Below are positions 1-43,642 of a stretch of 43,642 bases of DNA, one piece after another. Numbering within the stretch: position 1 is the stretch's first letter; every line of letters begins with the position of its first letter. The translations under genes and the position numbers were made by a program. Source of the DNA: an uncultured bacterium. Its GTDB lineage: Bacteria; Myxococcota_A; Polyangia; Polyangiales; Houyiibacteriaceae. The notes under the pieces were generated by a model. It saw nothing but the letters and a program-made list of their open reading frames with translations, did not search any database and was not told the DNA's origin. The stretch covers positions 1-43,642 of the forward strand of contig CALLDH010000114.1 of assembly GCA_937998345.1 (NCBI GenBank), given 5' to 3'.

Positions 1-144
1 AGAAACAATCCCAACAAGAGCGCGCTCTTGAACGGCTTCGAGATGACCGAGCAAGAGAAGCAGGATCTGATCGCCTTCCTTCGCGCACTCACCGACGACG
101 AGCTCTTGAACAATCCGGCCTACAGCGACCCATTCGCGGACTAG
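1..144 (+). CDS. 3' end of a gene truncated by the window edge; the tail resembles di-haem cytochrome c peroxidase (CCP/MauG) family proteins
   Basis: Frame 1 is open from base 1 to TAG at 142-144 and reads RNNPNKSALLNGFEMTEQEKQDLIAFLRALTDDELLNNPAYSDPFAD. The E..DL.AFL..LTD tail is typical of CCP/MauG C-termini. Only 47 codons are visible. Confidence 0.45.
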   Translation, partial: RNNPNKSALLNGFEMTEQEKQDLIAFLRALTDDELLNNPAYSDPFAD

Positions 145-1187
145 CTCAAGAGTCGGGGCTCTCGCTCGAGGGCGATTCCGAAATGGTCGCGCACGCGAGC
201 GCGGATCTCGTCGGAAAACGACAGCAGGTCCGCGGTCGTGCCACCTCCGTGGTGCACGAGCGCGAGCGCATGGCGGGTCGAGACTCCAAACGCGCCGCGG
301 CGGGTGCCCTTTGCGATTCCGGCATTCTCGATCAGCCACCCGGCCGAGAGCTTCACTTGGCCATCGCCGGCGGGATAACGAGGAACCTCACTCGGCGCGC
401 CGACGAGATTCTCGTGAACCGCTTTTTCGGTGACGCGGTCCGCTTCCGACGCAGCAACGATCGGGTTCAAAAAAAAGGAACCGGCGCTGCGATGATTCGG
501 GTCGTCGGGATCGATGACCATGGACTTGCGGCGCCGAAGGTCGAGAACGGTGTGGCGAATTTGAGAGAGCGTTGCATCGGCTCCAATGCTCCTTTCGAGG
601 TCCGCGTAGCGAACCGTCCCCGGGCCGTCAGGGCGCAGGGCGAAACGGACCGCGCATACTATGAAGCGATCGGGCTCGCGCTTGAACCGGCTATCGCGAT
701 AGCCGAAGGCGCAATCCTCAGAGCCGAGCTCTTCGAAGGCAAGCGTGTCGCGGCGGAGGACGCGGACGCTCGCGATGACTTCGGCAACCTCCTGCCCGTA
801 GGCACCCACGTTCTGGATGGGCGTTGCGCCGGTCGAGCCTGGAATCCCGGTGAGGCATTCGAGACCGGCCCAGCCTCGCGACACTGCGCCGTCGACGACC
901 GTTTCCCAGGGCAAACCCGCGCCCGCGTCCACCGTACCCCCGTTGTGAAACTCGGCCGTCGCGATCCGCATGTGGATGAGCAGCCCGTCGTAGCCTTCAT
1001 CGGGCACGATCACATTCGAGCCGCCACCCAGAACCACCGAGGACAAGCCCTCCTCGGTGGCCCAGCGAAGTGCCTGGGACAAGCTGCGCTCGTCCTCCAC
1101 TCGCACGAAATGCTTCGCGGGCCCGCCTAGCTCCAGCGTCGTGAGCGGAGCGAGGGGAACGTCACGCTGGATGTCGAGCGTCGTCAT
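141..1187 (-). CDS. murB: UDP-N-acetylenolpyruvoylglucosamine reductase
   Basis: Lies within ORF 141..1319. Motifs: LAPLTTLELGGPAKHF, VLGGGSNVIV, AGSFFLNP. I chose the ATG at 1185-1187 (MTTLDIQRD) because it sits just downstream of the serS stop at 1198-1200; the longer N-terminal extension overlaps serS. Confidence 0.9.
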   Translation of the reverse strand: MTTLDIQRDVPLAPLTTLELGGPAKHFVRVEDERSLSQALRWATEEGLSSVVLGGGSNVIVPDEGYDGLLIHMRIATAEFHNGGTVDAGAGLPWETVVDGAVSRGWAGLECLTGIPGSTGATPIQNVGAYGQEVAEVIASVRVLRRDTLAFEELGSEDCAFGYRDSRFKREPDRFIVCAVRFALRPDGPGTVRYADLERSIGADATLSQIRHTVLDLRRRKSMVIDPDDPNHRSAGSFFLNPIVAASEADRVTEKAVHENLVGAPSEVPRYPAGDGQVKLSAGWLIENAGIAKGTRRGAFGVSTRHALALVHHGGGTTADLLSFSDEIRARVRDHFGIALEREPRLLS

Positions 1188-1197
1188 CAGCTGTGAT

Positions 1198-2520
1198 CTA
1201 GGGCGCGGGGATTCTTTCGATGCCAGCCATGTAAGGAACCAGAGCCTCGGGTACGTTGACGCTCCCATCGGCTTGCTGGTTCTGCTCGAGGATCGCAACG
1301 AGCGTCCGACCGATCGCAAGGCCCGAGCCGTTCAGGGTGTGCACGAAGCGTGGCTTGCCCTTGTCCTCGGGCCGGAAGCGCGCCTTCATCCGGCGGGCCT
1401 GGAAGTCGCCAAACCAGGAGCAGCTTGAAATCTCGCGATACGCGCTCTGCGCGGGCAGCCAAACCTCGAGGTCATACGACTTCTGCGCCGCGAACCCCAT
1501 ATCGCCGGCACAAAGCTGCACGACCCGGTGGTGTAAGCCTAGCTTCTGTAAGATCGTCTGCGCGTGCTGGGTGAGCACGTCGAGCTGAGCCTCGCCTTCG
1601 TCCGGGTGGCAGAATCGGACCAGCTCGACCTTGTCGAACTGATGAACGCGTATCATCCCGCGCGTGTCCTTCCCATAGCTGCCCGCCTCGCTTCGGAAGC
1701 ACGCCGTGTAGCCGGTGTATGCGATCGGCAAATCCGCTCCGGCGACGATCTCGTTCGCGTGCAGGTTCGTAATCGGAACCTCGGCGGTAGGCACGAGGTA
1801 CAGGTCGTGCCCCTGGGCTCCGGCCTCGGCCTCCCACTCCTCGTCCTTTGCCATCCGGAACGCGTCCTTGGCGAACTTCGGCAATTGACCCGTTCCCAGC
1901 ATCGCGCTGTCCTTGACGAGAACGGGCGGCCAGACCTCTTCGTAGCCGTGCTCTGCCGCGTGCACGTCGAGCATGAACTGCATGAGTGCGCGATTGAGCC
2001 GCGAGCCGAGACCCTTGAGCACCACGAAGCGGGAACCGCTGATTTTGGCCGCGCGCTCGAAGTCGAGAATGTCGAGCCCTGTGCCGAGCTCGACGTGATC
2101 GCGCGCATCGAAATCAAACGACGGCTTGTCGCCCCAGACACGGATCTCGACGTTGTCGTTTTCAGTGAGCCCATCCGGCGTGCCGGGGTGAGGAAGATTC
2201 GGCAGGTTCAGCAAAATCGCTTCGAGCTCGGTTTCAACCGCAGCTTGGCGCGCCTCGCCTTGCTTGATCTGGTCGCCGAGAGTGCGGAGTTGCTCGCGTC
2301 GGGTCTGAAACTCCTCGGACTTTTTGTCGGCAACGTTCGCCATCGCCTGGCTAGCCTCATTACGCTCCTGCCTGAGCGCCTCGACGCCCGTGATGACGCT
2401 GCGGCGCTCCTCGGCCAAGGTTCCGAGCCGGTCGAGAAGCGCCGCATCGGAAAAACCGCGGCGCGTCAGTGCGGCCTTTACTTCGGGCAGGTTTTCGCTC
2501 ACGTGGCGCAGGTCGAGCAT
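1198..2520 (-). CDS. serS: seryl-tRNA synthetase
   Basis: C-terminal 440 aa of ORF 1198..3837. Start is MLDLRHVSENLPEVKAAL (ATG at 2518-2520). It has an N-terminal coiled-coil arm, class II motif 2 FRSEAGSYGKDTRGMIRVHQFDKVE, and motif 3 GSGLAIGRTLVAILE. Confidence 0.95.
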   Translation of the reverse strand: MLDLRHVSENLPEVKAALTRRGFSDAALLDRLGTLAEERRSVITGVEALRQERNEASQAMANVADKKSEEFQTRREQLRTLGDQIKQGEARQAAVETELEAILLNLPNLPHPGTPDGLTENDNVEIRVWGDKPSFDFDARDHVELGTGLDILDFERAAKISGSRFVVLKGLGSRLNRALMQFMLDVHAAEHGYEEVWPPVLVKDSAMLGTGQLPKFAKDAFRMAKDEEWEAEAGAQGHDLYLVPTAEVPITNLHANEIVAGADLPIAYTGYTACFRSEAGSYGKDTRGMIRVHQFDKVELVRFCHPDEGEAQLDVLTQHAQTILQKLGLHHRVVQLCAGDMGFAAQKSYDLEVWLPAQSAYREISSCSWFGDFQARRMKARFRPEDKGKPRFVHTLNGSGLAIGRTLVAILEQNQQADGSVNVPEALVPYMAGIERIPAP

Positions 2521-2604
2521 GGGAGCGGGTCTACAACACGTGAGCGCAGAGCACCAGTCGCGCACTTCTTGGCGCGGCGTGCGAAAAGCCCCTAAGTTGA
2601 AGCT

Positions 2605-3279
2605 GTGAGCAACACGGGCATGCTCAGCCGCTTGGGGGTCATCGGCGACGTTCACTGCGAATCCGACACGCTCGGGCGAGCGCTCGACGCGTTGGAGATA
2701 ATGAACGTCGAGGCCGTCTTGTGCGTTGGCGATTTGGTCGACGGCCCAGGAGACGCCGACGCGACCCTCGCCATGCTGCAAGCGCGCGAGGTCCTGTGCG
2801 TGGCCGGCAATCATGAGCGCTGGTTCCTCGACAGCGAGCAACGGTCGCTCGAAAACGCCACCAGCGCGATCAACGAAACTTCTCGCGCGTTCCTCGAGGC
2901 GCTGCCGAAAGTGCGAGGCTACACCACACCCAGCGGCAACGCGCTGCTCTGTCATGGAGTGGGCGAAGACGACGAGGCCTGGCTTCTCCCCGACACCCGA
3001 GGCTACGCCCTCCAGGACATCCCGACCCTTCGCGAGTTGATGCTCGATCAAGAGGTCCAGTTCATGCTCTGCGGCCACACCCACGAGCGCATGATCCGCG
3101 TGTTCCCAGGGCTCACCGTGATCAACGCCGGCACCATTCACCGCAAAGACGAGCAGACCTTCATGGTCGTGGACTTCGCCGCCATGCGAGTCGGCTTCTA
3201 CTCCGCCGCCGAGGCGACCATGGGAACGCTGATCGAAGAGCTCGACCTCCCCCCGCCAGGCCCAGTCGAATGGAAATAG
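2605..3279 (+). CDS. calcineurin-like metallophosphoesterase (YfcE/MJ0936-like)
   Basis: Motifs GDVHCE, VGDLVDGPG, AGNHE, LCHGVG and CGHTHE are in the canonical order. The start is GTG 2605 or ATG 2620 (MLSRLGVIGDVH). Confidence 0.8.
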   Translation: MSNTGMLSRLGVIGDVHCESDTLGRALDALEIMNVEAVLCVGDLVDGPGDADATLAMLQAREVLCVAGNHERWFLDSEQRSLENATSAINETSRAFLEALPKVRGYTTPSGNALLCHGVGEDDEAWLLPDTRGYALQDIPTLRELMLDQEVQFMLCGHTHERMIRVFPGLTVINAGTIHRKDEQTFMVVDFAAMRVGFYSAAEATMGTLIEELDLPPPGPVEWK

Positions 3280-3350
3280 TGGCCGACGCCCACGCTGAAT
3301 CACCGGAGACCGGCTCCCGACGCACGTGCTCGCATTCCGGGATGTCGCTG

Positions 3351-4619
3351 TTAGCGCGCCTGACGCCATAGCTCTGCGAGCGAGGGCATCGATCCCGTGA
3401 GCAGGAAGCCTACGCGGAACAACCGTGCTCCGATTCGAATCGACACCCAGGTCGACACTAGCAGCACCGCCATCGAGCCGATCACTTCCCACCAGGCGAT
3501 CCCCGACGAGTCGACCGCCAAGCGGATGATCACGGTGAGGGGTGACGTGAACGGAATCCAGGTCATCACCTGGCCGAGGATCCCATTGGGCTCGTCGAGC
3601 AGGATCACCAGGACCATCAGCGGGAGAATTGCGAGCATAGCCCAGCCCATCGTGAGCTTCTGGCTTTCGGCTGCATTCGCGCCGAGGGCGGCGGTCGCGA
3701 GCATGAGGCTGCCGAGGAATAGGTAGCCGAGGATGAACAACACGGGCGCGACCGCTAGGGCTTGCCACGGGATCGACACCACGGCCGCAAGCGCGGCCGA
3801 CGCGGTGAGCGCGACGAAGACGACCATCGACGACCACACTGCAAACTGCAGCAGGCCCGCGGCGCCTAAACCGAAGAGCTTGCCGGCGAGAATCTCTTCT
3901 GGGGTCACCGAGGAAAGCAGCACTTCGACGATCTTGCTTTCCTTATCGGTCGAGACGGTCTGCACGAGGTACCCGGACGCGCTGAGAAGCGCCGTGAGCA
4001 GAAGGATGCCGAGGAAAAGCGGGATCGTCGTGCGTACGAGAAGATCGAGGGCCTCGTCGACACCGGTCACCTGCTCCCCATCGGGGCCGAGGCGGCTGCG
4101 AACGAAATACGCAGGGGAAATGACACGCTCCTGCACATCGTGATCAAGACGTCCTTCGACGAGCGATTTTCTCAGGAGCGAGCGAAGGAGCGGCTCGATC
4201 GTCGTCCCGCCCATGCTCAGTAGTGGCGTCTTCTCGGACTGGATGGCCCGCACCTCGCCGCTCGAGAGATAGTCTTTCTCGACGACGTAGACCGCACGAA
4301 GGCGGCCCGACTCGAGGTCTCTACTTGCGGCATCAGAAGTGTCATAGAGCACAATTTCGTTGGCGTTCGCCGTCCAAACCCGCGTGCCCTCACGTTCTTC
4401 GAAAACCCCGAGGTCGATCACATCTGCCTCATCGACCAGTCCGAACTCGGAGCTCTCCGCCGCCCGCTGCGTGAGGAAGTAGGTCTGAGCCCCGATGACC
4501 GTGCCCGATAGGAGCGCTAGGAAGACCGGCAGGCCGAACGTCGCAATCAGGTACGACCAGCGTTTGACGACCGACGCGAACTCGAAGCGGGCCACCGCGG
4601 AAATGCGTTGAATGCGCAT
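3351..4619 (-). CDS. ABC-2 type exporter permease (NatB-like)
   Basis: 422 aa. It has an N-terminal TM helix, a large extracytoplasmic loop, then five or more C-terminal TM helices. It lies 3 nt downstream of the ATPase gene. Confidence 0.7.
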   Translation of the reverse strand: MRIQRISAVARFEFASVVKRWSYLIATFGLPVFLALLSGTVIGAQTYFLTQRAAESSEFGLVDEADVIDLGVFEEREGTRVWTANANEIVLYDTSDAASRDLESGRLRAVYVVEKDYLSSGEVRAIQSEKTPLLSMGGTTIEPLLRSLLRKSLVEGRLDHDVQERVISPAYFVRSRLGPDGEQVTGVDEALDLLVRTTIPLFLGILLLTALLSASGYLVQTVSTDKESKIVEVLLSSVTPEEILAGKLFGLGAAGLLQFAVWSSMVVFVALTASAALAAVVSIPWQALAVAPVLFILGYLFLGSLMLATAALGANAAESQKLTMGWAMLAILPLMVLVILLDEPNGILGQVMTWIPFTSPLTVIIRLAVDSSGIAWWEVIGSMAVLLVSTWVSIRIGARLFRVGFLLTGSMPSLAELWRQAR

Positions 4620-4622
4620 GAC

Positions 4623-5513
4623 TCAGCGGCCCCCGCTAACCAGGCTGACGAAGATCTCATCCATGCGCGCGACCAAAGGCTCGTAACGATCGATGAGCAC
4701 ACCGTTTCGGACGAGCTCGTTGAGGTATCCCGCCGGGGTCACGCTTGGCGGCAGCTCCACGCGCCAGCCTCCGGCCCGGTGCAGCGTGGCCTGTACCCCA
4801 AAGGCCAGCAGGTCCGTCGCCGTCCACACGATCACCTCATTTGGTGAGTAGCGCCGGCGGATCTCGTCGAGCTGGCCATACACAACCAGCCTGCCGCGAT
4901 GAATGAGCGCCACCCGATCACAAAGCGCCTCCACCTGATGCATCATGTGGGTCGACAACACGGTCGTCTGACCGCTACGACGGCGCTCTTCAATCAGGCT
5001 GGTGATGAGTGCGACGTTGACTGGGTCCAAACCCGAAAAGGGCTCGTCGAGCACGCAGAGCTCCGGGTCGGTCATCAGGCAGGCCGCAATCTGAACCTTT
5101 TGCGTCATCCCCTTCGACAAGCTCTCGACCCGCTGATCCGCGACACGGCTCAAGCCAACGCGTTCGAGCCAGTGGTCCGCCGCCGTCCGCGCTGCCGTGC
5201 GCTTCAAGCCCTTGAGTCGTCCGAGATACGCAAGCAGCTCACGCACTTTGGCACGACGATAGACGCCGCGTTCCTCGGGGAGGTATGCAGTGCGGTCGAG
5301 GGTCTTCGGCTCCGGCGCAGCGCCAAACAGCGATACTTCCCCGTCATCGGGCCGAAGAATGTCTAGTCCAATCCGGATCAGAGTCGTCTTGCCCGCACCG
5401 TTCGGACCAAGCAGCCCGAACACCTCACCGGGCCTGACCTCGAGCGACACGTCCTCGAGCGCGCTGTGCTTCCCAAAGCGCTTGGATACGCCCCGATACG
5501 CGAGAATCCCCAC
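4623..5513 (-). CDS. ABC transporter ATP-binding protein (NatA-like)
   Basis: Walker A GLLGPNGAGKTT, signature LSKGMTQKVQIA, Walker B LCVLDEPFSGLD. GTG start at 5511-5513. Confidence 0.9.
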   Translation of the reverse strand: MGILAYRGVSKRFGKHSALEDVSLEVRPGEVFGLLGPNGAGKTTLIRIGLDILRPDDGEVSLFGAAPEPKTLDRTAYLPEERGVYRRAKVRELLAYLGRLKGLKRTAARTAADHWLERVGLSRVADQRVESLSKGMTQKVQIAACLMTDPELCVLDEPFSGLDPVNVALITSLIEERRRSGQTTVLSTHMMHQVEALCDRVALIHRGRLVVYGQLDEIRRRYSPNEVIVWTATDLLAFGVQATLHRAGGWRVELPPSVTPAGYLNELVRNGVLIDRYEPLVARMDEIFVSLVSGGR

Positions 5514-5554
5514 GTGTTGATTGTATCGGCTGAGGACCGCCGGAGCGAATCTCT

Positions 5555-5630
5555 GCCAGCCAGTGCCAGCGTCAGTGCCAGCGGCAGGGTCAGTGCCAGC
5601 GGCAGCGGCAGCGTCAGTACCAGTGTCAGC
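5555..5630. repeat. Imperfect hexamer-phased (CAGYGN-like) tandem repeat containing an 18-bp period duplication
   Basis: GTCAGTGCCAGCGGCAG occurs at 5571-5587 and again at 5589-5605. Flanking sequence continues the same motif (GCCAGC / CAGTGCCAGC / GTCAGTACCAGTGTCAGC). It fills the gap between the mutY stop (5626-5628) and the natA start (5513). Confidence 0.8.
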
Positions 5631-6675
5631 CCGGGAGGGCGGCGGCGAGGAGCTTCTTGGTCAGTGTGGAGATTCCGACTCGGCCGAGCTGTTGGGGGTC
5701 AAACCGTCGCAGTGTCTCCGACTCGGTTCCCCGCGCTGCGGTCGCCCGAAAGACGTCGATCTGCAACCGCCTGTGCGTCAGGACATGCGCGATCTGCGCT
5801 GCTGGCTCAGGGTCCAGACGCGCCGAGATCCGTGCCTCGCGCAAAGCCCGGCGCGCATCGCTCTCGTCGACTGCCTCTCTGCCGAGCATCGGCAGACCCC
5901 ACAGCCCGCCGAACAAGCTTTGCTCGCTTCGCACGAGCCAGACCTCCACCTCCGAGCCGCGACCTCGAGTCGCAACCACCGCCGCTAGCTGCACCTCTTT
6001 GGGAGCTTTGCGTGCACGGGGGACCGGTAGCGCATCGACTTCATCACTTGCATACGCCTTGCATTCGCCGGCGATTGGGCACGACTTGCACTGGGGTCGC
6101 TTCGGGGTGCAGATCGTTGCGCCAAGCTCCATCAACGCCTGATTGAGATCACCGGGGCGTTCGCCGGGAACCAGCTGAGCAGCCTCGTCCCACAAACGGT
6201 TTGTCGTAGCCGAAGCTCCGACCGGCGTGTCGATGCGAAACAATCGCGCCAGCACTCGGGTCACGTTTCCGTCTACGACCGGCTCTTCTTTGTCGAAGGC
6301 GATGCTCCCAATCGCACCGGAGGTGTATCGTCCTACCCCGGGAAGCGAACGTCGCGAATCGGCATCTTCGGGAATCCTCCCGCCGTACTGGGTGACCACC
6401 TCTTTGACGCCAGCGTGCAAGAGGCGCGCGCGCCGGTAGTAACCGAGTCCACTCCAATGGGAGAGAACCGCATCTTCGTCGGCTTCAGCCAAGGCACGTG
6501 GAGTCGGAAAGCTCGCCAGGAAGCGCTGGTAATAAGGGACGACCGTCTCGACGCGCGTCTGCTGGAGCATCACCTCGGAAACCCAGATCGCATAGGGGTC
6601 GCGCGTCTGTCGCCAAGGGAGGTCTCGAGCGGCCGTGTCGTACCAACGGAGTAGCTTCTGCCGAACTGCGGGCAT
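5626..6675 (-). CDS. mutY: A/G-specific adenine DNA glycosylase
   Basis: Motifs: LPWRQTRDPYAIWVSEVMLQQTRV, HhH-GPD PGVGRYTSGAIGSIAF, 4Fe-4S loop CTPKRPQCKSCPIAGEC, and a C-terminal NUDIX-like domain. The ATG at 6673-6675 overlaps the E2 stop (TGATG). Confidence 0.9.
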   Translation of the reverse strand: MPAVRQKLLRWYDTAARDLPWRQTRDPYAIWVSEVMLQQTRVETVVPYYQRFLASFPTPRALAEADEDAVLSHWSGLGYYRRARLLHAGVKEVVTQYGGRIPEDADSRRSLPGVGRYTSGAIGSIAFDKEEPVVDGNVTRVLARLFRIDTPVGASATTNRLWDEAAQLVPGERPGDLNQALMELGATICTPKRPQCKSCPIAGECKAYASDEVDALPVPRARKAPKEVQLAAVVATRGRGSEVEVWLVRSEQSLFGGLWGLPMLGREAVDESDARRALREARISARLDPEPAAQIAHVLTHRRLQIDVFRATAARGTESETLRRFDPQQLGRVGISTLTKKLLAAALPG

Positions 6676-8057
6676 CAAAGGGACTCGTAGGACAAGCGCT
6701 CCGGGTTCTCGAGCGTTTCGATCACGTCGTAGGCAAACGCCGCGCCCACATGCCCATCGACGATTCGGTGATCGAGCGAAAGCGAAAGCAACATCACCTT
6801 GCCGACCACAATCTCCCCGTCACGAACCACCGGGCGTTCCTTGATCCGGTGAACCCCGAGGATGCCGACCTCCGGGTGATTCAGGATGGGGGTCGCGAGG
6901 AAACCGCCTTGCTTGCCGAGTGACGTCACGGTGAATGTCGAGTTGCGCAAGTCCTCCGGCGCAAGCGTTCCCTCTTGGGCCGCTCGTGAGAGGCGCTCGA
7001 TCCGCTTTGCGAGCTCGAACAGGCCGAGGCGGTCTGCGTTCTGCACTACCGGAACCATCAGCCCAGCTTCCGTCGCGGTCGCCACGCCAATGTTGTAGTA
7101 CTTCTTGTAGACGAGCTCGTTGGTGCGCTCGTCCAGTGAGCTGTTCAGGACCGGATGCTTGCGCAGGGCGTCGGTGACCGCCTTGATGATGAACGGCAAG
7201 AACGTCAGCCGAACATCACGGCGCTCCGCCTCGGGCAACAATCGCTGTCGAAGCTCCACCAACCGAGACGCGTCACACTCCTCAACGAATGTGAAGTGCG
7301 CCGCCGTCGTCTTCGAGTGATGCATTCGCTCGGCGATCTTCCGTCGCATCCCGAGGACCGGCTGACGCTCCTCGAGCGGCGCATGAGGCCGGTCTTCCGC
7401 CATCGCTCCTCGCAGCGCCCGACGAACATCATCGCCGGTCACCCTTCCGCCGCCGCCACTCGGACGAACTCGCCGCAGATCGACGCCCATTTCTTTGGCG
7501 AGACGCCGGGTCGCAGGAGTTGCAAGAGGTTTCGTTTCGAAATAGTCGATTCCGCCAACCGCGCTCGCAGAGGTCCGAACAGCCCGACGCTGCGCAGCCG
7601 TCGCCGGCCGCACAGAGCTACGCCCAGTCCCCCCGCCGTTCCCGTTCTCATGCCTGGCCCCGGTCGCCCGGCCCCGGTCCCCCGGTCCCGGTCCCCCGGC
7701 CTCGGAACCGGCCCCGGATCCAAACAACCCCGCCCCAGGCAACTGCTCCCGAATGTCCCCAACCGCAGTAGCCGCCGGCCTCGAGGATCGCTGCGCCGCC
7801 TCAACGTTCGAACCCGCATCGGAATCCAAGGTCAGAATTACCTGCCCGACCTGCGCGATCGCGCCAACGTCGAAACAAAGCTTCACCACCCGCGCGTCGC
7901 ACGGTGCACCAATTGTCACGGTGGCCTTGTCGGTCATGACCTCCACCATCGGATCGTCCTCGCCGACTGTGTCACCCGCTCCGACGAACCAGTCGACGAT
8001 TTCACCTTCGGTCACGCCTTCACCGATGTCGGGTAGCTTGAAGTCGAGCCGAGCCAT
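6675..8057 (-). CDS. 2-oxoacid dehydrogenase E2 (dihydrolipoamide acyltransferase), BCKDH/PDH type
   Basis: N-terminal lipoyl domain with VMTDKATVTI, a Gly/Pro/Ala linker, a subunit-binding domain (ATPATRRLAKEMGVDL) and a catalytic SLSLDHRIVDG. Confidence 0.9.
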   Translation of the reverse strand: MARLDFKLPDIGEGVTEGEIVDWFVGAGDTVGEDDPMVEVMTDKATVTIGAPCDARVVKLCFDVGAIAQVGQVILTLDSDAGSNVEAAQRSSRPAATAVGDIREQLPGAGLFGSGAGSEAGGPGPGDRGRATGARHENGNGGGTGRSSVRPATAAQRRAVRTSASAVGGIDYFETKPLATPATRRLAKEMGVDLRRVRPSGGGGRVTGDDVRRALRGAMAEDRPHAPLEERQPVLGMRRKIAERMHHSKTTAAHFTFVEECDASRLVELRQRLLPEAERRDVRLTFLPFIIKAVTDALRKHPVLNSSLDERTNELVYKKYYNIGVATATEAGLMVPVVQNADRLGLFELAKRIERLSRAAQEGTLAPEDLRNSTFTVTSLGKQGGFLATPILNHPEVGILGVHRIKERPVVRDGEIVVGKVMLLSLSLDHRIVDGHVGAAFAYDVIETLENPERLSYESL

Positions 8058-8060
8058 GGG

Positions 8061-9026
8061 TCAGTACCTCGCCGTCTCGAGCAATGCCGGAGCAATGCGG
8101 TGGGCCAGGGGGAGGTACTCATGCTCGTGCGTCAAGGGAAACGGCGTGTCCCAGCCGGTGACCCGAACCGGTGGTGCCTCGAGGTGAAGGAACGCGCGTT
8201 CGGTGATCAGTGCGACGAGCTCGCTACCAAAACCGCAGGTCCGAGGCGCCTCGTGCACGATGACGACCCGTCCGGTCTTCTCGACACTCGCGACGAGCGC
8301 TCCGATATCGAGTGGCCACAAAGTGCGCAGATCAATCACCTCGACGTCAACGCCCTGCTTCGCCACCTCTTCGGCCGCGGTGAACGCTTCGTAGAGCATT
8401 GCGCCCCAGGCGATGCAGGTGACTTGCTCGCCCGGCCGCACGATCTTCGCTTCGCCAAGCGGGACCGTGTAAGGCTCGTCTGGCACGTCCATCTTCACCG
8501 CGCGATAGACGCGCTTTGGTTCGAAAAAGAGGACGGGGTCCTCGTCGCGAATCGCCTCGAGTAAGAGCCCCTTCGCATCGTAGGGGTTCGACGGGCACAC
8601 GACCTTCAACCCGGGGGTATGGATGAACAGTGCCTCGGGTGACTGAGAGTGATACTGCCCGCCGCGAATGCCCCCGCCGTAAGGTGTGCGCACCACCATC
8701 GGCACGTGAAACTCCCCAGCCGTCCGATGGCGGTACTTCGCTGCTTCGTTCACCAGCTGGTCGAAGCCCGGATAGATGAAGTCCGCGAACTGGATCTCCG
8801 ACACGGGTCGGAGCCCGTGAAGCGCCATCCCGATGGCAGTCCCCAAGATCCCGGTTTCCGACAGCGGCGTATCGAGGACACGGTCCGCGCCGAACTCCTT
8901 TTGAAGGCCTTGGGTGACCCTAAAGACACCGCCAAGTCGCCCAACATCTTCGCCCATCACCAGGACGTTCTCGTCCTGTTGAAGCGCGCCCCGAAGCCCG
9001 CTGCGGATCGCCTGAACGAGATTCAT
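8061..9026 (-). CDS. 2-oxoacid dehydrogenase E1 beta subunit
   Basis: MNLVQAIRSGL..., VMGEDVGRLGGVFRVTQGL, transketolase-like C-terminal domain. The ATG is at 9024-9026; an alternative GTG at 9033-9035 overlaps the E1 alpha stop. The longer ORF to 9563 is an out-of-frame overlap with the E1 alpha gene. Confidence 0.9.
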   Translation of the reverse strand: MNLVQAIRSGLRGALQQDENVLVMGEDVGRLGGVFRVTQGLQKEFGADRVLDTPLSETGILGTAIGMALHGLRPVSEIQFADFIYPGFDQLVNEAAKYRHRTAGEFHVPMVVRTPYGGGIRGGQYHSQSPEALFIHTPGLKVVCPSNPYDAKGLLLEAIRDEDPVLFFEPKRVYRAVKMDVPDEPYTVPLGEAKIVRPGEQVTCIAWGAMLYEAFTAAEEVAKQGVDVEVIDLRTLWPLDIGALVASVEKTGRVVIVHEAPRTCGFGSELVALITERAFLHLEAPPVRVTGWDTPFPLTHEHEYLPLAHRIAPALLETARY

Positions 9027-9031
9027 CTCGG

Positions 9032-10114
9032 TCACGACTTGTTCTCCTCGTCGATCGCACGCGACCCGTCCACACATTGCGCCTGCTGTTCGCGCAGGTG
9101 CCACGGCTGCTCTGCGTACACGTCGGTGAACAGGTCGCCGAGCGCAGGCGGAGGCTTCTCTTCCGCGCGCCGTACGCACTCTTTGACCTCCGCATTGCAG
9201 ACTGCACGCCAATCGCCGTCGAGCTCGTCGTTCCACATGTCGCGCTGCTCGATGTGTTTTCGCAGCCGCAACAAGGGGTCTGCCTTCCGCCAGGAGTCGG
9301 TCTCTTCTTGGCTCCGATAGACTCGCGGATCGTCCGAGGTCGAATGGCCGCCAACCCGATAGGTCATCAACTCGATGAAGGTCGGCCCGCCCCCGCTGGT
9401 AGCCCGCTGCAGCCCGTCTCGCACGGCCCGCCAAACCGCCAGGACGTCGTTCCCGTCGACTCGAGCCGCCGGGACCCCGTAGGCCGCCCCCTTCTCTGCC
9501 ATGGTTCGCGTAGCGGTTTGCTGCTCCGTGGGAAGGCTGATCGCGTAGCCGTTGTTTCGACACAGGAACAGCACGGGCGCCCGATACACGCCCGCAAAGT
9601 TCATCGCCGCGTGGAAGTCGTTCGAGCTCGTCGCTCCGTCACCAAAGAACACGCCGGCGCACTCATCGAGTCCGCGCGCCTTCGACGCCATCGCAATGCC
9701 CACCGCGTGCGGGATCTGAGTACCGATCGGCGCACTCACCGCGAGGTAGCGATGCTCACGGCTGACGGTGTGGTCCGGCATCTGGCGGCCGTGCAAGGGG
9801 TCACCCCCATTGCCGTACATGTGGTCGATGTACCGCTGGAGCGGGTAACCACGCCAGAGGAGTGCGCCCACCTCGCGGTAGCAGGGAACGATCCAGTCTC
9901 GGTCGCGGAGCGCCGCCGCCGCGCCGATGATGGCAGCCTCTTCTCCGAGGGAGCCGACGTGAAAGGCGATGCGGCCCTGGCGCTGAATCCTCTCGAGGCG
10001 ATCGTCGACGATGCGGGTTCGGACCATCGCTTTGTAGAGCGCGACGACCTGGTCGATCGACAGGCCAGGGTCGAAGTTCGGATCGAGGCTTCCGTCGTCT
10101 CGTATGACGTGCAT
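9032..10114 (-). CDS. 2-oxoacid dehydrogenase E1 alpha subunit (TPP-dependent)
   Basis: TPP motif GDGATSSNDFHAAMNFA...NN, and YRVGGHSTSDD. The ATG at 10112-10114 (MHVIRDDG) is preferred; the ORF track start at 10126 is a TTG. Confidence 0.9.
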   Translation of the reverse strand: MHVIRDDGSLDPNFDPGLSIDQVVALYKAMVRTRIVDDRLERIQRQGRIAFHVGSLGEEAAIIGAAAALRDRDWIVPCYREVGALLWRGYPLQRYIDHMYGNGGDPLHGRQMPDHTVSREHRYLAVSAPIGTQIPHAVGIAMASKARGLDECAGVFFGDGATSSNDFHAAMNFAGVYRAPVLFLCRNNGYAISLPTEQQTATRTMAEKGAAYGVPAARVDGNDVLAVWRAVRDGLQRATSGGGPTFIELMTYRVGGHSTSDDPRVYRSQEETDSWRKADPLLRLRKHIEQRDMWNDELDGDWRAVCNAEVKECVRRAEEKPPPALGDLFTDVYAEQPWHLREQQAQCVDGSRAIDEENKS

Positions 10115-10122
10115 GTTCCCGC

Positions 10123-11076
10123 TCAACCGAGCACTGTGAGTTTCTTCTTCCCATAGCGATCCATCATGGGAACCTCGCCCGCATTTGCCTGCTCGGCGAG
10201 CTCGCCCTTGAGGAAAACCTCCGCCGCGCGGTAGCTCGACCGAACGAGCGGCCCTGACGCAACGAAGCGAAAACCCATCTCGATGCCCGCCTGCTCGTAG
10301 TCCGCGAACTCAGCGGGCTCTACGTAGCGATCGACGGCAGCGTGGCGCTTGGTGGGCCGTAGGTACTGACCGATCGTCAGCACGTCGACCTCGGCGTCCC
10401 GCAGGAGCTGCATCGCGTCGAGCACCTCGTGGCGCTCTTCGCCGAGACCGACCATCAGCGACGACTTGGTGATGGAAGAGCCGAGTTCCTTGGCGGCCAC
10501 CAAGACGCCAACCGAACGGTCCCAGGAACAGCGTGCATCGCGAATCGAACGCTGCAAGCGCGGCACGACCTCGACATTGTGCGCGAAGACGTCGGGGCGC
10601 CCTTCTCGGACGACCGTTCGAACGTCATCGTGTTGCCCCCGAAAGTCGCCAACCAGCGTCTCGACGCGAAGCGCGGGGCTGTGGTGCTGGATGCGTCGAA
10701 CCGTCTTCGCGACATGGGCAGCGCCGCCGTCGCCCAGGTCGTCTCGATCGACCATGGTCAGAACGACGTACGCGAGCCCCATCTCAGCAAGCGACAGGGC
10801 TGTGTTCTCGGGCTCGTCGTGATCGAGCACGCCGCCCGGCTTCCCGGTGCGGACCGAGCAAAATCGGCAGCCCCGGGTACAGGTTTCTCCGAGGATCATC
10901 ACCGTCGCCGTGCCCTTGCCCCAGCATTCGAAGATGTTGGGACAGCGAGCCTCTTCACACACCGTGTGCAGGCCGCGGCCCCGGAATCGGGCCTTCACAT
11001 CCTGAAATTCATCGTGCTCCGACCCTGCGGGGAGCCGCACACGAAGCCAGTCAGGTTTGCGAGCCGGTAAGGTCAT
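10123..11076 (-). CDS. lipA: lipoyl synthase
   Basis: CEEARCPNIFEC auxiliary cluster motif and radical-SAM CTRGCRFCSV. The ATG at 11074-11076 (MTLPARKPDWLRV) is preceded by GGAG; the ORF-track start at 11133 is a TTG. Confidence 0.93.
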   Translation of the reverse strand: MTLPARKPDWLRVRLPAGSEHDEFQDVKARFRGRGLHTVCEEARCPNIFECWGKGTATVMILGETCTRGCRFCSVRTGKPGGVLDHDEPENTALSLAEMGLAYVVLTMVDRDDLGDGGAAHVAKTVRRIQHHSPALRVETLVGDFRGQHDDVRTVVREGRPDVFAHNVEVVPRLQRSIRDARCSWDRSVGVLVAAKELGSSITKSSLMVGLGEERHEVLDAMQLLRDAEVDVLTIGQYLRPTKRHAAVDRYVEPAEFADYEQAGIEMGFRFVASGPLVRSSYRAAEVFLKGELAEQANAGEVPMMDRYGKKKLTVLG

Positions 11077-11175
11077 CCGTTGCTCCGGTGAGTCCCAAGC
11101 CAAGCTCTTAGGGGGCGGCACTCCCCCTGTCAATCACGTCTAACACTACGAATTGTGACGGTTTCCTCCACTTCG

Positions 11176-11187
11176 CGCAATATTGCG
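11176..11187. promoter_or_regulatory. Perfect 12-bp palindrome CGCAATATTGCG (candidate TetR operator or promoter element), with a second imperfect copy at 11205-11219
   Basis: GCGCAATATT occurs at 11175-11184 and 11205-11214, exactly 30 bp apart. Both lie in the 220-bp lipA/TetR divergent intergenic region, 80-120 bp upstream of the TetR start. Confidence 0.4.
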
Positions 11188-11296
11188 AAATCCAGGCCAA
11201 TACGGCGCAATATTTTCGCAAAAGCCACTTTACCTGGCGCATGCGTGCCCCATAATGGGTCATCGCAGCGGCTCATTTCCCGTGTAGGAGCACTCG

Positions 11297-11914
11297 ATGG
11301 ATGACGAAAGACGACCCAGGCGCGCTGGCCCCGTTGAACGGCCAGGCGCCTTTGGTGGCAAGCGAGACATCAACCGGCGCAAGCGCGTCCAGGATTTGAT
11401 CGATGCAGGGCTTTCGCTCTTTCTCGAGAGAGGGATCGAGGCGGTCACGATCGACGAAGTCGCTCGTGAAGCTGGGATGGCGAAAGGCAACTTCTACCGC
11501 TATTTCCGCGACAAAGCAGATCTCGTAGAGGCGGTCATCGAACCGGTAGCCAGTACAACCCGGGAAGCGGTTCAGGCATGCGACGCCCGACTGCGCGAAG
11601 CGGACGGTCGTGACGACGCAGTCGCCGCATACGGAGAGCTGGGCAATAGGCTCATCGGCGCCCTCGCCATGCACCCCGACGCGATGTGCCTCTATCTGCA
11701 GGAGCGCCGCGCCCCGGCGACCACGGCCCGCCAGGCGATTTCGGACCTGGCGACCGACCTGGATGATCGTGCCATGGCGCTGAGTCAGGTCGCGGCGGAT
11801 CGTCAGCTCGTGGCGATCTCCGACCCGCGAGTGAGCGCGATCGCCGTTCTCGGCGCCGTGGAGGCACTTGCGCTGGCCTCGGTGCGCAACCAAGTGCAAA
11901 TGGATCCCATCTAA
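11297..11914 (+). CDS. TetR/AcrR family transcriptional regulator
   Basis: N-terminal HTH VTIDEVAREAGMAKGNFYRYFRDKADLVEAVI, followed by a helical C-terminal ligand domain. Confidence 0.85.
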   Translation: MDDERRPRRAGPVERPGAFGGKRDINRRKRVQDLIDAGLSLFLERGIEAVTIDEVAREAGMAKGNFYRYFRDKADLVEAVIEPVASTTREAVQACDARLREADGRDDAVAAYGELGNRLIGALAMHPDAMCLYLQERRAPATTARQAISDLATDLDDRAMALSQVAADRQLVAISDPRVSAIAVLGAVEALALASVRNQVQMDPI

Positions 11915-12052
11915 ACCACCAAGAGCCTCATCTCCATCGTGCTGGAAGGGCTCCAGAAATAGCCTCCTGATCGACCAGCCGAATGGGGTCCTAAACACCT
12001 GTCCAGCGCGAAACTACCGCTCCGGCGGCTTCTTCTTCACAATTAGGCGGAT

Positions 12053-13411
12053 ATGGCGGGGAAGCTGATGGTGACCGCGGTGTCGTTCGTCTGGTTGGTT
12101 TGGTTGCTCTTGGCGACACTACCGGGCGGCGCTCGGGCGGCGAGCGGGTCCGCCCAAAGCGGCAGCGCGGGCGAGCTCGGTACCGTCGTGTTGCTCGTCG
12201 TCGTGATCGGCGTCGCGTACGTCCTCGCGCACAACGTGGTGGAACGACTGCAGCGCCGCTTCCTCGTCGTGAGCGGGGCGGAGTATCTATTGCTAGGGTT
12301 TCTGCTCGGCCCGGCGTTCCCTGCGATTCACGCGCTCGACAATGTCACTGGCCTCCTGCCGATCATCGCGCTCGCTGCCGGATGGGTCGGACTGTTGCGT
12401 GGTACCGACTTTGATTTCGCCAGTCTACAGAAGCTCGACCCCGCGACCTGGCGGGTCGTGTTCCTGCATCACTTTCTCCCGGGTGTCGGGGTCGGCGTCG
12501 GCTCGTACTACTTCTTCACCCAGACCGGCTGGGTCCTCACCTCTCCACGGGAGGCCGCGCTGAGCGCCTCAGCGCTCGCCTGCTTCGCGGCGGCCGATTC
12601 GGCCGAGCCGTTCGACCTCTTGGCAAGGCGCTATGAAGTGAGTGGCCGCCTCGCGCCGCTGTTGCGCAACGGAACGCGACTCGGCGACATCGGCGTCATC
12701 CTCGCATTCGGCCTGATCTTCTGTGTGTTCCACGAGAACGCCCCCGAAGCGCAGGACTACTCGCCGGCGCTTTGGGCCTGGGTCACGGTCTTGCTCGGTG
12801 GCGCGCTCGGGTTCTTGTTCTCCCTCTTCCTAGCGGGTGACGAGTCGGATAACTCCCGTTTCCTCGCACTGGTCGGCATCATCGCCTTCGCATCGGGCGG
12901 GGCGTATTTCCTAGAGCTCTCACCGCTCGCGGTAAACCTTTCGATGGGATTCGTGCTGGTGAACTTTGCACGAGGTGGCCAGCTCCTGCACACGACACTC
13001 GAGTCGACGGAACGCCCGATGGCTATCGTCCTGCTCATCTTCGCCGGCGCGATGTGGGAGCGCACCGAGCTCGTGCCGACCTTGCTCGCATTGGGCGGAT
13101 TTCTGGTTCTTCGCACTGGGGCCAAGTGGCTCGCGAGTGTCATCGCTGGCTGGGGCACCAGTCTTCGCAAGGACTTGTTCCGCGGGTTGTTGGCACACGG
13201 CGACGTCACGCTCGCGATGGCAGTCTCCTTCCGACTCGTCTACGACGGGGAAGCGGCGAAGATCGCGTACTCGGTCGTTCTGGGCTCCGTGATTTTGAAC
13301 GACCTGATGGCGCCCCGATTGCTGAGAGGTTTGCTCGTCGACGAGGGAGAGATCCAGCGCGAGCTCAAGGGGTCCGATTCCGAAACATCGGCCGAGGTAA
13401 CTATCAGATGA
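12053..13411 (+). CDS. CPA2-like cation/proton antiporter membrane protein (no RCK domain)
   Basis: 452 aa and polytopic. LVVSGAEYLLLGFLLGP...LLPIIALAAGWVGLLRGTDFD resembles the Na+/H+ exchanger family TM1-3 signature. Its stop overlaps the trkA start (ATGA at 13408-13411). Confidence 0.65.
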   Translation: MAGKLMVTAVSFVWLVWLLLATLPGGARAASGSAQSGSAGELGTVVLLVVVIGVAYVLAHNVVERLQRRFLVVSGAEYLLLGFLLGPAFPAIHALDNVTGLLPIIALAAGWVGLLRGTDFDFASLQKLDPATWRVVFLHHFLPGVGVGVGSYYFFTQTGWVLTSPREAALSASALACFAAADSAEPFDLLARRYEVSGRLAPLLRNGTRLGDIGVILAFGLIFCVFHENAPEAQDYSPALWAWVTVLLGGALGFLFSLFLAGDESDNSRFLALVGIIAFASGGAYFLELSPLAVNLSMGFVLVNFARGGQLLHTTLESTERPMAIVLLIFAGAMWERTELVPTLLALGGFLVLRTGAKWLASVIAGWGTSLRKDLFRGLLAHGDVTLAMAVSFRLVYDGEAAKIAYSVVLGSVILNDLMAPRLLRGLLVDEGEIQRELKGSDSETSAEVTIR

Positions 13412-14748
13412 ACATCGTCGTCATAGGTTTGGGCGAAGTCGGGCGCCACTTGTTGAGCGTCCTGGCCAAAGAGGGACACGACATCGTCGCCGTCGACTCG
13501 AGCTCGAAGGCGGTGCAGTACGCCGAGGAGCACTACGACGTCGCATCGATCGTCGGATACGGCGCGAGCGAAACACTGCTGAAGGTCGCGGGCGTGGGGC
13601 GCGCGGACTTGGTGGTCGCCGTCACGGACCACGATGAGATGAATCTGATCGCGACCCTCGCTGCCAAGCAGCTGGGGGCGAAACACGTGGTGGCTCGCGT
13701 ACAGGGCACGGCCTGGTCCGAGTGGACCGAGGGCATTCGCTACGGGCTGCTCGGGGTCGACGTCGTGATCAACCCCCGCGTGCTCGTCGCGCAGGAGCTC
13801 AGCCGCATCGCCCGATCTTACGGCGCATCGGACGTCGTCGACCTAGCGCAGGATCGGGTAGAGCTCGTGCAGATCGACCTCGACGAATCGCGGGCCCTCA
13901 ACAAGCCTCTGTCCGCGGTCGAGTTACCCCCGCACACCCTGGTGAGCGCGGTCGTCCGAGACGGAGAGCTGTTCGTTCCCGGTGGCGCAGACGTCTTGGT
14001 CAAGGGTGACCGGATCTACCTCATCGGCCGCCCCGAGGGTGTTCTCGCGGCGGAGCGGCTCTTCAGCAAGGAACGCGAGGCACGCCGGGTCTGTATCGTC
14101 GGCGGTGGCGTCGTTGGCAAAGCTCTCGCGCGTGACCTACTGCAGCTGGGGGCGACCGTCATGATGATCGAAAGCGACCTCACGACAGCCGAGGAGGTCA
14201 GTGCCGAGTTTCAGGGAATCGAAGTCGTCCACGGGGACGGCACCGATGGCGCCCTTCTCGAAGAGGAAGAGGTGGGAACGTACGACCTCTTTGCCGCAGT
14301 CACGAGACAGGACGAGATCAACCTGATGGCGGCGCTGCTCGCACAGCGCGCGGGCTGCAAGCGAACTGCAACGATCGTACAGCGCGCCGATTACACGTCG
14401 ATTTATCGCCAGCTCGGCATCGACATCGTTCTCTCTCCGCGCACCGTGGCATCAGACCAAATCCTACGCTTCTCCAGAGGTGGGGGCCTGCACAGCCTGA
14501 CGGTGCTCGAAGACGGTCAGGCGGAGGTCGTCGAGCTCACCGCGAGCCCGAAGTGCCGCGCCGTCAACAAGCCTCTGCACCGGATGAACTTGCCGCGCGG
14601 CTCCCTCCTTGCGGCGATCGTGCACGGCGACGACGTGATCATTCCGCACGGCAAGGACGTCGTGCACCCGGGCGACCGGGTCATCCTAATGACCACCAAG
14701 GAAGCGCGGGCGACCGTCGAACGGCTCTTTCGACCGAGGGGTGAGTGA
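13408..14748 (+). CDS. trkA: Trk-system K+ uptake protein TrkA (tandem RCK/KTN domains)
   Basis: Two Rossmann motifs, VVIGLGEVGRHL and IVGGGVVGKAL, each followed by a TrkA_C-like segment. The ORF 13054..14748 begins inside the previous gene; the ATG at 13408 is the sensible start. Confidence 0.9.
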   Translation: MNIVVIGLGEVGRHLLSVLAKEGHDIVAVDSSSKAVQYAEEHYDVASIVGYGASETLLKVAGVGRADLVVAVTDHDEMNLIATLAAKQLGAKHVVARVQGTAWSEWTEGIRYGLLGVDVVINPRVLVAQELSRIARSYGASDVVDLAQDRVELVQIDLDESRALNKPLSAVELPPHTLVSAVVRDGELFVPGGADVLVKGDRIYLIGRPEGVLAAERLFSKEREARRVCIVGGGVVGKALARDLLQLGATVMMIESDLTTAEEVSAEFQGIEVVHGDGTDGALLEEEEVGTYDLFAAVTRQDEINLMAALLAQRAGCKRTATIVQRADYTSIYRQLGIDIVLSPRTVASDQILRFSRGGGLHSLTVLEDGQAEVVELTASPKCRAVNKPLHRMNLPRGSLLAAIVHGDDVIIPHGKDVVHPGDRVILMTTKEARATVERLFRPRGE

Positions 14749-16235
14749 GCACGCAATCGAGAGACTTTCGTGGCGTGATTCGACCCGTGGGCGCCGTCGT
14801 CCTCGGGATCGGCGTGATGATCGCGCTCTGCGCTGGCGTCGGGATGCTCTGGGATCAGTTCGCGCCCGACCCGACTCGGCCCCAGGGTGGCGCCGCCGAA
14901 CTGGCCTTGTCCGCCATCATCGTTTCGATCTTAGGCTTGGGGGCATTCCTCTACGGCAATCGCTTCGTGTCAGAGCGCATCTCCCGCCGCGAGGCCCTGC
15001 TGGCCGTGAGCCTAATTTGGATTGCCGCGGGCGCCTGCGGAGCGGTGCCGTTCATGCTCGGGGCCGGCATGTCTGCCGCTGACGCATTCTTCGAATCGGT
15101 CAGCGGTCTCACAACCACCGGCGCGACGGTCATCGACGACATCGAGGGGCGCTTGTCGCGGCCGCTGTTGCTTTGGCGCTCGCTGATTCAGTGGCTTGGC
15201 GGGATGGGCATCGTCGTGCTGTTCGTCGCGGTCTTTCCGAACTTGGGTGCCGGAGGAAAGCATTTGTTCCGCGGCGAGGTGCCCGGAACGACCGCCGAAG
15301 GCTTGCGACCTCGAATTGCCGAGACCTCGTTCGCCCTATGGAGGCTGTACGGCGCCTTCACCATCCTCGAGATCGCGCTCCTCAAGGTCCTAGGCCTCGA
15401 TCTATTTGACGCCGTGTGCCACGCGTTCACGACCATGTCGACGGGCGGTTTCTCGACGCTCGACAGCTCGGTGGGCGGTTTCGACAGTGCCCCAGTCGAG
15501 TACGTGATCGCTTGCTTCATGCTGATCGGCAGCGTGAACTACGGCCTCTACTACGGCCTCCTGCGGTCGGGCAGCTGGAAGACTCTGGTTCGAAACGTCG
15601 AGTTCCGATCGTACGTCGGCATCGTGGTCGTCGCAGTGGTCGTGCTGACGGTCCTGAACCTCAGCGTGCACGACGACATCCTGACCTCGTTCCGCTACTC
15701 CTTCTTCATGGTTGCGACGACGATCTCATCGACCGGATATGGCACGGACGACTACAGCGTCTATAGCTCGACGGCGCTAACCATCGTGATCCTCCTGATG
15801 TTCGTCGGCGGTTGCTCCGGATCGACTGCAGGCGGCATCAAGATCGAGAGAGCCGTGCTGATGGGTAAGCAAGCCATCGCACAAATTCAGAAGAGCTTCC
15901 GGCCCGCAACGGTGCAGCTCGTACGCATGGGCAAGGTCGCGATCAATAACCAAGTGCTCGCCGACGTTGGGTCGTTCTTCTTGATCTACATGGGGTGCAT
16001 CGGCGCCGGCCTACTCTTCGTGACGCTGGTCGAGGGCGTTCCGGTGCCCACGGCCTTCGGAACGATGCTGACGTGCTTGTCCAACATGGGCCCTGCACCC
16101 TTCCACGTGGGGCCGGACAACTTTTCTGCGTATTCCGCGGGCAGCAAGTTGTTCTTCTCGATGGCCATGCTGCTTGGACGACTGGAGTTCTTCACGCTCT
16201 TCGCGCTGGTTCTACCTGGGTTCTGGAGACGCTGA
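14745..16235 (+). CDS. trkH: Trk-system K+ uptake protein TrkH
   Basis: Pore-loop-like motifs TTTGATV, MSTGGFST, SSTGYGT and the hallmark GGCSGSTAGGIK. The GTG start overlaps the trkA stop (GTGA). Confidence 0.9.
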   Translation: MSTQSRDFRGVIRPVGAVVLGIGVMIALCAGVGMLWDQFAPDPTRPQGGAAELALSAIIVSILGLGAFLYGNRFVSERISRREALLAVSLIWIAAGACGAVPFMLGAGMSAADAFFESVSGLTTTGATVIDDIEGRLSRPLLLWRSLIQWLGGMGIVVLFVAVFPNLGAGGKHLFRGEVPGTTAEGLRPRIAETSFALWRLYGAFTILEIALLKVLGLDLFDAVCHAFTTMSTGGFSTLDSSVGGFDSAPVEYVIACFMLIGSVNYGLYYGLLRSGSWKTLVRNVEFRSYVGIVVVAVVVLTVLNLSVHDDILTSFRYSFFMVATTISSTGYGTDDYSVYSSTALTIVILLMFVGGCSGSTAGGIKIERAVLMGKQAIAQIQKSFRPATVQLVRMGKVAINNQVLADVGSFFLIYMGCIGAGLLFVTLVEGVPVPTAFGTMLTCLSNMGPAPFHVGPDNFSAYSAGSKLFFSMAMLLGRLEFFTLFALVLPGFWRR

Positions 16236-19200
16236 TGGTCGGCTCGTACAGCATGCCTCCTCCCGGCGAGGAGACCCACGCACGGCGACAAATCACCGTC
16301 ATCATCCTGCTCCTGTTCGGCATGGTGGCGCTCTATCAGTTCGAGCAGTTCGCCCAAGATGGTTTCGACCCGAGCGGAATGCTGGCCTTCGGCTTCGTGG
16401 TTTTGGCCAGCTACACGATCGGCGGACTCGTAGCCCAGATTCGTCTGCCCCACATCACGGGCTACCTGATCGCCGGCCTCGTGTTTGGCCCCTCGCTGGC
16501 AGTTGCTCTCACCGGCCTCGATCTCCCGGCGCCTTTTGACAGAGGCATTCTCAACGCAGAAGTGATCGAGCAGCTCAGCCTGTTCGACACGCTCGCGGTT
16601 GCTCTGATCGCACTGACTGCGGGTGGCGAGCTCAAGCTCCAAGCGCTCAAGAAGGGGATGCGCGCGATCAGCTCGATCCTGGCGGCGCAGATCGTTTCCG
16701 TCGGGGTACTGGTCACCGCGTTCTTCTGGCTAATCTCTGGCGCGGTCCCGTATGTCGGCTTCCCGGGCGTCGAGGGCCTGCCTATGGTCGCGGCGTTGGC
16801 GGTCGGCGCGATGGTCGCCTCGGTGTCGCTAGCCACCTCTCCCGCTGCGACGATCGCCGTCATCATGGAGTCGCGGGCCACAGGCCCGATGACGAGAAAC
16901 GTGCTGTCGGTCGTCGTCCTCAAGGACGTCGTCGTCCTCGTGCTCTTCGCGATCGCGCAGGTCGTGGTTGCACAGCAAATCGGCGTGAGTGCGATGGAGG
17001 GCGGCATCGCCGCCTACCTGATGAAGCACATCGTCTTTTCGATCATCTTCGGCGCGGTGGTCGTGGGCGGCCTGATGGCGCTCTACATTCGGTACGTCAA
17101 TCAGGAGCTCCTGATCTTCGTCGTCGGCGTCGTGTACCTGGTCGCTTTCATCGCTGCAGAGCTCGGTTGGGACCCTGTGCTGGTCTTTCTCGCCGCCGGC
17201 TTCGGCGTTACCAATTTCTCCAAGACTGGCCACCGGCTGATCGAAACTGTCGAACGGCTGTCACTGCCCGTCTACGTGGTCTTTTTTACGCTCGCCGGCG
17301 CAAAGCTCCATCTCGAACAGCTCCAACAAGTCGCGTTGTTCGCGATCGCCCTGGTAGGCGTTCGAGCGTTCGCGATCTACTCCGGAACCAAGTTGGGCTC
17401 CCGGTTGGGCAAAGCCGACGAAGCGACGCAGGCCTTCGGATGGACGGGTTTCGTTTCCCAGGCGGGTGTCTCGATCCTCCTCGCCGCGATGGTCGGGAAC
17501 ACGTTCGGAGAGCTCGGACAGTCGCTCGAAACCTTGATCATCGGCGGTGTCGCAATCAACGAGCTGATTGGGCCGGTGCTGTTCAAGATGGGTCTTACGC
17601 TCTCGGGCGAGGCAAGCACGGGTCGTGCATCGCTCACTCCGGCGAGGCACTTGTCGGTGAAACCTCCCTCGATGAGACCCGAGGGCGGGAAGGGCGAAGC
17701 GAAACAGCTCGAGCCCTGGCCTGAGCACGTCGGGAAGAAGGATCTTTGGGGTGCTCCATTTCATACGAAGAGTGCCGAGCTCAACAATCGCATGCAGGAG
17801 CTCGCTGGTGACCTTCAGAGCATCGTGCGCGAGGTATCGACCGGGCCGCTTCGTGAGTTCCAGCTCGACGCAGGCAAGTACTTGCGCGACTTGCGGCGCG
17901 AGTTCCTGCGTCATCATCGGCGACTGACGGTCCAGGCCCGCGCAGAGGACGGCGGGGAACGCGACGAGCTGGTGACCATGCTTCGCTCTGCGCAATCCGA
18001 TTTGGCGGCCCACTGGCGCGGGATCGTCCTCGGGCGATCGGTGACGCTTGCCAAACTGAACTGGACTCCCGAGATCATGCTGGACAACGTCGATGGCTTG
18101 GTCGACGAGCTGCCCGAGGTCGTCACGGCTCCCTACGAGGACCAATCCTACGATCGCAACGAAGACGACTCGCTCTGGAAACGGTTCCGGCGCCAAGGCC
18201 TTCGTCTACGCCGAGGCTGGCGCAAGGCCTTCGGGCAAAGCCCTCCGACGCGCGATGTTCGGTTGCGTGCTCTTGGACGCTACCATCTCTCGTATGACGC
18301 GCCCGCGCGGCTCGAGGGCTTGGCGGCCCTTTTCGTCGAAGCTGACCGGCACCTCGCGGCTCGCACGCGAAGCCTCTTCGACGGGGTGATCGTGGGCTAC
18401 GACGACATCGTGGACATCGCCGCCGAGTCCGACGCTGACCTCGAAGCCCAACTGGTCCGCCTGCGTCACGACGTCGAGGAGGAACTCGCGCTCGCGCTCG
18501 ACGAGACCGTCCGAATCACCGGCGACGGCACTCATCGCGCCGCCAGCGCGCTCGGCACTGGCTTCGTCAAGATGAAGGAAGACCTCCCGACTTTCGGGAC
18601 CCTCGATTTGCCCACGAGCGAGCGCCGGACGAGCCGCCGCTTCGCGAACCGGATGCGCGCGATGGAGACGCTCACCAAGGACGTATCGAACCTTCGAAAG
18701 GCAAGCTCGGCGGAGTATTCCTCACTTGCAATGGAGCTCGAGCTGCTCGGCCTCGAAGCGCGCATCAAGGACAACGTGGCCGAGTATGTTTCGCGACTGA
18801 CCAGTACTGTGAAGCGCCGCGCGACCTCCCAGGTCGAGCGTGTGAGCGACACGCTTCAGAAGGCACTGACTGAGCTGAACGCCGAGCTCGAAAGCAACTA
18901 CTCGGGCGATGAGCTGGCGGCGGCGCTGCGACGGGCTACGGAGGCGACCAGCAAAGCCACGGGCGAGGCCGCACGTGTCACTATGGAGCTGTACCAAGAC
19001 CTGAGCGACGATACGAAGATCGCGCCTCTGCTCGACACCTTGGTGGACGCGTGCCGCGGCCTCACCCCACGCTACAGGGTGACGGTTGGCCAGCGTCAGA
19101 CCGGCGAATGGCGCCTGCCGACGTCCCTGCCGGAGGTGGAGGTGCCCTTCAGAGAAGTGGTGCTGACTTACATCGACAGCCGGGTCGCGCCGAAGCTGCT

Positions 19201-20749
19201 TGCGAGCCGGCGTGAGCTCGCCGAGCGCGTACAGCCACTCGCAAACCTGCTGCAAGAGCTCGAGCGTGTCGTTGCCTTCAACGTGGAACTGGCAACCGCG
19301 GAGCTCGAGGTCGTTCACGACGAGCCGATCCCCGAAGAGATGCACACATTGCTCCGCGACATGGTCTACGGCCAGCTCGAGAGGAACTACAACTCGCTCG
19401 AGGAGATCCGGGCTGACGCCAAGGGCTGGCCCGCGATCATCGAGGCGGAGATGCGTGATGCAGCACTTGGTACGCTCGAAACGCTTCGCGGCGAGCTCGC
19501 CGAGGGTTCGTTCAGCAAGTCGCGCCTCGAAGCCATGCGCCGCGCGGCTAGTGGTCTTCGGATGATCGCGAAAGCCGAGCGGCAACCTCGCATGCAACGC
19601 CTCAAGGCGCAGCTCCGCGGCGGTCTTCGCGCGTTGTTCGGTGAGGAGCGGCTCGAACGTTGGAGCGAGCGGCTCGGGCTGACCGGAGCCTTGCCTAGCG
19701 AGGAGCTCACCGCCGGCACGTTCACCGCTCCTGAGGTGGCGGCCGATCTACCTCTGGTCTACCGCCGGCTGTTTGCCGCTGACACGATGGAGGCTGGAGA
19801 CGTGCTCACTGGCCGGGAGCAAGAGATCCGCCGCGCCGAATCCGTGCTTGCGAGCGAGGTCAAAGGCAGGCTTCGATCTGTCGCGCTGGTTGGCGTCGAC
19901 GGCGTGGGCAAAGCAGCGGTATCGAGCGCGATCGTGCGCAGCCGTCGTTGGAAGAACGTGAAGCGAGTCGTGTTCACGGCTCCGGTTAGCATCGAAGACG
20001 TCGACGTGATCTTCCAGGACGCGCCCGAGGGTCAGCTCGTGGTAGTTGACGGTCTCCACTGGATGCTCTCGATGGCGCCGGGGGGCTTCGACCCCCTGCG
20101 CAGGTTCGTCAAAGGCATCATCGAAGAAGGCGGCAGGCGCCGTTGGTTGGCGCACGGCGCCGTCCTGTTCTGGAACTTCGCCTCGACCGTCGCGCCACTG
20201 CGTGACGCATTCCCCGAAACGATTCGACTCGAGCCGTTGAGCGAGCCAGAGCTGCAAGCGGCCGTCATCGCCAGACACCGCCTGAGCGGATTCGAGCATT
20301 CGTTCGACCGTGGAGACGGATCGCCCATCGAAGGCTTGTTTGCGCGAAGCGCTACCCGCATTCGCCGCCCATACGACCAGTACTTCCACGAGCTTCACGA
20401 TGCGACCGGAGGGCTCGTGCGTGACGCTCTTCGTCTATGGCTGGCTTCAATCCGGGGAATCCACGATGACATCGTGCACGTGGGACCGATCCCGGCCTCG
20501 CCGTATGCGCGCGTCAGGCGCCTGCCCGATGACATTCTCGTCAACCTGTACCAGATCGCGCGCGAAGGTTGGATCGACGCAGCCGGCCAGGCGAGGCTGT
20601 TCAGGCTCGACGTCAACACCGCCCAAGCACAGCTGAGCCGTCTCGCCCACCTCGGTTTGCTCGACGAACGCGCCGGCGCATTCGTGATCGCGGTCCATCT
20701 TCGAGGCGTGTTGGGCCGCGTGTTCGATGAGCGAGGATGGGTCCTGTGA
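16235..20749 (+). CDS. 1,504-aa multidomain protein. N-terminal CPA2-like antiporter membrane domain (aa ~18-455), ~750-aa helical/coiled-coil region, C-terminal AAA_16/Arch-ATPase-like P-loop NTPase, and a wHTH-like tail
   Basis: The ATG at 16235 overlaps the trkH stop (TGATG). Membrane domain: RLPHITGYLIAGLVFGPSL..., about 11-13 hydrophobic helices, nt 16286-17599. Then a long R/E/L/A-rich helical stretch. Next comes LTGREQEIRRAESVL...VALVGVDGVGKAAV (Walker A, nt 19892-19915), Walker B-like QLVVVDGLHW (nt 20036-20050) and IRLEPLSEPELQAAV. The terminal ~80 aa (LVNLYQIAREGWID...LSRLAHLGLLDE) look like a winged helix. One uninterrupted frame. Confidence 0.75.
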   Translation: MVGSYSMPPPGEETHARRQITVIILLLFGMVALYQFEQFAQDGFDPSGMLAFGFVVLASYTIGGLVAQIRLPHITGYLIAGLVFGPSLAVALTGLDLPAPFDRGILNAEVIEQLSLFDTLAVALIALTAGGELKLQALKKGMRAISSILAAQIVSVGVLVTAFFWLISGAVPYVGFPGVEGLPMVAALAVGAMVASVSLATSPAATIAVIMESRATGPMTRNVLSVVVLKDVVVLVLFAIAQVVVAQQIGVSAMEGGIAAYLMKHIVFSIIFGAVVVGGLMALYIRYVNQELLIFVVGVVYLVAFIAAELGWDPVLVFLAAGFGVTNFSKTGHRLIETVERLSLPVYVVFFTLAGAKLHLEQLQQVALFAIALVGVRAFAIYSGTKLGSRLGKADEATQAFGWTGFVSQAGVSILLAAMVGNTFGELGQSLETLIIGGVAINELIGPVLFKMGLTLSGEASTGRASLTPARHLSVKPPSMRPEGGKGEAKQLEPWPEHVGKKDLWGAPFHTKSAELNNRMQELAGDLQSIVREVSTGPLREFQLDAGKYLRDLRREFLRHHRRLTVQARAEDGGERDELVTMLRSAQSDLAAHWRGIVLGRSVTLAKLNWTPEIMLDNVDGLVDELPEVVTAPYEDQSYDRNEDDSLWKRFRRQGLRLRRGWRKAFGQSPPTRDVRLRALGRYHLSYDAPARLEGLAALFVEADRHLAARTRSLFDGVIVGYDDIVDIAAESDADLEAQLVRLRHDVEEELALALDETVRITGDGTHRAASALGTGFVKMKEDLPTFGTLDLPTSERRTSRRFANRMRAMETLTKDVSNLRKASSAEYSSLAMELELLGLEARIKDNVAEYVSRLTSTVKRRATSQVERVSDTLQKALTELNAELESNYSGDELAAALRRATEATSKATGEAARVTMELYQDLSDDTKIAPLLDTLVDACRGLTPRYRVTVGQRQTGEWRLPTSLPEVEVPFREVVLTYIDSRVAPKLLASRRELAERVQPLANLLQELERVVAFNVELATAELEVVHDEPIPEEMHTLLRDMVYGQLERNYNSLEEIRADAKGWPAIIEAEMRDAALGTLETLRGELAEGSFSKSRLEAMRRAASGLRMIAKAERQPRMQRLKAQLRGGLRALFGEERLERWSERLGLTGALPSEELTAGTFTAPEVAADLPLVYRRLFAADTMEAGDVLTGREQEIRRAESVLASEVKGRLRSVALVGVDGVGKAAVSSAIVRSRRWKNVKRVVFTAPVSIEDVDVIFQDAPEGQLVVVDGLHWMLSMAPGGFDPLRRFVKGIIEEGGRRRWLAHGAVLFWNFASTVAPLRDAFPETIRLEPLSEPELQAAVIARHRLSGFEHSFDRGDGSPIEGLFARSATRIRRPYDQYFHELHDATGGLVRDALRLWLASIRGIHDDIVHVGPIPASPYARVRRLPDDILVNLYQIAREGWIDAAGQARLFRLDVNTAQAQLSRLAHLGLLDERAGAFVIAVHLRGVLGRVFDERGWVL

Positions 20750-21795
20750 TGTCTACCCTTCGGCGCCACTGCGTGTTGATTCTCTTGGTCGCGTCGATTG
20801 CGGCGCCGGCCGGAGCGCAGCTCCTCGACTCACCCAGGTGGCAATCTAGTCAACCAGAGGAGCAGGCCGAGCCACCACCGCCCACCGCCGAACCGCCACC
20901 CGAGCCGAAGCCTGCCCCGGCGCCGGCGCCCACCGAACCAGAGGCGCAGGCCGATGAGTCTTCCTTGGAGCCGCCGCGCTGGATCGCCAAGGCGCCTCCG
21001 GCACCCGTCCAGGCCGAGGAGCCTCCAACGACGGAAGACCGCAATCAGCTCCTTGTCCTCTTCCTGACACTCCTCGCCGTGGGCGTCGTCCTGTTCGGCG
21101 CCGAACGTGCCCGCAGCTGGATCACGACCAACATTCCATTGCGGCGTGCTCTTGGCGCGCTGGTCTTCGTTCTGCGCCTGGTCGGCTTCGGGCTTCTGCT
21201 GGCGATCATCTTCGAAATGGTCCCTCGGGGTCAGGACTGGATTCTCTGGACACTGCTGGTCATGGCGTTGGTCATCGGCTGGTCAGTGCGTGATCTCTTC
21301 GCCGACCTCGTGGCCGGGGGAATCTTGGCCGCCGAGCGGCGCGTGAAGAAGGGCATGTGGGTTTCGGGAGACGGTTTCCAAGGCACCGTCGAAGGACGGT
21401 CGCTTCGGGCGACCTGGCTGCGCGATGGACAAGGGCATCGATTGACGGTGCCCAACCGAGCGATGGTCGGCGCGCCGATGGTGTATGACGCGGGCTCGGA
21501 CGCCGAGCACGAGGTGGTCGTGCGCCTCGAGGGCTATGATGACGCCGGCAAGGTGCGAATGGCGCTGACCGACGCGATCCTCAGCTCGCCGTGGGTTCTT
21601 GCCGGTGCCACTCCGGTAGTGCTGCGCGACCCCGCCGATCCGGTCGTCTGGCGCGTTCGAACCAAGCTCCTCGAGCCTCGCTTTTCGGTGCACTTCGAGG
21701 GGGAGCTCCTCGAGCGCGTCGAGGACCTGCTGCGCCACGAACCAGCCCCCGAAGATCGCGAAACCGTCCCCAGCGAATCCCCTCCCGCAGGCTAG
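20749..21795 (+). CDS. MscS-family mechanosensitive channel-like protein with signal peptide and Pro-rich N-terminal extension
   Basis: Signal-like MSTLRRHCVLILLVASIAAPAGAQ, then a PEP/PAP-rich ~90 aa stretch, then 3 TM helices. This is followed by LVAGGILAAERRVKKGMWVSGDGFQGTVEGRSLRATWLRDGQGHRLTVPNRAMV, an MscS TM3/beta-domain pattern. The ATG at 20749 overlaps the upstream stop (TGATG); an alternative ATG is at 20737. Confidence 0.7.
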   Translation: MSTLRRHCVLILLVASIAAPAGAQLLDSPRWQSSQPEEQAEPPPPTAEPPPEPKPAPAPAPTEPEAQADESSLEPPRWIAKAPPAPVQAEEPPTTEDRNQLLVLFLTLLAVGVVLFGAERARSWITTNIPLRRALGALVFVLRLVGFGLLLAIIFEMVPRGQDWILWTLLVMALVIGWSVRDLFADLVAGGILAAERRVKKGMWVSGDGFQGTVEGRSLRATWLRDGQGHRLTVPNRAMVGAPMVYDAGSDAEHEVVVRLEGYDDAGKVRMALTDAILSSPWVLAGATPVVLRDPADPVVWRVRTKLLEPRFSVHFEGELLERVEDLLRHEPAPEDRETVPSESPPAG

Positions 21796-22832
21796 GCGAG
21801 CCAGTCGCGAAGCTCGCCCGTCACAACACGCGGCGCCTGTTGGAGCTCTTCTACCGTCTTGGCGCCACAGAGCAGCATGACGGATCGGAGCTCGCGCTCC
21901 ACGCGCAACAGAAACGAGCGCGCTCCGTCGACACCCCCTTCGAGGAACGCTTGATAGACGTTCCGCGCGATGCCGGCGCAGCTCGCGCCGAGGGCAATCG
22001 CGCGGGCCACGTCCATGCCAGTGCGGATGCCGCCCGTCGCAATCGTCGTCATCCCGGCGCCGACGCAATATTGAACCGACGCGGCGGTAGGAATACCCCA
22101 GTCCCATAGGGCCTCGCCGAGCGCCCGCCCGTCACCCTCCGCGCGCAATGTTTCGACACCGACCCACGAAGTGCCGCCTGCACCAGAGGTGTCGGCGTGC
22201 CGGATGCCAATCGCGCGAAGCCTGGCGGCGACCTCTCGACTGATCCCGCTCCCCGTCTCTTTGGCAATGACGGGTACGTCGAGCTCTGACCAGAGTCGTT
22301 GGAAGGTTTGGAAGCCACCGCCGAAGTCCCGATCGCCTTCGGGCTGAACCAGCTCCATGGCCGGGTTCATGTGCACGCAGAGAGCGTCAGCCCCGACATC
22401 GGCCAGCATTTGAGCGATTGCCTCCGTGGAGAGATCACGCGCCTGCACCACACCAACGTTACCGAAGAGAAGGGCATCCGGCGCGTGCGCGCGCACCTGG
22501 TACGTCCAACTCGTCTCAGGGCGCTTCTGCATCGCGCGCTGACTTCCCAATCCAAATGCGTAACCGAGCTCGTTCGCGATCGAGGCTAGCGCTTGGTTGA
22601 TTTCTCCGGCGCGTTCATGCCCGCCGGTCATCGCGGCGATCAGCAACGGGGCGCGGAGCTCTTTGCCGAGCAGGCGGACGCGAGTGTCAATCGAATCGAA
22701 GTCGGCCTCGGGGAGCGCCTGATGTACGAGGCGCACGCATTCGAGGAGGGTAGTGCGGTGCCGAAACGCAACCTCGTCGGTCGCGCACAGGTCCAGATGA
22801 TCGGCCTTTCTCTGCTCAATATCTGCGGTCAT
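21792..22832 (-). CDS. fni: isopentenyl-diphosphate delta-isomerase, type 2 (FMN-dependent)
   Basis: Motifs QRKADHLDL, LLIAAMTGG, VIAKETGSGIS, GAGGTSW, ATGGIRTG. Confidence 0.9.
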   Translation of the reverse strand: MTADIEQRKADHLDLCATDEVAFRHRTTLLECVRLVHQALPEADFDSIDTRVRLLGKELRAPLLIAAMTGGHERAGEINQALASIANELGYAFGLGSQRAMQKRPETSWTYQVRAHAPDALLFGNVGVVQARDLSTEAIAQMLADVGADALCVHMNPAMELVQPEGDRDFGGGFQTFQRLWSELDVPVIAKETGSGISREVAARLRAIGIRHADTSGAGGTSWVGVETLRAEGDGRALGEALWDWGIPTAASVQYCVGAGMTTIATGGIRTGMDVARAIALGASCAGIARNVYQAFLEGGVDGARSFLLRVERELRSVMLLCGAKTVEELQQAPRVVTGELRDWLA

Positions 22833-22908
22833 CGCCTTGCTTGCTCAGCAGCGTCCTGCCGTGTACGTAGCTCGGAATAAGGACACTGACACCGTGGCGC
22901 AAGGGCAA

Positions 22909-23931
22909 ATGGATATCGAGTCTTGGATGGGGAGTATCCGTGAGCGCGTTGACGCCATCCTGGAACGGTTTTTCGAGTCGAAGTGCGTGGAGGCGAGGCG
23001 GCTCTCGCCGCAAGCGATAGAGCTGGTCACCGAGGTCCGCGACCTCACGATGCGTGGGGGTAAGCGGCTTCGGCCCATCGTAACCGCGGCCGCGTATCGG
23101 GCGGCCAGCGGCGTCCACGACCTCAGCACGACGTTCGAGGTTGGCGCGGCGTTGGAGCTTCTGCAGACGTACTTGCTGATTCACGACGACTGGATGGACG
23201 AGGACAAGGAGCGCCGCGGTGGGCCGGCGGTGCACTACGCCTTCCAGAGGAAGCACCGTCACGACCATCTGGGCGCCAGCCTCGGGATCCTCGCCGGAGA
23301 TCTGGCTTCGACCTTCGCTTGGGAGCTTCTACTCGAGGGCCAGTTTCCGGAGAGCCGCCGAGACGAGGGCTTGGCACTCTTCGTCAGGATCCAAAAGGAA
23401 GTGTTTGCTGGGCAGCAGCTCGACCTCATGACGGACGGGGCCGTCGAGCGCATGCATGACTTGAAGACCGGGAGCTACACGACGCGTGGACCGGCCGAGC
23501 TCGGTGGAGTCCTCGCCGACGCGGACGAAGCGGGCATGGAGTCCCTCCGGAGTTGGGCCGCACCACTCGGGGTCGCCTTTCAGCTGCGAGACGATCTCCT
23601 TGGAACCTTCGGGAGCGCGCAACAAACCGGAAAGCCAGGCGACGACCTTCGGCACGGAAAGCACAACGCCGTCGTTGCGGCCTTTCGCAGGCTCGGCCCG
23701 AGCAAAGCGGAGCAATTGGTGTTCACAAGCGTCTGGGGGCGCACGGAGGCCACTGACGACGAGGTTCGGGCCGCTACCGAAGTCCTTTCTTCTGCCAAGG
23801 ACGAGGTCGGGTCGCGGCTCAGCTTCTTGGCCGATGAGGCACGGAGCGCACTCGCCGCAAGCCCGTTCGACGACGACGCCAAACAGTTGCTCGAAGAGGT
23901 GACGCGGCGGCTCACGGACCGAGGGACCTGA
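22909..23931 (+). CDS. short-chain trans-prenyl diphosphate synthase (FPP/GGPP synthase family)
   Basis: First Asp-rich motif LLIHDDWMDED, second FQLRDDLLG, and GKPGDDLRHGK. The ATG at 22909 (MDIESW) is preferred over 22837, which abuts the divergent fni start. Confidence 0.85.
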   Translation: MDIESWMGSIRERVDAILERFFESKCVEARRLSPQAIELVTEVRDLTMRGGKRLRPIVTAAAYRAASGVHDLSTTFEVGAALELLQTYLLIHDDWMDEDKERRGGPAVHYAFQRKHRHDHLGASLGILAGDLASTFAWELLLEGQFPESRRDEGLALFVRIQKEVFAGQQLDLMTDGAVERMHDLKTGSYTTRGPAELGGVLADADEAGMESLRSWAAPLGVAFQLRDDLLGTFGSAQQTGKPGDDLRHGKHNAVVAAFRRLGPSKAEQLVFTSVWGRTEATDDEVRAATEVLSSAKDEVGSRLSFLADEARSALAASPFDDDAKQLLEEVTRRLTDRGT

Positions 23932-24827
23932 TGGGCTTCGGGCGAGGCAAGGTCATCTTGCTCGGTGAACATGCCGTCGTTCACGGTTGCCCGGCAATCG
24001 CAGTCGGGATCGAACGGGGCGTCACTGCCGAAGCAGTGACGGCCGAGCGTGACCTCCTGCGCCTCTCGCCCTGGGACTTGGCGCTCGGGCCCAATTCGAA
24101 CGGGTACGAGCCCCTCGAACGCGCGTTCGCGGCTGCGCTCGCAATGTATCCCTCACGTCCTCCACTAGAGGTCAGCGCCAAGGTGGACCTCCCGGCTGGC
24201 GCGGGCCTTGGCTGCTCCGCAGCAATCGGCGTAGCCGTGCTGGACGCCATCGACGAGGTCCTCGGCGTCGACCGGTCGCGAAAGGCGCTCGCGGCGGCCG
24301 CGCTCGTTTGGGAGAAGATCTTTCACGGCAATCCGTCTGGAATCGACAACACGATGTCAGCCATCGGAGGCGTTGCGCTCTATCGCAAGGGCGATGAACT
24401 ACGACCGCTGCACTCGAACAAGCCATTGCACTTGGTGATCGGTTACAGTGGCGAGCCCTCGAGCACGAAAGAGATGGTTGCGTTGGTTGACAGGCAGCTC
24501 GAGAACGACCGCGAACGAGTCACCAAGGCCTTCGCGGGCATCGAGGTGCTGGTGCGCAATGCCAAGCTCGCCATCGAAGCCGGTGACCACGTCGCGCTCG
24601 GGCAGTTGCTCGACCTTAATCACACGCTCCTCAGCTCGCTGATGCTGTGCACTACCAAGCTGGATGATATGTGCCAGGCCGCGCGACGAGCCGGAGCGTT
24701 GGGCGCCAAGATGACCGGCGCCGGCGGTGGAGGCTGCATGTTCGCGCTGGCGCCCAAGCGTGATGAAGCGCTGCGACTGCGGGACGTGCTCGGGGAGGGT
24801 TCGTTCGTCGCCGAGGTGACGGCATGA
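23931..24827 (+). CDS. mvk: mevalonate kinase
   Basis: GKVILLGEHAVVHG and GHMP motif PAGAGLGCSAA. The start overlaps the upstream stop (TGATG). Confidence 0.85.
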   Translation: MGFGRGKVILLGEHAVVHGCPAIAVGIERGVTAEAVTAERDLLRLSPWDLALGPNSNGYEPLERAFAAALAMYPSRPPLEVSAKVDLPAGAGLGCSAAIGVAVLDAIDEVLGVDRSRKALAAAALVWEKIFHGNPSGIDNTMSAIGGVALYRKGDELRPLHSNKPLHLVIGYSGEPSSTKEMVALVDRQLENDRERVTKAFAGIEVLVRNAKLAIEAGDHVALGQLLDLNHTLLSSLMLCTTKLDDMCQAARRAGALGAKMTGAGGGGCMFALAPKRDEALRLRDVLGEGSFVAEVTA

Positions 24828-25813
24828 CTGATCCGCCGACCGAAGCGAGCGCGCGGGCGTGTGCCAACATCGCGCTCGCCAAGTACTGGGGCAAGGCGGA
24901 TGTGAAGCGGAACGTCCCTGCCGTCCCGAGTATTTCGCTGACCCTCGACCAGCTCGTGACCGAAACGCGAGTCCGGTTTGATCCATCGCTCGGGTCCGAC
25001 GTGGTGAGGCTCGACGGTCGGCGGGCGACCGTGGCAGAAGCCGAGCGGGTCATCACGATGCTCGATCGGGTCCGTCGGGAGTCAGGATTGCGGCTGAAGG
25101 CCCAGGTCAACAGCCACAACCACTTCCCGACTGCGGCGGGGCTCGCGTCGAGCGCGTCCGGGTTCGCCGCGCTCGCTGCGTCGGCTTCGGCCGCCGCAGG
25201 GCTTCGCTTCAACGCACGCCGGCTCAGCGCGCTCGCCCGGACATCGAGCGCTTCGGCCGCCCGCTCGATCTATGGGGGTTTCGTGGAGCTCCCTGCCGGC
25301 AACCGCGGCGATGCGGACCTGGCCGCTCGACCGATCGCGCCACCCGAGCATTGGAATCTGCGCCTTGTCGTCGCACTGACCGAGCCTGGCAAGAAGAAAG
25401 TCGGTTCGACGGAAGGGATGGAGCGCTCGCGCAAGACGTCGCCCTACTATGAGGCCTGGCTGGACCAGGCGCCCAAATGGTCGCGGAAGATCAAGCGCGC
25501 GGTGAAGGAGCGCGACCTCGACACCTTGGGCAATGCCATGGAGCGGAGCACGCTGGCATTTCACTGCTGCGCGATCATGTCCGATCCGCCAATCCTCTAT
25601 TGGGCGCCCGCGACGCTGGCCGCTCTCGCCACGGTGCGCGGGCTGCGTGAACGAGGGGTCTCGGCCTGGGCGACGATGGATGCCGGACCACACGTCAAGA
25701 CGCTGTGCGAGGTAGGCGACGCAAGCCGCGTTCGGCAAGCGCTCGATCGAACGCCGGGGGTCACCCGAACTTGGGTGGCTAAGCCCGGACCCGATGTCGA
25801 GGTGCATCGGTGA
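24824..25813 (+). CDS. mvaD: diphosphomevalonate decarboxylase
   Basis: ANIALAKYWGK, AAGLASSASGFAALA, MDAGPHV. ATGA overlap with mvk. Confidence 0.9.
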   Translation: MTDPPTEASARACANIALAKYWGKADVKRNVPAVPSISLTLDQLVTETRVRFDPSLGSDVVRLDGRRATVAEAERVITMLDRVRRESGLRLKAQVNSHNHFPTAAGLASSASGFAALAASASAAAGLRFNARRLSALARTSSASAARSIYGGFVELPAGNRGDADLAARPIAPPEHWNLRLVVALTEPGKKKVGSTEGMERSRKTSPYYEAWLDQAPKWSRKIKRAVKERDLDTLGNAMERSTLAFHCCAIMSDPPILYWAPATLAALATVRGLRERGVSAWATMDAGPHVKTLCEVGDASRVRQALDRTPGVTRTWVAKPGPDVEVHR

Positions 25814-26742
25814 CAGCGGTCGGGGCGAGCGCGCCGGGGAAGGCGCTCCTGTGCGGCGAGTACGCGGTGCTCGAAGGCGCTCCAGCGGTCGTCGCAGCCG
25901 TCGACCGAAGGGTCTCGGTCACCTGGTCCCAGGGCCCTCGTCCGATGCCTCCCGAAGTCGAAGCCACGCTTCGGTTGACCGACGCGGAGCTCGGGCCAGG
26001 GCCTCGTTGGCTGAATCTGGACGTGAGCGACCTTCAACATGATCGGGTCAAGCTCGGGCTGGGGTCGTCAGCGGCGGCGGCCGTAGCCGCGGCGGGGGCA
26101 AGCCTCGCATCACGCGGCTACGACCTCGGTGATCCGGAGGTCTTGCAACACGTCTTCTCGCTTGCCTTCGAAGGCCACGCATCGATCGCACCGCAGGGTA
26201 GCGGCGTGGACGTAGCGGCCTCGACTTTTGGTGGCTTTCTGCGCTTCACGCGGCTGGGCGACGAGGTCGATACCCGCGCTCTCGAACAACCGAGCGGCCT
26301 CGTGATTCGCCTCGTTTGGACCGGCCAAGCCGCGCGGACCAGTGAGCTGGTCGGGAAGGTGAGTGAGCTTCGGCGACACGATCCCGGCAGGTACCGCGCA
26401 TGCATGATACGGCTGTCCGAGCTCACGGGCCGATTCGCGACTGCCTTCGAGGCCGGCGATACGGCCGCGGTCATCGCAGCGGCCGCCTCCTACGGAACCG
26501 CGATGGACAGCCTCGGGACCGCGGCGGGCGCCCCGATCGTCGACACGCAGCTCGGACGCGCCGCCGAGCTTGCGACCCGGTTTTCTGGGAGCGCAAAGCC
26601 ATGCGGGGCCGGTGGCGGCGACGTTGCAATCGCGTTCTTCCTCGACTCCGATGCTGCAGAAGGCTTCGAAGTAGCTTGCAAAGACGAAGGGCTTCATCCT
26701 ATCGATGTCTCGTGGGGTGCAGCAGGTGTGGAAACCTGTTGA
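25810..26742 (+). CDS. phosphomevalonate kinase (GHMP family)
   Basis: APGKALLCGEYAVLEGAPAVVAAVD, KLGLGSSAAAAVA, CGAGGGD. GTGA overlap with mvaD. Confidence 0.75.
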   Translation: MTAVGASAPGKALLCGEYAVLEGAPAVVAAVDRRVSVTWSQGPRPMPPEVEATLRLTDAELGPGPRWLNLDVSDLQHDRVKLGLGSSAAAAVAAAGASLASRGYDLGDPEVLQHVFSLAFEGHASIAPQGSGVDVAASTFGGFLRFTRLGDEVDTRALEQPSGLVIRLVWTGQAARTSELVGKVSELRRHDPGRYRACMIRLSELTGRFATAFEAGDTAAVIAAAASYGTAMDSLGTAAGAPIVDTQLGRAAELATRFSGSAKPCGAGGGDVAIAFFLDSDAAEGFEVACKDEGLHPIDVSWGAAGVETC

Positions 26743-26758
26743 CCGGAGGACGCGCCAA

Positions 26759-27112
26759 ATGCTGATCAATGTCTACATCCTGTCGCTGGTTCTCGGAGCC
26801 GTGCTCCTGGGCGCTTCGCTCTTCTTGAGGGACAAGCGTACCGACGCCGACGACCAAACCCGGGCTCACGACGACACGACCCGGCCGAGCCAGTTCGGTC
26901 AGCTGGACGGGGTCTCGGGGGGCGATTTCTTCGTACGAACCATGCGGTCGCGTCGGTTCTGGACGTTCTTCATCTCGTTTTTCGGAATGACCGGACTCGT
27001 CCTCGACGGGCTCGATCTCATGAGCGCAACGGTGTCGTTCTTGGTTGCCGCCGCGGTCGGGGCCCTGGCCGGCGCAGGGGCCTCCGCTGCGGTGCGCATC
27101 GGCTCTAGCTGA
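26759..27112 (+). CDS. small (117 aa) three-helix membrane protein of unknown function
   Basis: Hydrophobic helices LINVYILSLVLGAVLLGASLFL, FWTFFISFFGMTGLVL and VSFLVAAAVGALAGAGA. Same strand as pmk and 17 nt downstream of it. No recognisable motif. Confidence 0.45.
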   Translation: MLINVYILSLVLGAVLLGASLFLRDKRTDADDQTRAHDDTTRPSQFGQLDGVSGGDFFVRTMRSRRFWTFFISFFGMTGLVLDGLDLMSATVSFLVAAAVGALAGAGASAAVRIGSS

Positions 27113-27134
27113 GCGTGCAGGCTCCGCCCCAGGG

Positions 27135-28088
27135 CTATCCCGAGTAGGCTCGGACTTTTTCTTCGAGACGTTCGATGACCGTGGCGGCGAGATTCTCTCC
27201 ACAGAGCCGGGACATCTGCTGGAGGAGCGTTGGGCTGGTGACGTTGACTTCGATGAGCTTGCCCCCGATGACATCGAGGCCGACGAAAAATAGCTGATCG
27301 GCAATCAAGCGGGGACTGATCGTTTCGATGATCTTCCGGTCCGCGTCCGCAAGCTCCGCGGGCGCCGCCGAGCCGCCGACGTGCACGTTGCTCCGAAGGT
27401 CACCCTTGCTGGGAACGCGTCCGACAACCCCGAGAAGCTCACCATCGACGAGAAGAATCCGCTTGTCGCCCTCGTCATAGACCTCCGGGATGAGCGCCTG
27501 AACGATCGCGTTGCGCGCACCTAGGTGGGTGACCGACTCGATCAGAGCGTTGCGGTTGCTGTCCCCCTGGGTGAGCAGAAACACGCTCTCCCCCCCATGA
27601 CCATCGATCGGCTTGAGCACGGCCTTGCCGCCGACGTCGCTCAGGAACCGCACGATCTCATCCTTGTGACTCGTCATGATGGTCGGGGGCACGATCTCCG
27701 GAAAGTGATGCGCGTAGAGCTTCTCGTTCGCTTCCCGCAAACCACGCGGGCTGTTCACCACGAGCGTGCTGCCCTCGAGATGATCGAGGACGAGCGTCAG
27801 CCACAGGTAGGCATCGGTAAACGGCGGGTCCTGGCGGATGAACACCGCATCCACGTCCACCAAATCGATGTCTTCGGCCTCCGCCAAGCTGATCGGTTCT
27901 TGTGGGTCGAGCTGCATCGAAGCCTGCCGAACCCGGGCGACGACCCTCCGGCCGCGAAGCCCCACGTCGCTTGGCAAGCAGTGATCCACGCGATGGCCGC
28001 GCGCCTGCGCCTCCAGCATCAACGCAAAGCTGGTATCTTCGTCGACGATCACCGTCGACACGGGGTCCATGACGAACACGAAACGCAT
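27135..28088 (-). CDS. gshB: glutathione synthetase (ATP-grasp)
   Basis: MRFVFVMDP, GGKAVLKPIDGHGGESVF, GDKRILLVDGE, NVHVGG, LFFVGLDVIGGKLIEVNVTSP. The ATG at 28086-28088 lies inside the longer ORF 27135..28268. Confidence 0.9.
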   Translation of the reverse strand: MRFVFVMDPVSTVIVDEDTSFALMLEAQARGHRVDHCLPSDVGLRGRRVVARVRQASMQLDPQEPISLAEAEDIDLVDVDAVFIRQDPPFTDAYLWLTLVLDHLEGSTLVVNSPRGLREANEKLYAHHFPEIVPPTIMTSHKDEIVRFLSDVGGKAVLKPIDGHGGESVFLLTQGDSNRNALIESVTHLGARNAIVQALIPEVYDEGDKRILLVDGELLGVVGRVPSKGDLRSNVHVGGSAAPAELADADRKIIETISPRLIADQLFFVGLDVIGGKLIEVNVTSPTLLQQMSRLCGENLAATVIERLEEKVRAYSG

Positions 28089-28136
28089 GAAACTCAGCGG
28101 TAGCATCCGAGCCGGTTTGGAGGCAAGGTGCGAGCG

Positions 28137-29855
28137 ATGAAGCGCTGGCGTTCGATCGTGCCTTGGTGCCTTTTCGCCTTGCTGATGACGAGCCTTGCTG
28201 CTGGCGCCGCGCCCGCACAGCCGGAGCACGCCGCCGTATTCGCGCGAGACGCGGTCGCCGCCGACCACGCAGAAGCCTCGAAGGCGGGGGCTACGGTTCT
28301 GGCCGCAGGGGGCAACGCGGCCGACGCGGCTGCAGCCACGATGCTGGCCCTCGGAGTGGTCAATCCGGCAAGCAGCGGCCTTGGGGGCGGCGGGTTCGCC
28401 CTTTATTACTGCGCCAGGGACGGCTCGCTGACCTTCCTCGACTTCCGCGAGCGTGCCCCACGCGCTGCGACTCGAACGATGTTCGAGGCTGAAGGAGAGC
28501 GGCCAGAGGGTCCAGCGAGCTCTCCTTCTCAGCTAGGCGGCCTCGCGGCGGGTGTCCCCGGAGAGCCCGCCGGAATCGAGGCCCTGGTTACGCGTTTCGG
28601 GAGGCTCTCCTTGCGTGAGGTCATCGCGCCAGCCCTTCGACTGGCCGAAGAGGGCTTCGCGGTGAGCGGCGCGCTGGCTGCGATGGGAAGCGCATTCGAG
28701 GTTCAGCTTCGAAAAGACCCAGTCATGTCGAAGTGGGATCTCCAGCAGGGCGCGACCTTGCGTCGTCCGAGCTTGGCACGTGTGCTGCGGGCGTTCGCGG
28801 AGAAGGGTGCCGCGGTCATCTACGGCGGTCTCATCGGGCAAGAAATGGTGGCTGCGGTTCAGGAGCACGGCGGCGTCATGACCTTGCAGGACCTATACGC
28901 CTACCGCGTGCGGAGCCGTGTGCCGCTCGAGACGACCGCGTTCGGATACCGTTGGGTGACGGCGCCCCCTCCGAGTGCCGGTGGTTTCACGATGATACAA
29001 AGTCTGTCGATCCTGGAACAGGCGGCCGGGCCGACGCCAAGCTTTGGCGCCCCCCTTCTCCACGCGATGGCCGAATCCTGGAAGGGCCCGTTCCGTGATC
29101 GCCAGCGCTACTTCGGTGACCCAGACCAGGTGATCCTGCCGCTCGACAAGATGATGGCGCCGGCCCGTATCGCCAAGCGCGCTGAGCTCGCAGGAGATGG
29201 CACGGCCCATCCGAGCGCCGAGTATGACTTTCCGATCGAGTGGACCCGGACCCAGGTCGTGGCGCCTGATAACGCCGGGACCTCGCATCTTTGCGTAGTC
29301 GACGCGGAGGGCAACGTCGCCTCAGTCACGACCACCGTGAACCTGCCATTTGGAGCGCGGTTCACCGGCGGAGGAATCGTCATGAACGACGAAATGGACG
29401 ACTTCGCGAGCGGGACAGGCCGGGCCAACGCCTTCGGGTTGGTCGGCGGTGCGCGCAATTTGCCGGGGCCCTGGAAGCGTCCGGTGTCGACGATGTCTCC
29501 CACTATTGTGCTCGAGGACGGCAAGCCCGCCCTGTGCGTGGGCGCCTCAGGGGGAAGTCGAATCGTGACCGCCACGCAGCAGGTCGCAATGAACGTGTTG
29601 TTGCATGGCATCAGCGCCGGCGACGCTGTGGCGGCGCCGCGCATTCATCACCAAGGCGTGCCGGAAGCGCTCCGCGTGGAGACGGTTGCCCCACTGGATG
29701 CCGCCCTCGAGGACGCGCTTCGCGCCCGCGGCCACCTCATCGAGTCGATTCACAACGTCGCCAACGTGCAGGCAATCCAGATCGAACGGTTCCCGGAACG
29801 CCGCCTTCATGCGGCGAGCGACCCTCGCAAGGGCGGACGGCCCTCAGGTCACTAG
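28137..29855 (+). CDS. ggt: gamma-glutamyltranspeptidase
   Basis: Signal peptide MKRWRSIVPWCLFALLMTSLAAGAAPA, autoprocessing/catalytic GTSHLCVVDAEGNVASVTTTVN, and GASGGSRI. An alternative GTG start is at 28128. Confidence 0.9.
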   Translation: MKRWRSIVPWCLFALLMTSLAAGAAPAQPEHAAVFARDAVAADHAEASKAGATVLAAGGNAADAAAATMLALGVVNPASSGLGGGGFALYYCARDGSLTFLDFRERAPRAATRTMFEAEGERPEGPASSPSQLGGLAAGVPGEPAGIEALVTRFGRLSLREVIAPALRLAEEGFAVSGALAAMGSAFEVQLRKDPVMSKWDLQQGATLRRPSLARVLRAFAEKGAAVIYGGLIGQEMVAAVQEHGGVMTLQDLYAYRVRSRVPLETTAFGYRWVTAPPPSAGGFTMIQSLSILEQAAGPTPSFGAPLLHAMAESWKGPFRDRQRYFGDPDQVILPLDKMMAPARIAKRAELAGDGTAHPSAEYDFPIEWTRTQVVAPDNAGTSHLCVVDAEGNVASVTTTVNLPFGARFTGGGIVMNDEMDDFASGTGRANAFGLVGGARNLPGPWKRPVSTMSPTIVLEDGKPALCVGASGGSRIVTATQQVAMNVLLHGISAGDAVAAPRIHHQGVPEALRVETVAPLDAALEDALRARGHLIESIHNVANVQAIQIERFPERRLHAASDPRKGGRPSGH

Positions 29856-30346
29856 CGAAGGTTGGCTAGATACTCGTTCACCAGCGCCGCGTTCTTCGCA
29901 TACTGCTCGCGCGTCGAAGACACGAAGTACGTCTCGATGAGGCGTCCGAGTCCCAACACCTCAGCGGCGATTTCGAGAGTCACGCGCCGCTCACATTGAT
30001 GAGCCGAAACCGCCTCGACCGTCACCGTGCCCTTGGCTCTGATGCGGTCGGTCAAAGCCGATGTGATGACATGAAAATCGTAACGCTCGGCTTCGGCGTC
30101 GAAGGTTCCCTCTTCGATGTAACTGAACCGTTCGCCAAAAACCCTCGCGAGGGCTCGCGGCATCTGATGCGCGGGCCAAATCTTGGCGCGCCGGTAGCCG
30201 GTTTCGCTGTTCCACTCCTGCAGCTCGTATTCAAAGCCGAGGCCTTCGTACAGGTAGTGGTTGAAATCCTCGCTGCTGAAAATTCGCTCCCAGAATGCCT
30301 TTTCTGGGCAGTCCAGCAGCTGGCGGATCGCAAGACTCTTCGGCAT
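29852..30346 (-). CDS. SRPBCC-fold/DUF2505-like protein (tentative)
   Basis: 164 aa, soluble, no strong motif. The size and the pattern FWERIFSSEDFNHYLYEGLG...VTVEAVS are reminiscent of DUF2505/polyketide-cyclase-like SRPBCC proteins. It sits 2 nt downstream of the PP2C gene. Confidence 0.4.
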   Translation of the reverse strand: MPKSLAIRQLLDCPEKAFWERIFSSEDFNHYLYEGLGFEYELQEWNSETGYRRAKIWPAHQMPRALARVFGERFSYIEEGTFDAEAERYDFHVITSALTDRIRAKGTVTVEAVSAHQCERRVTLEIAAEVLGLGRLIETYFVSSTREQYAKNAALVNEYLANLR

Positions 30347-30348
30347 GA

Positions 30349-31122
30349 CTACTCGGTGATTCGAACGACGACGACCGTGGTGTTGTCCTCACCGCCGTTT
30401 TGGTTGGCTTGAGCGACCAGGGCCTTTGCGGCGGTTTCCACGTCCGCGCCGGCGTTGTGGACGATGTCGAGAATGCGGTCGTCGCTTACCATCCCGTTGA
30501 GACCGTCCGAGCAGAGCACGTAGACGTCGCCTGGTTCGACATCCTCGAAGAGGAGGTCGACGGGGACACTGTCCTGCATCCCGAGCGCACGCGTGATCAC
30601 ATTGGTCGGAAGGCGCTCCCTTTGAGCATCGGTCAAGTTCGGCATGACCAGCAGATAGTCGTTCAAGAGGGAGTGATCGCGGGTGAGCTGCGCGATGTCG
30701 CCCGCGCGAACGCGGTAAGCACGACTGTCGCCAACGTGCGCAACGTGGATCTTGCGTTCATCCCGGTTGAACAAAGCGCCAACGACCGTCGTGCCCATTC
30801 CTTGAACGGAGCGGTTGCCAACGGATGCTTGAAAGATCCGCTGGTTCGCGAGCTTCACCGCGGACACCAAACGGTTCTGTTCCGGGGTCAAGCGCGAGTC
30901 TTCTTCGGGCGGCCATTCGGCGCCGTCGTCGTCCACGCTGGTAGCGTCGAAGAAGGCGGTGATCTCCTTCGTCGCCATGTGGCTGGCCACGTCACCTGCC
31001 CGGTGGCCGCCCATGCCATCTGCCACGACGAACAGACGATGCTCGGAGAGAATGCAGTAGCTATCTTCGTTGTGCTCTCGCTGAAGACCGACGTCGGAGA
31101 GCCCTGCAGCAATGAAGTTCAT
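30349..31122 (-). CDS. PP2C-family Ser/Thr protein phosphatase
   Basis: SDVGLQREHNEDS, VADGMGGHRAGDVAS, LCSDGL, GGEDNTTVVVV. Confidence 0.9.
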   Translation of the reverse strand: MNFIAAGLSDVGLQREHNEDSYCILSEHRLFVVADGMGGHRAGDVASHMATKEITAFFDATSVDDDGAEWPPEEDSRLTPEQNRLVSAVKLANQRIFQASVGNRSVQGMGTTVVGALFNRDERKIHVAHVGDSRAYRVRAGDIAQLTRDHSLLNDYLLVMPNLTDAQRERLPTNVITRALGMQDSVPVDLLFEDVEPGDVYVLCSDGLNGMVSDDRILDIVHNAGADVETAAKALVAQANQNGGEDNTTVVVVRITE

Positions 31123-31253
31123 TCGTGTTCACGCGCCCCAAAAAGTCGATCGGAGATCATCGCAAAGGATGGGACCATCTATTGGCCTTCGACCCCATTG
31201 CGAGCAACCCAAATCGTTAGAGACAGTCTATCGAATGACGGAAGGGGGGCAAA

Positions 31254-33368
31254 TCAGGGCTTAACGAAGGCGGGCAGCACTGGCCAGCCAGACTCAGGAT
31301 CGTCCAAATACGAGTATCGTGCATAGTGCGTGGTCACTCGCCGCACGTAGTTGCGCGTTTCGTTGAATGGGATCCGCTCGACGAAGCGGTCGAGCTCCAT
31401 TCTCTTGCTCTCTTTGAGCCAGCGTTTCACTCGACTCTTGCCCGCATTGTAGGCGGCGATGCTCAACGGGTAGACGTCATCGAAGTCCTCGGCGAGAGCC
31501 GCCATTTCTTCGAGCCCGAGCGCGATGTTGGTTTCGGGAACGCGGAGCATGTACCGAGTGACCGTCTTGCCCGCGAGCTTTGTCGCGATCTCAGGCATCA
31601 GCTGCATCAAACCAACCGCTCCAGCCCTACTGACTACGTCCGGACGAAAGCCACTCTCCTGACGCATGGTCGCGTAGACCAACGCACGCGGGAGATCGGC
31701 GCGGTGCTCGTCGACAAGCGAACGCCAGGGCATCGGATAGACCGCGTCCCACCACCAGCGGTGTTTGGAGGGGTCACTATGAAGATAGACCATACGCCGG
31801 CGTGCGATGAGGAGCGCGTCGCGATAGGCGCCGGCATCACGGTAGAGCTGGGTGAGAAGCGGAATGCGTTGTGCGCTGGGATACTCCGCAACGAGCGCGT
31901 TCTCGTGAGCGTTGAGCCAGGCAATGCCATCGAGATCGAGGCCGAGTTGCCGGTAGACCTCGAAGGTATCCGGTAAGGGGAGATCGGCATCCGGAACCTC
32001 GACGGAGCTTGGAGTTCCCGCGTTCTCAAATGGACCGGGCGGTGTAACTTTGAGCCGCTTCAGCCGGCCAGCAGCCAAGACAGCATACCAATGAAGCGGT
32101 TCGACCCCGATGGCCTTGCGATAGGCGTCGACCGCTTTCGGTCCCCGCCGATAGGCGCGTCCCAGCCAATAGAAGCCGCGGGCCGCGTCCATGGAGGTGC
32201 TGACCAAGCTGGTGTACTGAGACAGGTAGCGAGCCGCCCGCGAGTACCGGCGGGTCTCAAAGGCACGAAAACCAAGCTCCCAAACCGCCGACCGGCGCCA
32301 TCGACCTCGCACTTGCGACTTCCCCCGCACCAGCCGCTCCATCTGCTTTTCGCCGTTCGCACGGCCTAGCCGTATCTCCAGCCATGCTGCGAGGAATCGT
32401 GCCTCCGGCGCGCGTTTGTTTCGCGGGTAGCGTTGGGCGAACCGTCTGTAGGCGCGGATCGCTCGACCATCTTGATCAGCCCGCGACAGCGCGCGGGCCG
32501 AGTGGAACGCATCTTCGGTCTCGTGCTCTCCGCCCAGCAACGCCGACTGGTGAAGGATGCGGGCCGCATCGAGGTACCGGGTGCGCATTCGAAAAAGAGC
32601 CATGCCGTAGACGTGACGCCAGCGGGCCCCGAGGGCGGGGTCGTCTCCGAGGTCGATGGCCTCCAGCTCTTCTACGGCTTGAGCGAATCGGCGTGCGTCC
32701 ATCAGCTCCTCGGCCCGCGAAACCCGATCCGAAGGGCTCGGCGATGCTCGCTCTTGTAGCTTCCGGGCGGCGTCTTGTTGCCCTGGCTGGACGGCAGACT
32801 TCCACGCCTCGAGAGCGGCATCCCTCGCATCGTCCGGGCGCTCGAGCTCGACGTAAACATCCGACAAGATTGCGAGCAGCGCGACGCGATTGGCCGCGTC
32901 GCGTTTTCGGCGAGTGAGCCTGGCGAGCTCCTCCGCAGCGATCTCGAGCTCACCGAGCTGAATCGCGCAATCGGCAGCGATCGCACGATCACGCCGGGTT
33001 ACCGCGATCTCACTCGACGCGATGCCCAAGAGCACAGGCCGCGCCTCGGCGCAGTGTCCGCATTGTGCCGCGGCGGTCGCCCATCGGCGCATCGAATCAT
33101 TGCGCAACGACTCCGGGAGCGTTGCGGGGAGGCGCGCGAGCTTCTCCATCGCGTCGCAAGGTCGGCCGACCGCGAGAAGCAGTCGACCCTCGAGGTAGCG
33201 AAGGGCATCCGAGTCGCGATCGTTTTCCGAGAGCAGCTCAATTGCCTCGAGCGCACCTGCCTCGTCTCCACTTCGGACCAGAGACGCGATACGATCGAGC
33301 CCCTCCTCGGCCAGCGCCCCAGCGCCGACGAGCAATGCGAACCCCGCCCCGAACCAAAAACCTCGCAA
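31254..33368 (-). CDS. soluble lytic murein transglycosylase (Slt70-like): superhelical TPR-like N-terminus plus SLT domain
   Basis: Signal-like MRGFWFGAGFALLVGAGALA (TTG start), a long Ala/Arg/Leu helical repeat region, then a C-terminal ATMRQESGFRPDVVSRAGAVGLMQLMP and AYNAG. Confidence 0.8.
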   Translation of the reverse strand: MRGFWFGAGFALLVGAGALAEEGLDRIASLVRSGDEAGALEAIELLSENDRDSDALRYLEGRLLLAVGRPCDAMEKLARLPATLPESLRNDSMRRWATAAAQCGHCAEARPVLLGIASSEIAVTRRDRAIAADCAIQLGELEIAAEELARLTRRKRDAANRVALLAILSDVYVELERPDDARDAALEAWKSAVQPGQQDAARKLQERASPSPSDRVSRAEELMDARRFAQAVEELEAIDLGDDPALGARWRHVYGMALFRMRTRYLDAARILHQSALLGGEHETEDAFHSARALSRADQDGRAIRAYRRFAQRYPRNKRAPEARFLAAWLEIRLGRANGEKQMERLVRGKSQVRGRWRRSAVWELGFRAFETRRYSRAARYLSQYTSLVSTSMDAARGFYWLGRAYRRGPKAVDAYRKAIGVEPLHWYAVLAAGRLKRLKVTPPGPFENAGTPSSVEVPDADLPLPDTFEVYRQLGLDLDGIAWLNAHENALVAEYPSAQRIPLLTQLYRDAGAYRDALLIARRRMVYLHSDPSKHRWWWDAVYPMPWRSLVDEHRADLPRALVYATMRQESGFRPDVVSRAGAVGLMQLMPEIATKLAGKTVTRYMLRVPETNIALGLEEMAALAEDFDDVYPLSIAAYNAGKSRVKRWLKESKRMELDRFVERIPFNETRNYVRRVTTHYARYSYLDDPESGWPVLPAFVKP

Positions 33369-33452
33369 TACGGACGGAATCTAACACTCATTGGCGCGCG
33401 CGCAGACCGATTGGCGATCGTCCGGTGTCTCCCGTATGCTCCGCCGCTGACG

Positions 33453-33926
33453 ATGGGACGCGCGATTATCTTATTGCTTGCCGGTCTTACTGGTCTCGTT
33501 GGGGCGGGGTGCAAGCAGCATATCGGAGACAGCTGCGGCAGCTCCACCGACTGCTCGGTCACCGGAGAGCGCCAATGCGACCTGGCCCAGCCGGGCGGGT
33601 ATTGCACCGTGTTCTCGTGCGACCCGGATACCTGTCCCGAGGGAGCATGCGTCGAGTGGCGTTTCATCCCGAGCCGCACGGCAGAAACCTGGTGCATGAA
33701 AACCTGCGACAACACGGGAAATTGCCGTTTTGATTATGCCTGTGTCCTGCCGGCTCAAATCACGATGAACGGGGAGTTCGACCCGAATCTGCCGGTGGAC
33801 GAACGGGTCGCGCGCATCATCGACCTCAATTCCTACAAAGCCGAGGCCAAGATCTGCACGGCTCTTTCTCCGGGGAGCCCTCAGCCGGAGTCGCTGACGC
33901 AGACGGAGCTCGACGGGGGTCTGTAG
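33453..33926 (+). CDS. Cys-rich secreted lipoprotein (157 aa), unknown function
   Basis: Lipobox LLAGLTGLVGAGC, followed by 12 further Cys residues in the mature part (DSCG, TDCS, RQCD, GYCT, FSCD, DTCP, GACV, TWCM, KTCD, GNCR, YACV, KICT). The ATG at 33453 lies within the longer ORF 32775..33926. Confidence 0.65.
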   Translation: MGRAIILLLAGLTGLVGAGCKQHIGDSCGSSTDCSVTGERQCDLAQPGGYCTVFSCDPDTCPEGACVEWRFIPSRTAETWCMKTCDNTGNCRFDYACVLPAQITMNGEFDPNLPVDERVARIIDLNSYKAEAKICTALSPGSPQPESLTQTELDGGL

Positions 33927-33968
33927 CCCGGTCCCGCAGGGAAACCGACGCCGAAATGAATCGAGCGT

Positions 33969-34925
33969 ATGATGGTCCGGATGATGTCTCCGGGCCTCTT
34001 GCGGTATCTGGTAGGCCGTCTCGTGCGGGCACTGCTGACCGTCATCGGTCTGGTGACGATCGTGTTCTTGCTGGTGCGGCTGATCCCGGGCGACCCGGTG
34101 GAGGCCATCCTCGGAGACCAAGCGGGCCCCGAAGAAAAGGCTGAGCTTCGTCGCGCGCTCAACCTCGACCGCCCTGTCGGAGAGCAGTACCTATCGTTCC
34201 TCGGTGACATGGCCGACGGCAGCATGGGCACATCATTCCGGCGGCCCGATCGATCGGTGTGGTCGATGATGCGCGACGTATTGCCGTACACGATTGTGCT
34301 CGCCCTCGCGGCGTTGCTCGTGGCCTGGTTCGTGGCGATCCCGCTTGGCGCGATCGCCGCGGCCAACGCAGGCAGGGGTTGGGACAAGGTCGCATCGACC
34401 CTGGCCGTGGCAGGCTTGGCAATCCCCAACATCTGGCTCGGGCCCCTACTCATTCTCGCATTCGGCGTGAAGCTTGGTTGGCTTCCTTTACCGGGTGACG
34501 ACCTGGGGGGGCCAAAGGCACTGATCCTGCCGGCGATCACGATTGGAACCGCGCTTGCGGCCGTGCTGACCCGGCAGACTCGGGCAGCGATGATCGAGGT
34601 GCTCGCCCAGCAATACATCATCGCCGCACGCGCCCGCGGCGTTCCGAGGGTCCCGCTGCTGCTCCGGCATGCGCTTCGAAACGCCCTGCTCCCGGTCATG
34701 ACCATCGGCGCGGCTCAGCTGGGCGCGCTGCTCTCTGGCACGGTGGTGACGGAGAAGATTTTCGAACGACAGGGGCTCGGGACCCTCTTCCTCGACGCGT
34801 TCTTCTCTCGCGATATCCCGGTGGTTCAGGGCTGCGTGCTCGTCATCGCAGTGATCTACGTCGCCGTGAACCTCGCCGTAGACTTGGCATACGGGGTCGT
34901 CGACCCCCGGGTGAGGCTGTCGTGA
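33969..34925 (+). CDS. ABC peptide/nickel-type transporter permease (DppB/OppB-like)
   Basis: LLRYLVGRLVRALLTVIG N-terminus and EAA loop YIIAARARGVPRVPLLLRHALRNALLP. The start may be ATG 33984. Confidence 0.85.
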   Translation: MMVRMMSPGLLRYLVGRLVRALLTVIGLVTIVFLLVRLIPGDPVEAILGDQAGPEEKAELRRALNLDRPVGEQYLSFLGDMADGSMGTSFRRPDRSVWSMMRDVLPYTIVLALAALLVAWFVAIPLGAIAAANAGRGWDKVASTLAVAGLAIPNIWLGPLLILAFGVKLGWLPLPGDDLGGPKALILPAITIGTALAAVLTRQTRAAMIEVLAQQYIIAARARGVPRVPLLLRHALRNALLPVMTIGAAQLGALLSGTVVTEKIFERQGLGTLFLDAFFSRDIPVVQGCVLVIAVIYVAVNLAVDLAYGVVDPRVRLS

Positions 34926-35740
34926 CGAAGGTCCGTGCTCACCTTCGGAGGACGCCGGTAGGCGTGGCGATCGTGGCGGGGTTCTTCGTGCTGGGGCTCA
35001 TCGGTCCATGGATCGCGCCGTACGACCCGCTCGCGATCGACCTTCTGCACGAATACGAGTCTCCGTCGTGGACGCACCTTCTCGGCACAGGAGACAACGG
35101 GATCGACATCTTGAGCGCACTGCTCCACGGCGCGCGACTCGCCGCGATCGTCGGAATCGTCGTCGTTGGGGTGTCCGTCGTATTGGGCACTTTGCTCGGG
35201 ACCTGGGCCGGTTACGCCGGACGGTTCGCCGACCACATCATCACAGGGGTGGCCGACCTGGTGCAGGCCTTCCCTGCTATCGTGCTGAACATCGCGGTCC
35301 TGGCCCTGGTCGCCCGGCCGGGCCTCGTGCATTTGATCGTGGCGCTCGCCGTCAACGGATGGGTCCTGTACGCGCGCCTGGCCCGCGCCGAGACGCTGTC
35401 TTTGAGGGAGCGCGAATTCGTCGAGGCTGCACGCGCACTCGGCGTACCGACACACGAGGTCCTGCGCCGCCACGTGATTCCCAATCTGCTCGGTCCCCTC
35501 GTCATTCAGGCAACCACAGGATTAGGGGTCGTGATCCTGGCGGAATCGACTCTTTCATTCCTCGGCCTCGGGCCCGGTAAGGCCGTGTCCTGGGGCGCAC
35601 TCCTCGATCAGGGCACCAGCGTGCTGCTGCGTTTCCCGCATGTGGCGCTCTTCTCGGGCGGCGCGATCGCGCTGACCGTGCTGGGCTTCAATCTCACCGG
35701 CGACTGGTTGCGAGACCGGCTCGACCCTCGCCTTCGATAG
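34922..35740 (+). CDS. ABC peptide/nickel-type transporter permease (DppC/OppC-like)
   Basis: EAA loop EFVEAARALGVPTHEVLRRHVIPNLLGP. 4-nt overlap with the upstream permease gene. Confidence 0.85.
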   Translation: MTKVRAHLRRTPVGVAIVAGFFVLGLIGPWIAPYDPLAIDLLHEYESPSWTHLLGTGDNGIDILSALLHGARLAAIVGIVVVGVSVVLGTLLGTWAGYAGRFADHIITGVADLVQAFPAIVLNIAVLALVARPGLVHLIVALAVNGWVLYARLARAETLSLREREFVEAARALGVPTHEVLRRHVIPNLLGPLVIQATTGLGVVILAESTLSFLGLGPGKAVSWGALLDQGTSVLLRFPHVALFSGGAIALTVLGFNLTGDWLRDRLDPRLR

Positions 35741-35742
35741 CC

Positions 35743-36642
35743 ATGCCCGAGCTCCCAGACATCGAGCTCTATCGACATGTGCTCTGTTCGAACGTGGGCG
35801 ATCGTGTGCTCGAGCGTGTTCGCCTGGCGTCGCCGTTCGTCCTGAGGAGCGTGGAGCCATCGATCGATGCCGTCGAGGGGAAACGAGTGCTGGACGTGCG
35901 CCGGCTGGGCAAGCGGCTCGTGTTCGTCCTCGAAGAAGACCTGTACCTCGTACTTCATCTGATGATCGCCGGCCGTCTTCGTTGGAAGACGCCAGGACAC
36001 AAGATACCTGGCCGCGCTGGCCTCGGCGCATTCGATTTCGAGAATGGGACGCTACTGCTCACCGAGGCGAGCAAGAAGAAGCGCGCCTCTCTCCACGTGT
36101 GCCGCGGCGAAGAGGCACTGAGTGAGCATGACCCGGGAGGAATCGAGCCATTGGAAATCGACGAGTTCAGCTTTCGAGCCGCACTGATCGAGCGGAACCA
36201 TACCGTGAAGCGCGCGCTCACGGACCCGCGGATCTTCAGCGGTATCGGGAACGCATACTCTGACGAGATCCTTCACCGAGCCAAGCTCTCCCCGTTGATC
36301 TGGACGCAACGGCTGACGGAGGAACAGATTCAGCGCCTGCACGCCGCGACGCAGGAGGTGCTGTCGGAATGGGTGACGCGCTTGCTTGCACAACAGGGCG
36401 ATGATTTTCCCGAAAAGGTTACGGCGTTTCGCCCCGAAATGGCGGCGCACGGAAAGTACGGCGAGCCATGCCCCGCGTGTGGCGATCCCATCCAACGCAT
36501 CGTCTTCGCGGATCGTGAAACCAACTATTGTGCGACCTGCCAAACCGGTGGAAAGGTTCTTGCCGATCGCGCCCTTTCGAGACTGCTCAAAGGGGACTGG
36601 CCACGATCTCTCGAAGAGCTCGAATCCCTGCGCCGTGCTTAG
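35743..36642 (+). CDS. Fpg/Nei family DNA glycosylase/AP lyase
   Basis: MPELPD N-terminus (Pro2/Glu3), H2TH RALTDPRIFSGIGNAYSDEILHRAKLSP, zinc finger CPACGDPIQRIVFADRETNYCATCQ. Starts 2 nt after the permease stop. Confidence 0.85.
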   Translation: MPELPDIELYRHVLCSNVGDRVLERVRLASPFVLRSVEPSIDAVEGKRVLDVRRLGKRLVFVLEEDLYLVLHLMIAGRLRWKTPGHKIPGRAGLGAFDFENGTLLLTEASKKKRASLHVCRGEEALSEHDPGGIEPLEIDEFSFRAALIERNHTVKRALTDPRIFSGIGNAYSDEILHRAKLSPLIWTQRLTEEQIQRLHAATQEVLSEWVTRLLAQQGDDFPEKVTAFRPEMAAHGKYGEPCPACGDPIQRIVFADRETNYCATCQTGGKVLADRALSRLLKGDWPRSLEELESLRRA

Positions 36643-36682
36643 CCGCCTTGTAGGGCGCCGCGGGCGCACTAGAAATGTGCTT

Positions 36683-36701
36683 GTACCGATTTTGACGGTA
36701 C
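36683..36701. promoter_or_regulatory. Inverted repeat GTACCG-N7-CGGTAC upstream of the TLC-HEAT gene (candidate operator)
   Basis: Perfect 6-bp arms at 36683-36688 and 36696-36701 with an AT-rich spacer ATTTTGA, 15 nt upstream of the ATG at 36716. It overlaps the TTGACG and TTGTAC -35-like hexamers. Confidence 0.3.
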
Positions 36702-36715
36702 GTTGCGTCTGACAC

Positions 36716-39367
36716 ATGCGTTTTTCCATTCGCCGAGAGGATCGCAGGAACCTCGCCGTGGGCTTCGTCGGCTTGCTGGCGATCATGACAGCCCATTCGG
36801 TCATGGAGACCGCGAGGGACACGCTGTTCCTGACGAGTCTGCCGGCCACAGATCTGCCACACGCGTATCTGGCAATTGCTCTGCTCGCGATCCTCGAGCT
36901 CAAGGTTCACGAACGGGTCCTTCGTCACGTGCCTGACCGCCGGACGCTGCTGGCAGCATCGTTGATCTTTGGCTCGCTCGTGACGCTGGGTTTTTGGGCG
37001 TTGCTCGACGAGATGGGTGCGTGGGCACCGTTCGGCTTCTATGTGTGGACTGGGCTCCTGATCACCGTGGTGCTGATCGAGTTCTGGCTGTTGTTGGATG
37101 ACGCGGTGACCGTGACCCAGGCGAAGCGCATCTTTCCCGCCATCGCGGCGGGCGGGGTGACGGGCGCTACCTTGGGTTCGTTGCTCTCGGAGGGCTTGCT
37201 GCGAGTGGCGTCCCCGAGCGCGCTCGTGTTCGCGGCCACGGTGATTCTGGCACTGGCTTCGGCAACTCCGTTTCTTTGGAAAACCCGAAGCGTGGGGGCG
37301 ACAGAGCAGGTTTCGGCTGAGCCCAGGCGTCCGCTCGGCTGGCTTCTCCGGGATAGCTATCTGTCCCGCGTTCTGACACTGGTCTTGATGGGAACGATCG
37401 CGCTCACGGTCGTGGACTTCGTGTTCAAGAGCACTGTCGCAGACCAGATCCCTTCGGAGGCGTTAGGTCCGTTTTTCGCGCGCTTTTACCTCGGCCTGAA
37501 CACCGTGGCCTTGCTCGTTCAAGTGGTCGGTGCGGGCTGGCTCCTACGCGCGTTCGGCGCGCACCGGACTTCTGCACTCCTGCCAGTCTTGGTTTTCGGC
37601 GGCTCCATCGGCCTTGCAGTAGGGCCGGTCCTGCCATTTGCCGTGGCGCTCAAAGCAGTCGACGGAAGCCTTCGGCACACGCTCTATCGTAGTGCGGTCG
37701 AGGTGCTCTACCTGCCGCTCGACAGCAGGCGACGCGAACGGGCCAAGGGTCTCATCGAAGTGTTTGGGCACCGTGTCGGGCAGGCAGTTGCGTCGTTGCT
37801 GATCATCGCAGCGGTCGGTGTGGGCCTGACAACACAGCAACTCGGTGTGGTCTTGCTGTTCCTTGTCCTTGCCTGGGTCGTGGCGATCATGTCGACACGG
37901 CGCCAGTATGTGGATCAGTTTCGCGCCCGACTCCGGCAGGGCATGATCGACACCCAGCTCGAGCTCGAGGAGCTGGATCGCCACTCGCTCGACGTCCTGC
38001 TCAATGCATTGAACAGCGACCAAGACGCGGAAGTCATCGCTGCGATTGACATCTTCGATCGGCACGGGAGAGCCGAGCTGATCCCCGTCCTAGTCCTCTA
38101 TCATCCGTCGACCAGAGTCCGCACCCGGGCCTTGGAAGCCTTCGCGGAGGCCACCGATCACCGCTTCATTCCTGTCGCGCGCCGCATGCTCTCCGACGAC
38201 GACCCAGACGTCCGCGCGGCCGCGCTCCGCGCATTGACGGCGGTCGTGCCGAGCCGCGAGCTGCTCGAAGGAAAGCTCGACCTCGAGGCCTCGATCGTTC
38301 GGGCCACGGCGTTGGTCGGTCTCCTTTCGTTGAACCACGAAGCTGGCAATGGCGGTGCCTTGTCGATCTCGAAGCTAGACGAGTGGACGGGCTCCGACAA
38401 TCCGCAAACCCAGTCATCGCTCGCACGCGCGATTCGGCACGAGGGCGGGGCTGTCTTTCACGAAACTTTGATCAAGCTCATCGCCAGCGACGACGTGTCG
38501 GTGCGCCTCGAAACCTTGCGAGCGATGGAGGGGAGCCCGGATGCGAGCTACTTGCCGCACCTGCTCCCGCTCTTAGGAAGCTCCGATCTGCGCGCCACGG
38601 CGCGAAAGGCCGTAGTGGCGATTGGAACTGAGGCTCTGGTCGCTCTCGACGAGGCGCTCGCGGACCCGTCGACGCCCCGGAAGGTGCGTCGGCGCATTCC
38701 TCACACGATCATCTTGTTCGAGTCGCAGGAAGCTGCCGACATTCTGCTTCAACATTTGGAACGGGAGCGCGAGGGTGGCGTGCGCTTGAAGATCTTGCGG
38801 GCACTCGGTCGCCTGCACCCCAGCCAGCCATCGATGATCCTCGACGACGCGCTCTTGCAGGAACAGCTCCAGGAAAGCCTGTTGCGCGTCGTCCAGCTTC
38901 TCCAATGGCGCGCTGCCATCGAAAGCAACGGCACGTCTGACACGCCGGATGCCGAGCTCCTGCGTATAGCGCTCGAGGACAAAGAGCGAGCAGCGCTCGA
39001 GCGCGCCTTTGGGCTGATGGGTCTCAGGCATCCCCAAGAGAACTTCACCTTGGTTTGGCGGGGTGTGACGAGTGACAACACACGGCTACAAGCCGCAGGT
39101 CACGAGGTGTTGGAAGCAACATTGCCCGGATCGTTCCGTGAAGCGGTGCTGGCAATCATCGATGACGGAGAGCCCGCGGCACGGCGTGCACGTGCGGCGG
39201 CGGCAGCGCTCGGCGCAAACGTGCGCCAGATGTCTCATGAAGAAGCGGTCGAGCAAATGATGCAGGACCGAAGCGAAGTCGTGCGTGGAATCGCGGCTCA
39301 TCACACGGCGGAGCTCGGCCGGGGGCCGACCCGGGGCGCGGCCCAGGAGGTGCAGAGTCGTGCCTGA
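36716..39367 (+). CDS. TLC (ATP/ADP-translocase-like)/MFS-type polytopic transporter domain fused to a C-terminal HEAT-repeat domain
   Basis: The N-terminal ~390 aa have about 12 hydrophobic helices and the TLC-like opening NLAVGFVGLLAIMTAHSVMETARDTLFLTSLPATDLPHAYL. The C-terminal ~450 aa carry repeated HEAT/PBS-lyase-like units (DAEVIAAIDIF..., STRVRTRALEAF..., DPDVRAAALRAL..., DVSVRLETLRAM..., SEVVRGIAAH...). Confidence 0.7.
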   Translation: MRFSIRREDRRNLAVGFVGLLAIMTAHSVMETARDTLFLTSLPATDLPHAYLAIALLAILELKVHERVLRHVPDRRTLLAASLIFGSLVTLGFWALLDEMGAWAPFGFYVWTGLLITVVLIEFWLLLDDAVTVTQAKRIFPAIAAGGVTGATLGSLLSEGLLRVASPSALVFAATVILALASATPFLWKTRSVGATEQVSAEPRRPLGWLLRDSYLSRVLTLVLMGTIALTVVDFVFKSTVADQIPSEALGPFFARFYLGLNTVALLVQVVGAGWLLRAFGAHRTSALLPVLVFGGSIGLAVGPVLPFAVALKAVDGSLRHTLYRSAVEVLYLPLDSRRRERAKGLIEVFGHRVGQAVASLLIIAAVGVGLTTQQLGVVLLFLVLAWVVAIMSTRRQYVDQFRARLRQGMIDTQLELEELDRHSLDVLLNALNSDQDAEVIAAIDIFDRHGRAELIPVLVLYHPSTRVRTRALEAFAEATDHRFIPVARRMLSDDDPDVRAAALRALTAVVPSRELLEGKLDLEASIVRATALVGLLSLNHEAGNGGALSISKLDEWTGSDNPQTQSSLARAIRHEGGAVFHETLIKLIASDDVSVRLETLRAMEGSPDASYLPHLLPLLGSSDLRATARKAVVAIGTEALVALDEALADPSTPRKVRRRIPHTIILFESQEAADILLQHLEREREGGVRLKILRALGRLHPSQPSMILDDALLQEQLQESLLRVVQLLQWRAAIESNGTSDTPDAELLRIALEDKERAALERAFGLMGLRHPQENFTLVWRGVTSDNTRLQAAGHEVLEATLPGSFREAVLAIIDDGEPAARRARAAAAALGANVRQMSHEEAVEQMMQDRSEVVRGIAAHHTAELGRGPTRGAAQEVQSRA

Positions 39368-39389
39368 AAGATCCCAAAAATCTACTCAA

Positions 39390-40295
39390 ATGGATCGATT
39401 CCAGCGCTTTTTGTTCCTGCGAACGATGCCGGGGCTCGCCGAGGTGCCACCGGAAGTCTCCCAAGTCATCGCGGCGAACACGCGCGAGCGATCCTTTGCG
39501 AAGGGTGAATACCTCTACCGAACCGGGGTCCCCGCGCTCGAGATTCAATACGTGGTGAGCGGCGAGTGCGAAATCATCCGCAACGGAAGATCGGTGCGCC
39601 GTCTGGGCCCGCGGAGCGTGGTCGGCGGGGTGAGCGCGCTCGCAGGTGAAGAGCTAGGTTACGACTGCGTCGCGCTCGAGGACATGATCACGCTCGCGAT
39701 CGCCGTCGAAGATTCGCAAGAGATCTTCGAAGACCATTTCGTGCTGCTCAAGCGAGTGCTCCGAGGAACCAGCCGCGAGGTGCTCGAAACACGACGCCGG
39801 CTCGGAGAGAGCGCCGGTTTCGGTCCCGTGTCGGAACCGTTTGCTTTTCCCGATCGACCTTTCGATCTCGTCGAACGAATGGCATTCCTCAGAAAGACAC
39901 TTTCATTCGGCGACAGTGAAATCGACGCGATCGCCGACCTCGCCCGCGACGTTCAAGAAGTTCATCTTCCCAAAGGCGAAGTCCTCTGGAACATCGGCGA
40001 TCGAAGCACGTACTTCCTGCTTCCACTCCGCGGCGTCGTGGACTGCCGGGCTACCGATCCGGATCAACACTTTCAGCTGGGCCCGAGTGACTCGGTAGGC
40101 GCTATCGACGCCATGGCCGACGAACGACGCTGGTTCCGAGCCGAAGTCGCCGAAGACCTAGTCGCCTTCCGCATCGATCAGGAGTTCCTACTCGAAGTCC
40201 TAGAAGACCACTTCGCCATGGCCATGTCCCTCCTAAAGAGCGTAGCCGCCGGCATCCTCCACCTATACGACCAGGGACACTCTCCCCCCTCCTAA
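39390..40295 (+). CDS. tandem cyclic-nucleotide-binding-like (CAP_ED) domain protein without an output domain
   Basis: There are two beta-barrel CAP_ED-like units. The first is LFLRTMPGLAEVPPEVSQVIAANTRERSFAKGEYLYRTG...VSGECEI. The second is LRKTLSFGDSEIDAIADLARDVQEVHLPKGEVLWNIGD...LRGVVDC. No HTH is present. The ATG at 39390 is 22 nt after the upstream stop. Confidence 0.65.
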   Translation: MDRFQRFLFLRTMPGLAEVPPEVSQVIAANTRERSFAKGEYLYRTGVPALEIQYVVSGECEIIRNGRSVRRLGPRSVVGGVSALAGEELGYDCVALEDMITLAIAVEDSQEIFEDHFVLLKRVLRGTSREVLETRRRLGESAGFGPVSEPFAFPDRPFDLVERMAFLRKTLSFGDSEIDAIADLARDVQEVHLPKGEVLWNIGDRSTYFLLPLRGVVDCRATDPDQHFQLGPSDSVGAIDAMADERRWFRAEVAEDLVAFRIDQEFLLEVLEDHFAMAMSLLKSVAAGILHLYDQGHSPPS

Positions 40296-40402
40296 ACCCC
40301 CTAGAATCGCTCCCCACAGCAGCTCCCTCCATGGCTTGCCATTGGAATCTTTGTGTTAATTTCTCTTTATTTTCAGGTGGTTAGGAGGGGGGAGAGTGTT
40401 CC
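40274..40402. repeat. Long inverted repeat (19 bp perfect, 22 bp with one bulge) flanking an 85-bp AT-richer spacer
   Basis: ACACTCTCCCCCCTCCTAA at 40277-40295 (it includes the TAA stop of the cNMP-domain gene) is the exact reverse complement of TTAGGAGGGGGGAGAGTGT at 40381-40399. Flanking GGG (40274-40276) and CCC (40401-40403) extend the pairing if T40400 bulges. Confidence 0.85.
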
Positions 40403-40409
40403 CTTGTAA

Positions 40410-40425
40410 CTGTTTATTTGTTCAG
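40410..40425. promoter_or_regulatory. LexA (SOS) box candidate CTGTTTATTTGTTCAG upstream of imuA
   Basis: CTG-N10-CAG with a GTTCAG right half, embedded in the palindromic context TAACTG...CAGTAC. It lies 17 nt upstream of the imuA ATG (40442). imuA-imuB-dnaE2 cassettes are classically LexA-regulated. Confidence 0.6.
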
Positions 40426-40441
40426 TACACTGGGTGGTTCC

Positions 40442-41074
40442 ATGTCTGTTGGGGCCGTTGCGGGGATCGAGGGGAAGTGGGTTGGGGCTAAGGCTTTGCC
40501 GCTTTCGGAGTTGCTGCCTCCGGGGCGCTTGGTTGAGGTTTCAGGGCGGCATGCCTGCGCGCGGACGACTACGGCTGTGTCGTGCGTGATCCAAGCACAG
40601 GCGCGTGGGGAGCTCGTCGCTTGGGTGCAGCCAAAAGACGGCGCGTTGTTTCCTCCAGACTTCGATGCCGCGGGAGTTGATCTCGATGCACTCATCGTGA
40701 TTCAGGTACCGCGCCATGCGGGCCCCTTCGCATTGGTTCGCGCCGCCGAATGGCTTGCCCGTTCCGGCGCGTTCGAGTTGACGGTCATCGATCTCACCGA
40801 CGCTCTGCCGCCTGGTTCTTCGGTGAACTGGCAAGGCCGTCTTCAAGGTCTGTTGCGTCAATACGAGAGACGCATTCTCTTGCTCACCTCGAACGCATAC
40901 GAAGAACCTTCTTCCGGCCCGTTGATCGGTTTGCGTGTTGAACCTCGGCGCAGTCCTCTCCATGCCGATCGCTTCGACATTCACACACGTGTTCTCAAAG
41001 ACAAGGTCGGCATCACCGCCGAGCTTTCGTCGACGAACCCCATCGCTCCCGCGGGTTTGCGAGGCACGTCATGA
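40442..41074 (+). CDS. imuA: ImuA (RecA/SulA-like, SOS mutagenesis cassette protein)
   Basis: About 210 aa. LSELLPPGRLVEVSGRHACARTTTAVSCVIQAQARGELVAWVQPKDGALFPPDFDAAGVDLDALIVI matches the ImuA pattern, a RecA-fold lacking Walker A. Position is immediately upstream of imuB with an ATGA overlap. The ORF-track start at 40418 is a TTG inside the LexA box. Confidence 0.8.
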   Translation: MSVGAVAGIEGKWVGAKALPLSELLPPGRLVEVSGRHACARTTTAVSCVIQAQARGELVAWVQPKDGALFPPDFDAAGVDLDALIVIQVPRHAGPFALVRAAEWLARSGAFELTVIDLTDALPPGSSVNWQGRLQGLLRQYERRILLLTSNAYEEPSSGPLIGLRVEPRRSPLHADRFDIHTRVLKDKVGITAELSSTNPIAPAGLRGTS

Positions 41075-42561
41075 AGCGGGTGAGTTGTGTTCTGTTACCG
41101 ATGCTTCCGTTGCAAATTCTGTTGCGCAACAAGCCGCACTGGGTTGGCGCACCCATTGCCGTCGTCGACGATGAAGGTCCCAACGGCCGGATCACGCATC
41201 TCAATGAGCTCGCCAAAAAAAACCGTCTCCGCATTGGCATGCGTCAAACCGTCGCACGTGACCTTCTCCCGAACCTGCACACCGCCGTCGTGTCGCCCGA
41301 AGAAACCGCGGATGTCAGCCACGAGCTGATCACCTCTCTTCAAACGTTCTCACCCCGAGTCGAAGCGACCAATCACGCTGGCGCGTTCTACGTCGACCCG
41401 GAAGGCCTCCGGCGCCTCTATGGCGGCTATCGCAACTGGGCGACGTCGATTCACCGGTATTTACGGGCTCGACATTGGCACAACGCGGTGACGGTGGGCT
41501 TTCATCGCCAGCGAGTGCTCGCGGTCGCGATGACGCACAACGGGGTTACCATCCCGAAAAGCACCGACGACGAGCGTCGACAGTCGAACCAAACACCTCT
41601 TCGTGAATTCGATTTGCCAGGCGAGCTTTGCGAAAGCTTGGGTGCACTGGGTATCGAAACATTGGGCGAGTTTCTCGTCCTACCTGCAAGCGAGCTACAT
41701 AGTCGCTTTGGCGCCAAAGCAAGCGCGCTCCACGACTCGTTTGCCGATGACATGCAGCTCCCCATTCAGCCGCATGCCTTTGCCGATCCAGCATGCATCT
41801 CTTTCCAAGTCGATCCGCCCGACGAAGATCAAAACCGCTTACTCTTCGCGATCAAGGGCGCCCTGCATTCGCTGCTCCATCAGGTCCGAGCGCGCGGCGA
41901 AGCCATTCAATCTCTGCAGCTTTCACTTCATTTGGAGCGCGCGCCTCTTCATCAAGAGCACATCGAGCCCGCTTCGGCGACCTTGGATTTGATGTTGCTG
42001 CTCGATCTCATTCGTCTTCGCTTGGCTGGTTTGGGCGAGGTGCGCATGCAAGGTGCAGTCGAGGAAGTGGAGCTTCTTGCCAACACCGTGCGCGCACGCG
42101 CAGAGCAGGTTGCGCTCCCTGGCCATCAATCTCGTCGCGATATGAGCGCTGCGCATCGAGCGCTCGACCGAATCCGCGCTGCCTACGGCGAGCACTCGGT
42201 CACGAAGGCTCGCGTGCGCGAGGCGCATTTGCCCGAGGCTTCGTTCCGCTGGGAGCCCATCCAACACGCTGGGCTCGGTAAGCAAAACGATTCACCTCCA
42301 CTTTCTTCTATGATTCGTCGTGTTTACGCACAGCCAAAGCCTCTTCCTCCCCGCACGCCCAAGGAGCCAGAGGCCGGTCCCGCCCTCGCAAAAGAGCACG
42401 CGATCGAGCACATGTACGGGCCGTACCGCGTGAGCGGTGGTTGGTGGAAGCGCCTCGTCGAACGCGACTACTACTACGCCGAAACTGATCACGGTGACTT
42501 GCTCTGGCTCTTCTACGACCGCCCCCGGAAGCGCTGGTTCTTGCACGGAGTGCTCGATTGA
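41071..42561 (+). CDS. imuB: ImuB (Y-family polymerase-like, catalytically inactive adaptor)
   Basis: N-terminus VSCVLLPMLPLQILLR, Y-family palm/fingers-like layout, C-terminal YRVSGGWW...YYYAE...LWLFYD motif. Located between imuA and dnaE2. Confidence 0.85.
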   Translation: MKRVSCVLLPMLPLQILLRNKPHWVGAPIAVVDDEGPNGRITHLNELAKKNRLRIGMRQTVARDLLPNLHTAVVSPEETADVSHELITSLQTFSPRVEATNHAGAFYVDPEGLRRLYGGYRNWATSIHRYLRARHWHNAVTVGFHRQRVLAVAMTHNGVTIPKSTDDERRQSNQTPLREFDLPGELCESLGALGIETLGEFLVLPASELHSRFGAKASALHDSFADDMQLPIQPHAFADPACISFQVDPPDEDQNRLLFAIKGALHSLLHQVRARGEAIQSLQLSLHLERAPLHQEHIEPASATLDLMLLLDLIRLRLAGLGEVRMQGAVEEVELLANTVRARAEQVALPGHQSRRDMSAAHRALDRIRAAYGEHSVTKARVREAHLPEASFRWEPIQHAGLGKQNDSPPLSSMIRRVYAQPKPLPPRTPKEPEAGPALAKEHAIEHMYGPYRVSGGWWKRLVERDYYYAETDHGDLLWLFYDRPRKRWFLHGVLD

Positions 42562-43642
42562 ATGGGCGCTTACGTTCCGTTGTGGGTCAAAAGCAATCAC
42601 AGCTTTTTGGAAGGCGCCTCCTTTCCCGAAGAGCTCGTCGAGCGTGCACATGCGCTTGGTCTTCCCGCCGTTGCCATCACAGACCGTGATGGAGTCTACG
42701 GCTTGGTGCGCGCGCACATGCGAGCCAAAGAGCTCGGTATCCGCATCGTAATCGGCGCACAACTCACGGTCGACATCGGAGGGAGTGCGCATCACCTCGT
42801 TGCGCTCGCCAAGACTCGGCGTGGCTACGCCGACCTGTGCAGAGCCTTGTCACTGGGGCACGCTCGATGCGAGAAGGGTGTTTCGCTCATCCATGCGGGC
42901 GACCTCGAACAGGTACGCGATGTATTCTTTCTCTGTGCAACATCAGCAACGTTGCGAATGTTGCATGCGAGTCACGGGCCTTCGTCGTTGTTTGCTCTTT
43001 GTGCGCGTCATCTCATCGACCTCGAGAAGCCACGCGAAAGAGCCTTGCGGTCTGCCGCGAAAGAGCTCGGCGTAAAGACAGTTGGCACCAACGAAGTTCT
43101 CTATCACGATAAGCTCCGCCGCCCGCTTCAGGACATTTTAGCCTGTATTCGCGGGGGGAAAGTCCTCTCGGAGGCCGGTCATACGATCTGCGCAAATGCA
43201 GAGCACGACCTCAAATCCACTGGCGAAATCGAGCATCTGTTTGCAGACGACCTCGCAGGCCTTCGTCGCACCCTCGAAATTGCAGAGCAGTGCGTGTTCA
43301 GTCTCGATGACCTTCGTTATCGATACCCGGAAGAGCATCTTCCCTCCGGGCGAACCGAACAGGGCTGGTTGCAAGAGCTCACCTTGCAAGGCGCGCGAAC
43401 GCGTTACCAAGGGAAGGTGCCTGCTGACGTTCGCGCACAGCTCGAACGCGAGCTTCGGATCATCCGTAAGCTCGACTACGGAGGTTACTTCCTCACGATG
43501 TACGAGATTGTCCAGTACTGCCGTGAACAGGAGATCCTATGTCAAGGCCGTGGCAGCGCCGCCAACAGCGCAGTGTGTTTTTGTTTGGGCATCACCGCAA
43601 TCGATCCCGTGCGCATGGACCTCTTGTTCGAACGCTTCTTGA
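42562..43642 (+). CDS. dnaE2: error-prone DNA polymerase III alpha-like subunit DnaE2 (5' part; continues beyond the window)
   Basis: This frame is not in the ORF track because it has no stop inside the window. My own translation of frame 1 from the ATG at 42562 is open to the end. It reads MGAYVPLWVKSNHSFLEGASFPEELVERAHALGLPAVAITDRDGVYG (PHP domain) ... GRGSAANSAVCFCLGITAIDPVRMDLLFERFL. Confidence 0.9.
   Translation, partial: MGAYVPLWVKSNHSFLEGASFPEELVERAHALGLPAVAITDRDGVYGLVRAHMRAKELGIRIVIGAQLTVDIGGSAHHLVALAKTRRGYADLCRALSLGHARCEKGVSLIHAGDLEQVRDVFFLCATSATLRMLHASHGPSSLFALCARHLIDLEKPRERALRSAAKELGVKTVGTNEVLYHDKLRRPLQDILACIRGGKVLSEAGHTICANAEHDLKSTGEIEHLFADDLAGLRRTLEIAEQCVFSLDDLRYRYPEEHLPSGRTEQGWLQELTLQGARTRYQGKVPADVRAQLERELRIIRKLDYGGYFLTMYEIVQYCREQEILCQGRGSAANSAVCFCLGITAIDPVRMDLLFERFL

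What the first reader, a model, noticed from the sequence alone, without database searches (positions are those of the whole stretch)
12053..21795. Five-gene translationally coupled ion-homeostasis operon: CPA2-like / TrkA / TrkH / CPA2-ATPase fusion / MscS-like
**Seen in sequence**
- All five genes are on the + strand and every junction overlaps: ATGA at 13408-13411, GTGA at 14745-14748, TGATG at 16233-16237, TGATG at 20747-20751.
- Uptake (TrkAH), two putative cation/proton antiporter modules and a mechanosensitive-type release valve would therefore be made stoichiometrically from one transcript.
- The first CPA2-like protein (452 aa) has no RCK domain of its own and is start/stop-coupled to the RCK protein TrkA.

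**Established knowledge**
- RCK proteins can regulate both Trk/Ktr uptake channels and separate CPA2 antiporters. The KhtT/KhtU-type arrangement is an example.

**Inference**
- One TrkA may gate opposing K+ fluxes.
- The whole locus may be an integrated osmotic/K+ emergency module, with the giant ATPase fusion as sensor or regulator.
Basis: partly seen in the sequence, partly recalled or inferred. Interest (0 to 1): 0.65.

Follow-up and report, generated by a model that had tools for sequence, protein, structure and literature searches.

The report
Potassium operon with giant antiporter fusion
Uncultured marine myxobacteria carry a tightly packed, conserved operon that joins a potassium uptake system, two antiporter-like membrane proteins and a stretch-activated-type channel, and its oldest part is an undescribed 1,000-residue helical protein that always sits next to that channel gene.

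Summary
Five + strand genes (12053-21795) overlap at every junction, and order and overlaps are conserved in about 70 species-level Myxococcota genomes.

- The 452-aa protein has no Pfam hit. Profile comparison and its predicted fold show it is a divergent cation/proton antiporter (CPA)-fold paralogue of the giant protein's N-terminus.
- TrkA, TrkH and an MscS-like protein are confirmed.
- The giant protein's "ATPase" is an Orc1/Cdc6/RuvB-like AAA+ plus winged-helix module behind about 670 aa of long helices. Its catalytic motifs are degenerate here (GKA, VVVDG) and are lost in most of the family.

- A TetR-family gene lies 138 bp upstream with a conserved promoter-like site.
- A nearly invariant 62-bp non-coding block precedes gene 1.
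- The evolutionary core is the pair of C-terminal module plus MscS-like gene. That pair also occurs alone, with TrkAH only, or with CPA parts only.

The 452-aa protein was found only where the CPA domain is fused, and once without TrkAH nearby. This argues against one TrkA gating it.

I read the locus as a K+/turgor homeostasis operon built around an uncharacterised scaffold-channel pair. All function is inferred.

The parts
11172..11256 (+). Candidate tetR promoter and operator region. It holds a GCAATATTGC palindrome (11177-11186), GCGCAATATTTTCGC (11205-11219), a -35-like TTTACC (11229-11234) and a -10-like CATAAT (11251-11256).
   Evidence: It is the only sigma-70-like match in 11000-23000. 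The hexamers and the GCGCAATATTTTCGC block are conserved across about 40 species-level loci. The sequence was read. Function is inferred.
11297..11914 (+). TetR-family transcription regulator (205 aa). It is the probable local repressor, and is either the first gene of the unit or a separately transcribed regulator.
   Evidence: Pfam TetR_N scores E 1.3e-17, 63.8 bits against a cut-off of 24. It is conserved immediately upstream of g1 in the close clade and in L002, and is absent or remote in the clade at about 50% identity.
11991..12052 (+). Nearly invariant non-coding block just upstream of g1: CTAAACAnnTGTCCAGC, then AAACTACCGC, then GCTTCTTCTTCACAATT. It is a candidate internal promoter or operator.
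   Evidence: The blocks show 0-2 mismatches in about 40 loci whose proteins differ by 10-30%. There is no Rfam match, no stable consensus RNA fold and no sigma-70 consensus match.
12053..13411 (+). g1: a 452-aa divergent CPA-fold membrane protein with an N-terminal signal peptide and no RCK domain. The conserved Asp212 (12686-12688) lies in an LGD motif at the position of the essential CPA aspartate.
   Evidence: There is no Pfam or NCBIfam hit. hhalign against the g4 N-terminus gives 98% probability and E 1.9e-13. The AF2 model has pLDDT 72 and pTM 0.74. Foldseek PDB hits are all Na+/H+ exchangers. Conserved residues come from the 12-sequence alignment.
13408..14748 (+). trkA: a 446-aa protein with two RCK units (TrkA_N and TrkA_C, each twice), the gating ring of the Trk K+ uptake system.
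   Evidence: NCBIfam NF007039 scores 431.9 bits against a cut-off of 293. Pfam TrkA_N scores E 4.8e-47 and TrkA_C E 7e-24.
14745..16235 (+). trkH: the 496-aa K+ translocating subunit.
   Evidence: Pfam TrkH scores E 5.4e-51, 174 bits. NCBIfam TIGR00933 scores 275.9 bits, below its 331 cut-off.
16235..17674 (+). g4 N-terminal CPA (Na_H_Exchanger) membrane domain, aa 1-480. An invariant K230-D231 (16922-16927) occupies the position of the CPA ND/DD/QD motif.
   Evidence: Pfam PF00999 matches aa 59-450 at E 3.1e-22, 79.4 bits against a cut-off of 26.2. The motif mapping to KefC Q155-D156 comes from a weak hhalign against a KefC sequence recalled from memory and from PMC11150392.
17762..19684 (+). 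g4 central cytoplasmic region, roughly aa 510-1150. It consists of very long helices (one of 87 residues) and two small beta hairpins. No family is known for it.
   Evidence: The AF2 model of aa 481-1504 has mean pLDDT 83.6. No Pfam family reaches threshold.
19742..20746 (+). g4 C-terminal AAA+-like alpha/beta and lid domains plus a winged helix (aa about 1170-1504). Motifs: Walker A GVDGVGKA (19892-19915), a Walker B-like VVVDG, a sensor-2-like GGLVRDALRLW, and the near-invariant YRRLF and ARHxLSG.
   Evidence: Best Foldseek PDB hits are RuvB, Orc1/Cdc6 and Hda, at E about 1e-5 and TMt 0.4-0.5. Pfam AAA_16 is sub-threshold at 21.7 bits against 32.6.
20749..21795 (+). g5: an MscS-like membrane protein of 348 aa (352 aa if it starts at 20737). 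It has a signal peptide, a Pro/Ala/Glu-rich linker, three predicted TM helices, the MscS beta-domain (21292-21471) and a C-terminal alpha/beta region.
   Evidence: Pfam MS_channel_2nd scores E 6.7e-10, 39.4 bits against a cut-off of 20.2. NCBIfam MscK, MscM and MscS hits fall far below their cut-offs. An MscS-like gene follows the C-module in every context examined.

Best explanation
**What it is**
- This is a conserved, probably co-transcribed K+/turgor homeostasis operon of uncultured Polyangiales-type Myxococcota.
- It encodes, in order:
  - a TetR-family regulator;
  - a divergent CPA-fold membrane protein (g1);
  - the TrkA-TrkH K+ uptake system;
  - a CPA antiporter domain fused to a 1,000-aa cytoplasmic module, made of long helices plus a degenerate Orc1/Cdc6-like AAA+ and winged-helix unit (g4);
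  - an MscS-like channel protein (g5).

**What is shown**
- The evolutionary core is the C-module plus the MscS-like gene.
- TrkAH and the CPA parts joined that core in some lineages, and the CPA domain became fused to the C-module.
- g1 was found only where the CPA domain is fused.

**What is inferred about mechanism**
- TrkAH loads K+.
- The CPA units exchange K+ (or Na+) for H+. g1 and the g4 N-terminus may form a heterodimer.
- The MscS-like protein releases solutes on osmotic downshift.
- The C-module acts as a largely non-catalytic scaffold or regulator that binds nucleotide at most. It would couple the channel to the transporters.
- TetR sets expression.
For: **Gene identities**
- g1 is CPA-fold.
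- Junction overlaps were verified and are conserved.
- Synteny holds across about 70 species-level genomes, down to 41-50% identity of g4.

**The C-module**
- The C-module model has pLDDT 83.6 and AAA+/winged-helix fold matches.
- Its family is large: 1526 cluster representatives at E<=1e-3 and 196 at E<=1e-30. It includes fusions of about 1500 aa and standalone forms of about 1000 aa.

**An MscS-like gene immediately downstream in every architecture examined**
- TrkA-TrkH-Cmod-MscS in L078, L080, L081 and L087.
- Cmod-MscS alone in L086 and L088.
- g1-like, CPA::Cmod and MscS without TrkAH in L082.
- CPA::Cmod and MscS without g1 or TrkAH in L077.

**Catalytic motifs are not conserved while other motifs are**
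- The Walker A lysine is kept in 26 of 59 fused and 7 of 21 standalone representatives.
- RHxLSG and YRRLF are kept in about 58 of 59.

**Other points**
- No PADLOC hit was found.
- The flanking genes are core metabolism and are syntenic across species.
Against: - No expression, transport or interaction data exist. Every functional step is inferred from homology and gene neighbourhood.
- The ion specificity of either CPA-fold protein is unknown, and their motif (GD, KD) is non-canonical. Either could be inactive.
- The pore-lining helix of g5 is not Gly/Ala-rich as in E. coli MscS, so its channel activity is not assured.
- The conserved 62-bp block between tetR and g1 may be an internal promoter. 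Transcription may therefore not be a single unit that includes tetR.
- The contexts of distant family members are a small sample, 10 loci outside the window-type architecture.
Confidence: 0.6

Rival explanations
1. A single TrkA ring gates both TrkH (uptake) and the RCK-less g1 antiporter (efflux), as a KhtT/KhtU-like pairing. The giant fusion acts as an ATP-driven sensor.
For: g1 lacks an RCK domain. Its stop overlaps the trkA start by 4 nt in 40 of 42 close relatives, and the junction stays tight in most distant ones. Separate RCK proteins regulating CPA2 antiporters are established; KhtTU is discussed in PMC10117811 and PMC10636490.
Against: - A g1-like gene (43% identity) occurs with CPA::Cmod and the MscS-like gene but without TrkAH nearby in L082.
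- TrkAH occurs with the standalone C-module and the MscS-like gene without any g1 in four loci.
- g1 therefore appears only where the CPA domain is fused, and does not follow TrkA.
- TrkA is a full-length two-RCK TrkA equivalog, not a short KhtT-type protein.
- The ATPase motifs of the fusion are degenerate.
Confidence: 0.15
2. g1 and the CPA domain of g4 form an obligatory heterodimer of two paralogous CPA-fold proteins. One may be catalytic and the other regulatory. This would replace the homodimer seen in all characterised CPA antiporters. It can be true together with the best explanation.
For: - g1 and the g4 N-terminus are homologous over their full length.
- g1 is present in every CPA-fused locus with enough upstream sequence except L077, and in none of six standalone C-module loci.
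- Both keep the aspartate at the essential position, with different neighbours (GD and KD).
- KefC and other CPA proteins work as dimers (PMC11150392).
Against: L077 has the fusion without g1 within 4.9 kb. Co-occurrence is also expected for two independent transporters kept in one operon. No interaction prediction could be run.
Confidence: 0.3
3. The C-module plus the MscS-like protein is an anti-phage or abortive-infection system. An NTPase sensor would open a membrane channel effector, and the link to K+ transporters would be incidental.
For: Many defence systems pair a STAND or AAA+ NTPase with a membrane effector. A distant member, P0386, has a canonical GSGKT loop and weak AAA_16, AAA_22 and nSTAND1 hits.
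Against: - g1, the C-module and g5 have no PADLOC match.
- The locus sits in the same core-metabolism neighbourhood (lipA upstream, FMN dehydrogenase and isoprenoid genes downstream) across dozens of species. It is not in a variable island.
- It is repeatedly fused or linked to K+ transport genes.
- The nucleotide-binding motifs are decayed in most members.
Confidence: 0.03
4. The winged helix of the C-module binds DNA. g4 would then be a membrane-tethered transcription regulator that reports ion or turgor status, rather than a regulator of the channel.
For: The AAA+ plus winged-helix architecture resembles Orc1/Cdc6 and RuvB, where the winged helix contacts DNA. The winged-helix residues ARQGW and HLRG are highly conserved.
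Against: A dedicated TetR regulator is already present. Winged-helix domains in AAA+ proteins also mediate protein contacts. The invariant adjacency to an MscS-like gene is not explained by this reading.
Confidence: 0.05

Closest known systems
KefC / KefB glutathione-gated K+/H+ antiporters (CPA2 with a fused C-terminal RCK domain)
   Same: A CPA membrane domain is followed by a large cytoplasmic regulatory extension on the same polypeptide. JGI annotates g4 homologues as 'Kef-type K+ transport system membrane component KefB'. An aspartate is invariant at the position that a weak alignment maps to the essential ion-binding Asp (D156 in KefC).
   Different: g4 has no RCK/KTN domain. The tail is about 670 aa of long helices plus a degenerate AAA+ and winged-helix unit. 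The motif is KD, not QD. The KefC TM11 lysine position aligns to Ser in g4, by a weak alignment. Neither a sequence nor a profile search finds PDB CPA structures.
KhtT/KhtU (YhaT/YhaU) of Bacillus subtilis: a separate RCK protein regulating a CPA2 K+/H+ antiporter
   Same: A CPA-fold protein without its own RCK domain (g1) is encoded next to, and translationally coupled with, an RCK protein gene.
   Different: The RCK protein here is a full-length two-RCK TrkA equivalog followed by TrkH. Across relatives, g1 was found only where the CPA domain of g4 is fused, and TrkAH occurs without it. g1 carries a signal peptide and a GD motif.
TrkAH K+ uptake system
   Same: trkA meets an NCBIfam equivalog cut-off. 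trkH meets the Pfam family. The genes are adjacent and overlapping, as in many bacteria.
   Different: The pair is embedded between two CPA-fold genes and followed by an MscS-like gene. TrkH falls below the NCBIfam TrkH cut-offs.
MscS-family mechanosensitive channels (MscS, MscK/KefA, MscM)
   Same: g5 has the MscS beta-domain preceded by a hydrophobic helix and followed by an alpha/beta region.
   Different: Scores lie far below the MscS, MscK and MscM equivalog cut-offs. g5 has an N-terminal signal peptide and a Pro-rich linker. The helix before the beta-domain is not Gly/Ala-rich. Its gene was paired with that of the 1,000-aa C-module in every context examined, a partner not described for any MscS-type channel in the papers I could search.
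Orc1/Cdc6, RuvB and Hda type AAA+ proteins with a C-terminal winged helix
   Same: The fold of the last 330 or so residues matches: an alpha/beta P-loop domain, a helical lid with a GxxxRxALxLL-type sensor-2 helix, and a winged helix.
   Different: Walker A is GKA and Walker B is VVVDG. The catalytic residues are not conserved in the family. The module is attached to a membrane transporter through a long helical region. No link to DNA replication or repair is apparent.
SLC9C1 (sperm Na+/H+ exchanger with fused voltage-sensor and cyclic-nucleotide-binding domains)
   Same: It is an example of a CPA exchanger carrying a very large fused regulatory apparatus. It is among the top fold matches to g1's CPA fold.
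   Different: It is eukaryotic, its regulatory domains are unrelated, and there is no MscS or Trk partner.

Membership tests
CPA superfamily (Pfam Na_H_Exchanger PF00999): g4 N-terminus | Significant match to the family profile across the transporter domain | tested here: met
   E 3.1e-22, 79.4 bits against a cut-off of 26.2, aa 59-450 matching profile positions 3-374 of 375.
CPA superfamily: g1 (452 aa) | Significant match to the curated family profile | tested here: not met
   No Pfam family at E<=0.1 and no relevant NCBIfam hit. A profile search against PDB sequences finds nothing.
CPA superfamily: g1 (452 aa) | Homology to a bona fide CPA domain and the NhaA/NapA-type fold | tested here: met
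   hhalign against the g4 N-terminal profile gives 98% probability and E 1.9e-13 over 395 columns. The AF2 model has pLDDT 72 and pTM 0.74. The top 50 Foldseek PDB hits are all Na+/H+ exchangers, and NapA 5bz2 gives TM 0.64/0.74.
CPA2 subfamily (NapA, KefC type) | DD (or QD in Kef) motif on the ion-binding helix and a lysine on TM10/11 | tested here: not met
   g4 has an invariant K230-D231 and g1 an invariant G211-D212 at the aligned position. The mapping to KefC Q155-D156, and of KefC K307 to a Ser in g4, rests on a low-confidence hhalign against a KefC sequence recalled from memory and on PMC11150392. The second Asp is kept.
Kef-type antiporter (KefC/KefB) | C-terminal RCK/KTN domain fused to the CPA domain | tested here: not met
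   No TrkA_N or TrkA_C hit in g4 or g1. The tail folds as long helices plus AAA+ and a winged helix.
TrkA (Trk system gating ring) | Two tandem RCK units (TrkA_N and TrkA_C, twice) and an equivalog-level score | tested here: met
   NF007039 scores 431.9 bits against a cut-off of 293 over aa 1-442. TrkA_N and TrkA_C each match in two stretches.
TrkH (Trk/Ktr/HKT superfamily) | Match to the TrkH family profile | tested here: met
   PF02386 scores E 5.4e-51, 174 bits against a cut-off of 27. The NCBIfam TIGR00933 (275.9 against 331) and NF008020 (305.6 against 866) cut-offs are not reached.
MscS family: g5 | MscS beta-domain (PF00924) following a pore-type TM helix | tested here: met
   PF00924 scores 39.4 bits against a cut-off of 20.2, aa 186-245. 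A hydrophobic helix directly precedes it (read). Equivalog models for MscS, MscK and MscM are far below cut-off, so it is a family member, not an orthologue of any named channel.
MscS family: g5 | Mechanosensitive gating and heptameric channel activity | not testable with these tools
   This needs patch clamp or downshock survival assays.
AAA+ ATPase: g4 C-terminus | AAA+ alpha/beta plus lid fold | tested here: met
   Foldseek hits to RuvB, Orc1/Cdc6, Hda and Vps4 at E 1e-5 to 1e-4 on a model with pLDDT 83.6. Pfam AAA_16 is sub-threshold.
AAA+ ATPase: g4 C-terminus | Walker A GxxxxGK[ST] and Walker B hhhhDE, conserved across the family | tested here: not met
   The window has GVDGVGKA and VVVDG. 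Among 50%-cluster representatives the Walker A lysine is kept in 26 of 59 fused and 7 of 21 standalone forms. The position after the Walker B acid is Gly in 48 of 59. The sensor-2 Arg is kept in 28 of 59 and 4 of 21.
TetR family regulator (11297-11914) | N-terminal TetR helix-turn-helix domain | tested here: met
   PF00440 scores E 1.3e-17, 63.8 bits against a cut-off of 24. The ligand and operator are unknown.
KhtTU-type RCK and CPA pair | The CPA partner depends on, and co-occurs with, the RCK protein | tested here: not met
   g1-like occurs without TrkAH in L082. TrkAH occurs without g1 in L078, L080, L081 and L087. Physical dependence is not testable here.
Known anti-phage defence systems | Match to PADLOC models | tested here: not met
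   No hit for g1, the C-module or g5 at E<=0.01.

The most novel reading that the evidence does not exclude
The 1,000-aa helical, pseudo-AAA+ and winged-helix protein and its downstream MscS-like partner form a previously unrecognised regulated channel complex that was seen here only in Myxococcota. In this lineage the complex has captured a CPA heterodimer (g1 plus the fused g4 domain) and TrkAH. Together they would form one physical K+/turgor 'homeostat' in which uptake, exchange and emergency release are mechanically or allosterically coupled through the long coiled-coil scaffold.
Probability: 0.2. Interest if true: 0.8.

Novelty: new variant of a known kind. Interest (0 to 1): 0.55.

Why it matters
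- Bacterial K+ and turgor control is usually described as separate uptake systems, antiporters and mechanosensitive valves, each with its own small regulator (RCK domains, c-di-AMP, glutathione).
- Here all three classes are locked into one translationally coupled operon. The operon is built around a large protein family with no curated Pfam model: 1526 representatives of 50%-identity clusters at E<=1e-3. Public sources name it 'hypothetical protein', 'ATP-binding protein' or 'cation:proton antiporter'.
- If the C-module really controls an MscS-type channel or couples it to transporters, it would be a new way of regulating mechanosensitive channels and CPA antiporters.
- A CPA heterodimer would also be new.
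- The practical outcome is corrected annotation. g1 is a CPA-fold protein rather than a hypothetical protein. The g4 tail is a degenerate AAA+ scaffold rather than an ATPase.
- The work also yields concrete constructs for testing.

Tried and rejected
- **PDB sequence searches.** Sequence and profile searches with g1, the g4 N-terminus and its profile found nothing. Only fold comparison worked.
- **RNA element upstream of g1.** An Rfam scan of 11000-22000 at E<=1 gave no match, so no riboswitch was found upstream of g1. RNAalifold on the conserved 62-bp block gave no stable structure, -3.2 kcal/mol. I therefore dropped the idea of an RNA leader element.
- **Promoter and terminator scan.** It gave one promoter-like site, upstream of tetR, and terminator-like sites at chance level, 9 against 7.3 +/- 2.3. 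This is no evidence for internal terminators, and such scans are weak in high-GC DNA.
- **L077 upstream ORF.** The 456-aa ORF upstream in L077 is not a g1 relative.
- **Metagenome scan.** The second returned only 3 loci, so the wide survey of C-module contexts rests on 10 individual look-ups.
- **Structure jobs.** The models used shallower alignments of 15 and 24 rows.
- **KefC alignment.** hhalign of g4N and g1 against a KefC sequence written from memory gave low probabilities. I use it only as a guide to motif positions.
- **Literature.** Searches for this gene combination found no relevant paper, and one query was malformed.
- **Defence-system reading.** It was tested with PADLOC and rejected.

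Full report
**1. Observation**

The region holds five + strand ORFs:
- g1, 12053-13411, 452 aa.
- trkA, 13408-14748, 446 aa.
- trkH, 14745-16235, 496 aa.
- g4, 16235-20749, 1504 aa.
- g5, 20749 (or 20737)-21795, 348 or 352 aa.

The window is 59-69% G+C throughout, with no compositional break at the locus.

**2. Gene identities**

| Gene | Result |
|---|---|
| trkA | NCBIfam TrkA equivalog, 431.9 bits against a cut-off of 293; two TrkA_N and two TrkA_C stretches |
| trkH | Pfam TrkH, E 5e-51; below the NCBIfam TrkH cut-offs |
| g4 aa 59-450 | Na_H_Exchanger, E 3e-22; the remaining 1,050 aa give only a sub-threshold AAA_16 hit |
| g5 | MscS beta-domain, 39.4 bits against 20.2; weak, sub-threshold similarity to MscK, MscM and MscS models |
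| g1 | No Pfam or NCBIfam hit; all sources call it 'hypothetical protein' |

**3. g1 is a CPA-fold protein**

- BLASTP of g1 against the g4 N-terminus gave 25% identity over 173 aa, E 7e-7.
- A profile of 12 diverse g1 orthologues against a profile of 12 g4 N-termini gave 98% probability and E 1.9e-13 over 395 aligned columns.
- An AlphaFold2 model has pLDDT 72 and pTM 0.74. It matched only Na+/H+ exchangers in the PDB, including NapA at TM 0.64/0.74, NhaP, NHA2, SLC9C1 and SOS1.
The "CPA2" label is still not established.
  - At the position of the ND/DD/QD motif, g1 has an invariant G-D and g4 an invariant K-D.
  - The second aspartate is the residue the KefC structure paper calls strictly conserved and essential. 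It is kept in both.
  - The mapping to KefC comes from a weak alignment.
- g1 orthologues all begin with a signal-peptide-like segment ending in AxA.

**4. The g4 tail**

- A model of aa 481-1504 has mean pLDDT 83.6. It shows about 670 aa of very long helices with two small hairpins, then an alpha/beta P-loop domain, a helical lid and a winged helix.
- The best PDB matches are RuvB, Orc1/Cdc6 and Hda.
- In the window protein the Walker A reads GVDGVGKA, with no Ser or Thr after the lysine.
- The Walker B-like strand reads VVVDG, with no catalytic Glu. The Asp varies to Asn or Ser in close relatives.
- A sensor-2-like arginine, in GGLVRDALRLW, is present.
- Across representatives of the whole family:
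  - The Walker A lysine survives in 26 of 59 fused and 7 of 21 standalone forms.
  - The sensor-2 arginine survives in 28 of 59 and 4 of 21.
  - Non-catalytic motifs (YRRLF, ARHxLSG, the C-terminal Trp) are nearly invariant.
- One distant member, P0386, still has a canonical GSGKT loop.
- I conclude that this is an AAA+-derived module whose conserved role is not ATP hydrolysis.

**5. Synteny and the core of the system**

- A scan of one genome per species returned 75 loci. All are Myxococcota MAGs labelled Polyangiales, Sandaracinaceae, Sandaracinus sp., Myxococcales or Deltaproteobacteria.
- tblastn with the window proteins shows g1-trkA-trkH-g4-g5 in the same order wherever the contig is long enough. 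This holds down to 41-50% identity of the g4 tail.
- The start/stop overlaps are conserved in the close clade.
- An exhaustive HMMER search with the tail alone found 1526 cluster representatives at E<=1e-3 and 196 at E<=1e-30. They fall into fusions of about 1500 aa and standalone proteins of about 1000 aa.
- Individual contexts show the following architectures:

| Architecture | Loci |
|---|---|
| TrkA-TrkH-Cmod-MscS | L078, L080, L081, L087 |
| Cmod-MscS alone | L086, L088 |
| g1-like, CPA::Cmod, MscS, no TrkAH | L082 |
| CPA::Cmod, MscS, with neither g1 nor TrkAH | L077 |
| Window type | L083 |

- The only constant is the C-module immediately followed by an MscS-like gene, usually overlapping it.
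- g1 was found only where the CPA domain is fused. TrkAH comes and goes independently of g1.
- Named members are 'hypothetical protein', 'ATP-binding protein' or 'cation:proton antiporter', all from Myxococcota.

**6. Regulation**

- A TetR-family gene lies at 11297-11914 on the same strand, 138 bp upstream of g1. It is conserved there in the close clade and in L002.
- The only sigma-70-like site in 11000-23000 is TTTACC-16-CATAAT at 11229-11256, upstream of tetR. It is conserved across species, together with an adjacent GCGCAATATTTTCGC element.
- Between tetR and g1 lies a 62-bp block that is almost invariant in about 40 species.
  - It matches no Rfam family.
  - It forms no stable consensus RNA fold.
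  - It fits no sigma-70 consensus.
  - I take it to be a DNA-level promoter or operator of unknown type.
- Terminator-like hairpins occur at chance frequency.
- The 3' end of g5 overlaps the end of a convergent FMN-dependent dehydrogenase gene.

**7. How it most likely works**

- Shown:
  - The gene identities.
  - The fold assignments.
  - The conserved order and overlaps.
  - The modular distribution.
  - The decay of the ATPase motifs.
- Inferred:
  - The genes are co-expressed under TetR control.
  - TrkAH imports K+.
  - g1 and the g4 CPA domain exchange K+ or Na+ for H+, possibly as a heterodimer.
  - g5 is a tension-gated release valve.
  - The C-module is a scaffold or allosteric regulator that acts on g5 and, where fused, on the CPA domain.
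It does not fit the distribution of g1.
- A defence-system reading was tested and rejected (and the conserved core-genome neighbourhood).

**8. Comparison with known systems and novelty**

- The parts belong to known kinds: TrkAH, the CPA superfamily, the MscS family, TetR and the AAA+ fold.
- The following are not described in the papers I could search and are not modelled in Pfam:
  - the giant fusion;
  - the divergent CPA paralogue;
  - above all, the conserved pairing of a 1,000-aa pseudo-AAA+ protein with an MscS-like gene.
- I file the locus as a new variant of a known kind of system, a K+/osmotic homeostasis operon, containing an uncharacterised protein family.
- Interest is moderate to good. 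It would surprise a transport specialist and gives clear experiments. Every functional statement is still inference, and the family was seen only in one phylum.

Noticed in passing
window 11297-11914 (+) and 11172-11256: A TetR-family regulator gene lies 138 bp upstream of g1 on the same strand, and the finding did not mention it. Its promoter-like TTTACC-16-CATAAT and an adjacent GCGCAATATTTTCGC / GCAATATTGC palindromic element are conserved across species.
   Followed up: partly
window 11991-12052: A 62-bp non-coding block upstream of g1 (CTAAACAnnTGTCCAGC, AAACTACCGC, GCTTCTTCTTCACAATT) is nearly invariant in about 40 species-level genomes. It has no Rfam match, no stable RNA fold and no sigma-70 consensus. 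Its function is unknown.
   Followed up: partly
window 21792-22832 (-) and 22837-26742 (+): A convergent FMN-dependent dehydrogenase-family gene overlaps the stop of g5 by 4 nt. Downstream lie polyprenyl synthase and GHMP-kinase genes, which look like a mevalonate/isoprenoid cluster. The same neighbours occur in L002 and most relatives.
   Followed up: partly
window 9032-11133 (-): Lipoyl synthase (10123-11133) and a 2-oxoacid dehydrogenase E1 component (9032-10126) lie upstream on the opposite strand. The lipoyl synthase neighbour is conserved in most relatives and the E1 component also in L002, which shows the operon sits in a stable core-genome neighbourhood.
   Followed up: partly
window 13054-14748 (+), 15995-20749 (+): The mechanical ORF list extends the trkA and g4 frames upstream (564 aa and 1584 aa) into the preceding genes. 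These are frame read-throughs, not real N-termini. Homologue lengths (446 aa and 1504 aa) support the overlapping starts.
   Followed up: yes
L001 10001-10200 (P0109, Sandaracinus sp. MAG): The g4 homologue of the clade at about 50% identity has an N-terminal extension rich in His, Gly and Asp (HGDGG repeats). Gene calls leave a gap of about 250 bp between trkH and g4. The trkH-g4 junction is therefore not tightly coupled in that clade.
   Followed up: no
window 12053-12140 and 20749-21050: g1 and g5 both begin with cleavable-looking signal peptides. g5 then has a low-complexity linker of about 70 aa rich in Pro, Ala and Glu before its first TM helix. This is unusual for CPA and MscS family members.
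   Followed up: no
L086 7001-11414 (Logan SRR8556129 contig, 50% G+C): A distant standalone C-module (P0386, 1103 aa) has a canonical GSGKT Walker A. It scores 29.0 bits on AAA_16 (below its 32.6 cut-off) and 27.8 bits on AAA_22 (cut-off 27). It sits next to an MscS-like gene in a low-GC genome with no K+ transporter nearby, and may represent the ancestral, catalytically active form of the pair.
   Followed up: partly

Follow-up and report, generated by a model that had tools for sequence, protein, structure and literature searches.

What a single polypeptide that joins an exchanger-type membrane domain to about 1000 residues of cytoplasmic sequence is doing among K+ uptake genes is the question raised by a locus in a 43,642-nucleotide stretch of DNA from an uncultured bacterium (GCA_937998345.1 CALLDH010000114.1:1-43642; here, the window). 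Our tentative answer, to which we give a probability of about 0.45, is that the protein (CPA-X) is the membrane-tethered form of an undescribed cytoplasmic regulator, X, in a translationally coupled operon for K+ and osmotic homeostasis. X is our name for the ~1000-aa cytoplasmic module (helical domain, AAA+-like fold, and winged helix).

The giant ORF (16235..20749, + strand; CPA domain, linker, helical domain, degenerate AAA+ fold, and winged helix) translates into 1504 aa with zero internal stops, and its ATG and the stop codon of trkH overlap within TGATG, just as an earlier sequence-only reading had described this uninterrupted 4.5-kb frame; the motifs which that reading listed (RLPHITGYLIAGLVFGPSL, GREQEI, GVDGVGKA with K1226, LVVVD with D1272, and IRLEPLSEPEL) also lie where it had placed them. 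There were 369 homologues of the giant protein; among the 120 matches listed, those not truncated by contig ends are ~1500 aa long at 97-100% coverage, and the matches come from many independent Myxococcota assemblies, with an identity floor of 48%. Closed MAG chromosomes and contigs of >1 Mb are among the assemblies, several hundred in all, that carry the ~1500-aa ORF. Conservation is even from end to end, with the linker (aa 451-500) as the sole exception. Soluble X does exist separately elsewhere, as might be expected if the long ORF had come from misassembly, from a frameshift error, or from the recent fusion of antiporter and ATPase genes into a pseudogene, but this explanation, to which we attach practically no weight, is ruled out by the full-length homologues in independent assemblies and by conservation that is uniform over the junction save for the short linker. 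A frameshift or stop splitting the ORF, named beforehand as the observation that would speak against a fusion, is not what the homologues show: apart from contig truncation, the ORF stays whole. Because full length is retained across independent assemblies down to 48% identity, the giant ORF is no frameshift artefact; it is a real single polypeptide, widely conserved in Myxococcota. Its base composition is like that of neighbouring genes and a defence-system search with PADLOC gave zero matches, on which grounds a defence-system identity was rejected.

The proposed operon would comprise five genes, encoding a CPA paralogue, TrkA, TrkH, CPA-X, and an MscS-like channel; four gene junctions in the window overlap or abut. 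The first gene, orf12053 (12053..13411, +), encodes a 452-aa polytopic membrane protein with no Pfam, NCBIfam, or PADLOC match, whose homologues, among the matches listed, are unnamed or called 'hypothetical protein'. BLASTP aligned it with aa 314-459 of the giant protein (E 9e-7), family-to-family hhalign with the giant CPA domain gave 98.4% probability (E 5e-15, 382 columns), and its family also retains the ion-site Asp and Arg. Judged by these comparisons, orf12053 is a divergent full-length paralogue of the CPA domain. Its stop overlaps the start of trkA as ATGA (13408..14748, +; 446 aa), the product of which carries RCK domains (Pfam TrkA_N and TrkA_C, two of each) and scores 431.9 bits against the NCBIfam TrkA equivalog NF007039 (cut-off, 293). 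The next gene, trkH (14745..16235, +), shares its first 4 nt with the end of trkA; it encodes a 496-aa K+ uptake membrane subunit of the TrkH family (Pfam TrkH, E 5e-51), which the NCBIfam TrkH models match below their own cut-offs. Downstream, the gene for a 352-aa MscS-like mechanosensitive channel (20737..21795, +) starts before the giant ORF ends, and an alternative in-frame ATG at 20749 would give a TGATG overlap; the protein matches Pfam MS_channel_2nd (E 7e-10) and, at aa 114-295, MscK (PDB 7uw5; E 6e-9) and MscS (PDB 2vv5; E 7e-6), in keeping with an MscS- or MscK-type pore helix and beta-domain.

The membrane domain of CPA-X (aa 59-450; 16409..17584, +) matches Na_H_Exchanger (PF00999) with E 3e-22 (79.4 bits; gathering score, 26.2), from position 3 to position 374 of a 375-position model, and hydropathy analysis gives about 12-13 hydrophobic segments, bearing out the polytopic Na+/H+-exchanger-type N terminus seen earlier; nearly all homologues among the matches listed carry a precomputed PF00999 annotation. 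Candidate ion-site residues are K230-D231 (16922-16927, +) and R377 (17363-17365, +). In a low-identity MAFFT alignment of 112 sequences with KefC, D231 falls on KefC D156 and R377 on K307 (both 112/112), K230 on Q155 (K in 107/112, Q in 1/112), and S/A413 on E337, with no acid there. D231 would supply the strictly conserved ion-binding Asp of the CPA family (KefC D156, NapA D157), which lies on the helix that comes next after the first unwound one. Kef-type ion sites are QD and electrogenic CPA2 sites DD (PMC11150392), and neither the QD of KefC nor the DD of NapA is present, K-D standing in their place. KefC scored below zero against the family HMM (E 0.77) and reached only 1.6% probability by hhalign, while phmmer of the PDB gave zero matches for the CPA domain at E up to 10. 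With no significant KefC match and K-D rather than QD or DD, the earlier CPA2 label is unsupported. JGI labels several homologues of the giant protein 'KefB', among the matches listed.

The K-D motif and the missing acid at the KefC E337 position could mean non-canonical transport by the CPA domain. The same two features, an unusual Lys next to the binding Asp and the missing acid, are what might be expected if the domain were a non-transporting anchor or ion sensor (a 'transceptor') that places X by the MscS-like channel and TrkH, as are its divergence, too great for a sequence match to KefC or any PDB chain, and the CPA-less X of some lineages, which keeps the same trkAH-X-MscS context. Against this, Asp231 and Arg377 are invariant (112/112), the membrane domain is conserved equally with the rest of the protein, and the co-occurring CPA paralogue retains Asp and Arg; a working dimeric transporter fits these observations better than a passive anchor, and we consider the anchor or sensor unlikely. 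In the regulator reading that we prefer, we infer from the retained Asp231 and Arg377 that the CPA domain still binds or translocates cation and proton, and, since CPA proteins act as dimers, CPA-X probably pairs with the orf12053 product.

Escherichia coli KefC (KefFC), a K+/H+ exchanger under glutathione gating that has been studied by SSM electrophysiology (PMC11150392), has, like CPA-X, a CPA-fold membrane domain of the 13-TM type, an ion-binding Asp (D156 versus D231, in the low-identity alignment), a basic residue on the TM11-equivalent helix (K307 there, R377 here), and a large cytosolic regulatory part on the same chain. It differs in its RCK/KTN domain, Q-D motif, and E337; CPA-X has K-D, no such acid, and no RCK (Pfam found neither TrkA_N nor TrkA_C in the giant protein, only in the separate trkA product), and its cytosolic part of ~1000 aa is made of the helical domain, the pseudo-AAA+ fold, and the winged helix. 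SLC9C1, the sperm Na+/H+ exchanger, offers a precedent, since signalling domains fused to it (voltage-sensor and cyclic-nucleotide-binding) gate a CPA-fold exchanger on a single chain (PMC10620092); it is eukaryotic and its regulatory domains are wholly different, the likeness lying in the exchanger fold only.

A variable linker (aa ~455-495; 17597..17719, +) separates the membrane domain from the cytoplasmic module; no other stretch of the protein is as poorly conserved or as rich in gaps. The helical domain that comes after it (aa 491-1150; 17705..19684, +) was modelled by AF2 with pLDDT 88.1 and pTM 0.77; it is predicted to consist of long helices, among them one of 87 residues, together with a few short strands, and contains an invariant LRREFLRHHRRL motif. 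No Pfam or NCBIfam family covers aa 460-1190, no Pfam match is consistent across members, a PDB profile search with the domain was empty, and Foldseek found no solved analogue in the PDB (best match, E 0.14, TM < 0.2); internal repeats were looked for and not found. The helical stretch of about aa 460-1190 thus stays without a recognized motif, as first described, and, as modelled, the ~660-aa domain is new, with no family or PDB analogue.

The AF2 model of aa ~1190-1504 (pLDDT 85.9, pTM 0.83) has an AAA+ base, a lid, and a winged helix. Base and lid form an AAA+/STAND-like P-loop alpha/beta domain (aa ~1190-1410; 19802..20464, +; AF2, Foldseek) with a Walker A GVDGVGKA (aa 1220-1227; 19892-19915, +), a Walker B-like LVVVD (aa 1268-1272; 20036-20050, +), and a GGLVRDALRLW lid motif. 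Foldseek against the PDB gave 528 matches at E <= 1e-3, the best 50 of 528 being AAA+ proteins, and the top matches were Orc1 (2v1u, E 1e-8), RuvB, a clamp loader, and ORC2, with the Orc1/Cdc6 and RuvB alignments covering nearly all of the model; PDB profile matches were to the ClpC1 and Cdc6 P-loops. Pfam AAA_16 lies below its gathering score (aa 1191-1235, 17.7 bits versus 32.6), with sub-threshold matches in 25/25 members (17.7-21.7 bits, first 46 model positions only), and nSTAND1 matches sub-threshold in 9/25. The sequence-only reading had proposed a P-loop AAA+/STAND-like module with a winged-helix tail; AF2 and Foldseek support this fold, with AAA_16 below threshold.

Whether the fold works as an NTP-driven switch is a separate matter. 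An active STAND/AAA+ module whose ADP-off/ATP-on state gates the antiporter would be in keeping with the AAA+ base, lid, and winged helix, with the weak AAA_16 and nSTAND1 matches among members, and with the D-G-V-G-K that is invariant, and the GGLVRDALRLW motif that is nearly so, Arg included, in the window's clade (at least 48% identity). However, S/T is not conserved behind the Walker A Lys: the position, A in the window, is A, G, or S even in close relatives. The position of the Walker B Asp is D, N, S, E, or G in the clade, and also T in the wider family, with no second acid behind it; the canonical GxxxxGK[ST] and hhhhD[DE] are both absent. Across 89 family representatives, the Walker A Lys (K1226), the Walker B acid (D/E at 1272), and the sensor-2 Arg (R1396) are each retained in 33/89 and so gone in most lineages, whereas the structural glycines stay (G1284 in 78/89, G1393 in 83/89); stand-alone X has the Lys in only 5/20. 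The NTP-dependent switch suggested earlier is thus doubtful, and we think it improbable as an account of the module. Since catalytic residues are lost across the family and structural glycines kept, the fold looks like an ORC/Cdc6-like pseudo-ATPase scaffold, and nucleotide binding may matter in the window's clade because DGVGK is invariant there.

In archaeal Orc1/Cdc6, in RuvB, and in clamp loaders, as in this module, an alpha/beta P-loop base is joined to a helical lid (Foldseek E 1e-8 to 1e-6); a G-R-E helix precedes the P-loop, and the lid carries the motif G-x-x-R-x-A-L. Orc1/Cdc6 and RuvB also have a C-terminal winged helix that likewise comes after the lid. The module differs from that group in that identity is 12-18% and TM-scores are 0.35-0.5, that the Walker A S/T, Walker B acid, and sensor-2 Arg are unconserved, and that it is borne on a transporter among ion-transport rather than replication or repair genes. 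STAND proteins of the AAA_16 type (MalT/AfsR-like; PF13191, nSTAND1) are matched weakly and consistently over the GRE helix and P-loop and show the same order of NBD, helical, and winged-helix domains; the notion of a signalling switch joined to an effector would fit as well. Unlike them, X gives only matches below the gathering score, has no C-terminal repeat sensor, carries its P-loop module at the extreme C terminus behind a novel helical domain, has degenerate nucleotide-binding residues, and has zero defence-system matches.

The winged-helix domain (aa ~1411-1504; 20465..20746, +; model secondary structure, Foldseek) contains invariant RQGW and HLRG motifs, gives weak MarR and EutK profile matches, and is mildly basic (net charge, +1 to +8 among members listed). 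These MarR-like matches and the charge, together with a DNA-bound Aeropyrum Orc1 as the closest structure by Foldseek, would suit a DNA-binding regulator of operon transcription (Orc1/Cdc6-like, AAA+ fold plus winged helix) that is membrane tethered when fused. We hold such a role to be very unlikely: the recognition helix has few basic residues in its sequence, its conserved neighbours, co-translated from a single operon, are without exception membrane transport proteins, and a 660-aa helical domain with a polytopic membrane tether is atypical of transcription factors. The winged helices of STAND and AAA+ proteins are, moreover, often engaged in intramolecular contacts only, which also counts against DNA binding.

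X also occurs in some lineages as a separate soluble protein without hydrophobic transmembrane-like segments, with a Met start just ahead of the WG motif that comes after the linker in the fusion. The order trkA-trkH-X-MscS, with genes abutting or overlapping, was seen in 4/5 stand-alone-X contexts; orf12053 was not found at these loci and is present only where X has the CPA domain. Around the fused form, the association with trkAH and MscS noticed in the window holds widely: an MscS-like gene is directly downstream at 61/62 evaluable loci, trkA and trkH are upstream at 58/60 loci, and orf12053 is upstream at 57/60 evaluable loci (it was also found at loci L088 and L090). Locus L074, with neither trkAH nor orf12053 nearby, speaks against the proposed operon. 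This synteny is retained to 35-40% identity, and the outer flanks differ. The fusion had been taken as the basic unit, a view left unsupported by X alone in the same trkAH/MscS context; X is a protein family in its own right, linked to the MscS-like gene and trkAH, and the antiporter domain has been added to it in particular lineages. That the architecture is uncharacterised was borne out, with no characterised family of the same domain order, and the conclusion that none combines a CPA domain with such a ~1000-residue cytoplasmic module is supported.

In the preferred reading, X would be a cytosolic gate or scaffold that substitutes for the RCK domain of KefC, and its cue may be a nucleotide or phosphate at the P-loop Lys retained in the window's clade, ionic strength, or K+. 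By way of protein-protein contacts, not ATP hydrolysis, it would link cation/H+ exchange both to Trk uptake and to the release valve formed by the MscS-like channel. TrkE/SapD, an ABC-type ATPase, is an accessory ATP-binding protein required for E. coli TrkH activity; by analogy only, it too serves TrkAH K+ uptake as an accessory P-loop protein, and its fold and size are unrelated to those of X. The place of X, nearly always beside an MscS-like gene and usually after K+ uptake genes, suggests a regulator of ion and osmotic balance that has not been described before.

The 1504-codon open reading frame at 16235..20749 (+) encodes a fusion, here termed CPA-X, of a CPA membrane domain with a cytoplasmic module of about 1,000 residues (X). 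Its ATG overlaps the stop of the trkH-family gene 5′ of it as TGATG; a longer GTG start at 15995 was rejected, since it implies a 240-nt overlap with trkH and homologues were called at ~1504 aa. Among 5.8 billion proteins searched, 369 were homologues; those listed and not cut by a contig end were ~1500 aa long (97 to 100% coverage, down to 48% identity) and came from many independent assemblies, Mb-scale contigs among them. Column conservation among divergent members was even over the length of the protein (0.5 to 0.76), with the exception of a gap-rich linker at aa 451 to 500. The single uninterrupted 4.5-kb frame described in the sequence-only reading therefore stands, and every motif quoted there was found at the residue number assigned to it. 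An artefactual fusion, through frameshift or misassembly, was ruled out by the even conservation and the full-length homologues in independent assemblies, and we regard its probability as negligible.

A one-genome-per-species scan gave 80 loci, nearly all labelled Myxococcota, Polyangiales, Sandaracinaceae or “Deltaproteobacteria”; because it used two short peptide patterns, the scan returned only relatives from Myxococcota-type loci and sets no bound on taxonomic range. The family appears to be confined mainly to uncultured Polyangiales and Sandaracinaceae. One metagenome-assembled genome (MAG) labelled “uncultured Coxiellaceae bacterium” (CAXMND010000044.1) carried operon genes 81 to 93% identical to those of the window, and two labelled “Alphaproteobacteria bacterium” (L088, JACKEW010000011.1; L089, JACKEX010000043.1) carried the myxobacterial-type operon; these labels probably reflect mis-binning or mislabelling, not spread beyond Myxococcota.

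CPA-X lies in a run of five plus-strand genes, namely orf12053 (12053-13411), trkA (13408-14748, a curated TrkA equivalog), trkH (14745-16235), CPA-X, and an MscS-like gene (20737 or 20749 to 21795) aligning to MscK/MscS over the pore helix and beta domain. All junctions overlap (ATGA, 4 nt, TGATG, and 13 nt or TGATG), which suggests one translationally coupled operon spanning 12053-21795. A simple promoter and terminator scan gave nothing above shuffled expectation (no sigma-70-like promoter, no convincing terminator). The gene beyond the MscS-like gene is convergent, on the minus strand. It opens a mevalonate-pathway cluster at 21792-25813, probably extending to ~26742, with an FMN-dependent dehydrogenase-family gene (possibly a type-2 IPP isomerase) on the minus strand and polyprenyl synthase, GHMP kinase, and diphosphomevalonate decarboxylase genes on the plus strand. 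Upstream of the operon are a lipoyl synthase gene (10123-11133, minus strand; Radical_SAM and LIAS_N) and a 241-aa ORF (11273-11998, minus strand) with no Pfam match, conserved mainly in close relatives and weakly matched in the divergent loci L056 and L067. A role in anti-phage defence as a STAND effector was rejected: there was no PADLOC match, the operon is of a conserved housekeeping type, and its G+C content is the same as that of the flanks.

Neighbouring genes were counted by tblastn of the window’s proteins against the 80 loci, with evaluable loci only. An MscS-like gene lay directly downstream of the fused form (X carrying the CPA domain) in 61/62 loci, the exception being an assembly gap in L040. 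The upstream genes were nearly as regular, with trkA and trkH present in 58/60 (exceptions L008, a gap, and L074, truly absent) and orf12053 in 57/60 (exceptions L008, L074, and L077). This arrangement was kept down to 35 to 40% identity. Conservation of the outer flanks (lipoyl synthase, FMN-dependent dehydrogenase, polyprenyl synthase) was largely limited to relatives above ~66% identity, L069 being the one exception. Further distant loci agreed: L088 and L089 read orf12053-like, trkA, trkH, CPA-X, MscS, and L090 reads orf12053-like, CPA-X, MscS, with no trk genes. In L074 (CPA-X and MscS-like at 4851-10810), trkAH and an orf12053-like gene were absent within 4.8 kb upstream, where FHA, peptidase M74, and genes of no assigned function are found instead; an ORF at 1948-3318 considered as orf12053-like proved unrelated.

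X also occurs alone. About 20 proteins of 950 to 1060 aa among the cluster representatives begin at a Met, are free of hydrophobic segments, and can be aligned from a point just N-terminal of the conserved WG motif to the C terminus. Four of the five readable contexts had the order trkA, trkH, X, MscS-like, abutting or overlapping, and in none of the five was a CPA domain or orf12053-like gene found within 8 to 10 kb; proteins of ~447 to 480 aa without Pfam matches in these loci were considered and were unrelated to orf12053. The fifth (L082, 10001-14082) has no trkAH upstream and an MscS-like remnant downstream (13684-14082, +), detected by tblastn only, at a site where gene calling gave a minus-strand ORF; this may be an operon copy in decay. 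Taken across fused, stand-alone, and distant loci, these counts make X with MscS the tightest link and trkAH the usual upstream partner. An orf12053-like gene was seen only in loci where X bears the CPA domain.

The N-terminal domain matched Pfam Na_H_Exchanger over aa 59-450 (E 3e-22, 79 bits, essentially the whole model), which bears out the exchanger-type N terminus proposed from the sequence. Hydropathy gave about a dozen hydrophobic segments, all N-terminal of residue 455 but one weak segment on the P-loop strand. The domain is very divergent as judged from its sequence: phmmer of the membrane 460 aa matched no PDB chain even at E 10, and the family HMM against Escherichia coli KefC was non-significant by both local hhalign and hmmsearch. 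With neither a PDB match nor a significant KefC match, the narrower “CPA2” label of the sequence-only reading has as its sole basis the JGI name “KefB” on some homologues, and was not upheld.

Residues were mapped onto KefC by a MAFFT add-alignment (112 sequences), colinear and of low identity. KefC S125/S126/T127 correspond to A200 (100/112), T201 (105/112), and S202 (111/112), and L152 to V227 (112/112). In KefC, D156 is essential for ion binding, the “QD”-motif residue Q155 aids selection of dehydrated K+, and helix dipoles are neutralised by K307, with the opposite dipoles neutralised by E337 (PMC11150392). The aligned positions are D231 (112/112), K230 (Lys in 107/112), R377 (112/112), and S or A 413, acidic in none of the 112 sequences aligned. 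The core Asp and a basic residue thus appear to be kept, and in this low-identity alignment the predicted ion site, K230-D231 (16922-16927) with R377 (17363-17365), would read K-D, absent from the DD, ND, and QD motifs described previously (PMC11150392). A Lys beside the binding Asp could act as a tethered cation. With a K-D site and no acid at the position of KefC E337, the CPA domain may alternatively be a non-transporting anchor or sensor, a reading against which the invariance of D231 and R377 speaks; it partly overlaps our main model and seems to us unlikely.

The first gene of the operon, orf12053, encodes a 452-aa membrane protein with no match in Pfam, NCBIfam, or PADLOC, and its listed homologues are all “hypothetical” or nameless. 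By BLASTP, its C-terminal third was colinear with the CPA domain of CPA-X (E 9e-7). Family-to-family hhalign extended this to 382 columns (98.4% probability, E 5e-15), aligning an Asp (in G-D) with K230-D231 and an Arg with R377, and the CPA HMM matched orf12053 orthologues from distant loci with E-values of 1e-15 to 1e-17. By these profile comparisons, orf12053 is paralogous over its full length to the CPA-fold N-terminal domain of CPA-X, and highly divergent from it. CPA exchangers are dimers, and it is therefore attractive to infer, by analogy, that the two paralogues form a heterodimer. KefC itself is a homodimer (PMC11150392).

Beyond the membrane domain, a linker (aa ~455-495), weakly conserved and variable in length, leads into a helical domain (aa ~491-1150) that matched no Pfam or NCBIfam family. 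A Pfam scan of 24 members gave no consistent weak match; the scattered ones (e.g., FliX in 9, MnmE_helical in 3) were judged compositional. A PDB profile search with this domain found no sequence relative, phmmer of the cytoplasmic 1044 aa against PDB gave nothing useful, and a search for internal repeats in the helical domain found none. Its AlphaFold2 model (24-sequence alignment) was confident (pLDDT 88.1, pTM 0.77) and shows long helices, one spanning 87 residues, plus a small number of short strands. Foldseek of this model against PDB returned nothing significant (best E 0.14, all TM-scores <0.2); designed bundles, ClyA, and LeoA were rejected as analogues, being non-significant long-helix matches. 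The motif LRREFLRHHRRL is near-invariant, stand-alone relatives included.

The model of aa 1141-1504 (pLDDT 85.9, pTM 0.83, confident) comprises an alpha/beta core of five strands together with a helical lid and a winged helix. Foldseek gave 528 PDB matches with E no greater than 1e-3, led by DNA-bound Aeropyrum Orc1 (E 1e-8) and including RuvB, clamp-loader and RFC subunits, ORC2, Hda, and Cdc6 among the top. Sequence profiles matched weakly, the P-loop region to ClpC1 (E 4e-4), Cdc6, and DnaI and the winged helix to MarR and EutK types; AAA_16 covered the GRE helix and P-loop in 25/25 members, below threshold in all, and nSTAND1 in 9/25. Together these place the P-loop and winged-helix folds where the sequence-only reading had put them. 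DNA-bound Orc1 heads the structural matches, but the conserved neighbours of X all encode membrane transport proteins, and X as a DNA-binding regulator seems improbable to us.

Motif counts were taken from HMMER matches to aa 461-1504 (1168 cluster representatives at E <=1e-3, 168 at E <=1e-30), with alignment of the 89 representatives that were 950 aa or longer. The Walker A Lys (replaced by R in 18 and Q in 12), the Walker B acid, D or E (replaced by S, T, N, or G), and the sensor-2-like Arg (replaced by Q, S, A, or H) were each kept in 33/89. Structural positions fared better, with G1393 kept in 83/89, G1284 in 78/89, G1273 in 69/89, and W1276 in 63/89. Because catalytic positions are mostly lost and structural ones kept, selection appears to act on the fold, not on catalysis. 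In the clade of the window, A, G, or S follows G-x-D-G-V-G-K in the P-loop, the Walker B Asp position holds D, N, S, E, or G, and nucleotide or phosphate binding may persist. The module shares its fold with Orc1/Cdc6, RuvB, and STAND proteins but fails the catalytic-motif tests, and is best described as a predicted pseudo-AAA+ scaffold. Of the NTP-dependent switch proposed earlier, the AAA+/P-loop fold holds and the catalytic residues do not; an active switch, which would partly overlap the main model, is accordingly doubtful.

Our preferred reading (probability, roughly 0.45) is that X serves as a regulatory scaffold in the cytosol for a K+/osmotic-homeostasis unit. In the lineage of the window, a flexible linker would join X to a CPA domain that retains cation and proton binding (D231, R377) and probably pairs with the orf12053 product. 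X would fill the place of the RCK domain in KefC and would link exchange to the MscS-like valve and Trk uptake by protein contacts, not ATP turnover. A bolder joint reading, which we hold to be distinctly unlikely, makes X the core of a hitherto unknown osmoregulatory assembly, in physical contact with a CPA heterodimer (the N-terminal domain of CPA-X with the orf12053 product), a heptameric MscS-like valve, and TrkAH, which it would bridge through the large helical domain and a pseudo-AAA+ ring or dimer. One cytosolic sensor would then gate K+ uptake and K+(Na+)/H+ exchange as well as the emergency release of solutes, and K-D would mark a mechanistically new CPA subtype.

Among regulated cation/proton antiporters, KefC has RCK domains, NHE has calcineurin-like partners, and SLC9C1 has voltage and cyclic-nucleotide domains; to our knowledge, none has an AAA+/STAND-like fold or such a 660-residue helical domain. 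As predicted from sequence and context, CPA-X would work like a regulated CPA exchanger, but it differs from the Kef type: it has neither a QD motif nor an RCK domain, and a relationship to KefC was not detectable. The literature searched held no description of the Na_H_Exchanger and AAA_16 combination or of the operon. We classify the new part as a regulatory subunit in an osmoregulatory Trk/MscS operon with a regulated cation/proton exchanger; it could be more than a novel subunit if X proves to bridge several transport systems. The database names “cation:proton antiporter” and “KefB” conceal two thirds of CPA-X, and stand-alone X and the CPA paralogue are named “hypothetical protein” or not at all. 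CPA-X adds a case of an AAA+ fold retained as a predicted non-catalytic scaffold. The architecture and the X-MscS-Trk linkage, in a family so far found mainly in uncultured Myxococcota, would surprise specialists and are directly testable. The autonomy of X and its adjacency to MscS and trkAH, together with the CPA fusion and the second, cryptic CPA-fold gene travelling with it, lead to testable hypotheses on how K+ uptake, cation/H+ exchange, and mechanosensitive release may be coordinated.
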